This document shows positions 1 through 64,000 of a DNA stretch of 64,000 nucleotides, piece by piece (the first letter of the stretch is position 1; every line of letters begins with the position of its first letter). This DNA comes from Geosiphon pyriformis uo1. Its lineage: Eukaryota; Fungi; Glomeromycota. Location of the stretch: assembly GCA_016748015.1 (NCBI GenBank), contig JAAOMT010000523.1, forward strand, positions 1,067,270 through 1,131,269, in the 5' to 3' direction. The notes beneath the pieces were generated by a model that did not search any database, was not told the origin of the DNA, and worked only from the letters and a program-made list of their open reading frames with translations. Position numbers and translations under genes: made by a program.

Positions 1-3000
1 AAACCTTTCAACTAAATTATTTGTTTGTAAATAATATGAAAATAATAATGATTGTTTAATTCCAAATCTTTGACTTAATTTTGTCAATTTTTTGTTCATA
101 AAATAAGTTTCTTGGTCTAATAACAATTTTTTTGGACATTTATATTGACAAATTAAATCATAATATATAAATTTTGCATCTGTTTTTTGAATGATTTTAG
201 CTTTTGGCCATTTTGTAAAATATTTTATAACTACTACTATGTATTAATTGCCTCTATTGATTATGATTAATGATTTTACTAAGTCAATTCTAATTTAATT
301 AAATAATTGTTTTATTTTAATTGGTTTTAATGATTTGCTAAGTTTTGTTCTTCCTTTTTTTTAATAAATATTATAATTCAAACATATTAAATAATGTCTA
401 AATATATTAATAATTAATAGTATCTTTTTTTGGTTCTTTCTATGATTGATTTTTTATGAAAATATTCTGTAATTAGATTTAAATAGATGTTAAACAATAT
501 TGTTTTTTTTTTAATTCTGTAAATACTCTAAGTAACTGGTCTGAATTTTTTCTGTTTTTTTAATATAGTATATTTTGGTAAATAATAAAATATTTTAATT
601 GTTGTTTTATGTTGGTTTGTTTTTTTTGAAATATTTTTTCTTAAACTATTAAGTATTAATTTAATGTTAGAATTTTTGATATTTTTGTGTATTTATTTTT
701 TGTTATATTTTTGGGTTAAAATATTTTTAAATTTGTTTTATTTGTGACAAATCATCAATATTTCTGTTTTTTTTCTCTTTTTATAATATACTGTATAATT
801 AAATAGTAATAGTTTTATTTTCTATTTTGTATAGCAATTGTCTCCAAATTTTTGCTTTTAAATAAATATTAATTCTTTGTAATTAATATATACATCAAAC
901 TTTTGACTCAAGTATTTTTTTCATTTAATGATAATTCAATAAATAGCTAAATGTTTCAATACTAAGATGTTATAGTTTTTTTCAGCTGGACTCAAACTTT
1001 AGCTAACATATGCTACTGAATATTTTTGTTTATTTAATTTTCTTTGTAATAATACTGTTCTTAATTTTTGGTCTAATACATTTGTTGTAATAATAAATAG
1101 TTTATTATAATTCAAATAGATTAATATTAAAGCTTAAATAAGCTTTTTTTAATGTATCAAAAGCTTTTTATTGTTTTTTAATCTATTTATATTTGGTGTT
1201 TTTTGCTTAAAGCTAATGTAATAGTTGAGTCAGTTTGGAAAAATTCTGAATAAAGTAGCAATAATATTTAGCAAATTTCAAGAATGTTTTTAATTCAGTT
1301 AAATTGGTTAAAACTGGAAAGTTTTTGACTATTTTAATCTTGTCTGAATTTGTTTTTATGTTTTTTTGCTTACAATATGTTCTAAAAACTTGAATTCTGT
1401 TTTTTTAAAGAAGCATTTTGTGGTATTTAACTTTAATTTTGCTCTTTTTAATCTCTTAAACACTTGTTAAAAATGATGAAAATAATCATTAAATGTTTTG
1501 GAAAACATATTGATATTATTTAAGTAAACTACTACTGATTTCTATAATAATTCAGTATAAACAATTTTTATTAGCTGTTGAAAAATGGCTAAAGTATTAG
1601 TTAAGCCAAAAAACATAACATTAAATTCAAAGTTTTTTTCTTTAGTAGTAAATACTATTTTTTTTTATCAGCTGAATTTATAGCTACTTGTTAATATTTA
1701 CTGTCTAAGTTCAATATAAAAAACTATTTTTTTTTCTAAAAACATTAAATAATTTTTAAATTTATAAAATTGGGTATTTGTTTCCATAAGTAATACTGTT
1801 GAGTTTTCTATAATCTATACAAAAGTAGATTTTTCCATTTTTTTCCAAACAAATATTAGTAGTAATAACCATAAACTCATTAATAATTGAATTAATTTAT
1901 TGTTTAATATATAGTTAATTTCTTAATAAATAATTTTATAACTAATAAGTAATACTTAGTATGTTTTTTATTTAATTGATATTGTATCTCCAGTTTTGAT
2001 TTGGTGCTTAATAATATTAGTTCTGCCAAATTCGTTTTTACTTGCAAAAATATTAGTGAAATTATTAAGTAATAGCTTAATTTATATATATTAAAGTAAG
2101 TTTAAGTTTCCTAAGTTTATTTGTTTCAATTGTTTTGGTTATAGCAAATAGTATTTTTTTTGTTTATAAATGGCTTGTAATATAATATTTACATATTTAC
2201 ATAGTTGTAAAAAATCTAAAATGATGGTTGGTACTTGATTTTTAACTTTAATACTTAAGTATTTAATAATAGTTCTACTTGGTATTTCTATTAGATCTTT
2301 AATTATATTGTGTATTAAAATTTTAATGTGTTTATGATTTTTGGCTGATATGTAGAAATTGGTAACAGGAATCTTTTCTGACTTACAAATGATAAGATTT
2401 ACTTCAAAAATCTGGAGTTAATTTTTTACTTTTCTTTTAATAACTAATATATATTGGTTATATAATAAGATAAAAATTAATTAATAAGTAAAAATAATTT
2501 TTTTCTAATTAATTGTTTTTTTTTTATTATATTGACTGGTATTTTTATTCTATTTATGGATCTAAATTCATTTATTTTTTTTGCTGTTATCCCTAATTTT
2601 TCTCTTATTTTTATTAATATTAATTGAGTTATTTTTATCAGAGACAGAAATATTGCCTGTGCTATTTTTTTATTTGGTTTAATTATATATGTTTTTTTCG
2701 ACTTATTTTGTAATATTGCAATAATATTTCTTATATATTTTGCATTAATTATTTCTTTTCTAATATTAATCTCTTTTTTGCTAAATTAGATCTAAATATT
2801 AATTGTATTATTGTTATTGCTAAAATTTTCAGTGTTAATTTTAAATCTATGTTGGTGTATAAATAGAGTTCCAATTTGATGACAGTTTTCCCAGAATATC
2901 TAAGATCAAACTCTGTATTAGTATCATGTATACATTTTGACATAATATTTTATTGTTATTATTAAATTATTTAAGTTCTTGCTTTATTGAAAGATTTAAA

Positions 3001-3350
3001 AACACAATATATTGTTTAGAGTTTTTATTGAAGTTGAAATTGCTGTTATTGTTATTGTTATTGTAAATAGTATTGAAATTATTATTGTTATTATTGTTAA
3101 AATTTGAATTGAAATTAAGCTTCAATTTTAATTTTAAAGTACAACTGCTAATTAGGGTTTTTTTTTTGGAAATTAAATAAATAATGTACAGTAGTAAATT
3201 GTAAATGAGATTATAATTATTACAATATTTAAAATCACTGAAAATTAGACAATATTTATAGAATTTAGTATTTAATTGCTCTAAATATTATTCTTGTTCT
3301 TCTTGTATAGATATTAAATCTTAGTAATGTTTATAAAATTGTTCTGGGTT
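1..3350 (-). mobile_element. Element A: truncated, heavily decayed family-B Ty3/Gypsy fragment (Cys-rich region, dUTPase, RT, RNase H, integrase N-half). No protease, gag or 5' LTR; runs off the window edge
   Basis: Collinear with B2 ~10070-13440. ORF 2749-2943 is a dUTPase remnant (DTNTEFDLRY...RSNLAKK). RNase H stop at 727-729. Similarity to B2 ends near 3350. Confidence 0.9.
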
Positions 3351-4439
3351 ACTTATAATATTAACAAAAATATTTGAATTTAGAATAAGAATAGTTTTAA
3401 CAAATTCTGGTAGGTTGTTTTTAATTGCCAATATCTTATTACAATCAGGGAGATTTCCTGATTTGTCAATAAAAATCATTCTTTTTATAGCAGTAAAAAA
3501 AATTAAAGAAGTTTTTAAAAATGATTATAGAACACTAAACAAAATTTCTGAAATATTACAACATTCAATTACTTTTCTTCTTTATAAGCTGCCACTACTA
3601 TCAGAAGACAATGATAGAACTATTATATCTGACTTGTTGTTTGCAGGTATAATGAGAGTTTTAATAATAGTTGACATATGGTATAATACTGCTGCTTTTG
3701 GTGCTTTGAAAACTAGTAATGCTTCAGAAACTGATAGTGTTTTGGAGACTGTTGCTATAGGTATCAATAAAGTTACTCTGAATCAAACTTTGGCTAACAA
3801 GATTACTTTTTTCTGTATTAGGAAAAAGAATTAACAGACCTACAAGCAAGAATAATGGCCCAATGAAATTTTCCAGGAACAAGTTTGTTAATAGAACATT
3901 GTTTGAGCAAATCAACTGAAAACAGAGTTCAAATTTACCTTTCTTTAAGAAGAGAAATATGACCAATAATAAAATTCAGAGCATAAAAATTCTAATATAT
4001 ACCCAATAAATACATTTTCAACTTTGGCATTTGTAATTAAAAAAAAGCTCCATACTAGCAATCATATTCATTATTTAACCAATATTTAGTATTAGTGAGT
4101 AAAAATTTAACTAATAATTTTAAAGATGTATTAAAAATCAACTTTTTTAGAGCAAATAAATCCATGTTGAATGCTTTTCATAATCTAAACATAATCACAC
4201 AAAATAAAAATTCAGATCTAGACTTAACATATCATGTTTTAAAAATGTCAATTATAAATAGTAATACACCCAACCCAATATAAACAAAACTGTATACAAT
4301 ACAATATATTTTTAACTTCTTAAAAAATATTTATTAGACTGTCACATGATTAACTTGATAAGCTTTGAAAACATAATTACTTAAAAGAAGTATTAGAGAG
4401 TTAATAATAGATAATAGTTGTGATTTTATTAACAGATTT

Positions 4440-4698
4440 ATATTTTTTGATAATCTGCTTTTTCACTTGTTACTAAAATTAGTTTCTAAATATCTAATAA
4501 TATTTTCTTAATTTATCTTGTTTTAAAAAAGTCTATTCTTTTTATCTGTGCAATTTTACTGAATTTTTTCATTTCTTTACTTAATATTCATTCATGGCCA
4601 ATATCACAAAAAACACAATTAGAGACATTTGAATTTATAAACTGTGTTTTTTTATCTGAACTCGAAATTAATTTGATTTAGTAATAAAGTTAGAATGT
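4440..4698 (-). pseudogene. 3' continuation of the transposase-like gene split by B1 (lower boundary approximate)
   Basis: Reading frame continues across the TSD: ...FCT(R)/SNFITKSN*FRVQIKKTQFIN... Confidence 0.5.
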
Positions 4699-5538
4699 TG
4701 TTATAAGTGATTATTTGGCATTTTAAAGCAAATAACAAACCTGTAATTTGATGCTCAATTGATATAATGATGTTGATTTCTGAAGGTTTTTGTAATCTGA
4801 AAGTTTTGGTAGAGCTTTTTGTATAATAAACAGAGATTCAATAAATGTTTTTCAGTTATCTTCCAGAATTGCAATTCTGTCAAATTTTTTTCTCAGTATA
4901 ATAACCAATAATCTTTCTGGTAAGCTATTTTCAAATCTATAAGTTCTCTATTCTTGTTTTATAAGTCTTTTACCAGTCTCTATGACATTTGTAACTCAGT
5001 GTTTTTAATTCTTAATCAATTAGTAAAACAAAAAAAAATAACAAAAAAATAAAAAAAAATAAAGAAATAAGCCAAAGCAATAAATGTTAGTATCCTATCA
5101 ATAGCTGTGATCAAGAGCTATTGTTCCAGTATAGTTAAGTATCAATTACTATCAACATGAAGTGTTAATAATAGAGAGTGGATTGAAATAGTGAATAATT
5201 ATTTATTAATATTTGTAGTGTGGAAGGTTACTTAGATCAAATCTAAAACTGAGAGGTTTGTCTTTTCCACTTCTAATATTACTGTTATATATACATAATT
5301 GAGATTCCTTAATTCCTCAATTCTTTACACCAGGAATCCTGAAATTTCTGGAATTCTGTAATTCTTTTAGAAAAAAATCTTGAAATTCTGGAATTCTGTG
5401 ATTCTTTGTATGAGAATTCTAAGATTCCTGAAATCCTGCAATTTCTCTGAGAAGAATTCTGAAATTCTACATTTACTATGTCTACTTCTGATTGGCTAAT
5501 TTATGTGCTAATATACTTCTTATATTTTATTAGTAACA
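4699..5538 (-). repeat. B1 3' LTR (840 bp)
   Basis: TG...CA ends; aligns to 50842-51682; PPT adjacent at 5539-5554 (AAAAAGGAGAGAATAA on -). Confidence 0.92.
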
Positions 5539-5552
5539 TTATTCTCTCCTTT

Positions 5553-6182
5553 TTATTATTGAGCTCTGTCAAGATCTCCTAATTCTAATTTTCTATCTTT
5601 GAGTATTTCTTGAACTTTTTTTTCGAGAATTACTTGTGTTATCTTGTTTTGTAATTCCTCAAATTGGGCATTGGTTATTTTTTCCATTTGGTTAATGATG
5701 ATGAAATTCATTGTTGGATTGAGTAAAATTTCTGGTTGGTCTTAAAATTTAGTATATAGTCAATAAATGGCTTTTGCTTGTGTGGTCAGATTGTTTTTCT
5801 CCACAAATTGTTCTAGTTGTTATAGTATTGTTGTATTAAATAATCATTTTGTTTTATCTGTGTATAAATTCTGAATATTCAAGTGTTATCTCAAGTAGAA
5901 GTAACAAAAGTTTCTTGGAAATTGTTGTATTCACCAATTCCAAGTTTCTATAGTCAATTCTTGATATGGAGTGATATTTGTTAGCTCTTTTATTGCCAAT
6001 TTTACTTTTAGAATTATTTTGTTGATAGTGCTTTCTGATTTTTTCTGTACTTTGTATTGACATATTTTTCTGGTATCTTGGTATTGAATAGTTTATTAAT
6101 TAATAGTAATTTCCATATTCTGTTGTTAAATCAGTTGGAAGAGTTGTTGTGTCAGTATGTGTATGTTGTCAGTAATTTTTAT
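5553..6182 (-). pseudogene. B1 ORF3, accessory protein of unknown function (decayed)
   Basis: Collinear with B2 ORF3 8693-9331; start codon decayed to ATA. Confidence 0.75.
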
Positions 6183-6239
6183 TTTTTTTTTGTTGTCTTT
6201 GTTGCATATACCGTGTTTTTTTATACTTTTTTGGTTTGT

Positions 6240-7622
6240 TTAATTTGACATGTTTGGTTTAATGATTATAATTGGTTCCAAATCTTGTGGAATCTCATTT
6301 GGTTGGACTATTATTCTTTGTACTCTCAGTTGTGAAATATTACTAGTAGATGCTGATGCTCTATTGTAATATAGTTTTAGTTAATCTCCATGTACTGCTT
6401 TGGTTAAGATTTTGTTGTTCAATCTTAATTTATAAGCTCCGTTTCCAAGAATTTTTTCTATGTAAAATAGTCTGTCTTATTTGGGGTCAAATTTTCTACT
6501 CTATTGTTTTTCCACTTTGGTATGATATAGAAGTACTTTGTCTTCAATTTTGAATTTAACTGGTTTATCTGGTAGTTGATTATTATGTCTTTCTTTTTGT
6601 TTTTTTTGTGACTTTTGAATATTATCAGCTGCTCTTTGTCATTTGTTTTCTAGTGTCTCTATTAAGTCAAATGTTTTTCTCAACAATGTTTTTTGAAAAT
6701 TCTCTTCTGTTATTGGTTCTGTTGGATATGTTTTGACTTTTATCTCAACTGGTAATATTGTTGTTTTACTATATACTAATTTAAATGGTGTTGTTTGTAT
6801 AGTGTCTTGTTTTATTGTTTAGTAAGCAAATAATACTGATGGTATAAACAAATCCCATTTGTCCTGGTTTTCTTGGCTGATTTTGGCAATTGCTTCACAC
6901 AATGTTCTATTAAATCTTTCTACTAGCCCATTGGTTTGTGAATGATATGGTAATAATAATGGTCTTTTTATTCCAAATTTTTGACTTAATTCTGCCAATG
7001 TTCTATTCACAAAATGAGTTTCTTGGTCAGATAATAATTCTTTTGGACATTTGTGTCAACAAATTAGATCTTGATAAATGAATTCAGCAATAGATTCTGT
7101 ATCTGTTTTTTGAATGGCTTTTGCTTCTGGCTATTTTGTAAGATAGTTTATGGCTACTGCAATATATCTGTTGTCTCTGCTGGTTATTGTTAATGGTCTA
7201 ACTAAGTCAATTTCAATACAATCAAATGGTTGTCTCACTTTAATTGGTCTTAATGGCTCACTGGGTTTTGTTCCTCCTTTTCTCTGACAAGCATCACAAT
7301 TTTGAACATATTGGATGATGTCTGAATACATAGATGGCCAATAGTATCTTTTTCTAATTTTTTTTATGGTTGCTTCTTTGTAAAAATGTCCTGCTGTTAA
7401 GTCTGAATACATGTTAAATAATATTGTTTCTTTTTCTGGTTCTGTAATTACTCTGGTTGGTTGATCTGGATTTCTTTTGTTTTTTTGGTAAAGTATATTT
7501 TGATGGTTGATAAAATATTTTGATTGTTGTTTTATGTTGTTTTGTTCCTTTTGAGATAATTTCTCCTTAAACAATTGGGTATTTATGTAATGTTGGAGTT
7601 GTTAGTATTTTTGTATATTCAT
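6240..7622 (-). pseudogene. B1 integrase, separate ORF with its own ATG (HHCC, DDE core, GPY/F-like C-terminus)
   Basis: ORFs 7131-7574 (GHF...YYWP...CDACQ, DLVRPL) and 6819-7010 (YHSQTNGLVERFNRTL). ATG at 7622, 30 nt after the RNase H TAA at 7653-7655. Confidence 0.9.
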
Positions 7623-7822
7623 CTTTTATTATATTTTTGAGTTGAAATGTTTTTAAATTTGTCTTATTCATAACAAGCTGTCTGCATTTTCATTTTTTTT
7701 CCTTTTTTGTAATGTACTGTATAATTAAATAGTAAAATTTCTATTTTCCATCTGACATAATAATTGTCTGCAAATTTTTTGTTTTTGAATTAAAGTCAAT
7801 ACTTTGTGATTAGTGTACACAT

Positions 7823-8678
7823 TGTTACAGATGATTATTTGGGATCTCAAATCAAATAACAAACCCATAACTTGGTACTTGATTGATACAATAATGTTAG
7901 TGGTTTCTGAAGGTGGTTTTTCTGAAGATTATGTTATGAAGTTTTTTGTATAATAAACAGAGATTTAATTGATTGTTTTATCCATAGCTTCTCAAAACCG
8001 CAATTTCGTCAAATTTTTTTTTCAGTGTGGTGGCTGGTAATTCTTCTGGTAAGCTATCTTCAAATCTATGAGTGTTTTACCCTTGTTTTACAGGTCTTTT
8101 ATCAGTCCCTATGATGTCTGTATCCCAGCACTTAATTCTTAATCAATTTAGTAAAACCAAAGAAATAACAAAAAGAAATAAAAGAAAATAAAAAAAGATA
8201 ACAAAATGAGTAAAAGTAATTACAAGTTAGTATTCTGTCAATAGCCATGATCAAGAGCTATTGTTCCAGTATAGTTAAGTATTAATTACTATCAACATTT
8301 TATGTTAATAGTGGAGAATAATTATTTATTAATATTTGTGAGTTGGAAGATTGCTTAGATGAAATCTAAACTGAGAGATCTCTAACTAAAGGATTCTGTT
8401 TTTTCTTTTTTTAGCACTACTGCTATATATACATAATTGAGATTTCTTAATTCTTCAATTTTTCACACCAGGAATCCTGGAATTCCTAGAATTTTGCAAT
8501 TTTTTTTTGAGAGGAATCCTGGAATTCTGAAATCCTGCAATTGCTTATATGAGAATTCTGAAATTCCTGAAATCCTGCAATTTCTTTTGAGAGGAATCCT
8601 GGAATTCCGCATTTACTATAGCTACTTCTAATTGGCTAATTTATATGCTAATATACTTCCTATGTTCTATAAGTAACA
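7823..8678 (-). repeat. B2 3' LTR (856 bp)
   Basis: TGTTAC...GTAACA; aligns to 36563-37355; contains ~39-bp GGAATCC/GGAATTCC tandem units at ~8470-8610. Confidence 0.95.
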
Positions 8679-8692
8679 TTATTCTCTCCTTT

Positions 8693-9331
8693 TTAATATT
8701 GAGCTCCATCAAGATTTTCCAAATCTTTTAACTCTAATTTTCTGTCTTTGAATATTTCTTGAACTCCTTTTTCGAGAATTATTTGAGTTATTTTGTTCTG
8801 TAATTTTTCAAACTGGGTGTTGGTTATCTTTCCCATTTGGTTAACTATAATGGAGTCCATTTCTGGATTAAGTAAAATTTCTAGTCTGTCATGGAATCTA
8901 GTATGCAATTAATAGATGGCTCTTACTTGTGTTGTTAGATTGTTTTTTCCCACAAATTGTTCCAGTTGTTGCAGTATTGTTGTGTTGAATAATTGTTTTG
9001 TTTTATCTGTGTATAAGTTCTGAATATTCAAGTGTTACCTCAAGTGGAAGTAACAAAAGTTTCTTGGAAATTTGTGTATCCACCATTTCCAAGTCTCTTT
9101 GGTTAACTTTTGATATGTGGTAATACTTGTTGGTTCTTCTATTGCTAATTTTATTTTCAGAACCATTTTGTTAATAGTGTTTTCTGTTTTTCTTTGACTT
9201 TTGTATTTGGGTATCTTTCTGGTATCTCAGTATCAAATGGTTTGTTGATTGATAGTAATTTCTATATTTTGTTGTTGGATCAGTTGAAAGATTTGTTGTA
9301 TAAGTGAGTGAATGTTGTCAGTAATTTCCAT
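8693..9331 (-). pseudogene. B2 ORF3, accessory protein (~212 aa, several transition-type stops)
   Basis: Manual translation MEITDNIHSLIQQIFQ...CYFHL...VRAIY*LHTRFHDRLEILLNP...NQMGKITNTQFEKL; homologous to C/D/E ORF3. Confidence 0.8.
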
Positions 9332-9391
9332 TTTTCTGAAGTCTTCTGTCACATTTACCATGTTTTTATATCCTCTTTTTATTGTTCAATT

Positions 9392-10767
9392 TTATGTGTT
9401 TGGTCCAATGATTATGATTGGTTCCAAATCTCATGGAATCTTATTTGGTTGGATTAGTATTCTAGTATTCCTAATTGTAGAATATTATTGGTGGATGGTA
9501 ACACTATATGGTAATATGGTTTCAGTCAATCACTATGTGCTGCTTTGGCTAAGATTTTGTTGTTCTATCTTAATTTATAAGCTTCATTTCCAAGAATTTC
9601 TTCTATGTAAAATGATTTGTCTCATTTGGGGTCAAATTTTTCACTCTATTGTTTTTCCACTTTGATACGATGTAGAAGTACTTTGTCTCCAATCTTGAAT
9701 TCAACTGGTTTCTCTAATAGTTGGTTATCATGTCTTTTTTTTTGTTTTTTTTGTAACTTTTAGATGTTATCAGCTGCTTTTTGCTGTTTGTTTTCTAGTG
9801 TTTTCATTAAGTCATATGTTCTTTTTAGCAACATTTCCTGAAAATTGTCTTCAGTTATTGGTTTTGTTAGATAAGTATTGACTTCTATCTCAACTGGTAA
9901 TGTTGCTGTTCTACTATATACTAATTCAAATGGTGTTGTTTGTATAGTGTCTTGTTTTATTGTTTGGTAAGCAAATAATACTGATGGTATAAACAAATCC
10001 CATTTGTTCTGGTTTTCTTGGCTGATTTTGGCAATTGCTTCACACAATGTTCTATTAAATTTTTTTACTAGCCCATTGGTTTGTGAATGATATGGTAATA
10101 ATAATGGTCTTTTAATTCCAAATCTTTGGCTTAATTCTGTCAATGTTTTGTTCACAAAGTAAGTTCCTTGATCTGATAGTAGTTCTTTTGGACATCTGTG
10201 TCGACAGATCAAATCTTGATAAACAAATTTGGCAATGGATTCTGCATCTGCTCTTTGAATAGCTTTTGCTTCTGGCCATTTTGTGAGATAATTCATGGCT
10301 ACTGCAATATATCTGTTGTCTCTGCTGGTAATTGTTAATGATCCAACTAAGTCAATTCCAATATGGTCAAATAGTTGTCTCACTTTGATTGGTCTCAATG
10401 GTTCACCGGGTTTTGTTTCATCTCTTCTTTGACAAACATCACAACTTTGAACATATTGAATAATGTCCAGATATATTAATAGCCAATAATATCTTTTCTT
10501 GGTTTTTTCCATGGTTGCTTCTTTGTGAAAATGTTCTGTTGTTAGATCTGAATGCATGTTGAATAGTATTGTTTCTTTTTCTGATTCTGTGATTACTCTG
10601 GTTGGTTAATCTGGATTTCTTTTGTTCTTTTGGTAAAGTATATTTTGATAGTTTATAAAATGTTTTGATTGTTGTTTTATGTTGTTTTGTTCCTTTTGAG
10701 ATAATTTTTCCTTGAACAATTGGGTATTTATATAATGTTAGAGTTGTTGGTATTTTTGTATATTCAT
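9392..10767 (-). pseudogene. B2 integrase, separate ORF
   Basis: ATG at 10767. ORF 9760-10557 has HHCC, GIDLVG, LLSDQG and KFNRTL motifs. Confidence 0.92.
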
Positions 10768-10797
10768 TTTTTGTTATATTTTTGGGTTGAAATTTTT

Positions 10798-13700
10798 TTA
10801 GATTTGTTTTATTTATGACAATCTGTTGGCATTTCCATTGTCTTTTTTCTTTTTATAATATACTATATAATTGAATAGTGAAAGTTCTATTTTCTATCTA
10901 ATATGGCAATTGTCTCTAAATTCTTGCTTCTGGATTGAAATCAATCCTTTGTGATTTATATATATTTCAAACTTTTGGCTCAAGTATTTTTTCCATTTCA
11001 TAACTGTCCAATAGATTGCTAAGTGTTCCAATGCTAGTGTTCCATAGTTTTTTTCAGCTAAACTCAAGCTTTGGCTGGTGTATGCTACTGAATGTTCTCT
11101 TCTATTTGGTTCTTTTTGTGATAGTACTGCTCCCAATGCTTGGCCTGATGCATCAGTAGTGATAATAAATGGTTTGCTGTGATCTGGATACATCAATACT
11201 GAAGCTTAAATAAGCTTTCTTCTCAGTGTGTCAAATGTTTCTTGTTGAGCTTCTGTTCATTCATATTTTACATTCTTAGTTTGTAAATAATAGAATGACT
11301 AGGCCAATTTAGAAAAGTCTTTAATAAAATGACTATAATAGCCTGTAAATCCTAAAAATGTTCTTAGTTCCGTCAAATTGGTTGGTACTGGAAAGTTCTT
11401 TACTATTGCAATCTTATTTGAATCTGTCTTAATACCATCTTTGCTTATAACATGTTCCAAAAATTTGAGTTTTGTTTTTTCAAAGAAACATTTGTTTGCA
11501 TTCAACTTCAATCCTGCTCTTTTCAATCTTTCAAATACTTGTTGAAGATGATGTAGATAATCATTAAATGTCTTGGAGAACACATTTGTGTTGTCTAAGT
11601 AAACAATTACAGATTTCCATAGTAGTCCAGTATAGACAATTTCCATGAGCTATTGGAATGTTGCTGGTGCATTCATCAAGCCAAATGGCATTACTTCAAA
11701 TTCAAAAATTTTTTCTCGCATTGTAAAAGCTGTTTTCTTTTTATCTTCTGGTTTCATGGCTATCTGCCAGTAACCACTGTCTAAGTTTAATGTTGAAAAC
11801 CATTTTTTTTCTCCAAAAGCATCAAACAGCTCTTGAATTTTTGGTGTTGGATAGCTATCTTTTTTGGTTACTCCATTCAACTTCCAGTAATCTACACAAA
11901 AGCAGATTTTCCCATTCTTCTTCCAGACTAGTACTATTGGTAATGACTATGGACTTATTAATGACTGAATTAGTCCATTGTCAAGCATTTAATTAATTTC
12001 TTGACAAATGATCTCATGACTAGTTAGTGGTACTCTGTATGCTCTCTGTTTAATTGGTATTGCATTTCCAGTCTTAATTTAATGTTGAATAATGTCAGTT
12101 TTGCCAAATTTGTTTTTGCTGGCAAAATGTCATTGAAATTGTTGAGTAATATCTTGAGTTGCATATGTTGTAGCGGGTCTAGATTTTCCAAGTTCATCTG
12201 TTCCAATTGTTCTAGTTGAAGTAGATAACATTTTTCTCATCCATAAATTGTTTGTGATGTGATATCTACATATCCACACAGTTGTAGAAAGTCTAGAATG
12301 GTGTTTGGTGAGTGGTTTTCAATTTTGGTGGTTAAGTATCTAATGATAGTTCTTTCTAGTATCTTGATGATATTTCCTATGTTGTTATAAATAGGAATTT
12401 TGATGTGACTGTGGTTTTTGGCTAATATGTATAGATTAACTAATCCAAACTTTTCTGATTCACAAAGTGTTGCTTTTGCCTCAAAAATCTGTACTTGATT
12501 TTTTACTTTTCTGTCTATAACTACTATGTACTGGTCATATGATAGAATGAAAATTGTTTGATGGGTAAAGATAATTTCTTCCTTGTCAATAATTTCTTCC
12601 TCTGCCATATTTAACTGATACATCTATTCTACTTGTTGATCCAAATTTTTGTATTTCTCTAGCCATAATCCCTAATTCTTCTCTGTTTCTTACTGATACT
12701 AATTGAGCTACTTTCACTAGAGACAGAAATATTGTCTGTGCTATCTTTTTATTTGGCTCTATAACATAGGTCTTTTCTGAATTGTTTTGTAGTATTGAAA
12801 TGATATTTCCCACATATTCTGCATCAATTATTCCTCCTCTGATGTTGATTCCTTTTTTCACTAGACTACTCCTAGATGCCAGTTAAACTATTGTTGTTGC
12901 TGGGATTTCTAATGCTATTTTGAGATCAATGCATGTGTGCAAATGTGGTTCCAATTTGATGATATCTTTTTTTGGATATCTTAGATCAAATCTGGTATTA
13001 GTATCATGTACATATTCTGGCATAATACCTTCATTGTTATTGCTGAACCATTTAAGTTTCTGCTTCTTAGAGAGATCAGAAAGTGTGATGTATGTTTCGG
13101 AATTTGAATCAGAGTCTGAATTATCATAATTTTTATTACTATTTTGAATGGAGCTGGAACTGTTATTTTTATTGTTATTGTTGTCAGAGTTTGAATCGGG
13201 ATTAAAAGTTGATTCTAATTCTGATGCGCAGCTGCTGATTGGTTTCTCCTTTTCTGGGATTGTGTAGATCATGCAGATTGGTGGATTGTAAATGAGATCA
13301 CATTTATTACAATATTGAAAGTTATATGAAATTAAACAATGGTCACATAGTTTTGTATTTATTTCTTCCAACTATTGCTCTTATTCCTCTCTAGTAGGTG
13401 CTAATTCCTGGTAGTATTTATGAAATTGTTCTGGATTCAATAGATTTATGACTGGTTCTGGGTTCCAGTCAAGTTCTATAAGTTTTGGTGAATTGTTTTT
13501 TATTATTTTTATTTCTTCTGGTGATGCTTCTTTGATTTTGGCAAGAGCCATTTGCCAAATTTTGTCATCATCATATGGACATCCATCCAAGTATTTGATG
13601 GCTTGTCTTTAGGCAGCATCTATGGGCATTCTTTTTCTAATCCAGTTACTTATGAGAATTGTGTACTAACACGATTTGTCACATGTTCCTCTTTGTCCAG

Positions 13701-15937
13701 GAATGTCATTTCACATTTCTTCATCTAGAAAAATTTCTTCACAAGCCAAGCAGAGTTTGTTATCCCATTTTCCTACTTGTTTTGGTTTTTCAAAACGTTT
13801 TATAATACATGGGCAGCAGTAGAATTTGGTTGTCATTTGGTATTCTTTATTGTCACTATAGCATGTGCCCATTGACAACAATTTTTTGCTGCAATTGTTA
13901 CATATAAGCTTTGGTCAATGATAGTTTGGTTGTGGTGATATGTAAGTATATGTAGAGTAAGTAGGGGTTGGTGTTGAATTTTTTTTTTTTTTTTTTTTTT
14001 CTTTTTAATATTATTCTCTTCTCATTCCCAGGTTATTGATAATTTGTCCTAATTGTTGTCAGTTCCCTAAGTTTGATTATTATTCCATGTAGGTTCCTCT
14101 TTTTGCTTTTCCTTTTCTTGGTAATCCTATAAAGACACTGGTGGTAATTCATTGTGCTCATTGTTGGCTCACAAAACTTGATATGCTTCTCAGATAGGTT
14201 TTTTCTTTTCTTTTTCAAGCTCAATTAGTGGTGCTGGCATGGTAGTTGTTTTGAAGTGACTACACATGGCTGGTACATGTGTATGTCGACTATTCTGGCT
14301 TAGTTAGAGCTTCTGTGTGGTTTAATCAAGAGTTGCATTTGTTTTAGACAGCAAATTATTGCCAATGAGTGCTTGGTATTGAGTGGCTTCTATTACTAAA
14401 ACTTTAATTGGTATAGTGATGTCATTAACTTCAAAAAAGAAGTCATTAATCTTGCCAATGAGAGTTTTTGTAGCTCTATCAGTCATAATAATCCTGACAT
14501 TGGCAGCACAATCAACTTGACGACCTAATTGGTCCATGAGTTGTCATGTGATTATGCTGCCTGCTGATTCACTATTTAGAATAAGCTTGATAGGTTGACC
14601 ATCAACTTTAGTGTTGGTATACATGGCTGTAATCAGTTTGGTGTCAAAAGTGGCTTTACTGAATAATGGGACTGGTGTAATTTCCTCGAGTTCAAAAGGA
14701 AAAATAGCTGCTAGAGATTTGTTATTAGAGATGGTTGCTGGTGGAATATTGCTGGTAAGTGATTGTTTCTGTTTGGATTCCTGGTTGTTGAGTAAGGTGT
14801 CTTCTGGGATAACCAGAAGACTTAAATACTGTTGGGCATTTGGGCTTTGGATGTACCCAGTGTTTAAATTCCATTGTCAAGGTTCTGATGGCTGGTTCAA
14901 AGAACTGGAGATCAATTGATAGACCACCATTGACAATCTCCAGCTTTGTTGTGTTAGTCTCGACCTTTGGTTTCCGTTTTGAGATAAGTTCTGTGGCAGT
15001 GTTTGAATTTGTTGGGGCTGATAAATTGCCTGAGACTGCAGCTGATAAATGGGTTGGGGCTACAATTGATAAATAATGGGTGTTGTTTGTTGATAAAGTG
15101 ATGATTAATAAATTTGTGACTGTGTCATAGGTATGTAATTTAGTTAATATATTTCTGAGTTTGGTTGATAACTTGGAGTTGGAAACCTGTAATTGGGATT
15201 TTGATATTGATTTTCTGATCATTGGTTTTTTATTCTTAACCAACAATTGACTTTTAAATGTCCTTGTTTACTACAGTAGTGACAAACACATGTCTTTTGT
15301 TGCCACTGTTGATTGGTGGAAGATGATAGACATAACTGATTCTGAAGACAATTCGCATTTTCTTAATTATTGTGTCATTGAGGAAGTTGATAAACTGCTT
15401 GATTGTTAGCTAAGTATCTCTCTAATTTTTGGTTGATGAAATCACTGAATTGTTTCAACTTAGAATCCAATTTAGATGATTTATTCATTACTAGATTGAT
15501 GGCTTGAGCATGATTGGCTTCAAGTTTGGTGGCTTCAAAATCTTGTGCATTAGTGACTGTGTCTTGGAGAGTTTGTGGGTACATTGGGCATATGTACTGG
15601 AGAATGCTACTGCACAGTCCATGGATAAACTGGTTTAGAATCTGTGGCACTGTAGAATAGTCAGCTTGGATTGCTTGAATTTGGTGCAGATTTCTGTGAA
15701 AGTGTTCTAAGTAAATAGTAACTGCTTCAGTTTTTCCCTGTTTAATGGTGGTAAAAGTGTTGGCTAGGTGATTAATACTGTTGCTGTTGCTAAAATATCT
15801 TAAAAATTCTAATTTAAATGCATCAAATATTTGGGGTTTCTAAGCCAGACTATGATACTATGAGTTGGTAGCATTCTGGAGAAAATAAGGAATTGCTTGG
15901 AGGCTTCTGTTGTCATCCCAGTTATTGGCAGTGATAG
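10798..15937 (-). pseudogene. B2 ORF1 3' part: capsid, CCHC knuckle, protease, Cys-rich region, dUTPase (~12620-13030), RT, RNase H
   Basis: CHYCSKQGHLKVNC; LILNSESAGS; GGIIDAEYVG and FGST; VYLDN; TTDASGQALGAVL. Conserved TAA at 10798-10800. Confidence 0.92.
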
Positions 15938-16713
15938 TGTTACGAGTAGAATTTTAGCTATTTATTAGCATGAAATTACTCTTATAATTACTATTATTAA
16001 TTAGCATATATTATTATTATTTTGATTATCACTTATTATTTAATCAAATTATTAAATATTATTACTCAATCAATAATCCGATTTGTACTCTAGAAATTAA
16101 GATGATCAAATTACACAATACTCTGAACCATTTAATATAGTCAAAATTCGCCGAAATTAATGAAAATTTGTCGAAATAATCAATAGTTCAATAAAATAAC
16201 TTGTAAATTCACCAAAATGTATCTTTAGTTTACCCAAATTCTAGCAAAAAGAAAAGTGCAAGTTCAAAGACTAGTATTACAACAAGTTGTATAAAAGAAG
16301 AGCTTTTCTCTTCAAGAAAATGTATCTTTTCATAGTATTTTAACATAGTATCTTACTTTAGATATCTTAATTAAAACAAATCACCTTTTATACATTCAAA
16401 TAAAAATTAAATATTCGAAAAACAAATTCTTAAAATTATTGCACTTGAAATTCTCTCAACACAATTAACATTTTGAAATTAATTAGCTACCAATTTCAAT
16501 AATCTGTTAGTGACTTCAGGCCTGAATAGAAAACGTTTTTCTTGATAAAATTCTATTTCTTTTACATTTCTTTTATTTTTCTTTTCTTTTCTTATTATAA
16601 TCATTAGGGTAGCTTACAGATGAAATTCCTGTAGAAGAGTTGACTTTCACAGCAAAGTAACTACACATTTTAGTGAGCTTCTAGATAAGTAATTCCTGGA
16701 AAAGAGTTGACAT
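15938..16713 (+). repeat. C 5' LTR, left part (interrupted by D)
   Basis: Aligns to 34541-35316; TATA-like GTATAAAA at ~16289. Confidence 0.93.
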
Positions 16714-17697
16714 TGTTACCAGACAAAATTAAAAATATTGTTTAGCATAGAATTACCCTTATAAATTTTATCATTAATTAACATATATTATTGTTTCAAA
16801 TTATTACTTATTACATTAGCAAAATATCCGAAATTATCATTTAATTAATAACCCAATTTGTACATAACACAAATGTAACCTAATTGTAATGATCAATCAT
16901 GTAATACCCCGAACTATGTAACATTCAAAAAGTTTGTCAAAATTTGTAAGAAATTTGTCAAAATAATTGATAGTTCGCCAAAATATCTAATAGTTTGCAG
17001 AAATAACTTGTAGTTCGCCAAAATGTATCTTTAATTCAATGAAATTATAGAAAATAGCAAAGTTCAAGTTCATAGAATAGTGTTATGACAAGTTGTATAA
17101 AAGAAGAGCTTCTCTTTTCAAGGAAATGTATCTTACTTCAGATTTAATAATTAGAATCATCTTTTACATACAAAAACAAAATAAATATCAAATAATTCGA
17201 AAAATCAAATCCTTAATTATTTCCCTTGAAATTAACCAAACCCTACTAACAGTTGAAATTGATTAGCTACCAATTTCAGTAGACTGTTAAAGCATTTTCA
17301 GGTCTGGATCCAAAACGACTTCCATAAATTATCAGTTTTACTTTTTCTTTTACATTCCCTTTATTTTCTTTCTTTTCTTATTATAAATCATTTGAGTATC
17401 CTGCAGACAAAAATTTCTGTAGAAAAGTTGACTTTCACAGCAAAATAACTACACATTTTAGTGAGCTTCCAGACAAGCAATTTCTGGGAAAGAGTTGACA
17501 GTTACTACAATGTAACTATACAAAGTAACTGGCATGGAATTGGCCATTCCACTTATAAGCCCAGCAGTTCAAATTATAGAAGATAATTTGAAGATAAATT
17601 CAGTTATCAGAGGTTCAAACACTTCCCATAATCGTGAATTAACAGTATTACAACAAACATACAAGAGCTAAGAAGAGACCAAAAACCTCTAGTAACA
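16714..17697 (+). repeat. D 5' LTR (984 bp)
   Basis: TGTTACC...AGTAACA; matches 25616 to ~26500. Confidence 0.93.
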
Positions 17698-17699
17698 TT

Positions 17700-17715
17700 T
17701 AGTGCTCTCCCACGG
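17700..17715 (+). promoter_or_regulatory. Primer-binding site T(A/G)GTGCTCTCCCACGG
   Basis: Two nt after the LTR end; the C copy reads TGGTGCTCTTCCACAG. Complementary to a tRNA ending in GAGCA-CCA. Confidence 0.8.
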
Positions 17716-17741
17716 AAACAACACAGCAAAACAACTTCAAA

Positions 17742-20700
17742 GTGGCGACCATACCAGATGCAACAACTCTAGAGTATTACCAATCAATTTACACCCACTG
17801 CAAGCAAAGATTCAACATTCCAGACGGAATTGAAGTTTTCAAGAAATCAGTATACCAATACATTAAAAACCGCATCAAAAATTATCTTTTTGGAAATTAC
17901 AATATCTCAGAAATTAGAAGCAACTTTTACAATAATTTAGCACACTATTCACAGTTGAGAACTGAAGACTTTAACAGTGAAACACTTGCCATTTACTTTC
18001 AAGAACTTAACTTTAACATTATCAAGTACTGTAAATAAACATATCCAGTGCAGTCTCAATACTCTATTGATTTTGAATTGGAGACAAAAACAAGCAACAA
18101 AAGCAAACAAAAATTGAAGCAATACTCAAAAACCACCCCAAATACCCCAATACTACCAAAAACAACTGCCAAACACTTACAAACACTTGAACAAGGAACC
18201 AGTTCAAAACTTCCACTCACCATCACACTTTTTCCAGCTTCACTTGCACAAGCACAAACACCTAATTCATTCTTGAATCAATTTGCAAGACTAAAAGATT
18301 TTACATCACTCAGAAGTCCCGCCAGACAACAAGAACCTCTTCAAACTAGTTCCAATCTTCTTGACTTCTAGCTGAAAATTGAAGTGAACACTCTGAGACA
18401 GCAGCAAACAAAGAAAATGACTTTGAAATATCTGAAAAAGAATCAATAGACAGTGAAAATAAAAAAGATGAAATGACAGCATACATCACAAAAATCTCTG
18501 AATTCAATGGAAAAGATATTGAGACCAGTTCCCAAGAATGGCTCAACCAAGTTACTAAAACTGGAGATGCAAATAGATGGAATGCTACCAAAATGTTAAG
18601 AACAATTCTCTACTTTCTCAAAGGAACAGCAGATGAATGGTTTGAAAACTTGACCACCCCTTTTAATGACTGGACAGCTTTCAAAACTGCCTTCTTAGAA
18701 CAATTCACTGATAACAACACTTCAATCACACTTCAAAATCATTTTCGCAATATCAAACAAGAACCCTCTGAATCTGTCATGACTTATATTGGGAAATTTA
18801 ACAAACTTCTCAGATGAATTCACCAACTTGAAACTAATGATTATTATTTCAATGCTCAAATCTTGGATTAATTTATTACTGGTTTAAAGGATAAACTGAT
18901 TAAAAAGATTTGCCTACATGCCCCAGAAGATTTAAACACTGCCATACAGCATGTGAAAAGATACGAAATGGCCATGGAAGAGACCAATTACACAAAACTT
19001 GTAAATTTGGCAATTGGAGAAACCAGCTCAGTAGCTGAGGAGAAAATTGACCAACTGACAAAGAAGGTTGAAAACTATTTCACCAATCAACAACAACAGC
19101 AACCCCAAAGATATCAACCACTCCAAAGACAAAATCAAAATAACTTTGCACTACTTTCTAATAACCAGCCTCAGAATTGCCATTACTGTGGAATCTCTGG
19201 CCACTGGAAAAAAGATTGCAGAAAGCTACAGTGAGACCAACAAAATAGGAGTAATCAATGTTACCCTCCACCACAGCAATCTTATTATCAACCACCACCA
19301 GCTTACTATTCACCAAGACCCCAATACCAAAGTAACTATTATCAGCCTGCCTCACAGCTGATCCAACAGCAATACCAACAACCATCCACACAATATTACC
19401 AAGTATCTGCTCGAAGATTGACTCCACAAAACCAATTCATACCACAAAACTGATACCAAGTAAACAACAATAGAATCAGTTTGAACAACCAATTGGTTCT
19501 CCGAAATTCTGCTCAACCAAGACCCAACTACTATCACACTCAACCCAGTTATTTAACAATACCTAAAGAACAGAATTTTCACCATACTGTACTCTCGGAA
19601 GGTAGAGCTACAGCACAACAACAAAACCCTTCCTATACTCCTATCACAATCCCACCAGCCAGAATTGCTGAAAATGCCAATCTTTCAGATATATTTCCTT
19701 TTGAGTTTGAAGCAAATGAGTTACCATTTCTGTTTAGTAATGCAGCTGTCAATAAACAAAAAGCAATCATGGCTATGTACACTGAAGCAGAAGTCGAAGG
19801 AAAGGCAATTTGCTTGATCCTAGATAGTGAATCTGCTGGAAGCATTATCACCTACCAGTTAATGCAACAGTTAAAAAAAAATGTTGACCGACCAGCTCAA
19901 ACAGTAATTGTTACTGCCGATGGCATAAAAAAGACTCCAGTAGAAGAAATTGACAATTTTTCATTCACTTTTAATGGAATCACCATTTCAGTCAAAGTTC
20001 TTGTAATAGATGCATCCCAGTATTAAGCCCTTTTTGAAAATGATTGGCTCCAAACAACCAATGCAAAATTAGACTGGGAAACCCAAGAACTACAAATCTC
20101 TTACCAAAGACAACATGCCCGAGTACCTGCCACTTGTAGTACATTTAACAAATGCTCTGAAAAAGCCCCAGCTTTTGAATTTGAACCAGAAGAAGAAAAA
20201 CCAATAATCAAAACATTCATGGCTCTTGGATCAATGTCCAATTGGGCCAATGAAACTGAACAAGAACATTTTACACCACACTCTGAACTCAAAACCCCTG
20301 GATGGAATATCCCATACTCAAAGTCTGAACTAAGGAAACAACACTCCTACATTCCTCTTAAATGTAAGGACTGCCACAAAAAACTATCATCAATGAGAGC
20401 CTGCATTTTACCTGAAGAAGAATATGAAAATCATACTTGTTATTACTACAAGACTTGTCACAGAAAACAATGGGGCCATTTAATAAAAAGAAGCGGAAAA
20501 TGGGATAACACCTCTTGTTTGACTTGTGGAGATATGCTACCAGAAGAATGCAATTAGATTGATGTAGCAATGAGAGAAAAAGTCTGCAATCAGATCTGCC
20601 AATATGCTTTATCAATTTCAAAAAAAGTAAAAAGAAGAACACTCTTTAATGCAGCATACAACAGTGCTCTCAACAAACTTTATCACTACCTCCATGATGC

Positions 20701-23346
20701 TGAGATAATTTTCGACCTAGCAATAGCATTAATTAATAGAGCTACCAAAGAAAATGTTCATCAAATAAAGGAAGCAGAATACATTGAATACACTATGGAA
20801 TTAGCTGGATTCGATTATGAAGATGAAGTAGAAGTCTACCACCAAATTGCAAGTTACACCTACCCAACCCAAGAAGCTCAAATTCAATGATTAGAGCAAA
20901 TGAACATTAGGCTATGTGAAGAATGCATTATGCTTTGTGATGAACAGTAGTGTCTTAAATGCTATGCTCTTAAAATCCCCTTGCCTAGTAAAAGTAATGA
21001 AAACGAAATTGAATTTGAAAAACCTGAAGCAATGGAAAAAATTGAAACAACACCCATCTATCTTATCAAAAATCAGCCTGCCTTACAACTCAAATACTTC
21101 AACAACAATAAACAAGGAATAAAACCTGAAAAAGCACATAAAATTGATGCTGAATATGACCTAAGATATCCAGACAAGCATACTTTTGTTCTCAAACCCA
21201 AATTTCTCACAAAAATCAATCTTAAAATTGCACTCGAAATCCCACCAGGAGCAATGGTTCAAATCACCTTCCAGTCCTCTCTGGCAAGCAAAGGAATCAA
21301 TATCAGAGGAGGAATAATCGATGCTGGATATACTGGAGACATTACAGTGATGCTTTAAAATGAAACTGACAAACCATTCAAAATTGAACATGCTGAAAAA
21401 ATTGCCCAAGCTATTTACCTACCCCTAATCAACATTTTGGGTTTGCAACTAGTCAATCAAAGAAAACAATTAGGAAAAAGCAATAGAGGAACCCAAGATT
21501 TTGGTTCAACTAGACGATTTACAGTTCCAGTTAATATAACTCTTAATACACAGAATGAATCCCACCAGATTTTCAGACTTCCACAACCAATTACTATCTC
21601 ACTCTTTGGAGAACATCCAGAAATCTACACCTGCCCAAAGCCAACAACCACACAACAAATTTTGGAGTCCAATAAACAAGTCTGCTTGGAACATAATATT
21701 TTGATTCCAAACATTTATATTCCAGAAGGAACAAAGAAAGTCCAAGTTACTTTTTACAATCCCAATAATTACCTCATAGTTTTATTAAATAATTTAGAAA
21801 TTGGAGTTATTCATAGTAATATATTTCAACAAGAATTACCCCAAACAGTCCCCAATTTTTCAGAAATCATTGGACATTCATTACCAAAAATCAACCCAAA
21901 CCCTAGCTCTAAAAACTACCATGTTGTCATAGAAAAACTATCTCAAATCAACATGGGACAACTTGAATCACAACAACAAAACCAGTTCAAAAAGCTAATT
22001 GCAGAATTTGCTGATATCTTTGCTAAAAACAACAATAACTTAAGAAGAACCAATTTGGTCCAACACCAAATTTATACAGGAGATGCCAAACAAAGAAAAC
22101 AACAAACATATCAAGTTGCTCCAGAAAGTCACCAGTTCATCTGAGAAGAAGTACAACAAATGCTTAACAATGGACTCATCCAAGTCCTTGGGCTTCACCT
22201 GTAGTGCTAGTTAAAAAGAAAAATAGAAAGATACAATTTTGTGTTAACTATTGACAACTCAACAGTATTACAATTGGAGATGCCTACCCCCTTTTCCGAA
22301 TTGATGACATGTTAGATGCCCTTGGAAAATCCAAATACTTTTCAACACTAGATTTGGAAAGCGGTTACTGGCAAGTTGCTATGGATTCTAAAGATCACCC
22401 CAAAACAGCATTCACCACTCAAGGCGGAAATTACGAGTTCAATGTAATGCCTTTTGGATTATGCAATACACCAGCAATGTTTCAGAGATTAATGAATGTT
22501 GTGTACCAAGGACTCCTTTGGAAGTCAGTAGTCATTTATCTTGACGATACTGATGTTTATTCTCCATCGTTTGAATTACACTTAAAACACCTGCAAAAAG
22601 TTTTTCAACAATTACGAAAAACAGGACTAAAACTCAACATTGAAAAATACTACTTTGGAAAAACAAGCTTGGCTTTTCTTGGTCATATCATTAGTAAAGA
22701 TGGAATCAAACCAGACTTTGGAAAAATCAGCACTGTTAAAAACTTCAAAACTCCTCAAAACACTACAGAACTAAAAGAATTCATAGGGTTAGCCTCCTAT
22801 TATCGGAAATTTATCAAAGGATTCTCAGAAATCACAAAACCTCTCAACCAGCTTACCACCAAAAATGTTAAATACGAATGAACTGCTGAATGCCAAAATG
22901 CATTTGAAATCCTCAAAGAAAAACTAACGACAGCTCCAATTTTTGCCTACCCAGATTTCAGCAACTGATTCCGATTAGCAACAGATGCCTCTTATACTGC
23001 CTTTGGTACTATCCTATCACAATTAGATGACAATGGAAATAAGCAAGTAATTGCCTATGCTAGCAGAACATTAAAACCAGCTGAGAAAAATTATCCTGCC
23101 ACTGAATTGGAAACAGCAGCTGTAATTTGGGCCTTACATTATTTCAACTTTTATCTTCAGCCAAAGGAATTCGATATTATTACTGATAATATTGGACTCA
23201 AATGGCTTTAGAACAAAAATACTCAGCTAAACGCAAAACAAACCTGATGGACAGGATTTCTAGCAAACTATCAATACATAATACATTATAAACCAGGAAA
23301 ACTCCACACCAATGTTGACTGTCTCTCCAGAATGAGACAAAATTAG
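17742..23346 (+). pseudogene. D ORF1: N-terminal extension, capsid, CCHC, protease, Cys-rich region, dUTPase, RT, RNase H (fused gag-pol ending after RNase H)
   Basis: Fragments 18473-22144 are all in one frame. CHYCGISGHWKKDC; ILDSESAGS; GGIIDAGYTG; IYLDD; ATDAS. Ends SRMRQN-TAG at 23344-23346. Confidence 0.93.
21115..21515 (+). pseudogene. dut: dUTPase domain of D (trimeric type, motifs 1-5)
   Basis: DAEYDLRY, QSSLASKG, GGIIDAGYTG, EKIAQ, RGTQDFGST. Confidence 0.92.
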
Positions 23347-23395
23347 AAAAAAAAAACCAACACTTAACTTAACCAACCAAAACAGCCAACAAAAA

Positions 23396-24781
23396 ATGAA
23401 TTTGGAAAACTACAACAATCTTAAACAATATTTGAAAACATTAACAATCCCAACAGATTGGTCTCCAGATGAAAAACATCGATTACAACAACAAGCCAAA
23501 CAATATTTTCTACACAACAATATTATTTATCAGCAAAATTTCAAAAACCCAAACAAACCACTCAGATTAATACAAGAACAGGAAAAAGAGACTATATTAT
23601 ACAACATGTACTTAGATTCTTCATCAGCACACTTTGGAAAAAACAGCACCACTTAAAGAACACTAGAATACTACTTTTGGTCTCGAATGAGAAAAAACAT
23701 TCATGAATATGTCAAATCTTGTGATAGTTGTCAAAGAAGAGGAGAAACACGCCCTACTGAACCATTAAACCCAATTAAAGTTGGACAGCCTTTTGACAGA
23801 GTTGGTATCAATTTAGTCGGACCACTACCTATCACAAACCAAAGAAACCGTTATATTGTAGTAGCTGTAGACTATCTCACCAAATGGCCTGAAGCCAGAG
23901 CCATTCAATGAGCAGATGCAAAATCAATAGCAAACTTCATTTATAAAGACATTATTTGTAGACATAGATGCCCAATAGAACTTTTATCTAATCAAGGAAC
24001 ACATTTCATGAACAATTTAATCCAAAAAATTTGTGGACAATTTAATGTCAAGAGACTATTATTTTCACCCTACCATCCACAAACCAATAGATTTATAGAA
24101 TGTTTCAACAGAACATTGTGTAAATCATTAGCCAAAGTTTCAACCAATTTTGAGCAAAAATGAGATTTCTTTATTCCATCAGTATTATTAGCATATAGGA
24201 CACTAAAACAAGATACCACAAAACACACACCATTTGATTTAACTTACAGAAGGACGGCAATGTTACCAATTAGTTTTACAGTGGAAACATACCCAGCACA
24301 ACCAATCGATGAAAACAATTTCCAAGAAATGCTTCAGCAAAGAGTCTACACTCTGTTTAGCACATTGGAAGGAAAATGACGAATAGCAACCATCCATATT
24401 GAACACTCTCAAGCTCAACAAAAAGAATGGCATAATGACAAATTGCCTCCAGTCACCAATGAATATAAAATTGGAAACAAAGTTCTCTTACACAGAACTA
24501 AAGCTGAAAAACAATGGAGTGGAAAATTTGAGAATAAATGGGATAGACCATTCTTTATCTATGAAGTTTTAGACAACGGATCATACAAGCTAAGACTTGA
24601 TGACAAAATCCTAGCAAAAGTTGTACATGGAGATCATTTGAAACACTATAATTCCAGAAACAATCTTGAACCATTAATTCTACAAATTGGTACACATTCT
24701 CCTTTAATCAATCCCAAAGACATTCCCCGAAACTTAGAACCAATAGTTGTCATTGAACAACTCCCCAACTTGAACACTTAA
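23396..24781 (+). pseudogene. D integrase, separate ORF
   Basis: Own ATG at 23396; AHFG...CDSCQ, GINLVGPL, KWDRPF...GSYKL. No chromodomain. Confidence 0.92.
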
Positions 24782-24927
24782 TTTCAATTTTATTATAGTT
24801 ATTCCCTTATAATTTAAAAACATATCACAACAAAAACAAAACAAAGCACGCTGAAAAAACAAAAATAACATAAAAACTCACATACCAAAAATAATTTTAT
24901 TTTTATTTTTTTTCTAATTTCATTATA

Positions 24928-25647
24928 ATGACTATCCCTCAAAATATTCAACAGTTATCTCAAAAATTAATGTTAGCTTTAAAAACAATACCCGAATTAT
25001 CCATTACTATCACTAGAAAACATATTAATTATACCCAAACAGAAATAGTTACAAATCTAGCCCCAAATTCACGAAAGTATCATCCTTATAGGAAAAACAC
25101 AAAAAGTTATTCTGGAATTCATTTACCAGAACTTTTGAAGCTTGCTTTAAGAGAAAACTTATTGCTCACCCTTATTAATATTTCACTAAATGCTACTATT
25201 CAACAAAAACTTTAACTGTGTCTTAATGAAGAAAATGGCAAATACCTCCCAATATATAGATATTTTTATATTGGAAAAACACTTCATGAGCAAAAACTAG
25301 AGCTTACATCAGCAAACCTCACAAAAAAAGCTATTTGGAAACAACTCTACAACAAATTCAAGACGACAGCTGGACCTACAAACAGTCATTATAAACTAAG
25401 AGCTGCTCTTAGACTTTATGACCTATTCTACACCTGTGAAAACGTCCTGTAAAACCCAATTTTACAGCCTTTGAAGATTCAATACATTGGAAAGCTCACA
25501 GAACTGAAATTTCAACAATTTTCAGACCAAATTTCTTCAATAATTTTGGATTACTATCTGGAAATTACAAACAGTACTTGGACTTTGACAAAGCTCAGTT
25601 TTGAGGAGGAGATTATGTTACCAGACAAAATTAAAGATATTGTTTAG
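24928..25647 (+). pseudogene. D ORF3, accessory protein (~239 aa, two CAA>TAA stops), reading through the PPT into the 3' LTR
   Basis: One frame: MTIPQNIQQL...RYFYIGKTLHE...YKLRAALRLYDLF...IQYIGKLTELKFQQF...EEEIMLPDKIKDIV*. Confidence 0.85.
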
Positions 25648-26598
25648 CATGGAATTATCCTTATAAATCTTATCATTAATTAACATATATTATCATTTCA
25701 AATTATTCCTTATTACATTAGCAAAATATCCAAAATTATCATTTAATTAATAACCCAATTTGTACATAACACAAATGTAATCTAATTGCGATGATCAATC
25801 ATGCAATACCCCGAACTATGTAACATTCAAAAAGTTCGCCAAAATTTGTAAGAAATTTGCCGAAATAATTGATAGTTTGCCAAAATATCTAATAGTTCAC
25901 AGAAATAACTTGTAATTCACCAAAATGTATCTTTAGTTCAGCAAAATTATAGAAAATAGCAAAGTTCAAGTTCATAGAATAGTGTTACGACAAGTTGTAT
26001 AAAAAAAGAGCTTCTCTCTTCGAGGAAATGTATTTTACTTCAGATTTAATAATTAGAATTATTCTTTACATACAAAAACAAAATAAATATCAAATAATTC
26101 GAAAAATCAAATTCTTAATTATTTCCCTTGAAATTAACCAAACCCTACTAACAGTTAAAATTGATTAGCTACCAATTTCAGTAGACTGTTAAAGCACTTC
26201 CAGGCCTGGATCCAAAATGACTTCCATAAATCATCAGTTTTACTTTTTTTTACATTCCCTTTATTTTCTTTCTTTTCTTATTATAAATCATTTGGGTATT
26301 TTACAGACAAGAATTCCTGTAGAAGAGTTGACTTTCACAGCAAAGTAACTACACATTTTTAATGAGCTTCCAGATGAGCAATTCCTGGGAAAGAGTTGAC
26401 GTTTACTACAACGTAACTATACAAAGTAACTGGCATGGAATTGGCCATTCTACTTATAAGCCCAGCAATTCAAATTATAGGAGATAATTTGAAGATAAAT
26501 TCAGTTATTGGAGGTCCAACTACTTCCTGGAAACGTGAATTCACAGCAAATCAACATTAACAAAATTCAAGAAAAGTGACCAAAAACCTCTGGTAACA
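25616..26598 (+). repeat. Chimeric LTR (D-type left part, C-type right end) shared by D and C
   Basis: Left ~800 bp match the D 5' LTR; the last ~90 bp match the C 3' LTR end rather than the D end; followed directly by a PBS. Confidence 0.88.
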
Positions 26599-26643
26599 TT
26601 TGGTGCTCTTCCACAGAAATAACACAGCAACAACAAATTCAAA

Positions 26644-29600
26644 GTGGTGACCACACCAGACACAGCAACTCTAGAGTATTATCAGTCAATTTACACCCAC
26701 TGCAAGCAAAGATTCAACATTCCAGACGGAATTGAAGTTGTCAAGAAATCAGTATACCAACACATTGAAAACCGCATCAACAATTATCTTTTTGGAAATT
26801 ACAATATCTCAGAAGTTAGAAACAACCTTTACAATAATTTAGCACACTATTTACAGTTGGAACTGAAGACCTTAACAGTGAAATACTTGCTACTTACTTT
26901 TAAGAACTTAATTTTAACATTATCAAGTACTGTAAAGAAACATATCCAGTGCAGTCTCAATACTCCATTGATTTTGAATTAGAAACAGAAACAAGCAACA
27001 AAGACAAACAAAAAGTGAAACAATATTTAAAAACCACACCAAATACTCCAATACTACCAAAAACAATTGTCAAATACTTGCAAACATCTGAACAAAGAAC
27101 CAGTATCAAATTATCACTTTCTATTACATCATTTCCAATTTCACTTGTTTAACCACAAACACCAAGTTCACCACTTAACCATTTCTCCAAATCAGAAGAT
27201 TTTCAGTCACCTAGAAATCCTATTCAACAGCAGGAACCAATATCAACCAGCACCAATATTATTGAGTATTTACAGGAAATCAAAAGTAATCCTTCAGAAA
27301 ACTTGAAAAGTGAAAAAACTGAATCAAAACAAGAAAAAACTATAGAAAACAAAGAAGAAATGGCAACTGCTTACATTGCAAAGATTCCAGAGTTTACTGG
27401 TGAAAATAATGATACCAGTCCTCAAGAATGACTTGATAAAGTCCAAAAAGCAGGAGATGTAAATGGTTGGAATGCAACAAGAATGCTCAAGGCAATTCCA
27501 TACTTTCTCCAAAGAACTGCAGGAGAATGGTTTGAAAACTTAGAACTATTTAAAAACTGGCAAGTATTTAAAGATGCTTTTTTACAACAATTCACTGACA
27601 ATAATACCTCTATCACTTTCCACAATCACTTTTGCAACATCAAACAAGAAACATCTGAAACTGTCATGACCTATCTTGAAAGATTCAACAAACTCCTTCG
27701 ATGAATTTGACAATTAGAAACCAATGACTACTATTCTGATGCCCAGATTTTGGATTAGTTTATAGCAGAATTAAAAAACAAACTCATTAAGAAAGTCTTT
27801 CCACATGCACCAGCAGACTTAGCAACTGCCATTAGACATGCAAAAAACTATGAAATGGCAATAAAAGAAGCAAACCACACCAAACTTGTCAACCTAGCTA
27901 TTGAAGAAACCAGTTCAGCAGCTGAAAAAAAGATAGACCAACTTACAAAAAAGGTTGAAAACTATTTTACCAACCAACAACAACAGCAGCAGCAACCACA
28001 AAGATATCAACCACCACAACGACAAAACCAAAACAACTTTAGATTACTATCCAACAACCAATCTCAAAATTGTCATTATTGTAGAATTTTAAAACACTGA
28101 AAACGAGATTGCAGGAAATTGCAAAGAGACCAACAAAATAAGAGTAATCAACATTATTCTTCACCACAACAATCTTATTATCAACCTCCACCACCAACTT
28201 ATTATTTACCAAGACCACAAAATCAAAACAATTACTATCAACCAGCTCCACAACCAATGCAGCAACAGTATTAGCAACCTTTACCAATTCAGCAATATTA
28301 GACACCACCCACTCAACAATATCAAGTGCCAGCCAGAAGATTGGTTCAACATAACCAATTCACACTCCAAAATCAATTTCAGAATAACAATAACAGAATC
28401 AACCCAAATAATCAGTTGGTTCTCCGAAATTCTGGTCAACAAAGACCCAATCACTATCACACTCAACCCAGTTATCTTATAATGCCTAAAGGATCGAATT
28501 TTCAACAACCTGCACTTTCTAAAGGTGAAGTTGCAGCACCAAAGTCAAATCCTTTCAACAATACCATTTCACCAGCTCAAATTGCTGTAAATATCAATCT
28601 CTCAAATATATTTCTATTTGAATTTGAAGCAAATGAATCATCATCCTTGCTTAGTAATGCAGCAGCTAATAAACAAAAAGCTATTACTGCCATGTACATT
28701 GAAGCTACAATAGAAAAAAAGCCCATCCGATTAATCCTAAACAGTGGATCAGCTGGAAGTATTATCACCTACCAGTTAATGCAACAGCTTCAAAAAACTG
28801 TTGACAGACCAGCCCAAACTGTAATTGTTACAGCAGATGGTATGAAAAAGACACCAGTAGGAGAAATTGACAATTTCCTATTTATCATTGATGGAATTAC
28901 CATTCCAGTTAAAGTTCTAGTCATGGATGCACCCCAATATCAAGTCCTGGTCAGAAATAATTGGCTTCTTAAGGCCAATGCAAACTTGGACTGGGAAACT
29001 CAGAAACTAAAAATCTTATACCAAGAACAATATACTATAGTACCTGCTACTTGTAGTACTTTTAACAAATGATCAGAAAAAGTCCCAGTATTTGAATTTG
29101 AAGAGGAGAAAGAAATGCCACTTACTGAAACCTATATGGCCCTTGGATCAACATCTAATTGGGCTGAGAAAACAGAACAAAAAATTTTTGAAGAATCAAA
29201 AGGATAAAAGAAAGTTAGATATTCTACACCAGAACCATGGAAACAACCACTCTATATTCCACTCAAATGTAAAGATTGCAACAAGAAACTTTCATCAATG
29301 GGAGCATCCATTTCTCCAGAAGAGAAATATGAAACTTGTATCTGCTACTTTTGTAAAGCATGCCATAGAGAATGATTTGGATATTCCAAAAGAAATGAAA
29401 AATGAGACAAAACATCTTGCCTCACATGTAGAAATATACTACCAAAAAAATGCAACTGGATTGATGTTGCAATGAGAAGAGGAGTATGTGATCAAACCTG
29501 TTAATATGCTCTATCAATTTCGGAAAAAGTCAGAAGAGAAACATCATTTGATGCAGTATATAATAGTGCTCTCAATAAACTTTACCACTACCCTCATGAT

Positions 29601-32248
29601 GCTGAAATGATTTTTGACTTAGCAATGGCATTAATCAATGAAGCCACCCAAGAAAATGTCCATCAAATAAAAAAAGCTGAATACATTAAGTATACCATGG
29701 AGTTAGCTGGATTTGATTATGAAGATGAAATAGAAACATACCACCAAATTGCAAGTTATACATATCCAACCAAAGAAGCTCAAATTCAACAATTAGAGCA
29801 AATGAACATTCAATTGTGTAAAAAATGTGTTATGCCTTGTAATGACCAATGGTGTTTAGAATGCTATGCTCTTAGCATTCCCTTGCCAGATGAGAATGAT
29901 GAAAATAAAATAAAATTTGGAGTATCTGAACTAGTAGAAGAATTACCAATCACTCTCATCTATCTTCTTGAAAATTAACCACCTCTACAACTTAAATATT
30001 TCGACAACCATGGCCAAGGAATCATACCAGAAAAAGCACATGAAATTGATGCTGGGTATGACTTAAGATACCTTGATTCTCCAACCAAAGTTCTTGACAA
30101 AAATCAACCTCAAAATTGCTCTTGAAATTTCACCTGGAGCAATGATTTAAATTGCATCCAGATTATTATTGGCAAGCAAAGGAATCAATATTAGAGGAGG
30201 AGTTATAGATGCAGGATATATTGAAGACATTATCATCATGTTACAGAATAAAACAAACAAACCATTCAGAATTGAACATGCTGAGAAAATTGCCCAAGCA
30301 ATTTACTTATCCTTAATCAACATTTCAGGTTTACAATCAGTGAAAAACAGAGAACAATTGGAAAAAAGTGAAAGAAGAACTCAAGGTTTTGGTTCAACTG
30401 GACGATTTACAGTGCCAGTAAACATAGCTTTCAATACACAAAATGAATCTCACCAGATTCTTCAACTTCCCCAACCAATTACCATTTCATCTTTTGAAGA
30501 ATATTACGAAATTTACACCTGCTCAAAACCCACCACTACCCAACAAATCTTTGAATCCAATGAACAAATCTGTTTAAAGCATGAAATCTCAATCCCAAAC
30601 GTTTATATTCCTAAAGGAATGAAAAAATTTCGAGTTATATTCTACAACCCCAACAATTACCCTATTGTCCTATTAAATAAACTAGAAATTGGAATTATAC
30701 ACAGCAATATTTTCCAAGATAAAAACCCTCAAATTGTCTCTAATTTCATCGAAATTATAAGACATACATTACTTCCAAATCCAAACATCACCCCTACTAC
30801 TGAAAACTACCATCTGTTGGAAGAAAAACTCTCTAGAATCAACATGAATCCCTTAGAACCCCAACAACAAAGACAATTAAAACAATTGATAGCTGAATTT
30901 GCAAATATATTTGCAAAAGACAACAATGACCTGGGAAAAACGGATATTGTCCAATATCAGATCCACACAGGAGATGCTCCACCAAAAAGACAACAAGCTT
31001 ATTGAGTGCCACCTGCCAACCACTAATTCATCAGAGAAGAGATCCAAAGAATGCTCAATAACGAATTAATCCAACCATCAAGAAGTCCATGGGCCTCACC
31101 AGTAGTTTTAATTAAAAAGAAAAACGGAAAAATCAGATTCTGTGTTGATTATAGACAACTGAATAGTATTACAATTGGAGATGCCTACCCTCTTCCAAGA
31201 ATTAATGATATGTTAAATGCTTTAGGAAAAACCAAGTTCTTCTCAACTTTAGACTTGGAAAGTAGATATTGGCAAGTCGAAATGGACCCAAAAGATCGAC
31301 CCAAAACAGCATTTACCACTCAAGAAGGAAACTATAAGTTCAATGTTATGTCTTTTGGACTCTGCAATGCACCAGCAACATTCCAGTAACTTATGAATGT
31401 TGTATATGAAGGGCTCTTGTGGCAATCAGTAGTTGTTTATCTTGATGACACTAATGTGTACTCACCAAGCTTTGAAGCCCATCTTATTTACCTGCAAGAA
31501 GTTTTTCAACAATTATGGAAAGCAGAATTGAAATTAAACATTGAGAAATATCACTTTGGAAAAACAAGTTTAATCTTTCTTGGACATATTGTTAGCAAAA
31601 ATAGAGTCAAACCAAATCCTGAAACAATCAGTGCTGTCAAAAACTTTCAAACTTCCAAAAATACCACAGAGCTATGAGGATTTGTAGGATTAGCCTCCTA
31701 CTATCGAAAATTCATCAAAAAATTCTCAGAAATTGCCAAACCACTTAATTATCTCACCAACAAAAATGTGTCTTACAAATGGACAGAAGAACAACAAAAA
31801 GCTTTTGAAACCCTCAAAACAAGACTGACAACAGCCCCAGTTCTTGCTTATCCAGACTTCAACAAATGGTTTCAACTAGCCACTGATGTTTCACACATAG
31901 TATTTGGTGCCATCTTATCACAATTGGATGAAAATGGCCAAGAACAAGTCATTGCTTATGCTAGTAGAATACTCAAATCAACAGAACTCAAATATGGCTC
32001 AACTGAATTAGAAGCTGCTGTAGTCATTTGGGCTCTTAAACCCTTTCAACAATACTTAGAATGAAAAAGAATTTGACATCATAACTGACAATATTGGTTT
32101 CAAATGGCTTAATAAAAAGAAAACTGAATAAAGTGCCAAACAGTCTCGATGAAATGACTTCTTAGCAGACTACAAATATATTGTATACCACAAACCAGAA
32201 AAACTACACACCAATATTGATAGTCTCTCAAGAATGAGACAAGATTAA
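26644..32248 (+). pseudogene. C ORF1: N-terminal extension, capsid, CCHC, protease, Cys-rich region, dUTPase (~30015-30405), RT, RNase H
   Basis: LILNSGSAGS; GGVIDAGY and RRTQGFGSTG; VYLDD; ATDVS. Ends SRMRQD-TAA at 32246-32248. Confidence 0.93.
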
Positions 32249-32306
32249 ACACCAACAACAAATCCAACACAACTCACCAACTTATCAACACAATAACCAA
32301 ATAACA

Positions 32307-33692
32307 ATAGATTTCAGAAATTACAACAATCTTAAAAACTATTTGGAGACTTTTACTATACCAGAAAATTGGTCTCCAAGTAAAAAACATCGATTACAAC
32401 ACCAATTTAAACAATATTTCATACACCACAACAAAATCTATTACAAAAATTGTAGAAATCCAAACCAATCACTCAGATTAGTACAGGAAAATGAAAAAAA
32501 AACAATCCTATACAACATGTACACAGATCCATCTTCAGCACACTTGGGAAGAGATAAAACAATCCAAAGAACTCTTGAACATTATTTTTGGCCTCAAATG
32601 CAAAAAGACATTTGACAATATATAGAATCTTGTGATAGTTGTCAAAGAAGAAAAGAAACTCACCCCACAGAACTTTTAAATCCAATTAAAGTTGGACAAC
32701 TTTTTGACAGAGTTGGAATTGATTTAGTCGAACCATTACCTATCACAACCCAAGGAAATTGCTATATTGCAGTAGCAGTAGATTATTTCACCAAATGGCC
32801 TGAAGCTAGAGCCATCCAAAGAGCAGATGCAAAATCAGTAGCAAATTTCATCTATAAAGACATTATCTGTAGACATGGATGCCAAATTGAACTTTTATCT
32901 GATCAAGAAACACATTTTGTAAACAACTTGATACAAAAAATTTGTGAACAATTCAATGTCAAAAGACCTCTATCATCACCTTATCACTCTTAAACAAATG
33001 GATTTGTAGAACGTTTCAACAGAACATTGTGTGAATCTCTAGCCAAAGTCTTAACAAATTTTGAGCAGGAATGGGATATTTTTATTTTATTAGTGTTACT
33101 AGCATACAGAACACTAAAACAAGATACCACAAAACACACATCATTTGATCTTACTTATGGAAGGACAGCAACATTACCAATTAATTTCACAGTGGAAACA
33201 TACCCTGTGCAACCAATTAATAAAGAAAACTTTCAAGAAACACTCCAAAGAAAAGTCTACACTCTTTTTAATACACTGGAAAGAAAAAGAAAGATAGCAG
33301 CAACTCATATTGAACATTCCCAAGTTCAACAAAAAGAAAGACATGACAACAAATTACCACTCATAACCAACAAATTTAAAATTGGAAATAAAGTTCTTTT
33401 ACACAGAACTAAGGCCAAAAAACAATGGAGTGGAAAATTTGAAAACAAATGGAATGGACCATTTTATATTCACGAAATTCTAGGCAATGGATCATACAAG
33501 TTAAGACTTGGTAACAAAGTACTAACAAAAATTGCACATAGAGATAGATTGAAACACTATCATTCCAGAAATAATCTTGAACCATTAATTCCACAAATTG
33601 GTACACATTCCCCTTTAATTAAACCTGAAGATATTCCCCGAAATTTAGAACCAATAATTATAATAGAACAACAGCCAAACTTGAACACTTAA
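32307..33692 (+). pseudogene. C integrase, separate ORF
   Basis: Starts at ATA (position of D's ATG) 58 nt after the RNase H stop; HHCC, DDE and WNGPFY motifs. Confidence 0.9.
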
Positions 33693-33852
33693 TTTAACAT
33701 AATTTTACAATAATCTTTTTAATATAAATACACAAAGAAAAAATAATAAATAATTACAAAAACACACAAACCCAAAAACAAATAAAACCCCATATCCAAA
33801 AATAATTTTCTTTATTCTTTTCAAACTTTGTTATTAATTAGTCATTTTTATC

Positions 33853-34560
33853 ATGATTATTCCCCGAAATATTCAACAAATATCCCAAAAATTAATGTTA
33901 GCTTTGAAAACACTTCCTGGTTTGTCTATAACGATTAATAAAAGTCAAATTAATTACATTTAGAAAGAAACCACAGCCCCAATAGTAAATAATTCTCAAA
34001 ACTATCACTCTTATAAAAGAAAAACAAGAGGTCACTCTGAAAATAGGTTACCAGAACTCTTAAAGCAAGCACTAAAAGAAAACCTCTTAATTGCCCCTAT
34101 TGACATTTCACCAAATGCCACAATGCAACAAAAACTTTTACTATTTCTCAATGAACAGAACAATGAACATACCCTTATATATAGATATTTTCATATTGGA
34201 AAAACACTTTATGGACGAAAACTAGAACTTGAAGCAACCAATATCACTCCTAAGAATATATAAAAACAAATTCACAATGAATTCAAGACAGCAGCTGGAC
34301 CAATAAATACTCATTATAAACTTAGAGCAGCATTTAGACTCTATGATTTATTCAACACTTGTGAAAACGTCCTACAAAATCCAATACTCCATCCAATGAA
34401 GATTCAATACATTGGAAAGCTCACAGAACTGAAATTTCAACAATTTTCAGACCAAATTACTTCAATTATCTTGAACTATTATCTTAACATCACAGATAGT
34501 GCTTGGATTTTGATGGAGCTCAGTCTTAAGGAGAAGATTATGTTACCAGTAGAATTTTAG
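33853..34560 (+). pseudogene. C ORF3, accessory protein (~235 aa), overlapping the PPT and 3' LTR
   Basis: MIIPRNIQQISQKLMLALK...RYFHIGKTLY...YKLRAAFRLYDLF...IMLPVEF*; no frameshift relative to D ORF3. Confidence 0.85.
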
Positions 34561-35512
34561 CTATTAATTAGCATGAAATTACCCTTATAATTCCTATTAT
34601 TAATTAGCATATATCATTATCATTTCGATTATCCCTTATTATTTAATCAAATTATCAAATATCATTACTCAATCAATAATCCGATTTGTACTCTAGAAAT
34701 TAAAATGATCAAATTACACAATACCCTGAACCATTTAACATAGTCAAAATTCGTCGAAATTAATGAAAATTTGCTGAAATAATCAATAGTTCAATGAAAT
34801 AACTTGTAAATTTGCCGAAATGTATCTTTAGTTCACCCAAATTTTAGCAAAAAGAAAAGTGCAAGTTTAAAGACTAGTACTATAACAAGTTGTATAAAAG
34901 AAGAGCTTCTCTCTTCAAGAAAATGTATCTTCTCATAGTATTTTAACATAGTATCTTACTTTAGATATCTTAATTGAAACAAATCACCTTTTATACATTC
35001 AAATAAAAATTAAATATTCAAAAAACAAATCCTTAAAATTATTGCACTTGAAATTCCTTCAACACAACTAACGTTTTGAAATTGATTAGCTACCAATTTC
35101 AATAATCTGTTAGTGACTCCAGGCTTGGATAGAAAACGTTTCCCTTGATAAAATTCTATTTCTTTTACATTTCTTTTATTTTTCTTTTCTTTTCTTATCA
35201 TAATCATTAGGGTAGCCTACAGACGAGATTCCTGAAGAAGAGTTGATTTTCACAGCAAAGTAACTACACATTTTAGTGAGCTTCCAGATGAGCAATTCTT
35301 GGAAAAAAGTTGACGTTTACTACAACATAACTACATAAAGTAACTGGCAAGGAATTGGCCATTCCACTTATAAGCCCAGCAGTTCAAATTATAGGAGATA
35401 ATTTGAAGATAAATTCAGTTATTGGAGGTCCAACTACTTCCTAGAAACGTAAATTCACAGCAAATCAACATTAACAAAATTCAAGAAAAGAGACCAAAAA
35501 CCTCCAGTAACA
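34541..35512 (+). repeat. C 3' LTR (972 bp)
   Basis: TGTTACC...AGTAACA followed by TSD ATAG. Confidence 0.95.
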
Positions 35513-36501
35513 ATAGCTTTGGTGACGTCGTTGATCCATGTTTGGGTGTCATCCTCTTCACCAGAAAATTTTTCTAGCTTTGCAATTGGTGCATATGCCA
35601 TTTGTTGTTGTTGTTGTGGCTGTTGAAATGGCTGTTGAAGTTGTTGAGATGGTTGAATCAGTTCAATAATTGGTTTTCTGGGTGGCTGGTTAATAATGAT
35701 TACTGGAAGTAAGTTTTCTTGATTAATTACTTTGGGGTTTAGATTATTCAAAGTCTGCTGAGTTTAAATATCTGGAGTTTCAACTTCTGAATTTTCTGTG
35801 ATCGGATTTTGGTAATTAAATTCTTAATCCTCTTCTTTCTTTTCTTCTAATGCCATTATTTTCCAGGAACTTGTGTTTCCGAAATCTGGTTGAGGTGGTG
35901 GTAATTGGAGTTCTGATGGCATTGGGGATCATTATTTAAATCTCTCAAAGTAATCACTGTAAGTTCCTAGTAATTCTGCTTTTTTTTGTTTACTTTAAAA
36001 TGAGAGTCAGCCAAATGTTGATGTCACATATGATATGGATGCACCTATTGATAAGATGTTAATAGTGCTTTCTGGTGTGTAATGATATGATGAATTAATT
36101 GGTAATTTAACTCTGGTTTTCTTCCAAGTAGGTAATTGTATTTGTTTTAGTGTTACTGTTGGTGTTTGCAATCTTCTTTTGTCTTTGTCTACATAAGTGA
36201 TAGGAAATTGTTGTTGTGTGTATCTTTCAATGGTTTGATTGATTTCACTAATGATTGGTGCAAAACTGTAGTTTCTTGGTAAGCTGGTATGTTGAAATAA
36301 TTCTGTATAGAAATTTTCCCTTGTGGATTTAATTTTAACTGTTCCTCCTAAGCAGTCTGTGATTTTATTATTGATGTAAAAGTTGAAGGCTGATTCTGCT
36401 GAGAAATGATTATTGTTTAATCCTAATTGTTGGCTGTACTGTTAAAACAAGAATTTGGAAAATTCTAAGTGGTTTGCTCCTATAATTTCTAATTCTGCCA
36501 C
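35513..36501 (-). pseudogene. B2 ORF1 5' part (GTG-initiated N-terminal extension and start of capsid)
   Basis: ORF 35455-35751 has MAYAPIAKLEKFSGEEDDTQTWI; joins 15937 across the ATAG TSD. Confidence 0.85.
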
Positions 36502-36543
36502 TTTTGGATGATTGTTGTTGGTGCTGTTCTCTGTAGAATTATA

Positions 36544-36560
36544 CCTCATAGGGAGCACCA
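36544..36560 (-). promoter_or_regulatory. B2 primer-binding site TGGTGCTCCCTATGAGG
   Basis: Two nt inside the 5' LTR; same consensus in B1 (50824-50839), E1 (40102-40118) and E2 (61819-61835). Confidence 0.85.
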
Positions 36561-36562
36561 AA

Positions 36563-37355
36563 TGTTACAGGTGATTATTTGGGGTCTCAAATTAAATAAC
36601 AAACCCATAACTTGGTGCTTGATTAATACAATGATGTTGGTGGTTTCTAAAGGTGGTTTTTCTGAAGGTTATGTTGTGGAGTCCTTTGAATAATGAACAG
36701 AGATTTAATTGATTGTTTTATCTATAGCTTCCCAAAACTGCAGTTTTGTCAAATTTTTTTCTCAACATGGTGGCTGGTAATCCTCCTGGTAAGCTATCCT
36801 CAAATCTATAAGTGTTCTATCTTTGTTTTACAGGTCTTTTACCAGTCTCTATGATGTTTGTATTCCAGTGCTTAATTCTTAATCAATTTAGTAAAACCAA
36901 AGAAATAACAAAAAGAAATAAAAGAAAATAAAAGAAGATAATGAAATGAGTAAAAGCAATTGCAAGTTAGTATCTTGTCAATAGCCATGATCAAGAGCTA
37001 TTGTTCCAGTGTGGTTAAGTATCAATTACTATCAACATTTTATGTTGATAGTGAAGAATGAATTTGAAATAGAGAATAATTATTTATTGATATTTGTGAG
37101 TTAAAAGATTGCTTAAATAAAATCTAAACTAAGAGGTTTCTAACTAAAGGATTCTGTCTTTTTTTCTTTTAGCACTACTGCTATATATACATAATTGAGA
37201 TTTCTCAATTCCTCAATTTTTTACACCAGAAATTCTGAAATTTCTGGAATTCTGCAATTCCTTTTGAGAGAAATTCTGAAATTCCACATTTACTACAACT
37301 ACTTCTAATTGGCTAATTTATACACTAATATACTTTCTATGTTCTATGAGTAACA
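36563..37355 (-). repeat. B2 5' LTR (793 bp)
   Basis: Aligns to 7823-8678 but lacks about two internal tandem units. Confidence 0.95.
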
Positions 37356-39420
37356 ACATCAAACTTCTGACTCAAGTATTTTTTCTATTTCAAGACTGCC
37401 CAATAGATTGCTAAGTGTTTTAGCACTGGAGTTCCATAGTTCTTTTCAGCTGGACTTAAGCTTCTGCTGGCATAAGCTACTGGGTGTTCTCGTCCATCCA
37501 GTCTTTTCTGCAATAGTACAGCTCTTAATACTTGACCAGATGCATTAATAGTAATGATGAATGGTTTGCTGTAATCTGGATAAATTAATATTGGGGCTTG
37601 AATAAATTTTCTTCTTAGTGTGTCAAAAGCTTTTTGTTAAATTTCAGTCCATTTGTATTTAGTGTTTTTTGTTTGAAGTTTGTGTAATAGTTAAGTTATT
37701 TTGGAAAAGTCTTTGATAAAACAGTAATAGTATTCAGCAAATTCCAAGAATGCTCTTAATTTTGTGAGATTCTTTAGTACTAGAAAGTTCTTAACAATTT
37801 CAATCTTATCTGGATTTGTTTTGATACTGTTTTTGTTCACATCATGTTCCAGAAACTTGAGTTCAGTTTTTTCAAAGAAACACTTGGTTGCATTTAGTTT
37901 TAATTCAACTTTTCTTAGTCTTTCAAATACTTGTTAAAGATGGTACAAATGATCATCAAATGTTTTGAAAAACACATTGGTGTTGTCCAAATATATGACT
38001 ACTTATTTCTATTGCAGTTCAGTATAGACAATTTTCATAAGCCATTAAAATGTGACTGGAGTATTTATTAAGCTGAATGGCATAAACTTAAATTCAAAAT
38101 TTCTTTCTTGAGTTGTAAATGCCATTTTCTCCTTATCTTCTGGTTTCATGACTATTTGCCAGTAACCACTGTCTAAGTCTAATGTTGAAAACCATTTTTT
38201 TCCTGCAAAAGCATCGAATAGTTTTTAGATTTTTAGAATTAAGTAGTTATCTCCTTTTGTTATTTCATTCAGTTTCCAGTAATCCACACAAAAATGGATT
38301 TTTCTATTCTTTTTACAGACTAGTACCACTGGTAATGACCATGGGCTCATTAATGACTGAATTAGCCCATTGTTAAGCATCCAATTAATTTCTTGATGAA
38401 TAATCTTATGGCTGGCTGGTGGTACTCTGTATGCTTTTTGCTTAATTGGCATTGTATCTCCAGTCTTGATCTGATGCTGGATTATGTTAGTTTTGCCAAA
38501 TTTATTTTTACTGGCAAAGATGTTGTTGAAATTGTTGAGTAACATCTTGAGCTGCATATGTTGTAGTGAGTCTAGATTTTTTAAGTTTATTTGTTCCAAT
38601 TATTCTGGTTGGAGCAAATAACATTCTTCTCATTCATATATTGTTTGTGATGTGATATCCACATATTCACACAGTTGTGGAAAATCTGCAATAGTGTTTG
38701 GTAGCTGGTCCTCAATTTCAGTGATTAAATACCCAATAATAGTTTTTTCTGGTATTTTGATGATGTTTCCTATATTATTGTAAATGGGAATTTTGATTTA
38801 ACTATGGTTTTTTTCTGATATGTGTAGATTAACTAATTCAATCTTTTCTGATTCACAAAGTGTGGCTTCTGCTTCAAAAATCTGAATCTGGTCCTTTACT
38901 TTTTTTTCTATGATTAACATGTACTGGTCATATGATGGAATAGAAATTGATTGATGAGTGGAGATAATTTCTCTCTTGTTAATAACTTCTTCTTTTGCTA
39001 TATTAACTGGTACATTTATTCTACCTGTGGATTCAAAACCCTGTATTCCTCTAGCTATAATTTCTAATTTTTTCCTGTTTCCCATTAATATTAATTGAGC
39101 TATTTTAACCAGAGACAGGAATATTGCTTGTGTTATCTTTTTATTTGGCTCTATAATATAGATCTTTTCTGAATCATTTTATAGCATTGCAATAATATTT
39201 CCCACATATTCTGCATCAATTATTTCTTCTCTGATGTTGATTTCTTTTTTTGCTAAACTACTCCTGGATGCTAGTTGAACTATTGTTGTTGCTGAAATTT
39301 TTAGTGCTACTTTGAAATCAATGCAAATGTATGAATGTGGTTCCAATTTAATGGCATCTTTTCCTGGATATCTCAAATCAAATCCTGCATCAGTATTATG
39401 TGTGTGTTCTGGCATGATAC
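37356..39420 (-). pseudogene. B1 ORF1 middle part: dUTPase, RT, most of RNase H
   Basis: ORF 39179-39415 DAGFDLRY...RSSLAKK...IIDAEYVG; RGIQGFEST; ORF 38225-38599 is the RT N-terminus. Confidence 0.9.
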
Positions 39421-40095
39421 TGTTATGGTTGAAACTTATACTTTTTATTAATTATCACATGTATTAGCCACTGATGTCACATAAATTAGCCACTCTATTT
39501 TTAGAAAGTGATTATTGATCTGATCAATGATCTGACTGTTAACCTGATTATTGACCTGATTATTGACCACTTTTGACAGCTATATAAGTGATGAATCTAT
39601 TAGCTGTAAAAAAGCATGCAAGAATCAAAGAAATAAAGAAATAAAATAACAACTTTCATCTTAATCCTTCTCTTATCACTAATTTCTCTTTCCCTATCTT
39701 TAAGTATCTGAACATCTTAAAGAAAAAAGACTACTTGTTGGCTTTTACCTACCCTTTTCCTGAAACGTGTAATTGCATTTGAAGATTATTAAATAAAACA
39801 TGACTAAAAAGCATATTTGATACTTGATATTGAATTTTAAGAGTGCCAACATAAGACATAGAATTATACCAAGTGTGATCTTTTGTTAACAGTACAGACT
39901 ATCTCTCTACCTTTAAATTCCCTGGTTATCTTTGAAAAGTATAGCAACTGAGATATTTTATGAGACTAATCTCTTATATTGAATCCATACTCATTCAATT
40001 TGCTTTTTGAAGTTGAATTCTCTTTGATTATTTTTATCATCCTACAATTCTGTTCCCCCTTGCTATCTGTTAGCTTGTTACTCCAACCCATAACA
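39421..40095 (+). repeat. E1 5' LTR (675 bp)
   Basis: Matches 46224-46901; TATATAA at ~39581. Confidence 0.94.
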
Positions 40096-40147
40096 TAAAA
40101 GTGGTACTCTCTGTGAGATTGTCAAAATCCACTTTGTTTCCTATTGT

Positions 40148-41719
40148 ATGGGTAATTATTTATATCTGCCATAACAATCAAAAGAACACTTTGAAGCACA
40201 CAACAAAAATGATCTAGACTTTATTGAACTTAATCTTTTGCCCTCCTGCTTGATTTGCTTCCCCATTGAAGAACAATCCAGCAGACAATTCTAAAACTTT
40301 TGGAACTGGTTCCTAAATGAGCATTCAGCTGAAACCTACACAGCTTATACAACCTATTACTTTGATCAAGCTTATCTTGAAAACAACTGTAAAGAAAAAA
40401 ACAACAGCATTAATCAACTTTTATACTCAACAACCTTTGAACAACAGCCTCCTGATTTTGAATATCTGAATCATCAAATCCACATTTGGATTGCTGCCTA
40501 TCAATCAACTGAAACTTTTCTTGAAACAGAAAAAGAAAGCTATCAAACTGCTCCTGTTTTTGATCTCTTTTCAAGTGAATCAGAACACTCCACACAAACA
40601 GTTATACCTGAACCAATGGCTCAAGACCCTCTGCAACAAAACATTCTGATCACCCTTCAAGGCATACAGACTGCTTTAGGGCGAAAAAACAATATCTTAT
40701 TACTGTTATTTAGAGGTAATGCCCAAGATCCAATCAAATGGCTGGATGATTTTGAAAGAGCTATTACAACCAACCAGTATAATGAAAAATACAAGTTCCA
40801 AATTGTTGGTGGCTATCTCCAAAACTATTTTGCTACTTGGTTCTTACAAGAAACTAATACTAATGCTTAACAAAGAATCATTAGATGGGCACCAGCAAAT
40901 GCTGAAAAAGACAACACCTTTTTCACTATCCAGTTTGAAATGAAATTTAGAACTCCCATCTTAATCTCAAAATGGCGTATGAAATTAAAAAAAAGAACTC
41001 AAGGCCCTGGTGAAGTTGTGACAGAATATGCCAAAGCAATAAAAAAACTCATTAAACAGGTAGACTCTGGAAGAAATTGGACAAAAAAACAGAAAATACA
41101 TTCCTTCACAAAAAAACTAAAAACTAATCTATTATATGCTCTTTGGCCTCTCTTGACTTTAAAAAACAACCCAACAATGGACATGACCATTGAACTTGCC
41201 CAACGAATTGAAGACAACCAAAGAATGCACTTGGGATCCACACTTCTAGTTTTTGCTCCTGCTCTTATTATGGCTCCTGTTCTTATTATGGCTTCTGCTT
41301 CACAAATGGCTGCTATCTCTTTTGCTGCCCAAACTCAAGATCCAAATAAACATTTAATAGATAGACTTACAACAAATTTTGCCTGGCTATTAAAACCTTT
41401 GGCCCAAGCAGTAAAAGAGAATCAACAATTCCAAAGACTCAGATTTGAACTCCATTTCAATTAGCCCCAGCAACCACCATATCAAAGACAACAAAATCGT
41501 GGCCCACCTGTGTGTTATCACTGTGGACTAACTGAACACTTCTCAAGAGACTGCAACAATTCTCCATTGCCCCTTCCAGCTCCTAGAAACAATAACAATC
41601 AAAACAACAGAACCACCAACAATAATGTTCCCAACCAAAGACTTAATCATGCCAACTTCAATTTTTTTGGAGAGGATCCCCTAGTTGAAGCCACTGTTTA
41701 TCAGCCTTTAAACTGGTAG
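40148..41719 (+). pseudogene. E1 gag
   Basis: FRGNAQDPIKWLDDFERA capsid motif; CYHCGLTEHFSRDC knuckle; stop at 41717-41719 also present in E2. Confidence 0.9.
41707..41713 (+). promoter_or_regulatory. -1 ribosomal frameshift slippery site T TTA AAC (gag to pol)
   Basis: X XXY YYZ in the gag frame just before the stop; the -1 frame continues into pol; conserved in E2 at 60242-60248. Confidence 0.8.
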
Positions 41720-44394
41720 ATGTATCTCCAAAGGGTGAGAGTGCAAACCAACTAGAAGAAAATCTCTTTTCTGCTTTTAACCTAACTGATGATAATTATG
41801 ATATGAATGAACTAGCAATCAACACCTCCAAATCAACCAGAAAAAAGAAAAAAGCCAAGATTGATTTTGTTTTGGACCCAAACAAAGCATCCAAATCATC
41901 TGTTGATAATAATGAGCCACCAAAGGCTAAGGTTTTTAAAAATCCTCCAAAGTTGGAATCTCCAGAAATTGTACAAAAATCTGGACCCTATTCTGTTGTT
42001 AAAGATCTCATGGAAATCCCAGCACACATTACATTTGGCCAACTAATGACCCATCCACAATTCAGAAAAAATCTTTGTAAATCATTGATATCCAAAAAAA
42101 AGACACCAAAGACTAACAACGCCTATGTCAAGCTGGATTTGCTAACAACAGCAATGTTACCTCTCTGATTTGCAAAGCCCAAGTGACTGGCTACTTTATC
42201 AATTTAATTCTAGACAGTGGATTATCTGTCAGTGTAATTGCCAAACACTTTCTAGAAGCCATTGGAAGAAAGATTGATGAACCTTCTATCCAGCCTATGA
42301 CCAATGTACATGGTGACAAGAAGAAAGACCTGGGCATAGCCAAAGCTATTCCTGTTTACATTAATGGTATCAGTATTGAAACTAATATGGAAGTATCTAA
42401 AACAAAAGAGTACACCATAATTGTTGGCAATAAGTGGCTTAAGAAAGCTAAAGCACTACTTGACTATGAGCTTTGTGAACTAACCATCAGATGTGGTAAG
42501 AAACTCATTGTGGTTAAATGCTGTTATTGAACAACTCCTCCAGTAATCAAACAGAACCAAAAAAAAAACAATCAAATAAATCAGATAATAATGAGAGTGA
42601 TGATGAAGATCAAGAAGAACAAGAAGAAACTGCTGAACTTGCCTACACCATTTTCACCAGCAATGGCAAGCCACTGAATAATGTTAAAGCTGACAAAGAA
42701 GGAATCATGGTAAATGGCAAGCTGACCTGCTGGCCTTACTATGATATCCTCAGAAGAACCTTTGACAGAAAACCTAGCAAGAAAGCCAAATACAGTTATT
42801 GGTGACATGGCCCTTGTGCACAATACTAATGCAATAAACTTTTGTATTTACCAAGTGATGAATGCAAATCATGTCTGATCTATTACAAAGATTGGGAACC
42901 AATTAGCTTGATACCTAGAGAAGAACTTAAAAAAGTACAAAAGTCCTTTGAAAATGAACCACCTGAAATCCAATCACTAGTTGTAAAACAAAGAGAACTT
43001 TTCTCTAAAAAAAAAAAATAGACATTAAGAATTTGCTGGTTAGAAATAGCCCAGTTATCTCAAAAGAAGGTAATACCCCTGAACAAACCCATGTGATACA
43101 ACACACCATCACCACCAAAAACACTCGCCTCATCCATTTGAAGCCTTATTAATCCAATCAACACAATGATGAGTTTATTAAGAAAGAAATAAACCGAATG
43201 AAAAATCTTGGATTCATACAAGAAAACAAAAGTGAATGAGCTTTTCCAGTTGTAGTGATACTCAAGAAAGGTAGAACTCTATGCTTTTGTGTTGACTACT
43301 GCCAATTAAATGCCATCACTATAAGAGACATATATTCACTCCCCAAAATTGATATAATGCTAAATAAATTCAATAGTACTGCTTTCTTCTCAACCATTGA
43401 TTTAACTGCTGGATTTTGGCAAGTAGAAATGAATTCAGAAAGCAGAAAGAAAACTGTCTTCATTACCAAGTATGGCACCTATGAATTTACAGTTATGTTT
43501 TTTGGTCTCACCAATGCTCCTCCTATCTTTTAACACCTAATGGATAAAGTGTTTGAATCAGTAAAAAAAAACTTTGTTCTGGTTTACTTGGACAACATAA
43601 TGGTATACTCAAACACCTGGGATAAACACCTTAAACATCTGCAAAAGGTTTTTGACCTCCTTAAAAATGCTGGCCTTAAAATCAACCCAATCAAATCTTT
43701 CTTTGGATACCAATCCACCCAATTTCTTGGTTATCTTGTTACAAAAGATGGAATCTTTTCTGATCCAGCTAAAGTTAAAAAAGTTCAGAACATTAAACAA
43801 CCAATGAATGTTCCTGAACTATGCTTTTTCCTTGGTTTGGCCTTTTACTACCACAAATTTATCAAGAATTTCTCTAAAATTGCCTTTTCTTTCAATCAGC
43901 TACTCAGAAAAAATGTCAATTATTACTGGGACACTCATCAACAAAAAGCTTTTGAATTTCTGAAAGAAAAACTTGTTACTGAATCAATTCTCAAACAATT
44001 TGATCTGGACCAACCTTTTATCCTCCACACTGATGCATCTGGCTATGAACTTGGTGCTGTTTTTTTACAAAAAGACGAAAATAACAGAAAACATGCCATA
44101 GCATATGCCAGTAGATCCCTCACACCAATAGAAAAGAACTATTCAGTTACTAAACAAGAATGTTTAGCAGTAGTTTGGGCTACCAACTACTGGGATCAAT
44201 ATCTTCTTGGTGCAAAATTCTTAGTGGTAACAGATCATTAAGCCTTGGTTTGGCTGCACAAGAAAAAAAAGCTGGAACACAAATGAATAACTCACTGGAT
44301 ACTTCACTTGGATGAATTCAACTATGATATTCAACACTGCAAAGAAGCAAATCATCAAAACACTGATGCTCTATCTAGACTTACCATCCAGTAA
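41707..44394 (+). pseudogene. E1 pol: protease, RT, RNase H; ends after RNase H
   Basis: LILDSGLSVS; VYLDN; HTDASGYELGAV. Ends ALSRLTIQ-TAA-TAG at 44392-44397. Confidence 0.92.
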
Positions 44395-44458
44395 TAGTAC
44401 AACCTCTCAAACCAAACCAACTTAATTATTAATAAATCTTTTACAAACAAACACGATA

Positions 44459-45689
44459 ATAGACTTGGACAACTACTCTGCCTTAATGGAATTTTTGGAT
44501 AAAGAACAATATCCACCAGAATACACTTGACAGCAAAGAGAACATTTGTGTAAACAATCAAATTTCTATTTGATCCACCAGAATCAATTATATAAAAGAA
44601 ACAGAAAAAATTCTAATCATTACCAAAAAGTTATCAGTTTTGAAGAAGAAAAAATTGTAATATACAACATGCACACTAACCCATTAGCTGGACACTTTGG
44701 AAAAACAAAAACAATTCAGAAAACTTTAGCTTGCTATTATTGGCCTACCTTGGAAAAAGACATTGCTGAATACATCAAAACCTGTGATATCTGCCAAAGA
44801 AGAGACAAACCCAATTGCAAAGAAGATATCCATCCAATCTCTGTTGGTCAACCATTTGACAGAATTGGTATAGATGTTGTTAGACCTTTAACAATAACTC
44901 CTAATGGCAACAGATATATTATTACAGTTACTGACTATCTTACAAAGTGGGTAGAAACAAGAGCCACCCCAGACCAAACAGCAGTCTCAATAGCCAATTT
45001 CATTTATAAAGATATTATCTGCTGTTATAGCTGCCCCAAAAAACTTTTATCTGATTGAGAAAGAGCTTTTCTCAGTACACTGGTTGAAGAACTTTGTAGA
45101 AAAATGTGAATACATCATAAACTTTCCTCCTCTTATCACCCCCAAACAAATGGCCTAGTGAAACATTTTAATAGAACACTATGTAAAACCCTAACCAAAA
45201 CCAGTGAAGAAACAAACTTATAGGACAAAGTACTGCCATCAGCTTTGTTTGCTTATAGAACTGTGAATTATGACATAACAAGTTATGAATCTTTTTATCT
45301 GCTCTATGGATGCATGGCAACACTACTAATAGAAACTAACATTAAAACAATATTCTTTGAAGAGATCACAATAGGAAATTACAAAGACATTTTGCAAAGA
45401 AGACTTGGTACTATTCTTGACTCCTTGGTAGAAGCACAAATAATTGCTTTTAAAAAGATGTTCTAACAGAGATAATGTTTATGGTGATAAATTTTCTAGC
45501 CAGTAGAAAGAACTCTTTATAGTCAACAAAGTTTTGAACAATGGTTCTTATATTCTTTAAGATCAATCTGAAACAATCTTCAATGATTGTCCTGTTTATG
45601 TTACACGACTCAAGAAATATCATAAATGACCTGATTGGCTGCCTATTGTAGTAATACTGACTCAAATGATCAGCAAAAATCAAGTATAA
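44459..45689 (+). pseudogene. E1 integrase, separate ORF
   Basis: ORF 44546-45058 MHTNPLAGHFG...CDICQ, GIDVV; different frame from RNase H. Confidence 0.9.
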
Positions 45690-45730
45690 ATAAATGTACT
45701 ATTTCCAAAACAGAGGTATCTTCAATCAAC

Positions 45731-46254
45731 ATGAACAATTATTTTTTGAATCAAAACATTCAAAATGCCTTCTATACTCTTCATGAGTATTGGATCAAAA
45801 ACTATCTAAATGCTACTTTGACCATTGAAAAACAAACCACCATAACTGATAACAGTAGAACACATACTGTTATTAGACCAAAGATAACTACTACCAGAAG
45901 AGAAAAAATTGGTAGCAAAATGGATAAATATCTGTTGGAGAGTATAATAGCAGCTATACTTCTACCTTCCAACACAAGTGGAAAAACACTTCAAGAAATC
46001 TTATCCATAGACAAAAACTTGTCATATGGAAGGCAATTGGAACTCTATGGTTACCTTGATGAAATTATAAAGGATATGAAACTGATAAAAAAAACAACTT
46101 CAGAGATACAGGCAGAAATTTTGGGCATTATACAGTTAGCTTTGAGTTAGATAAAACCCTTCTAATAGATTACACTATAAATAGCTTGATTTTGCTGGAG
46201 CTCAATCTCTTTGAAGAGGATAATGTTATAGTTAAAACTTATATTTCTTATTAA
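45731..46254 (+). pseudogene. E1 ORF3, accessory protein (internal ~133-bp deletion)
   Basis: MNNYFLNQNIQNAFYTL...LELYGYLDEII; deletion relative to E2. Confidence 0.78.
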
Positions 46255-46901
46255 TTATCACATGTATTAGCCACTGATGTCACATAAATTAGCCACTTTA
46301 TTTTTAGAAAGTGATCATTGACTTGATCAATAACTTAACTGTTGACTTAATTATTGACCTGATTATTGACCATTTTTGACAGCTATATAAGCAATGAATC
46401 TATTAGTTATAGAAAAGCATGCAAGAATCAAAGAAATAAAAAAATAAAATAACAACTTTTATCTTAATCTTTCTTTTATTGCTAATTTCTCTTTCCCTAC
46501 CTTCAAATATCTAAACATCTTAAAGATAAAAAATTATTTGTTGGTCTTTACCTACCCTTTTCTTGAAACGTGTAATTGCAACATTTGAAAATTATTGAAT
46601 AAAACGTGACTGAAGAGTACATTTAATACTTGATATTGAATTCTAAGAGCACTGACATGAAGCATAGAATTATACCAAGTGTAATCATTTGTTGACAGTA
46701 TGAACTATTCCTTTACCTTCAAATTCCCTGGTTATCTTTGAAAAGTATAGCAACTGAGATATTTTATGAGACTGATTTTACACATTGAATCCATATTCAT
46801 TTAATTCACTCTTTAAAATTGAATTCTCTTTGATTATTTTTATTACCTTACAATTCTGTTCCCCCTTGCTATCCATTAGCTTGTTACTCCAATCTGTAAC
46901 A
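46224..46901 (+). repeat. E1 3' LTR (678 bp)
   Basis: TGTTA...GTAACA; matches the E1 5' LTR. Confidence 0.94.
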
Positions 46902-49900
46902 ATATCTTCATCATTATTGCTGAACCATTTCAGTTCCTGCTCCTTGGTAAAATCAGAGAGTACAATATATTGTTCAGGATTTAAATCTAAATCTAAATTA
47001 TTGTTGTTGTTGCCAATTTGCATAAAGCTGGAATCATTGTTTTTGTCATCATCATTGTCAGAGTTTAAATTGGAATTGAAAGTTGATTCTAATTCTGATG
47101 TGCAGCTGCTGATTGGTTTTTTCTTTTTTGGGATTGTGTATATCATGCATGGCAGTGAATTGTAAATAAGATTATATTTATTACAATATTAAAAGTCACA
47201 TGGAATTAAACAATAGTTACATAGTTGGGTGTTGATTTCTTCCAAGTGTTGTTCTTGCTCTTCTCTGGTAAGTGCCAGTTGTTGGTAGTGTTCATAGAAT
47301 TTTTTAGGATCATCCTCAATGTTGCCAAAGACATTAAACATTTGAACATATTCAGGTTCTGAAAGTGATAAGAGGTTGTTTTTGATTTTTAGTAGTTTAC
47401 TGGTCATTGCATCTTCTACTTTTGCACTTGCCATTTTCCAGATCTCATGTTTATCATAAGGATATCCTTTTAGTTATTACAGTACTTTTTTCTATATATC
47501 ATTGATTGAGGTTTTTTTGTGCATCCAATTGTTTATTAGGATAGTATATTGACATGTTTTGTCACACATTTCTCCATGCCCAGAAATGTCATTCCACATT
47601 TCTTTGTTAGGCAAGATTGTTTTACAAGTTAGACAAGGTTTGTTGTCCTATTTTCTTTGCCTCTTTAGTTTTTCAAACCATTCTAGAATGCATAAGTGGC
47701 AATAAAACTTGGTTGCAGTAAGATATTCTTCATTATTGCCACAGTATGTGCCCATTGATAACAATTTCTTGCCACAATCAACACATACTAGTTTTGGTCA
47801 GTAATAATTAGACTGGTGTGGTGGAAAGTAGGTATATAGTGTATAAGTAAAGGTAGTGGCTGGTGCTGATTCTTTTTTTTTCTTCTTTTCTTTTTCTTTT
47901 TTTTCTTAAGTCCAAATTGGTGGCCACTTACTTTGGTTATTATTATTCCAATAACTTTGGTTGGTTTTCCAGATAGGTTCTTCTTTTCTTTTTTCCTTTT
48001 TTTTGTTATCTTATGATGATATTGGCAGTAATTTGTTGTGGTCAGTGTCAGTCCAGAAAACTTGGTACACTTTCCAGGTAGATTTTTCTTTTTTATTGTC
48101 AAACTTAATGAGTAGTACTAGTGCATTGTTACTGAGTTTGAAATGATCACACATTGCTGGTACTCATGTGTGTTGTCTATTTTGACTAAATTGCAATTCC
48201 TGAGTAGTCCAGTTAAGCATTGCATTTGTTTTGGACAGGCAATTATTACCAATAAGTCCTTAATATTGAGTGGCTTCTATGACTAATACCTTAATTAATA
48301 TGATGATGCCATTAACTTCTATAGAGAAGTTATCAATCTTGCCAATTGGAGTTTTGGTCATTCCATTAGCTGTTATAATTTTGGCACTGGCAGTGTGATC
48401 AATTCAGCAACCTAATTGGTCTATGAGTTGTTATATAATAATGTTGTCTGCTGAATCACTATCTAGAATCAGTTTTATGGCCTGACTATTGACTTTAGCA
48501 TTAGTGTACATAGCAGTGATAGATTTTTCTTTGAATGCAGCTCCACTAAACAATGGTGTTTGTGATAATTCCTCAAATTCAAATGGGAAAATTGCTGCTA
48601 GTAATTCATTATTGGTTACAGTGGCTAGAGGTATGTTGCTGGTAAGTGATTTGTTTTGGTTGAGTTCTTAATTGTTGGATAAGGCATTTTTTGGGATAAC
48701 CAGAAGACTTAAATAGTGTTGAAAATTTGGGTTTTGGGCATATCTAGTCTCCAAATTCCGAGAATGTGTTTCTGATTGTTGGATAGAAAAACTGGAAATT
48801 AGTTAATAGACAATCATTGCTGATTTTCAGTTTTGTTGTGTTATTTTCGGCTTTTGTGTTCTAGTTTGAGGTAAGTTTTGTGGTGGTGTTTGAATTTGTT
48901 AGGGCTGATATATTACTTGCAGCTGCAGCTGATAAATGATGGGTGCTGGAGTCTGATAAATGAGTGGTTAATAAATTGGTGACTGCATCACTAGTAAGTA
49001 ATTTGATTGATATATTTCTGGATTGGGTTGATACCTCAGAGTTTGAAACTGGTGATTAGGGTTTCAATATTGATTTCTCGATTATTGGTTATCTATTCTT
49101 AATCTGCAATTGATTTTTAAATGTTTTTGTTTATCACAGTAATAGCAAATATGCATCTTTTGCTACCACTATTGATTGGTTAAGAAGAATGGATGTGACT
49201 GATTCTGAAAACGATTTGTGTTTCCTTGATTATTGCATTATTGTGGAAGTTAATAAATTGTCTGATTGTTAGCTAAGTATTCCTCTAATTTTTGATTAAT
49301 GGAATTACTGAATTGTTTCAACTTAGAATCTAATTTAGATGATCTATTCATTACTAGATTAATAGCTTGAGCATGGTTAGCTTTGAGTTTGGTAAATTCA
49401 AAATTCCATGCATTAGTAACTGTGTCTTAGAGAATTTGTGGGTGCATTGAGCATATGTGTTGGAAGATACTACTGTGTAGTTCATGTATAAACTGGTTCA
49501 GAATCTGTGGTGCTGTAAAGTAATTTGTGTTAATTGCTTGTATTTAGCACAAGTTCTTATGGAAGCATCCTAAGTAAGTAGTGACTGCTTCAGTTTTTTT
49601 TGCTTGATGGTGGTGAAGGTATTGGTTAAGTAATTAATACTGTTATTGTTGCTAAAATATTTCAAGAATTCAAGCTTGAATGCATTGAAATCCTGAAGTT
49701 TGTTGACCAAGCTCTGATACCATAAGTTGGCAGTATCCTGAAGAAAGTATAGAATGGTTTGCATGGCTCTAGTGTCATTCTATCTGTTGGCTGTGATGGC
49801 TTTCTTGACATTATTTAGCCATACTTGGGTATTATCTTCTTTGCCAGTAAATTTTTTGAGTTTTGCTATTGGGACATAGACTATTGGATCCAAGTTTGGT

Positions 49901-50778
49901 TGTTGCAATTGTTGAAGAGATAATTGCTGAAGTGGTATTAGTGGCTGTTGAAGTTGTTCAGCAATCAGATTAATTGGTTGTTGATTGATGTCAATTTCTG
50001 GAGATAAGTTTTGTTGATTAATTAACTTGAAATTTGGATTGTTTGGAGTTTCAACTTCTGGATTTTCTGGAATCAGGTTTTGATAATTAACTTCCTGATT
50101 GTCATCTTTCTCTTCCTCTTTCTCTGATTCCATTACTTCTCAAGAGCTCATGATTCCAAAATCTGGTGGAGATGGCAGTGATCAAAATCCTAATGGCGTC
50201 AGTAATTGTGACTTAAATTTCTCAAAATATTCACCATAAGTTCTTAATAGATCTGTTTTTGATTGTTTATTTTGAAAGAGTATTCATGCTAATGGGGTTT
50301 TCACATTTGATGTGGATGCATCTGCTGATGAGATGTTGATAGGACTTCTGGATGTAAAATGATATGATAAATTGGTTGGTAATTCAAGTTTTGTTTTCTT
50401 TCAAGTAGATGGTTGTATTCTTTAAGGTGTTACTGTTGGTGTTTATAGTTTTTTTTTGCCTTTGCTTGCATAGGTGATTGGGTATTTTTGTTAAGTGTAA
50501 TATTCAATTTCTTTATTGATTTTAATAAGAATTACTGTAAAATTATAATTTGCTAGTAGGCTAGTATTTTGGATTAATTTATTGTAGAAATTTTCTTTGG
50601 CTGAGTCGGTTTCTACTGGTACTCCTAGCAAATATGAGATTCTCTCATTAATATAGAAATTGAAAGCTGATTCTGCTAATAGGTAATTTTTGGTTAATCC
50701 CAAGTATTAAGAATAATGTTGAAACAAAGATTTAGCAAATCTTAAATGGTTTGTTCCTGTCTGTTTTGGTTTTGTCAC
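46902..50778 (-). pseudogene. B1 ORF1 5' part: N-terminal extension, capsid, CCHC, protease, Cys-rich region
   Basis: ORFs 49780-50133 (IAKLKKFTGKEDNTQVWL), 49570-49764 and 47189-47434; collinear with B2. Confidence 0.88.
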
Positions 50779-50841
50779 TTTTGAATGGTTGTGTATTAGT
50801 GCTGGTTTTCTGTAGAATTATACTTCACAAGAAGTACCAAA

Positions 50842-51682
50842 TGTTACAGATAATTATTTGAAGTCTCAAAGCAAATAACAAACCTGTAACTTGATGCTCA
50901 ATTGATATAATGATGTTGGTTTCTGAAGGTTTTTATGATTTGAAAGTTTTGGTGGAGCTCTTTGTATAATAAACAAAGATTCAATAGATGTTTTTCAGTT
51001 GCCTTTTGGAATCGCAATTCTGTCAAATTTTTTTTTCAGCATAGTAACCAGTAATCTTTCTGGTAAGCTATCCTCAAATCTATAAGTTCTCTACTTTTGT
51101 TTTATGAGTCTTTTACCAGTTCTTATAATGTCTATAACTCAGCACTTTTAATTTTTAATCAATTAGTAAAACAAAAAATAATAATAAAAAAATAAAAAAA
51201 AATAAAAAAATAAGCCAAGACAATAAATGTTAGTATCCCATCAATAGCCATGATCAAAAGCTATTGTTCCAGTGTGGTTAAGTATCAATTACTATCAACA
51301 TGAAGTGTTGATAGTGGAAAGTGGATTGAAATAGTGAATAAAATATTTATTAATATTTGTAATATGAAAGATTGCTTAGATCAAATCTAAAACTAAGAGA
51401 TCTGTCTTTTTTACTTCTAATGTTACTGCTATATATACATAATTAAGATTCCTCAATTTCTCAATTCTTTACACCAGGAATTCCAAAATTCCTGGAATTT
51501 TGCAATTTTTTTAGAGAAAAATCCTGAAATTCTGGAATCCTGTAATTTCTTGTATGAGAATTCTGAGATTTCTGGAATTTTGCAATTCTTCTGAAAGGAA
51601 TCCTGAAATACCACATTTACTATGTTTACTTCTAATTGGCTAATTTTTGTGCTAATATACTTCCTGTATTCTATAAGTAACA
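50842..51682 (-). repeat. B1 5' LTR (841 bp)
   Basis: Matches 4699-5538; PBS adjacent. Confidence 0.93.
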
Positions 51683-54071
51683 ACATGTACAAAATCTGTA
51701 TATTTTACTTTTAAAATATTTGATAATATTAAAAAGATTAGTACACAATCTCTCAAATTTAATATAGTTACATGCTGCAATTTTCCAATGCCATTGTAAA
51801 AATGTAAAAGAGATCAATAATTTAAGCATTTTGTTAATTTTTTCAAGTATTGTATCATGGTCTTGATGTTAATTTGAAAGTTTAAATCAAAAAATTACAA
51901 TTCTTTCTTGAATTAGTTTGTAAACTTTAGGCTTCAATTGTAGCCATTGTTTTTCATTAGCAATTTTAATTAATTGGTAAATAGGATGGCACCAAGCAAA
52001 CCAAATTGGTGCAAACATTTGTTTAGCCATGAGTCTTAATGAAGATTTATTGAAACAAACTCCAATACAAAAGTTAATAATTGCTTGTAAATAAAAAAAG
52101 ATTTGTTCATACTTTAACCTAAATATAAGATCTGTTTCATTTTGGGCCCATTCTAAGTAACTTTTAACAAATAGATTTTTTTTAGAAACAACATATAACC
52201 ACATTAATTTGGAAGCCATTGTATGCCTATATATATTACATATCAAATCCCATAATTTATGATGATCAAAACATTTTTTAAAAAACTGCAGTTAACTTTC
52301 ATTCTGATATTCCTAATATTATGCAAAGTATTTTATATCAATATTCCAATTCAGCTCAACAAATGCTTTTAGCATATTCATCTTTTTATAAAGAGCACTC
52401 AGAACCAATATAAGCCAAAGAAAGTCTTTTTTGATCATTTGTGCATGATGATAAGGTACTCTATTACATGTTACTACAACCTATCTGCAACTATTATCTT
52501 TAATGCCGGATAGTTCTTTAATATGCTCAAAAATCTTTTGAATATTGGCAATTAAGTTTGGATTTATGGTTATTGGATCAGGAACATATAATTGTGGTAT
52601 ATAAATCTCAATTTCCAAATACAATTGTGTATTTTCAAATGTGTGAAAATAAAGAATGGGTTTTTTGGCAATGTTAATTGATTCATTCAATTGATTTATC
52701 TTGGTAATTGTTGGTAATTTGTTTTGGCATGTAGGACAAACTCACTTTTTATTATCAATATTAGACAATTGACCAGTTGGACATTTTTTTAGAGAACCAA
52801 TTTGGCTTTGATGTTGTACTAATTCATTAATCACATTTGTTTCTTAACTTTTTTTTACACAAAGCTCTTCTAAAATAATAATAAAATAATTAGTAAGTTT
52901 TTTATGAATTTTATTTATTATAACTGAAGTTAAAGAAAATAATTTCTCATATTTTTTTTTGGAAAGTTCAGAATACAACCAAGGATCTATATTTTGAATA
53001 ATTATAATTAAAAGCAACAAAACTTGTAATAATATTGAATATGACTGTATTATATCTGCAATCTAAGTAATTTTTTTGACCTTTTTGTTTATTGTTAAAG
53101 GCTAAAAATAAAAATCTTTTAAGAAGCTTTGATTGTTCTATAGCCAAACTTTTTAACTAGTTAGTAAACTTTTTATAACAACCAGAACTTATAATATAAT
53201 TATTAATATCAATGACTATTTTCAATCTTGCTACTGAATATTTGATTGCTAAAGTGGCTAAATTAATAGTAGAAACATATTTTAAGTACTTTAATCTATA
53301 TATAATATCAACTGCTACAGCATACTTAAAAAGTTTTTCCCTTTCATTTTGATATTCATCTTTATTATGAGTAAGAGTTTCAATAAATCTTACAATAACT
53401 GGATTTCATTTTGCAAGTCATGTTAAAGAACAATACTCTAAAAAACTATCTAGACTAAAATATTCATAATTTTTTTTCAAACTTATTATATCATTATATA
53501 AATTACTTTATTCTCTTTTGGCAATTTCTTTTATGGATTTAATATGACCTTGTTGATTATTAAATGCTTTATCTAATTGTTTTTTTAATGTCACATTCTC
53601 AGATAATAATTGCTAATTAATATCTTTTAGCTCTTGTATCTGTTTTATATAAACTTTATATATTAGATCTGGCAAAAATACTTGGACTTCAAAATCAGAA
53701 AAAGTTTTTTCTAATTCTAACAACTTGTTATCATTAGAAAGTCTTGGTCTTTTTCTTTCTGTTTTTTCTAAATCTAAAAAAGTTGAATTATTTGATTTAG
53801 TAATTTGTTTAATAAAAGACTTTTTAACAATAATCTGATTATAATGTCTTTTACATAAAGAGTAATTGTTTAGAGAGTCAAGTAATATAGTTAATTTAGG
53901 AAAATACTTAATTATTTTTATTATTCTTTCTACTGCAATACTAGCTGATGCATGTTGCTATCTTTGACTTTTTTTGGTCTTATATTTTACTAATTGACTT
54001 TTATTATATTCACTGGTAAGAAATTCAAATAAACAAAATAAGTCTTTGGCATTCATTATAAAACAAGACAT
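51683..54071 (-). pseudogene. Degenerate DNA-transposase-like gene (Academ/DUF6589-like, inferred), 5' part; interrupted by B1
   Basis: Remnants DPITINPN, VTCNRVPY (~CDGVPY), ALYKKMNML (~GxxHEEMN), HDTILEKINK and a CPTC zinc ribbon. Frame resumes at 4698. Confidence 0.55.
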
Positions 54072-54848
54072 AATTTTAAATCCAATTTAATAAAAAACTA
54101 CTATGTAAAGTTATGTAAATTCTTATGGATTCTGAAACTTTGTGTTTATAAAAGTATGTTTCTACTGTTAGTTTTGATTTTTATTTGAAGTATTTAATCA
54201 ATAAAGTATTATCAAATTCTCTATACTAATAATGTTAAACACTAATTAGATTACAAAAATTTTTTGTGGATTATTCTAGAATTGATTTACGAAATTTAAA
54301 ATCTCTCTAACTGTATTAAGTAAAATGTTTTTAACTTTGGCACTTGTTATTTGCCAGATTTTGTCTTTGTTATGTGGATAATCATTTAAATATAACAGAA
54401 CTCTGTTTTATATGGTATTAAAAGACATTTTTTTATTTACTTAGTTGCTAATAAGAATTATGTATTGGTATAATGTATTACATGTTTTTTTTTAACTAAA
54501 AATGTCATTTTATATTTTTTTATTAAGTTTTTCTATAAGCTAAACAAAATTTATTGTCTTATTTTTTCTGTTATTTTGGATATCTAAAGTATTTTTAGTA
54601 ATATACTTTACAATAGTAACAAATATGCACTTTGTATTTTTTTTTGGCAAGATTTAAGCTCTTATAAATAAAAACTTCTTGTTATAATTAATATATCTAA
54701 GTGGAATATAAAATGGGTGTTTTCTTGGTATCAGTATTGAGTATAAAATATTTCAACTGTTGGCTGTTTTTTCTATAGTAATGGTAGTTTAAAGTTTGTT
54801 TTTTTTCTTTTTTTTTCTTTTTTTATTTCAAGTAAATATTAGTAGTAG

Positions 54849-55515
54849 TATTATGGGTTGGAGTAACAAGCTAATGGATAACAAGGAAAAACAGGATTGT
54901 AGGGTGATGGAAATAATCAAAAAAAATTCAACTTCAATGAGCAAATTGAATAATTATAGATTCAATGTACAAGATCAGTCTCATAAAATATCTTAGTTGC
55001 TATACTTTTCAAAAGTAACCAGGAGATCTGAAGGTAAAGGAATAATCCGTACTATCAACAAATGATTATGCTTGGTATAATTCTATGCTTTATGTTAGCA
55101 CTTTTAGAATTCAATATCAAGTATCAGATATGCTTTTCAGTTATGTTTTATTTAATAATCTTCAAATGCTGCAATTACATATTTCAGAAAAAGGGTAAGG
55201 AATAACCAACAAGTAATCTTTTATCTTTAAGATGTTCAGATACTTAAAAGTAGGGAAAGGGAAATTAGCGAGAAGAGAATGATTAAGATGAAAGTTGTTA
55301 TTTTATTTATTTGATTTCCTTAATTTCTTCATGCTTTTCTACAGCTAAGAGATTTATCGCTTATATAGCTGTCAAAAGTAGTTAATGATCAGGTCAATAG
55401 TCAGGTTATTGATCAGATCAATGATCATTTTCTAAAAATAGAGTGGCTAATTTATGTAACATCAATGGCTAATACATGTAATAATTAATAAGAAGTATAA
55501 GTTTCAACTGTAACA
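54849..55515 (-). repeat. E2 3' LTR
   Basis: Matches 61842-62507. Confidence 0.92.
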
Positions 55516-56139
55516 TCATCCTCTTTAAAGAAATTAAGCTCTGGCAAAATCAAGCTATTTATGGTGTAATCTATTAAAAGAGTTTTATCTAACTCAAAGC
55601 TAACTAGTTTGTTGAAGTCTTTTGTGGATAAAGTATATAATACTTGAGACAAAATAAGTTTTATATCCAAGAGACTAAATCTTTGTATTAGAGTTTTGGC
55701 TCTTCTAGCAATAGTTAAAACTCTTGAGACATCTAACCATATAATGCCCAAAATTTCTGTCTGTATCATTGAAGTTGTTTTCTTCATGAGTTTCATATTC
55801 TCTATGATTTCACCAAGGCGACCATAGAGTTCTAATTGCCTTCCATATAACAAGTTTTGTCTATGTGTAAGATTTCTTGAAGTGTTTTTCCAATTGTGTT
55901 GAAAGGTGGAAGTATAGCTGCTGTTATACTTTTCAACAGATATTTATTCATTTTACTACCAATTCTTTTTTTCTGGTAGTAGTTTTCTTTGGTCTAATAA
56001 CAGTATGTGTTCTACTGTTATCAGTTATGGTGGTTTGTTTTCTAATGGTTAGAGTAGTATTTGGATAGTTTTTGATCCAATATTCATGAAAAGTATAGAA
56101 GGCGTTTTGAATGTTTTGATCCAGAAAATAATTGTTCAT
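55485..56139 (-). pseudogene. E2 ORF3, accessory protein, overlapping the PPT and 3' LTR
   Basis: ORFs 55948-56235 and 55485-55853 (LYGRLGEIIE...VLTIARRAKTLIQRF...LYTLSTKDFNKL...EDDVTVETYTSY*). Confidence 0.8.
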
Positions 56140-56180
56140 GTCAATTGAAGATACCTCTGTTTTGGGAATAGTGCATTTAT

Positions 56181-57494
56181 TTATACTTAATTTTTGCTGA
56201 TCATTTGAGTCAGTATTACCACAACAGACAGCCAATTAGGTCGTTTATAATATTTCTTGAGTTGTATATCATGAACAGAACGATCATTGAAGATTGTTCT
56301 AGATTGATCTTAAAAAATATGAGAACCATTGTTCAAAACTTTGTTGACTATAAAGAGTTCTTTCTACTGGCTAAAAAATTTATCACCATAAACATTGTCT
56401 CTGTCAAAATAGTATTTTAGTATCAAGTCACCAACATTTAAAGAAGAGGTTTTATATGTTTTCTTTTTCTTAAGCTTTTTTTGAAACTGTTTTATCTTTT
56501 TAAAAACAATTATTTGTGCTTCTATCAAGGAGTTAAGAATGGTACCAAGTTTTCTTTGCAAAATGTCTTTATAATTTCCTATTGTAATCTCTTCAAAGAG
56601 TATTGTTTCAATGTCAGTTTTTATTGGTAGTGTTGCCATACATCTATAGAGCAGATAAAAAGATTCATAACTTGTTATGTCATGATTCACAGTTCTATAA
56701 GTAAACAAAGCTGAAGGCAGTACTTTGTCTCATAAGTTTGTTTCTTCACTGGTTTTGGCTAGGGTTTTATATAGTGTTCTATTAAAACATTCTACTAGGC
56801 CATTTGTTTGGAAGTGATAAAGAAAGAAAAGTTTATGATGTATTCTCATTTTTCTACAAAGTTTTTCAACCAGTGTACTGAAAAAAGCTCTTTTTCTATC
56901 AGATAAAAGTTTTTTGGAGCAGCCATAATAGCAGATAATATTTTCATAAATGAAATTGGCTATTGAAACTGCTGTTTGGTCTGGAGTGGCTCTTGCTTCT
57001 ACTCACTTTGTAAGATAGTCAGTAGCTGTGATAATATATTTGTTGCTATTAAGAGTGATTGTTAAAGATCCAACAACATCTATACCAATTCTGTCAAAGA
57101 GTTAACCAACAAAGATTGGATGAATATCTTCTTTGTAATTGGGTTTACCTTTTCTTTGGCAGATGTCACAGATTTTAATGTATTCAGCAATGTCTTTTCC
57201 CAAAGTAGGCCAATAATAACAAGCTAAAATTTTCTGAATTGTTTTTGTTTTTCCAAAGTGTCCAGCTAATGGGTCAGTATACATGTTGTATATTATAATT
57301 TCTCTTTCTTCAAATCTGATGACTCTCTGAGGGCAGTCAGAATCTTTTCTGTTTTTTTTGTATAATTGGTTCTGGCAGATCAAATAAAAATTTGATTGTT
57401 TATACAAATGTTTTTTTTGCTGTCAAGTATATTCTGGTGGGTATTGTCTTTTACCCAAAAATTCTATTAAAGCAGAGTAGTTGTTCAAGTTTAT
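56181..57494 (-). pseudogene. E2 integrase, separate ORF
   Basis: ORFs 57102-57407 and 56364-56708. Confidence 0.88.
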
Positions 57495-57558
57495 TATTGT
57501 GTTTGTTTGTAAAAAAGTTACTAATAATTAAGTTGGTTTGGTTTGAGAGGTTGTACTA

Positions 57559-60248
57559 TCACTGGATGGTAAGTCTAAAAAAAGCATTGGTGTTTTGATG
57601 ATTTGCTCCTTTGCAGTGTTGAATATCATAGTCAAATTCATCCAAGTGGAGTATCCAGCAAATTATTTGTTTGTGTTCCAGCTTCTTTTTCTTGTGCAGC
57701 CAAACCAAGACTTGATAATTTGTTACCATTAAGAATTTTGCACCAAGAAGATATTGATCTTAGTAGCTAATAGTCCAAACTACTGCTAAGTATTTCTGTT
57801 CAGTAATTGAATAGTTCTTTTCTGCTGGTGTGAAGAATTTACTGGCATATGCTATGGCATATTCTCTGCCATTTTTGTCTTTCTGTGAAAGAACAGCACC
57901 AAGTCTATAGCCAAATACATCAGTGTGGAGGATAAAAAATTGGTCCAGATTAAGTTGTTTGAGAATTGGTTCAGTAACAAGTTTTTCCTTTAGAAATTCA
58001 AAAGCTTTTTGTTAATAAGTGCTCTAGTAATAATTGACATTTTTTTTGAGTAGCTAATTGAGAGGAAAGGCAATTTTAGAGAAATCTTTGATAAATTTGT
58101 AATAGTAAAAGGCCAAACCAAGGAAAGAGCATAGTTCAGAAACATTCATTGGTTGTCTAATGTTCTGGACTTTTTTAACTTTGGTTGGATCAAGAAAGAT
58201 TCTATCTTTTGTAATAAGATGACCAAAGAACTGGGTGGATTGGCATTCAAAGAAAGATTTAATTGGGTTGATTTTAAGACCAGCATTTTTAAGCAGGTCA
58301 AAAACCTTCTGTAAATGTTCAAGGTGTTTATTCCAGATTTTTGAATATACTATTATATTGTCCAAGTAAACCAGAACAAAGTTTTTTTTTACTGATTCAA
58401 ACACTTTATTTATTAGGCATTGAAAGATGAAAGGAGCATTGGTAAGACCAAAAAGCATGACTGTAAATTCATAAGTGCCATATTTGATGATGAAGGCAGT
58501 TTTCTTTCTGCTTTCTAGATCTATCTCTACTTGCCAAAATTCAGCAGTTAAGTCAATAGTTAAGAAAAAAGCAGCATCATTGAATTTATCTAGTATTGCA
58601 TCAATTTTGAGAAGTGAAAACATGTCTCTTATAGTGATGACATTTAGTTAGCAGTAGTCAACACAGAAGTGTAGGGTTCTATCTTTCTTGAATACCACTA
58701 CAACTGAGAAAATCTATTTACTCTTGGTTTTTTGTATGAATCCAAGATCTTTTATCCAGTTTATTTCTTTTTTGATAAATTCATCATTATGTTGATTGGA
58801 TTGATAAGACTTCAAATAGATGAGACAAGTTTTTTTGGTGGTAATGGTGTGTTGTATCACATGGGTTCGTCTAGGAGTGTCATCTTTTTTTGAAATAACT
58901 GGGCTATTTCTAGCCAACAGATTTTCAATGTCTATTTTTTTTTTTCAGGGAAAGGTTCTCTTTGTTCTACAACTAGTGATTGGATTTCAGATGGTTCATT
59001 CTCAAAAAACTTTTGTATTTCTTTAAGTTCTTCTTGAAGTATCAAGCTAATTGGTTCCCAATCTTTGTAATAGATTAGGCAGAATTTGCATTCATTACTT
59101 GGTGAATACAAAAATTTATTACACTAGCACCATGCACAAGAGCTATGTCACCAATAACTGTATTTGGCTTTTTTGCCAGGTTTTCTGTTAAAAGTTCTTC
59201 TGAGGATATCATAGTAGGACCAGCAAATTAGCTTGCCATTTACCATGATTCCTTCTTTGTCAGCTTTAACATTGTCTAGTGGTTTGCCATTGCTGGTAAA
59301 GATGGTATAAGCAAGTTCAACAGTTTCTTCTTGTTTTTCTTGATCTTTATTATTACTTTCATCATTATCTGATTCATCTGATTGTTTTTTTTCTTGGTTT
59401 TGTTTGGTTGCTAAAGGAGTTGTTCAATGACAGCATTTAACCACAATAGGTTTTTCACCATATTTGATGATTAATTCACAAAGTTTATAGTTAAGTAGTG
59501 CTTTGGCTTTCTTAAGCCACTCATTATCAACAATAATAGTATACTTTTTTGCTTCAGATACTTCCATGTCTGTTTTGATGCTAATACTATTGATGTGAAC
59601 AGAAACAGCTTTGGCTATATCCAGATCTTTCTTTTTGTTATCATACATATTAGTCATAGGCCAGGTGGAAGGTTTATCAATCTTTTTTCCAATGGCTTCC
59701 AAAAAGTGTTTGGCAATTACACTAACAGATAATCTACTGTCTAGAATTAAATCAATGAAGTAGCCAGCCACTTGGGCTTTACAAATCAGAGGAATAACAT
59801 TGTTGTTGTCAGCAAGTCCAGCTTGACAAGAATGCTTGTTGGTTTTTAGTATCTTCTTCTTTGGTATTAAAGATTTGTGAAGATCTTTTCTGAACTGTAA
59901 ATGGGTTATTAGTTGGCCAAATATAATGTGTGTTGGGATTTCCATGAGATTTTTAACAACAGAATAGAGTTCAAATTTTTGTAAAATTTCTGGAGATTCC
60001 AATTTTGGAGGATTTTTAAAAACTTTAGCTTTTGGTGGCTCATTGTTGTTATCAACAGAAGTTGAAGCTTTGTTGGGATTTAGAACAAAATCAACCTTGG
60101 CTTTCTTTTTCTTTCTTGTTAAGTCAAAGATGTTGATTGCCAGTTCATCCATATTATGATCATCATCAGTTAGGTTAAAAGCATAAAAAAAGTTTTCTTT
60201 TGGTTGGCTTGTACTCTCACTCTTTGGAGATGTGTCTACCAGTTTAAA
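57559..60248 (-). pseudogene. E2 pol: protease, RT, RNase H
   Basis: ORFs 59424-60152 (LILDSR) and 58054-58623 (VYLDN); ends RLTIQ-TGA-TAG. Confidence 0.9.
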
Positions 60249-61789
60249 GACTGATAAACAGTGACTTCAACTAGAAGATTTTCTCCAAAAAAATTGATGT
60301 TGGCATAATTGAATCTTTGATTGGGAACATTATTATTGTGGGATCTATTATTCTGGGTGTTATTATTTCTGAAAGCTGGAGAAGGCAATAGAAGATTGTT
60401 ACAGTCTCTGAAAAAATGTCCAGTTAGTCCACAGTAATAGCACACAGGTGGGCCATAATTTTGTTGTCTTTAATATGGTGGTTGTTAGAACTAATTGAAG
60501 CAAGATTCAAATCTGGGTTTTTGAAATTGCTGGTTGTCTCTGACTGCTTGGGCTAATGGTTCTAATAGCCAAGCAAGATTAGCAGTAAGTCTGTTTATTA
60601 ATTGTTTATTGGGGTTTTGAGTGTAAGTGGCAAAAGAGGTAGCAGCCATTTGTGAAGCTGGAACCATAGCAAAAGCAGAAGCAAAAACTGGAAGAATAGA
60701 TTCTAGGTGCATTCTTTGGTTATCTTCTATTTTCTGGGCAAGTTTAATAGCCATATCCATTGTGGGATTATTTTTTAGGGCCAGGAGGGGCCAAAGAGCA
60801 TATGAGAGATCAGTTCTTAATCTTTTTGTAAAGGAATGTATTTTCTGCTCTTTTGTTCAGTTTCTTCTAGAGTCTATCTGTTTAATAAATTTTCTTATTG
60901 CTTTAGTATATTCTGTTACAACCTCACCAGGGTCTTGAGTTCTTCTTTCTAATTCCATATGCCATTTTGAGATTAAGATAGGAGTTCTAAATTTCATTTC
61001 AAACTAGGTAGTAAAAAAGGTGTTGTCTTTTCCAGTACTTGCTAGTGTCCATCTAATGATTTTTTGTTAAGTATTGGCATTGGTTTCTTGTGAGAACCAA
61101 GTAGCAGAAGAGTCTTGGAGATAGCCACCAACAATTTGGAACTTGTATTTATTATCATATTGGTTTGCTGTGGCAGCTCTCTCAAAATCATCCAGCCATT
61201 TGATTGGATTTTGGGCATTATCTCTGAATAATGGTAATAGGGTGTTGTTTTTTTATCCTAAAGCAGTCTGTATATCTTGGAAGGCAATCAAAATGTTTTG
61301 TTGCAGAGGGTCTTGAGCCATTGGTTTAAGTGTAACTGTTTGTGTGGAGTGTTCTGATTCACTTGAAAAAAGATCAAAAACAGAAGTAGTTTGATAGCTT
61401 TTTTTTTCTGTTTTAAGAAGAGTTTCTGTTGATTGATGGGCAGTAATCCAAATATGGATTTGATGATTCAGATATTTGAAATCAGGGAGCTGTTGTTCAA
61501 AGATTGTAGAATATAAGAGCTGATTGATACTGTTGTTTTTTTCTTTAAAGTTGTCTTCAAAATAAGCTTGGTCAAAGTAATAAGTTGTATAAGCTGTGTA
61601 GGTTTCAGTTGAATGCTCATTCAGAAACCAGTTCCAAAAGTCTTGGAATTGTCTGCTGGATTGTTCTTCAATAGAGAAGCAAATCAAGCAGAAGGACAAA
61701 AGATTGAGTTTAATAAAGTCTAGATCATTTTTGTTGTGTGCTTTAAAGTATTCTTCTGATTGTTGTAACAGATATGAATAATCACCCAT
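60236..61789 (-). pseudogene. E2 gag
   Basis: ORFs 61253-61789, 60491-60760 and 60236-60445 (CYYCGLTGHFFRDC). Confidence 0.9.
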
Positions 61790-61841
61790 ACAATAAGAAA
61801 CAAAGTGGATTTTGACAACCTTACAGGGAGCACCACTTTTA

Positions 61842-62507
61842 TGTTACAGGTTGGAGTAATAAGTTAACAGATAACAAGGGAGAACAAGATTGTAGGGTAA
61901 TAAAAATAATCAAAGAGAATTCAACTTCAATGAGTGAATTAAATAAGTATAGATTCAATGTGCGAGATTAGTCTCATAAAATATCTCAGTTACTATACTT
62001 TTCAAAGGTAACTAGAGAATCTGAAGATAAAGGAATAGTTCGTACTGTTAATAAATGATTACACTTAGTATAATTCTATGCCTTACATTTGTGCTCTTAG
62101 AATTCAATATCAAGTATCAGATGTGCTCTTCAGTCATATTTTATTCAATAATCTTCAAATGCTGCAATTACATGTTTCAGAAAAAGGGTAAGGAATAACC
62201 AACAAGTAATTTTTTATCTTTAAAATATTCAAATACTTGAAAGTAGGGAAAGAGAAATTAGCAAGAAGAGAATGATTGAAATGAAAGTTGTTATTTTATT
62301 TATTTTATTTTCTTGATTTCTTCATGCTCTTTTACAGCTAAGAGATTCATTGCTTATATAGCTGTCAAAAATGGTCAATGATTAGGTCAACAGTCAAGTT
62401 ATTGATTAGGTCAATAATTATTTTCTAAAAATAGAGTGGCTAATTATATAACATCAGTGGCTAATACATGTGATAATTAATAAGAAGTATAAGTTTCAAC
62501 TGTAACA
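61842..62507 (-). repeat. E2 5' LTR
   Basis: TGTTAC...GTAACA; PBS adjacent. Confidence 0.93.
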
Positions 62508-62896
62508 GTAATTTATTGTATTTGTTTTTAATTTACAAGACTTGATAGGTTTTCCAGATAGATTTTTCTTTTTTTTTCTTCAACTTAATCAATAATTGTT
62601 CTTTTGAAAAAGCTTTAAAGTGTTTACAGATGACAGCTGGAGCTTTTGGGTGTTTCAGTTAAATATAATATTAGTTTTGGACAGCCAGTTGTTACCAATA
62701 AGAGCTTGGTACTACATAACTTCTATTACTAGAACTTTGATTGGTGTGATAATGCTGTTAACTTCAAAAAAAAAAGTCGTCAATTTCACTAATAAGAGTC
62801 TTAGTTACTCCATTAGCAGTAATATTTCTGGCACTGGCAGTACAATCAACTTGGCAACCTAATTGATCCATGAATTGTTGTGTAATAATGCTGTCC
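62508..62896 (-). pseudogene. Short family-B protease-region relic, host of E2 (continues at ~54700-54848)
   Basis: Similar to 14130-14560 (SIITQQFMDQLGCQVDC). Confidence 0.75.
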
Positions 62897-63003
62897 TCAC
62901 TTTATCATACCAAAATGTAATGCATATAAACCATAACATGATTAATATAGAATTATCTCTATATAAAAAATATAATATGAAACTAATATACATTAAGTCC
63001 ACT

Positions 63004-63234
63004 ATGGAACCAAAGAATTACAGCACTATTAGAAGCATACTAAAAAAAGCCCAAGGAGAAAAAATTGCTCCATATGTTTTTAAAATCAACAATACCCAAA
63101 CTCTCCAGAAGTATCTAGATAAAGAAAAAATTATTTATGAAATTTACCAAGAAGAACAAAAAATAATAAATAATAAACGAACATTAACCCCAACTTATAA
63201 TGAACCAAGAAAAAAACGAAAACTAGAAACATAA
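63004..63234 (+). CDS. Small hypothetical protein (76 aa) with C-terminal NLS-like PRKKRK
   Basis: ATG at 63004 after a TATATAA at ~62960; no recognisable family. Confidence 0.25.
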   Translation: MEPKNYSTIRSILKKAQGEKIAPYVFKINNTQTLQKYLDKEKIIYEIYQEEQKIINNKRTLTPTYNEPRKKRKLET

Positions 63235-63763
63235 AGCAAATATCTGGTTCTTTATAATTATCGATAATCGGGACAAATTTCCATGATTCTTTATATACTG
63301 TTCAAGTAATAATAATAATATGCAAAAGTACTGTACATACTTTGTTTAAGAGAGTAATAAAGAGAATCGATTGTTGTAACTGTTTTTTGCAATTCAAATT
63401 CAGTTATCCATTATCATATGACTCGTTACAATACACACGTAAAAAACAATTGCTTCACTTCCAAAAACAGAATTGCATTACGTAGTAGTAGCAGAATACA
63501 ATACAACAATTAAACGATTTGTTAATTGTTCCATAACGTGATATGCAAAGAAGCGTAAAAAAGAGATTTCCCTTTGTCTTCATTATCCTTTGTCTCTGAC
63601 AAAAGCATGGAGGGTTCCCGATCTATAGTTGATTCGGCGCTTCAATACGGAGAATTATCACATGTTTGTGTAAGTAAAACGTATAAACAGGGCTGAATTG
63701 AGCGGCGCAGAGCCAGATCGCGACTCTTCTTTTATCGTTATCATTTACGAAAAACATCTAAAC

Positions 63764-63893
63764 ATGGACCCAATGGACGTAGATGCAAGAGTAATGAGTG
63801 AAGGCGATTTCCTTTGGAAATACAGTAAAGACTTTCCCAACGCAACCTTAGAAAAAGCAAAAGACGAATACCAAAAATACCTCAAGACACAAG
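63764..63893 (+). CDS. Probable first coding exon of a host gene (MDPMDVDARVMSEGDFLWKYSKDFPNATLEKAKDEYQKYLKTQ...)
   Basis: AAACATGG start context, open frame, AAG/GTAAGC donor at 63894, in CpG-retaining DNA. Confidence 0.55.
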
Positions 63894-64000
63894 GTAAGCA
63901 CGCAAGCAACAGGGAGAAGAGTTTGAATACTGTTACTGGTTTTGTGCTATATTGCAAGAGAGGCAGTTGGGCGTTATTAGTTGGGGCAGAGCTGAATCAT

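Follow-up and report, generated by a model that had tools for sequence, protein, structure and literature searches.

A degraded Ty3/gypsy element of Geosiphon pyriformis from a wide fungal clade with a separate integrase gene

Results

The window analyzed here is a 64,000-nt stretch of DNA from Geosiphon pyriformis, a fungus in which LTR elements represent 41.2% of the genome (PMC11952901). Within the window, a Ty3/gypsy element (element D) sits inside another (element E). The full layout attributed to D in a preliminary description, i.e., LTR, primer binding site (PBS), a frame leading from a Gag extension through Gag, protease (PR), Zn module, dUTPase, RT and RNase H to a stop, a separate integrase (IN), a third ORF (ORF3) running into U3, and LTR, was confirmed by the LTR ends, the Pfam order and the ORF coordinates:

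15938..16713, + strand, first 776 nt of the 5' LTR of E, broken by D; 93% identity with the 3' LTR of E (34541-35512)
16714..17697, + strand, 5' LTR of D, 984 nt, inside the 5' LTR of E
17700..17716, + strand, PBS-like tract, 2 nt past the 5' LTR
17742..18469, + strand, N-terminal extension of Gag, judged coding from its indels; D has a stop and a frame break here
18470..19225, + strand, Gag capsid domain and CCHC knuckle (PF03732, PF19259, PF00098)
19784..20011, + strand, aspartic protease, decayed (PF13650, under the curated cut-off)
20345..20992, + strand, Cys-rich (putative Zn) module between PR and dUTPase, also in E, B and C
21125..21511, + strand, dUTPase between PR and RT (PF00692, E=1.5e-17)
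22213..23346, + strand, RT and RNase H, ending at the stop TAG (23344-23346)
23347..23395, + strand, spacer, 49 nt, A/C-rich with one G; no AUG, no predicted structure
23396..24781, + strand, separate integrase ORF opening with an ATG of its own (H2C2, DDE core, SH3-like)
24782..24927, + strand, IN-ORF3 spacer, no consensus TATA box in D
24928..25647, + strand, ORF3 of 239 codons with two stops inside it, continuing across the PPT to 32 nt within U3
25603..25615, + strand, polypurine tract (PPT)
25616..26598, + strand, 3' LTR of D, about 780 nt D-type, then the last ~190 nt E-type; the PBS of E follows

The LTRs of D have the termini TGTTAC...GTAACA, and the PBS-like tract carries TAG in D and TGG in E. 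Element E is flanked by an ATAG target duplication; that of D was lost by recombination, and its 3' LTR is a D/E chimera. Every window copy is heavily mutated (CpG o/e 0.25 in D), and D, with 22 internal stops and two frame breaks, is dead, as had been stated before.

Pfam domains in D follow the order Gag, CCHC, protease, dUTPase, RT, RNase H and then IN (H2C2, rve, SH3), and among solved structures the closest relatives of its RT and IN are those of Ty3 (E=5e-80 and E=1e-36, respectively). Between D and E, dN/dS was 0.13 for RT, 0.20 for IN and 0.23 for ORF3; the 3' ORF is conserved under purifying selection. The view that this Ty3/gypsy lineage is unusual, in that RNase H is followed by a stop, IN stands apart and a 3' ORF is conserved, was upheld. 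The closest named relatives of D come from G. pyriformis.

The indels in the 5' extension are those of a coding stretch that continues into Gag, with one indel in 627 nt between D and E vs. 15 in a U3 control, and indels of 6 and 24 nt between B and C, B being in frame to Gag. This part of the proposed GUG-initiated extension stood; the GUG itself (17742) we infer from a conserved caaaGTG found only in D, E, B and C, and B has an in-frame ATG upstream as well. Relatives open the extension with ATG. The Zn module was detected in none of 80 metagenome loci (the best 80 of 423, ranked by similarity to the stand-alone IN), and that of D showed no match to the Cys/His-rich Pol extension of a subclade carrying an RNA motif (see below). 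The dUTPase was missing in F, G and all nine relatives spanning Gag or PR to RT. In these comparisons, dUTPase, Zn module and putative GUG start are confined to the D/E/A/B/C lineage of the window.

The TAG stop of D lies four codons past the RNase H end motif, with the IN ATG at 23396 in the +1 frame. IN is split off at six of six window junctions, the stop being at the same place in all six copies (D, E, B, B2, F and G), and likewise in 25/25 loci having both the RNase H end and the IN start among the 80 examined, a sample in which fused relatives further out are under-sampled, since it was chosen by stand-alone IN similarity. The same split occurs in loci with long open frames (L002, L011, L013 and L063), and RT and IN trees, drawn with no named outgroup, are congruent. 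Viral contigs contained no relatives of D's IN, and one distant match for the alignment. A chromodomain at the IN C-terminus gave no Pfam match in D, the one, decayed, copy searched. The stop/IN/ORF3 layout, previously described as common to D, B and E, is also present in B2, F and G; its U3 overlap is not shared by B, because ORF3 of B ends before the PPT.

In B and B2, IN starts in frame with RNase H, after two or three stops; in D, E, F and G it starts in the +1 frame, the start codon being ATG in D, B and B2 and ATA in E, F and G. Among relatives, the gap from RNase H stop to IN start ranges from -14 to 521 nt and falls in all three frames (9/4/8, n=21); one shared frameshift or readthrough is therefore ruled out. 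Stop and start overlap in 4/21 relatives, with an exact TAATG in two separate branches (L019 and L063). A purine occupies -3 of the IN AUG in 38/41 cases vs. 132/216 internal Met codons, and spacers hold 24 AUGs vs. 31.7 expected, no clear depletion. Furthermore, UGGGA (calicivirus-type TURBS) was found within 90 nt upstream of the stop neither in D nor in any of the 21 relatives, and YAG within 40 nt of the IN AUG was absent in 8/21 relatives, with none in the spacer of E or B.

In a sister subclade, a covarying RNA motif, not present in D, lies directly before the IN AUG. Its proposed structure rests on covariation, since single copies have only a modest folding advantage over shuffled sequence (z -0.4 to -2.8) and the held-out L076 folds into a different minimum. 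Nine loci gave no Rfam match at E<=1, and the exact motif pattern was found in neither viral contigs nor prokaryote genomes.

ORF3 has 199 homologues, many full length, in a family that extends to Diversispora and Dentiscutata and whose genes are annotated as hypothetical in mycorrhizal fungal genomes. ORF3 of D matched no Pfam family, and none was common to more than 2/47 family members; PDB sequences gave nothing better than E=0.44, and Foldseek against PDB and BFVD no match at E<=0.001. The best VIA structure matches (Z 4.5, rmsd 3.2, 69 aligned; Z 5.3, rmsd 3.9, 84 aligned) indicate neither a known nor a new fold. Together with the all-helical AlphaFold model (pLDDT 94), these searches present ORF3 as a conserved protein, predicted to be all helical, without a fold match. 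In the ESM Atlas, family member P0165 had no match, and the core of P0006 retrieved phage translation repressors (PF01818) at 0.84 with 127/256 features shared, a lead only. The evidence that the long, D-type ORF3 and the short one are homologous is only moderate (HHalign probability of 46%, E=2e-4; profile E ~1e-6 to 2e-3 against 10 sequences).

Here, ORF3 occurs only behind a split IN, in 19/34 loci with enough downstream DNA plus the six window copies, its start overlapping the IN stop in some (L005 and L009). Nine split-IN loci have none, the IN stop running straight to the PPT, and they form two clades (support 100/100 and 99/99), so that ORF3 is not required in cis for a split IN.

TATAWAWR was identified 39-62 nt before the ORF3 AUG in 9/16 relatives. 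By comparison, shuffled sequence gave 0.5 (maximum 3 of 500), the reverse strand 2 and other ATGs 16/507 (3%). This range was chosen after sight of the sequences; held-out boxes fell within it in L063 (-60), F and G (both -46), B (-39) and B2 (-43), and outside it were 7/16 relatives, E (-130) and L006 (-146). L005, with an ATGA overlap at the ORF3 start, has no TATA box. D has only a near match, ~115-120 nt upstream of the ORF3 ATG, where E and L029 (-126) carry the consensus. Since the box is so positioned in many relatives, ORF3 probably has its own mRNA across the clade, less surely in D, and the earlier term "tricistronic" is probably wrong. Ahead of IN, TATA boxes were counted in 7/41 cases vs. 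1.8 in shuffles, but 4 on the reverse strand, at scattered positions (TATAAA at -109 in D, boxes at -90 in B).

The covarying LTR hairpins of the preliminary description were not confirmed, with a compensatory change in 1/72 predicted pairs and an unfavourable covariation term (+1.9 kcal/mol). The test is a weak one, covering only the 310 nt at the 3' end of three LTR copies, a part that is E-type in two of the three. A conserved covarying hairpin in R, a trait of Tat/TAR and Rev/RRE, was considered in this same test.

Discussion

D is a dead copy from a wide fungal Ty3/gypsy clade with a separate integrase gene. The features formerly thought to be coupled are nested instead: split IN is clade-wide, ORF3 is missing in nine split-IN loci, and dUTPase, Zn module and GUG start belong to one sublineage, so coupling is not supported. 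No description of a gypsy clade with a separate integrase was found in the literature, most subscription papers, Repbase and GyDB lying outside this search; we regard as new the ORF3 TATA box, the conserved, predicted all-helical ORF3 and the RNA motif before the IN AUG of the sister subclade.

In this context, we propose, with a probability of roughly 0.55 for the whole, a split-IN clade in which IN is produced by re-initiation and an optional ORF3 has an internal TATA promoter. The DNA presents one long frame, from the Gag extension to RNase H, closing at a conserved stop. Ribosomes ending there would, on a slight balance of the sequence evidence, start anew at the IN AUG, which they would reach in the D lineage by scanning across the unstructured A/C-rich spacer; other subclades have a stop/start overlap or an RNA motif before the AUG. 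Since IN is not part of Gag-Pol, it would have to be recruited into the particle by another route, we infer via genomic RNA, or via Gag or RT. ORF3 would come from a subgenomic mRNA ending in the 3' LTR, a step in which we have fairly good confidence for the clade and less for D. Tentatively, by analogy with a foamy-virus accessory protein, ORF3 might be a small regulator that binds nucleic acid and either raises the expression of the element or protects it; it would not be the factor enabling IN translation. The dUTPase, Zn module and GUG start would be later additions in one sublineage.

Coupled termination-reinitiation is known from victoriviruses, hypoviruses, SART1 and LINE-1, and the cis-driven type typically acts within 14 nt, according to the source cited, which also gives LINE-1 with a 63-nt spacer (PMC5972666). 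The UAAUG and AUGnxUGA overlaps of those systems recur in 4/21 relatives, which lie within this distance, and the short spacer of D recalls LINE-1. However, the known cases join CP/RdRp or ORF1/ORF2, whereas the break described here falls within Pol, and the majority of gaps exceed 14 nt; those of D (49 nt) and others (up to 521 nt) count against re-initiation, as do the missing UGGGA and the spacer AUG number, which is not clearly reduced.

These long gaps, some with upstream AUGs, together with the strong start context of the IN AUG, would suit a possible but less likely arrangement of three transcription units, with IN on its own subgenomic or spliced mRNA and no re-initiation. A subgenomic IN mRNA is conceivable because of the weak TATA excess before IN and the TATAAA of D, and foamy virus Pol does come from a spliced mRNA, as stated in the cited source (PMC5035957). 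Nevertheless, the TATA positions are scattered and the reverse-strand control is raised too, YAG is lacking near the IN AUG as counted above, and exact TAATG overlaps in two branches would be superfluous for a separate mRNA.

We consider improbable a model in which a single tricistronic RNA is served in trans by ORF3, either as a re-initiation factor of the TAV kind or by binding LTR hairpins as Tat or Rev would, and in which ORF3 is coupled to split IN, dUTPase and GUG. ORF3 does occur only behind split IN, its start overlaps the IN stop in some loci, trans help for ORF3-less copies is conceivable, and TAV permits re-initiation over gaps up to 700 nt with no distance rule, in the account cited (PMC5972666). 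Like caulimovirus P6/TAV, ORF3 is an accessory gene at the 3' end of a reverse-transcribing element that has several long ORFs; yet Pfam and fold searches gave no sequence or fold match to P6, and ORF3 is dispensable in cis in two whole split-IN subclades, which weakens the suggested action on re-initiation. The restriction of dUTPase, Zn module and GUG to one sublineage and the positioned TATA boxes ahead of ORF3 also argue against this RNA, and the Tat/TAR-like pairing is left without support by 1/72 compensatory pairs in a weak three-copy test.

Finally, although all window copies are heavily mutated and Ginger1 transposases resemble whole gypsy integrases, including the N-terminal YPYY segment (PMC2836005), a decay artefact or a Ginger-like DNA transposase inserted behind RT is highly improbable, being largely refuted by the stop at an identical place in six copies, the split in long-open-frame loci, the agreement of RT and IN trees and the position of IN between RNase H and PPT, inside LTRs. 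Ginger1 is indeed a stand-alone gypsy-type integrase of ~400 residues with an N-terminal segment ahead of the zinc finger (PMC2836005), but it has terminal inverted repeats and C-terminal protease domains, whereas the present IN tracks RT.

Regarding known families, D has the marks of Ty3/gypsy elements (Metaviridae): LTRs with TG...CA ends, PBS, PPT, the Gag-PR-RT-RH-IN order and Ty3-type RT and IN, the target duplication being known from E. In Ty3, however, RT-RH (634-1008) and IN (1042-1449) share one polypeptide, IN following RNase H by 33 residues, whereas the D clade has a stop and a new AUG between them and then a 3' ORF; release of IN from a single Pol, usual but not strictly defining in Metaviridae, is not found there. 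This decayed copy of D also gave no match to the chromodomain of chromoviruses. Fungal gypsy elements with a dUTPase, at the same or varying positions, include PosPlaTy3-5 and elements of Tuber melanosporum and Phanerochaete chrysosporium (PMC2864245, PMC6431247); they are of chromodomain type, and the cited portions mention no separate IN.

The split-IN clade may, by analogy, work like foamy viruses, in which, according to the source cited, an enzyme is made apart from Gag and packaged via RNA elements, and an internal promoter near the 3' end serves the accessory genes Tas and Bet (PMC5035957). Nonetheless, all of foamy Pol is separate and spliced, whereas here IN alone is separate, there is no env, and the RT of D matches Ty3 (E=5e-80) much better than foamy RT (E=1e-24). 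ORF3 showed no similarity to Tas or Bet, and the candidate counterpart of the internal promoter, a positioned TATA, is seen in relatives only.

In LTR retrotransposons and in most retroviruses, being part of Gag-Pol provides for both the packaging and the dosage of integrase; a wide clade stopping before integrase must consequently solve packaging and dosing otherwise. Its junctions form a natural series (overlap, bare spacer, structured motif) in which reporters can directly test whether ribosomes re-initiate past a long ORF, and ORF3 represents a conserved family without Pfam or fold match. Moreover, a separate IN and a small extra gene with a likely promoter of its own recall complex retroviruses. 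It is possible, albeit doubtful at present, that a fungal Ty3/gypsy clade independently evolved a complex-retrovirus lifestyle, in which IN would be uncoupled from Pol, have its dose set at the start codon by an RNA element of a new class and be brought to the particle without Gag-Pol fusion, with an internal promoter for a regulator of unsolved fold.

Structure of element D

The preliminary description had placed D, a dead Ty3/gypsy copy, at 16714..26598 and assigned to it LTRs, a domain order, a stop behind RNase H, a separate integrase (IN) and a small 3' gene behind IN (ORF3), and this position and layout were confirmed. The domain order in Pfam was Gag, CCHC knuckle, protease (PR), dUTPase, RT, RNase H and then the integrase domains, with the following landmarks:

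16714-17697 and 25616-26598, LTRs of D
23344-46, stop TAG of the RNase H frame, four codons behind the RNase H end motif
23396, start ATG of the D integrase, opening behind a 49-nt spacer
24928-25647, ORF3 of D, continuing across the polypurine tract (PPT) into U3

The spacer contains a single G, with no structure predicted. D is interrupted by 22 internal stops and, at two points, by a break in the frame. D lies nested in the 5' LTR of element E (15938-35512), with an ATAG duplication on both sides of E and a shared, recombinant LTR; over the last 187 nt tested, the 3' LTR of D shows 95% similarity to E and 88% to the 5' LTR of D itself, and is therefore chimeric. E is itself inserted within gag of the minus-strand element B. 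Tandem IN-ORF3-LTR units, B2 and B, were also observed on the minus strand (4698-7811 and 7822-10956; 82% identical), as were two mutually inverted elements, F (39416-46901, +) and G (54851-62510, -), which are 86% identical and form a distinct split-IN lineage that lacks dUTPase and whose divergent ORF3 has a TATA box at -46.

A separate integrase throughout the clade

All six RNase H/IN junctions in the window have a stop directly behind RNase H; the IN frame is shifted relative to RNase H in D, E, F and G, B and B2 retain the RNase H frame with two or three stops ahead of IN, and the start is ATG in three junctions and ATA in the other three. Among related metagenome loci (the best 80 of 423 confirmed, from 14 of 64 collection parts), the IN frame exceeds the contig end in 14, and none of the 25 having both an RNase H end and an IN start (two near-duplicate pairs included) encodes a fused IN. 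The gaps range from -14 to 521 nt with all three frames represented (21 of 25 loci). Moreover, a purine occupies -3 of the IN AUG in 38/41 loci, against 132/216 internal Met codons, and +4 in 41/41, the latter partly imposed by the second residue. The IN and RT trees, quick trees with no named outgroup, were congruent. The IN split is thus a trait of the whole clade, whereas in Ty3, the nearest solved relative, RT and IN lie within one chain. Since the sample was ranked by similarity to stand-alone IN, it carries little information on the origin of the split. The literature searched, which lay outside Repbase, GyDB and most subscription papers, yielded no description of a gypsy clade whose integrase is separate.

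An RNA motif in front of the integrase

In sixteen loci, a covarying 46-nt RNA motif, one copy per locus, lies directly 5' of the IN AUG. Its short outer stem is followed by a purine-rich bulge of 11-12 nt and then by a 6-bp stem with a CANNGYGA loop. In an alignment of 14 copies, pairing holds in 98% of cells and 7/10 pairs are changed on both sides (3/500 shuffles as high; slid controls, 0-3), the structure having been derived from these same 14 sequences; G-U pairing is in favour of the sense strand. The motif had no Rfam match, was not found in the window, and falls on one IN-tree branch (SH-aLRT 88), a sister subclade in which Pol bears a tail of 236-315 residues behind RNase H. Within this tail lie an acidic segment and a conserved domain, rich in Cys and His, that had no match in Pfam.

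L002:5190-5235 and 15 other loci, RNA motif; variant at L004:22-65
L002:4345-5163, L011:2417-3271, L013:3494-4438 and L024:584-1291, Pol tail

Its location directly 5' of the IN AUG suggests that the motif may control IN initiation or serve as an IN binding site. A second conserved pre-IN spacer motif, CAGGACATGTC...AAACTGTTTCCAGA, was seen in L010, L021 and L064, of an ORF3-less branch, and L017, L025 and L052 have further ORFs without known identity directly 5' of IN.

Expression of the integrase

IN would be translated by re-initiation behind the RNase H stop (probability roughly 0.55), a reading favoured because exact stop/start overlaps occur among the junctions, along with short bare spacers and a structured element, and because the junctions show neither a consistent splice acceptor nor a TATA box at a set position. 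Against re-initiation, the D gap (49 nt) is longer than the usual 14 nt, D and 21 relatives gave no TURBS core, and the spacers are not clearly depleted of AUG. Its main rival, IN from a subgenomic mRNA, is possible, if doubtful.

ORF3

Among 34 loci with at least 400 nt downstream of a complete IN, ORF3 was present in 19 (14 of which were used to build the profile), nine pass from the IN stop directly to PPT and LTR, and six were assigned to neither class. With these six left out, the nine ORF3-less loci form two supported clades, the tree requires two changes, and its starred branches are compatible with one origin. It is improbable that ORF3 is an obligatory TAV-like factor.

ORF3 is under purifying selection (dN/dS 0.23). 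The best 120 of 199 homologues are all from Geosiphon pyriformis (62-87% identity), and named members occur in Geosiphon, Diversispora and Dentiscutata. The short ORF3, of some 150 residues, and the long form of D have a YxxG...A.R.Y.LF core in common, and support for their homology is moderate; the ORF3 piece of G matches at probability 83%. AlphaFold predicted an all-helical domain (pLDDT 94), whose order of helices recurs in the model of the D-type core (mean 78, from an alignment that contained short forms), with no matching family in Pfam and no matching fold found. The core is mildly basic in the family members P0165 (K+R 21 vs D+E 14) and P0006 (28 vs 21), and acidic in two others.

Furthermore, TATAWAWR occurs 39-62 nt upstream of the ORF3 AUG in 9/16 relatives; shuffled sequences gave 0.5, the reverse strand 2 and other ATGs 16/507. 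Within a range of -30 to -70, set after inspection of the sequences, L063, F, G, B and B2 have the box (5/8 held-out starts, from three independent lineages); it lies at -130 in E and -146 in L006, and D has none. Because of this positioning in many relatives, a separate mRNA is likely for ORF3 across much of the clade, as for Tas and Bet in foamy viruses (PMC5035957).

Judged by eye, a word resembling GGAGCTC or GGACTC is repeatedly seen a short distance 5' of the PPT, with or without ORF3 (3' ends of L007, L009, L017, L022, L029, L031 and L034; window 25590-25615), so that the C-terminal GA...LEEE of ORF3 may reflect a cis signal. A coiled-coil-like ORF without known identity lies between IN and ORF3 at L063:7458-8258.

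Nested features and implications

The coupling of all features into one tricistronic system, proposed in the preliminary description, is not supported; dUTPase, the Cys-rich, putative Zn module between PR and dUTPase, caaaGTG and ORF3 have nested distributions. The dUTPase is present in D, E, A, B and C, absent from F and G, and was found in 0/9 relatives spanning Gag or PR through RT; the same position is known from other fungal gypsy elements (PMC2864245, PMC6431247). The Zn module was found in none of the 80 metagenome loci.

The N-terminal Gag extension is coding, as its indel pattern indicates; its first 88 codons have dN/dS 0.85 with low dS, matching the expectation for an overlapping RNA constraint. 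The motif caaaGTG is limited to D, E, B and C, from which we infer a GUG start of the D extension. Relatives, and F in the window, have a different, Cys/His-bearing extension with an ATG start. An ATG-initiated Gag N-terminal domain with conserved H..H..CxxC.P..F..FW.W was observed at L002:328, L009:2501, L013:6804, L022:3226, in L035 and L063, and in F at about 40170-40330; in the D/E/B/C lineage a divergent extension replaces it. The in-frame PR-RT stop is TGA CTA in 3/3 loci having one (L010:870-875, L015:3290-3295, L035:3358-3363), and TGA CTA is a leaky readthrough context.

The likely internal promoter, the apparent ORF3 losses and the candidate RNA motif are newly added observations. 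By analogy, RNA-dependent Pol packaging in foamy viruses would be the nearest model for a free IN entering the particle. The architecture of D is real and unusual within Ty3/gypsy.

Follow-up and report, generated by a model that had tools for sequence, protein, structure and literature searches.

Ty3/Gypsy-type elements with an apparently separate integrase gene behind RNase H, probably translated by termination and re-initiation

In the Ty3/Gypsy-type elements of a 64,000-nt stretch of Geosiphon pyriformis uo1 DNA (the window), integrase (IN) appears to be a gene of its own that is probably translated from genome-length RNA by termination of Pol and restart at the next AUG. A first-pass annotation had claimed that Pol ends after RNase H (RH) and is followed by a separate integrase in all seven copies; we re-derived 7/7 junctions, with integrase 30-64 nt downstream. 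In the textbook account, a polyprotein sets the enzyme ratios of LTR retrotransposons and retroviruses and brings integrase into their particles, and a widespread, once very active lineage without a link between RT and IN must have another route for expression and loading. A literature search, mainly of open papers and with Repbase outside its scope, returned no description of a split RH-IN junction in LTR elements.

Element D, on the plus strand, opens with a 5' LTR (16714..17697; found by self-BLAST, ends read) that has TG...CA ends and is followed by a PBS-like site. Its decayed gag-protease-dUTPase-RT-RNase H frame (18390..23346, start approximate; translation and Pfam) has a single frame break ahead of RT and closes with a TAG (23344-23346) four codons past the RNase H end motif. 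Pfam identified the aspartyl protease, RVT_1 and RT_RNaseH in D, and dUTPase was matched in the corresponding stretch of C. An A/C-rich spacer of 49 nt without ATG (23347..23395) separates this frame from the stand-alone integrase ORF (23396..24781, MNLEN...), which has an H2C2 zinc finger, an rve core and decay stops. A decayed accessory ORF of ~240 codons lies 3' of integrase (24928..25647) and extends into the LTR common to D (3') and C (5') (25616..26598), which has a purine tract before it and a PBS-like site after it. The junction of C, also on the plus strand (32246..32309), consists of TAA, a 58-nt spacer and ATA (likely a decayed ATG), and is followed by the stand-alone integrase ORF (32307..33692; translation and Pfam), an accessory ORF (33853..34563) with 66% identity to that of D, and the 3' LTR (34541..35512). 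ATAG is duplicated on the two sides of the LTR-D-C array (15938-35512), and a second target duplication in the window reads ATGT; these 4-bp duplications show integrase-type insertion.

On the minus strand, the B2 junction (10765..10800) has TAA at 10800-10798, a 30-nt spacer with a second in-frame TAA, and ATG at 10767, while B1 (7620..7655) has TAA at 7655-7653, a 30-nt spacer with in-frame stops, and ATG at 7622, and the heavily decayed A, of the B family (694..729), has TAA at 729-727, 30 nt and ATA at 696. E1 (44392..44461, plus strand) shows TAA-TAG at 44392, a spacer of 64 nt in which the integrase frame meets a stop, and ATA at 44459; E2 (57492..57561, minus strand) shows TGA-TAG at 57561-57559, a 64-nt spacer and ATA at 57494. 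The second in-frame TAA common to the three B-type copies and the stop in the IN frame of the spacers of both E1 and E2, as first annotated, were re-derived. Relative to Pol, the integrase frame is offset by +1 in D, C, E1 and E2 and is in frame in B2.

The direct LTRs (TG...CA), PBS-like site, polypurine tract and short target duplication are those of Ty3/Gypsy-type elements, and Pfam recovered the Gypsy-type order gag-PR-RT-RNase H-IN in the window and in intact relatives (Ty3_capsid, Retrotrans_gag, RVT_1 and RT_RNaseH in the latter). These features, with the 4-bp duplication and the order gag-PR-(dUTPase)-RT-RH-IN, are shared with canonical Ty3/Gypsy elements (Metaviridae). However, canonical IN lies inside a fused Gag-Pol or Pol polyprotein, whereas here it has its own cistron and its own AUG, in any frame. 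The in-frame RT-RNase H-IN polyprotein of canonical Ty3-like Pol was not found, so we regard the elements as a variant rather than as canonical Ty3-like elements. DUTPase-bearing fungal Ty3/Gypsy elements are known, e.g. PosPlaTy3-5, and some fungal Ty3/Gypsy elements are also drawn with an extra ORF (PMC5911963, PMC2864245). The closest named relatives of the window elements belong to Glomeromycota.

The seven copies represent only three families (A/B1/B2, C/D and E1/E2), and C>T/G>A decay stops are scattered all through them. Decay could therefore not be excluded from the window by itself, but data from outside it do exclude decay. In host run X1, an alignment of 1769 contigs to the B2 junction gave 29 listed variants (share of at least 2%), none of which touched either TAA or the ATG; six contigs had replaced spacers with calculated length changes of +8, +1, +2, +1, -7 and +15. 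At the D junction, among 40 of 80 variants, 21 contigs diverged inside the stop, which fits a TAA with a different spacer. No contigs of runs X2 and X3 aligned. Decay as the origin of the stops was rejected, since intact relatives are split and B2-family contigs keep their stops and ATG. The ATA starts, for which G>A decay or non-AUG initiation had been proposed, fit decay: at aligned ATG triplets, ATA in one copy is about as frequent as ATG in both (8 vs 9, 9 vs 7 and 7 vs 8), and intact relatives use ATG, so non-AUG initiation is not needed and was rejected. The G-poor spacers were also confirmed (0-3% G in the window), partly as a product of decay, since intact relatives have 13% G.

Relatives came from metagenome loci that had been selected by aligned stand-alone integrases, with 24/64 parts scanned; the best 80 of 576 loci were fetched, and the RNase H end motif was found in 51 and not detected in 29. 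RH and IN were split in 51/51 of the loci with a detectable RNase H end (from the best 80 of 576), and no uninterrupted RH-IN frame was seen among these intact relatives, which supports a separate integrase gene throughout the lineage. After removal of three loci whose long Pol tail holds premature stops, 49 junctions remained; their stop-to-AUG spacers measured -20 to +365 nt and fell into all three frames (offsets 0, +1 and +2 at 13, 19 and 17 junctions), and a further IN-frame stop followed the Pol stop in 25/49. In C/D the +1 (IN) frame runs open through the spacer, as the first-pass annotation had stated, but the shifty stop that it allowed for there is unlikely because the offsets are spread in this way. 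An intron that removes the stop and fuses the frames while preserving RNase H had no solution at 38/49 junctions under permissive rules, and at the 11/49 with a solution the sites were scattered and mostly poor. The sequence TGA-CTA, a readthrough-type context, lies between protease and RT in six loci; no such constancy was seen at the IN junction.

All 73 IN N-termini examined read M-D/E/N, and this second residue fits a true N-terminus acetylated by NatB, whose specificity is for Met-Asp/Glu/Asn N-termini. The start has A at -3 in 47/72 cases, against 32% at 457 internal ATGs, and G at +4 in 60/72. Spacers of at least 10 nt held 18 ATGs where 39.4 were expected (0/1000 shuffles as low), and 27/33 held none. 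Overlapping or abutting stop and AUG (-20..+2) occurred at 16/49 junctions, among them ATGA four times and TAATG twice.

If re-initiation is at work, the ribosome would restart in place at these 16 junctions of the relatives, and at spacer junctions, such as those of all seven window copies, a 40S subunit would cross the AUG-free spacer, as proposed for LINE-1 ORF2. Eukaryotic examples of re-initiation downstream of a long ORF are few, and LTR elements would then be added to them. UGGGA is TURBS motif 1; it was found within 120 nt upstream of the stop at only 2/52 junctions, and inspection of the overlap clades by eye revealed no common upstream structure. This scarcity, the spacers at most junctions and the position of any structure after the stop set the elements apart from stop-restart in fungal viruses and from the TURBS of caliciviruses and influenza B. 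The ATGA and TAATG overlaps (6/49 relatives) are known from re-initiation in fungal viruses and SART1 (PMC10275272, PMC5972666) and recall HvV190S, which has an upstream pseudoknot, and CHV1, which stops and restarts at UAAUG (PMC2699510). SART1 has UAAUG and a structure downstream of the stop, and LINE-1 a 63-nt spacer (PMC5972666, PMC10275272); the likeness extends to stop-start overlaps, AUG-free spacers of similar length and, in one branch, structure after the stop. Unlike SART1 and LINE-1, these are LTR elements with the junction between RNase H and IN. Spacers of up to 365 nt, with seven and six upstream ATGs in L011 and L026, are hard for a simple version of re-initiation.

The branch in question has a covarying RNA motif of ~40 nt just 5' of the IN AUG, in 23/80 loci plus one variant. 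Its alignment has 97% of 247 cells paired and 31 double-sided changes against 7.8 in shuffled alignments (0/500 shuffles). The motif is absent from 56/80 loci and missing inside its own clade from L054, L056, L060 and L062, and its covariance model had no match in the window at E<=1; this confinement counts against the re-initiation reading. Helix P2 shows one-sided changes only and RNAalifold favours a bulged hairpin without it, so a three-way junction is not established. At E<=5, Rfam matched nothing over the motif in 18 loci (three weak matches were unrelated), and at E<=10 nothing in L032 4420-4530; the single motif match in viral contigs was judged chance. The branch thus offers a compact covarying motif without an Rfam counterpart, a further difference from SART1 and LINE-1. 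Here the RNA fold that lies after the stop and before the AUG likely helps restart or binds integrase.

A less likely explanation is that integrase is read from a subgenomic mRNA that begins at an internal promoter close to the RNase H end or is spliced from the 5' leader in the manner of foamy virus Pol. AUG-free spacers and the good start context would suit the 5' leader of such an mRNA equally well, and long spacers at some loci, U-rich tracts and a repeated TTAAC in one clade (13 vs 4.9 expected) are also consistent with it. Foamy virus Pol is separated by splicing, and as a whole; here only IN is separate, and no conserved splice acceptor was found, as AG is absent from 9/33 spacers and the distance to the nearest upstream YAG varies from 0 to 267 nt. 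Precedents exist in the retrotransposon Tca2, with a cryptic promoter at its ORF junction (PMC2194720), and in foamy virus Pol, which is expressed apart from Gag (PMC3196705, PMC3705302). However, 16/16 overlap junctions have an additional ATG in the 80 nt before them, and on a capped subgenomic RNA with its 5' end still further upstream that ATG would come first; the model also does not need repeated stop-start overlaps at two junctions. Overall, the sequence evidence tilts towards re-initiation.

Internal ribosome entry on genome-length RNA, independent of Pol termination and with the folded RNA as a small IRES, seems improbable. The strong covariation would suit it, as would a motif whose 3' end stays 1-14 nt from the AUG in 22/23 loci while the distance to the upstream stop varies from ~19 to 109 nt (a rough measure), and a blind motif search located an integrase 38 nt behind the motif. 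However, the motif is restricted to one branch, small and of weak predicted stability (-3 to -10 kcal/mol), and the overlap junctions point to coupling with termination.

Least credible is a Pol-IN fusion by readthrough, frameshift or intron, or stops that are mere decay: the open C/D spacer, a single in-frame stop in 4/49 relatives, NCBI gene models of Cetraspora and Rhizophagus that join RT and IN, one continuous ORF (P0196) and the many decay stops of the window speak for it, but with all three offsets present, 25/49 junctions blocked by a further IN-frame stop and no RNase H-preserving intron at 38/49, we rejected readthrough, frameshift and a fusing intron lineage-wide, three of the fused gene models (P0192-P0194) lack the RNase H C-terminal motif, and the host copies of run X1 retain stops and ATG while spacer length shifts out of frame.

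Re-initiation leaves integrase without a covalent link to Gag, and its route into particles would therefore be through binding to the RNA that encodes it or to Gag/Pol. Foamy virus Pol offers a precedent for loading, as it is produced separately from Gag and RNA bridging brings it into particles (PMC3196705, PMC3705302). Several relatives have a second stop-start junction 3' of IN (-11, -8, -4, -4, +3 and +5), so the RNA looks polycistronic as a rule. We tentatively entertain a wider reading, in which an old, polycistronic fungal Gypsy lineage would have gag-pol, integrase and accessory ORF read by successive stop-restarts, and the ~40-nt RNA of one branch, just clear of the terminating ribosome, might drive restart or capture new integrase in cis for packaging.

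In an RT-RH tree with mostly unnamed Gypsy-type proteins, 34/36 split sequences fell into one clade (0.97). The integrase of P0196 is nested in the split clade and its RT-RH lies outside, as does the RT-RH of L037 and L038; an integrase search of viral contigs gave only three weak partial matches. Both the fused P0196 and the choice of loci by stand-alone integrases count against the re-initiation reading. The lineage shows how integrase can become a free module. Ginger DNA transposons likewise have a stand-alone rve-family integrase (PMC5751038), but here IN lies within LTR elements directly behind RT-RNase H, and a Ginger origin was rejected by this context. For annotation, intact elements of the split type have the appearance of broken ones, gene predictors seem to place false introns across the stop, and a free integrase ORF can be miscounted as a DNA transposon; fungal 'Ginger' counts based on rve alone could contain ORFs of this kind.

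A search of the window with the accessory ORF family of the relatives found no match, and hhalign related the window accessory ORFs to it only weakly (probability 5% and 2.5%). The family had no Pfam match at a useful E, and comparison of its model by Foldseek (E<=0.001) and VIA-align (Z of at least 5) returned nothing; the predicted structure is confident and all-helical (pLDDT 96.8).

All seven RNase H-integrase (RH-IN) junctions reported in the first-pass annotation were re-found in the window, each consisting of a Pol stop behind RNase H, a spacer and a separate integrase ORF; they represent three families (A/B1/B2, C/D and E1/E2), hence not seven independent cases. In element D, TAG at 23344 is followed by a 49-nt spacer and ATG at 23396, and in C, TAA at 32246 is followed by 58 nt and an ATA start. 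B2, B1 and A have TAA, 30 nt including a second in-frame TAA, and the starts ATG, ATG and ATA, respectively, while E1 and E2 have a double stop, 64 nt including an integrase-frame stop, and ATA. Self-comparison resolved the AT-rich window of 64 kb (CpG observed/expected 0.14) into nested, decayed LTR retrotransposons. By translation and domain search, D has the order gag-protease-dUTPase-RT-RNase H, integrase and a further ORF, bounded by LTRs of about 980 bp with TG...CA ends, and a PBS-like site and a purine tract are present. The dUTPase domain between protease and RT (30151-30400 in C, about 21100-21520 in D) is preceded by a Cys-rich region. Two tandem arrays with common LTRs are nested in one another: LTR-LTR-D-LTR-C-LTR at 15938-35512, flanked by the 4-bp duplication ATAG (15934/35513), and a B-family array at 7823-51682, flanked by ATGT (51686/7822, minus strand); both duplications begin with AT.

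Most differences between window copies are transitions. Where an ATG triplet could be compared between two copies, ATA in one of them was about as common as ATG in both (8 vs 9, 9 vs 7 and 7 vs 8), which accounts for the ATA integrase starts by G>A decay, one of the two options first proposed for them. The Pol stops as decay products were ruled out by split relatives and by contigs of a sequencing run containing the host's repeats, which were aligned to the window junctions. At the B2 junction, 1769 contigs contained 29 variants with a share of at least 2%, none of them in either TAA or in the ATG, and six replaced spacers with length changes of +8, +1, +2, +1, -7 and +15, mostly out of frame. 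At the D junction, at least 21 contigs diverged inside the stop and continued with a different spacer.

The C integrase matched 706 proteins (254-809 aa, E ≤ 1e-20), the best 120 of which were integrases of about 420 aa with 40-51% identity; 118 of these 120 began with Met, mostly where the window's integrase starts. Named organisms were Rhizophagus irregularis and Entrophospora, with Cetraspora and R. clarus among the longer matches; the host is therefore likely a member of the Glomeromycota. A metagenome scan with the integrase alignment, covering 24 of 64 parts, gave 576 loci, and the best 80 were analyzed. All 51 loci with an RNase H end motif upstream were split, so that none of them had an uninterrupted RH-IN frame; the other 29 lacked the motif, mostly since the contig ended earlier. 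In many loci the Pol ORF spanned 500-1600 codons and the integrase ORF was full-length. A relaxed motif yielded 52 usable junctions, three of which were set aside because their long Pol tail contained premature stops. In the remaining 49, stop-to-start distances ranged from -20 to +365 nt and fell within -20 to +2 in 16 (ATGA four times, TAATG twice). The split integrase is real and found lineage-wide, as a separate cistron with a real start and no fixed frame.

Among 647 matches in a search for longer proteins, the best 60 were inspected for fusions. Three Glomeromycota gene models (P0192-P0194) were missing the C-terminal motif of RNase H and appear to bridge the stop by a predicted intron; P0198 had no RT, and P0199 kept the RNase H end, with part of an integrase behind a gap of 134 residues. 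P0196 was one uninterrupted RT-RH-IN ORF in which the linker has 11 residues. An integrase tree built with FastTree from 202 rows, without P0198, P0199, window copies A and E1 and any loci that were short or badly broken, placed all split rows in one clade of 88 (support 0.987), together with P0192-P0194 and P0196. A second tree, of RT-RH (148 rows), grouped 34 of the 36 split rows with P0192-P0194 in one clade (0.97) and left P0196, L037 and L038 outside it. These trees make the split an old and mostly monophyletic trait, whichever way the change ran, with a measure of recombination or of noise in the trees. P0196 itself, with its integrase nested in the split clade and its RT-RH outside, is possibly a recombinant or a re-fusion.

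The integrase start carried A at -3 in 47 of 72 cases, compared to 32% of 457 internal in-frame ATGs, and G at +4 in 60 of 72. The second residue was Asp, Glu or Asn in 73/73; Met-Asp/Glu/Asn N-termini are NatB substrates, and helix capping could contribute to this bias. Spacers of at least 10 nt contained 18 ATGs vs 39.4 expected (0/1000 shuffles as low); 27 of these 33 spacers were ATG-free, and three loci accounted for 15 of the 18. A different conserved block of about 28 nt lies about 75-100 nt upstream of the integrase ATG in L011, L026 and L048, in long spacers with several upstream ATGs. In L001, L003, L004, L006, L008, L012, L013 and L079, the spacers are U-rich and contain repeated GAT...TTAAC-like units, possible protein-binding sites, which end 3-10 nt before the ATG.

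Judged from these sequences, integrase is probably made by termination-reinitiation on genome-length RNA, in which ribosomes would stop on Pol and restart at the integrase AUG. This is favoured by overlapping stop-starts at two junctions (RH-IN and post-integrase), by an upstream ATG within 80 nt in 16/16 overlap junctions, and by spacers that are AUG-free and lack a conserved acceptor. The window spacers (30-64 nt) resemble the 63-nt spacer described for LINE-1, and SART1 is described as requiring structure downstream of its stop (PMC5972666, PMC10275272). Production from a subgenomic message is doubtful: no conserved splice acceptor was found in the spacers ahead of the integrase AUG, and AG was absent from 9 of 33, although cryptic promoters at ORF junctions call for caution (PMC2194720). 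Internal entry, for which the RNA motif described below offers a candidate site, is less probable still. A Pol-integrase fusion is very improbable, with integrase offsets of 0/+1/+2 in 13/19/17 junctions, a further stop in the integrase frame behind the Pol stop in 25/49, and no possible frame-fusing intron preserving the RNase H end in 38/49, even under permissive rules; an intron of this kind is what the first-pass annotation had named as refuting a separate integrase gene. The mechanism may differ between branches.

A motif of about 40 nt, lying after the Pol stop and ahead of the integrase AUG, occurred in 23 of the 80 loci (L016, L019-L023, L027-L029, L031-L033, L035, L043, L045, L046, L049, L052, L059, L064-L066 and L076; for instance L032:4465-4499) and as a variant in L015; it was not found in the 64-kb window. 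Across 19 aligned copies, 97.2% of 247 cells of a 13-pair structure were paired, with 31 double-sided changes vs 7.8 in shuffled alignments (0/500); slid controls gave no more than 4. Covariation was seen in the closing helix and the 5+2-bp hairpin; none was found among the 19 copies in the 2-bp side helix, which RNAalifold leaves out. The 3' end lay 1-14 nt from the AUG in 22/23 loci, and the Pol stop, by a rough measure, about 19-31 nt from the motif start in 14 of 21 measurable loci. The pattern was also tried blind on prokaryote and viral collections, where it had 40 and 1 exact matches, respectively. Only one, L104:1239-1273 (minus strand), scored well with the covariance model (47.8 bits), and it alone of the 41 had an integrase of the same family, starting 38 nt after the motif; this 1.4-kb contig within a bacterial MAG is likely mis-binned. 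No Rfam match was found for the motif. Some members of the motif-bearing clade lack it, so it is not required lineage-wide; candidate roles are a restart aid, a small IRES, or an integrase or Gag binding site. In the same clade, Pol of L021, L023, L032, L045, L062 and L065 extends 236-344 residues past RNase H; this extension contains an acidic stretch and a part rich in Cys/His that matches no Pfam family.

The Gypsy elements described in PMC5911963 and PMC2864245, dUTPase-bearing fungal ones included, have integrase inside Pol, whereas in the window's lineage it is its own cistron. Fungal Ginger elements are defined by an rve domain (PMC5751038). A search of openly readable papers turned up none that describes an RH-IN split. 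For loading of a split integrase into particles, the nearest precedent may be the RNA bridging described for foamy virus Pol (PMC3196705, PMC3705302).

Another putative recoding site was seen between gag-protease and RT. Six of nine stops inspected were a single in-frame TGA followed by CTA (L010:2882, L011:870, L026:86, L047:3290, L051:902 and L067:780). TGA-CTA is a readthrough-type context, making these sites candidates for programmed readthrough at an unusual place.

Of 32 loci where integrase was intact and the sequence reached far enough, 23 had an ATG-started ORF of at least 90 codons behind integrase, and several of these ORFs overlapped or abutted the integrase stop (-11, -8, -4, -4, +3 and +5). 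A profile assigned 33 of 45 loci to one accessory family, one member of which matched 216 cluster representatives. In the relatives the protein has about 140 aa (e.g. L019:1596-2039) and a confidently predicted all-helical fold; there was no Pfam match for the family and no match for the predicted fold in structure searches. In the window, D (24928-25647, plus strand), C (33853-34563, plus) and B2, E1 and E2 (9361-8696, minus; 45731, plus; 56139, minus) also have a post-integrase ORF, with weak homology to the relatives' family. The post-integrase ORF at L013:6546-6941, which is unrelated to the main accessory family, had weak helix-turn-helix Pfam matches.

Follow-up and report, generated by a model that had tools for sequence, protein, structure and literature searches.

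In a lineage of fungal Ty3/Gypsy elements from Geosiphon pyriformis, the ORF that lies behind integrase and ahead of the 3′ LTR is a real, conserved, and selected third gene, here called ORF3. The elements have an unusual Gypsy layout of three ORFs, this accessory gene has apparently not been described before, and its product is tentatively read as a transcriptional regulator encoded by the element. The elements were examined in a 64,000-nucleotide stretch of contig JAAOMT010000523.1 of G. pyriformis uo1 (the window), alongside L001, a metagenomic contig that was the 1 locus obtained from 597 candidate stretches.

Architecture of the elements and a separate integrase ORF

The window holds decayed Ty3/Gypsy LTR elements nested in one another, six of which are complete (B1, B2, C, D, E1, and E2). 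B1 (51682–4699, minus strand) contains E1 and B2, B2 contains a C+D block, and E2 is separate. D was inserted ~777 nt into the 5′ LTR of C (15938–35512), and the whole block carries a 4-bp TSD. TG...CA LTR ends, a PBS, a PPT, and a short TSD could all be recognized, the 4-bp TSD being exact for B2 and the C+D block and altered by one or two transitions in E1 and B1. Positions 1–3350 hold a partial, more decayed B-type element, and 62656–62895 a short B-like fragment; a 134-codon open frame outside the mapped elements (51887–52291, minus strand), for which there was no Pfam match, may belong to another transposon.

On the plus strand lie the 5′ LTR of D (16714–17697), the 3′ LTR of D (25616–26598), and the 3′ LTR of C (34541–35512). 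The second of these is chimeric, with a D-type U3 and a C-type tail that doubles as the end of the C 5′ LTR and is followed by the PBS of C. The C/D LTR also has a direct repeat of ~30 nt past its TATA box, with two copies ~67 nt apart (26280–26403 and the matching LTRs). LTR pairs are 87–93% identical, with differences almost only of the C/T and A/G kind; nearly all of the decay is C-to-T and G-to-A (in the D pair, for example, 51 of 52 differences), the pattern expected of mutation that is RIP-like or driven by methylation, and Lys, Asn, and stop codons are overrepresented in the products as a result.

The order Gag-PR-RT-RNase H-IN is retained. In D, the decayed gag-pol ORF (18383–23346, plus strand) encodes Gag, a CCHC knuckle, protease, dUTPase, RT, and RNase H, with a stop right after RNase H. 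The dUTPase between protease and RT of D was identified with Pfam, and similar sequence occurs in the C and B elements, the stretches from D, C, and B together being 20951–21500, 30151–30400, 12237–13371, and 38798–39178; a Cys-rich region with no Pfam match (~20027–20950) precedes it in C/D. Ty3/Gypsy integrase is usually fused in the Pol polyprotein, whereas here a stop follows RNase H in 6 of 6 elements and in L001, and integrase has an ORF to itself that begins at an ATG, which has become ATA through decay in C and E. The D copy of this ORF (23396–24781, plus strand) is decayed and covers H2C2, rve, and SH3. The separate integrase ORF is new here.

In all elements alike, an A/C-rich spacer of ~25–70 nt separates the RNase H stop from integrase (23344–23396 in D; 772–801 in L001). 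Relative to RNase H, integrase is in phase 0 in B and L001 and in phase +1 in C, D, and E, which makes a fixed readthrough or frameshift unlikely and argues for independent initiation. In D and L001, the 250 nt preceding the integrase ATG contain no TATA box. A Pfam scan of the C-terminal integrase ORFs of C and D returned SH3 and no chromodomain, and a hydrophobic tail lies behind the integrase SH3 in all four lineages. The near-intact L001 repeats the layout of the window: RT-RNase H ends in a stop, integrase follows in an ORF of its own that one internal stop interrupts, and behind it come an intact ORF3 of 230 codons and a PPT/LTR junction.

ORF3 in the window and its intact relatives

The earlier note had placed a sense ORF of ~210–240 codons between integrase and the 3′ LTR of every complete element, and one is indeed present in all six, although each copy is broken. 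ORF3 of D (24928–25647, plus strand) has 239 codons with two internal stops, the last 10 codons lying in U3; that of C (33853–34560, plus strand) has 235 codons, also with two internal stops, and likewise runs into U3. On the minus strand, ORF3 of B2 (8693–9331) has 212 codons, four stops, and an extra in-frame ATG 30 nt upstream, and ends before the PPT, whereas that of B1 (5553–6182) has 209 codons and 10 stops and begins with ATA. The E1 copy (45731–46254, plus strand), a probable distant homologue, has suffered an internal deletion, and the E2 copy (55485–56139, minus strand) two frameshifts. The PPT/LTR junctions bear out the claim that ORF3 crosses the PPT into U3 in C, D, and E and ends before the PPT in B. 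The likeness to lentiviral nef drawn from this holds for position; the anatomy is nearer to foamy-virus tas/bel.

Intact relatives were found for each type. Among the 120 matches listed of 203 for the C/D type, 23 are intact at 239 aa and 26 at 221 aa; 20 of 110 E-type matches are intact at 218 aa and 2 of 83 B-type matches at 209 aa. Geosiphon pyriformis is the name on every listed protein match (C/D, 120 listed of 203; B, 83 of 83; E, 111 of 111). Many of the G. pyriformis "hypothetical proteins" are chimeric gene models assembled from transposon pieces. Homologues go together with split-integrase elements in every context that could be read, namely the six window elements and L001.

Purifying selection

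Values of dN/dS for ORF3 (NG86) were 0.27 for D/C (95% CI 0.18–0.39) and 0.20 for B2/B1 (95% CI 0.12–0.34), neither of them near the value of 1 that would speak against a selected gene. For comparison, integrase gave 0.21 and 0.37, and RT gave 0.16. Of the six possible frames, that of ORF3 has the lowest dN/dS, and together with the two ratios this argues for conservation beyond chance. The E pair lacks power, with 0.74 for ORF3, 0.83 for RT, and 0.64 for IN. Judged from the D/C and B2/B1 comparisons, ORF3 is under purifying selection like integrase.

Homology among ORF3 families

C and D had been described as differing widely in their DNA. This did not hold: their identity is 75% across ORF3 and 77% across 10 kb, and they are therefore subfamilies of one family. 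Profiles of B and C/D ORF3 aligned with an hhalign probability of 84% (E = 7e-6, 183 columns), and each recovered the ORF of the other in the window by reciprocal hmmsearch; by profile comparison, the two are homologous. The earlier note had also seen four ordered blocks shared by all families and looked to profile similarity among them. For B and C/D both points stand, the similarity being significant, but E is without a profile match: hmmsearch profiles did not find E ORF3 in the window, and hhalign E values of 0.11–0.16 were no better than those of reversed decoys.

A link to E could be made through L001. The L001 ORF3 and an intact E protein align end to end with a score of 88 (BLASTP E = 0.002), although this pair is the best of 12 E-versus-other pairs and its PPT-coded tail supplies part of the score. 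None of 3000 residue shuffles or 2000 block shuffles exceeded that score (Gumbel p = 3e-5 and 9e-5, respectively). Twenty E copies scored a median of 66 against the L001 ORF3, versus 41.5 when reversed, whereas four other references gave little or no gap. ORF3 of E is thus quite probably homologous to the others, if weakly linked, by way of L001. Its integrase is also the most distant, at 37–45% identity to L001 versus 53–58% for B, C, and D. Between lineages ORF3 is ~30% identical and so diverges far faster than integrase.

Searching 1.84 billion representatives with a combined B+C/D profile gave 115 matches, and of nine that were looked up, six were G. pyriformis proteins from further families and three were metagenomic. 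The G. pyriformis proteins include at least three further ORF3 families (P0221/P0222, P0238/P0245, and P0241). ESM features of the ORF3 core gave as top leads two all-eukaryote clusters in which Mucoromycota is the commonest phylum (0.94 and 0.93), so the family may extend beyond the reach of HMMER.

Predicted properties of the ORF3 protein

The maximal 19-residue Kyte–Doolittle mean in nine intact relatives was 0.27–1.44, and ORF3 thus has no segment at the level of a transmembrane helix. The claim that it lacks a signal peptide or transmembrane segment, and hence is not Env, is borne out in these nine proteins by hydropathy only. Similarity to fusion proteins was sought with Pfam in 31 members, where the best Env-named row was PRRSV_Env (E = 0.53, in 1 member), and with Foldseek, which gave none. 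An Env or env-like ORF3 of the errantivirus or Athila kind was ruled out by hydropathy, a soluble helical model, and these null results. More broadly, no match to a known family was found in Pfam (31 members), PDB sequences, or Foldseek, and this includes any characterized Gypsy accessory or Env family.

The predicted layout consists of an N-terminal helix and β-hairpin, a basic disordered linker (~37–65), a confident helical core (~85–215), and an acidic hydrophobic tail. Of the proposal that the protein is basic and helical, the second part agrees with the mostly helical model; the first does not, since the pI ranges from 5.4 to 9.7, two metagenomic members are acidic, and the linker alone is basic. 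A weak collinear likeness to ParB and DUF1016_N extends over a "Y-x-IG-x-x-L" helix and the next two helices, with all scores below significance; DUF1016_N, which we take to be a ParB-like HTH, scored 12.9 bits in a single member of the 31, short of the family cut-off of 32.8. Core helices 108–128, 133–148, and 153–167 may accordingly be modeled as a ParB/DUF1016_N-like HTH, the basic linker as a putative nuclear-localization or DNA-contact arm, and the acidic hydrophobic tail as a segment that might recruit the host transcription machinery. Relative to the DUF1016_N and ParB/Spo0J HTH proteins, the likeness is confined to these weakly collinear helices, and ORF3 differs in having neither a nuclease nor a ParB CTPase domain. 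The N-domain of YhcG is described in part of PMC1189080 as mainly α-helical.

TATA boxes, U3 repeats, and a motif at the PPT

Of the seven elements (the window six and L001), all except D have a TATAWAW box 39–130 nt ahead of the ORF3 start, against a background of 2–14% of windows. In C it is found at 33723–33729 (plus strand, 130 nt upstream) and marks a candidate internal promoter. Another candidate, in E1, spans 45625–45691 (plus strand) and combines the best internal match to the E U3 motif (−106) with a TATA box (−46). The remaining boxes in the window, on the minus strand, are those of E2 (56179–56185, 46 nt upstream), B2 (9364–9370, 39 nt), and B1 (6219–6225, 43 nt).

The U3 of each family has its own short repeat cluster just before the TATA box. 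For C/D the repeats are TTYRCCRAAAT-like, ~20–21 nt apart, at 25836–25947 (plus strand), before a TATA box at 25998, and are candidate ORF3 binding sites. B repeats are ATTCCAGG-like, with seven copies in the 5′ LTR of B1 (51451–51611, minus strand); E repeats are TTGACCTGAT-like with a 12-nt period in the 5′ LTR of E1 (39513–39571, plus strand); and those of L001 are TTTGCCCT-like. The cluster exceeded 30 of 30 shuffles in 3 of the 8 LTRs tested. When a PWM of the U3 sites was built per family, the two best internal matches fell in the 320 nt preceding ORF3 both in L001, where this placement was first noticed, and in E1. Upstream matches ranked 4 in E2, 3 in C, 7 in D, 11 in B2, and 7 in B1, and the motifs of other families never ranked above 5 there. 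Signs of an internal promoter thus comprise a TATA box in 6 of 7 elements and a clear upstream U3 motif in 2 of 7.

All seven elements, again the window six and L001, have a GGAGCTCA-type motif with a palindromic core 17–20 nt ahead of the 3′ LTR. With the PPT, it covers 25590–25615 (plus strand) in D; the motif itself is at 25590–25598, 34515–34523, 46197–46205, 55534–55542, 5559–5567, and 8699–8707, and at about 3091 in L001. It is read as GAQ in B and as ELS/ELN in C/D, E, and L001. Being read in two frames, it is likely a signal in cis at the nucleic acid level, serving plus-strand priming, dimerization, or protein binding, and it accounts for the shared C-terminal letters of ORF3.

Discussion

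Among the roles suggested in the earlier note (a nucleic acid-binding regulator, an anti-silencing factor, or a helper for integrase expression or packaging), the internal TATA boxes, family-specific U3 repeats, and weak HTH leads favor the first. By analogy with foamy-virus Tas, the element may encode in ORF3 a DNA-binding regulator of its own transcription, a reading that we hold tentatively, with binding, expression, and activation all inferred. A short ORF3 mRNA would start at an internal promoter and end within the 3′ LTR, and the product, with its predicted HTH-like fold, would bind the family-specific U3 repeats and raise transcription of the element. In L001 and E, it would also act on its own promoter, giving a Tas-like positive feedback loop, and it might in addition keep host silencing off the LTR.

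Foamy-virus Tas, as outlined in part of PMC8003144, is encoded by a nonstructural gene beside the 3′ LTR, has an internal promoter, and activates both the LTR and that promoter. ORF3 shares the position, the internal TATA box, and, in two lineages, the U3 motif. It differs in that its host is a fungus, its element is Ty3/Gypsy without env, its integrase is separate, and its activity is so far inferred. Membership of the Tas family itself was rejected, since no sequence or fold match appeared in Pfam, PDB sequences, or Foldseek. An extra conserved ORF between pol and the 3′ LTR is also found, according to portions of PMC7264820, in plant Ty3/Gypsy elements (aORFs: env-like in Athila/Bagy2; also Grande gene23, Retand, and RIRE2) and in Boty of Botrytis; gene23 of Grande is nuclear and has its own promoter. 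The sense aORFs covered there are env-like, some with transmembrane segments, and the non-env ones are antisense, whereas ORF3 is sense and soluble, overlaps the PPT/U3, belongs to no Pfam family, and follows a split integrase. LTR retrotransposons of bdelloid rotifers are alike in combining a dUTPase in pol with a sense, non-env ORF3; in the material drawn from PMC5408684, those ORF3s (GDSL, DEDDy, coiled coil) are enzymes or transmembrane/coiled-coil proteins. ORF3 here matched no enzyme, and what stands near its ATG in the cases checked is a TATA box, not an obvious acceptor. No description of ORF3 or of a split-integrase fungal Gypsy element was found in the literature covered, most subscription papers, Repbase, and GyDB being outside its scope; a figure legend in PMC2864245 mentions an additional ORF of unknown function, and the element table in its supplement may bear on novelty.

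The alternatives were weighed against the same observations. ORF3 could be an integrase partner that rides in the particle and supplies in trans a DNA- or chromatin-binding, nuclear import, or target-site function, which other fungal Gypsy elements obtain from a chromodomain. This is unlikely, even though ORF3 directly follows the separate integrase ORF in all six window elements and in L001, the C and D integrases end in SH3 without a chromodomain, a hydrophobic tail follows SH3 in all four lineages, and the HTH leads fit equally; it leaves the U3 repeats upstream of ORF3 in L001 and E1 unexplained, and the far faster divergence of ORF3 (~30% identity) than of integrase (53–58%) tells against it. 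More unlikely still is an RNA-binding translational transactivator like caulimovirus TAV/P6, which would allow translation to resume at the integrase ATG once ribosomes have finished the long gag-pol ORF. The integrase ATG behind a short A/C-rich spacer in varying phase (0 versus +1), the lack of a TATA box within 250 nt of it in D and L001, and an ESM lead to a T4 RegA-type translational repressor (0.90) all fit this, and passages of PMC5902531 describe TAV as an accessory gene product of a reverse-transcribing element, needed for reinitiation at downstream ORFs on a polycistronic pregenomic RNA, which resembles the separate ORFs found here. On the other side, there is no sequence match between TAV/P6 and ORF3 and no Pfam TAV domain in 31 members, the RegA lead shares just 119 of 256 ESM features, and the same passages know of no TAV-like activator outside the Caulimoviridae.

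A silencing suppressor without sequence-specific LTR binding, for example one that binds small RNA or a host methylation or RNAi factor, is improbable. Host mutation of these elements is heavy and consists almost wholly of transitions (LTR pairs 87–93% identical), so counter-defense would pay, and fast divergence between ORF3 families fits conflict; yet no known suppressor was matched in Pfam or Foldseek, and this role offers no reason for a U3-type motif ahead of ORF3 in L001 and E1. Least probable is a coat-like RNA-wrapping or movement protein that aids spread through coenocytic hyphae. The env-like position would suit spread, and ESM core features point to a closterovirus coat family (0.93, 147 of 256 features), a score that is uncalibrated for protein parts; however, the elements already encode a Gag capsid, no filamentous RNA-virus coat was among the Foldseek matches listed (PDB and BFVD), and Closter_coat had no Pfam match in 31 members.

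Transcriptional activators encoded by the element are a mark of complex retroviruses. A bolder version of the Tas-like reading, which we consider doubtful, would have a fungal LTR element that independently evolved the architecture of a complex retrovirus, with three separately started genes (gag-pol, integrase, and ORF3), an internal promoter, and a Tas-like activator with a ParB/DUF1016-type HTH, possibly of bacterial origin, whose recognition helix co-evolves with the U3 repeats of its family. Several families each have an intact natural ORF3 and their own U3 repeat, which makes cross-family binding and reporter assays simple.

Extra ORFs of LTR retrotransposons have functions that PMC7264820, in the portions used here, calls unknown, and LTR sequence makes up 41.2% of the G. 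pyriformis genome according to part of PMC11952901. Hundreds of G. pyriformis "hypothetical proteins" (203, 83, and 111 matches) are products of the ORF3 transposon gene rather than of fungal genes. A self-activating or anti-silencing ORF3 would bear on how LTR bursts occur; if the bolder version were true, each family would have a private self-amplifying switch that overrides host silencing, and this would help to explain the LTR burst of the Archaeosporales.
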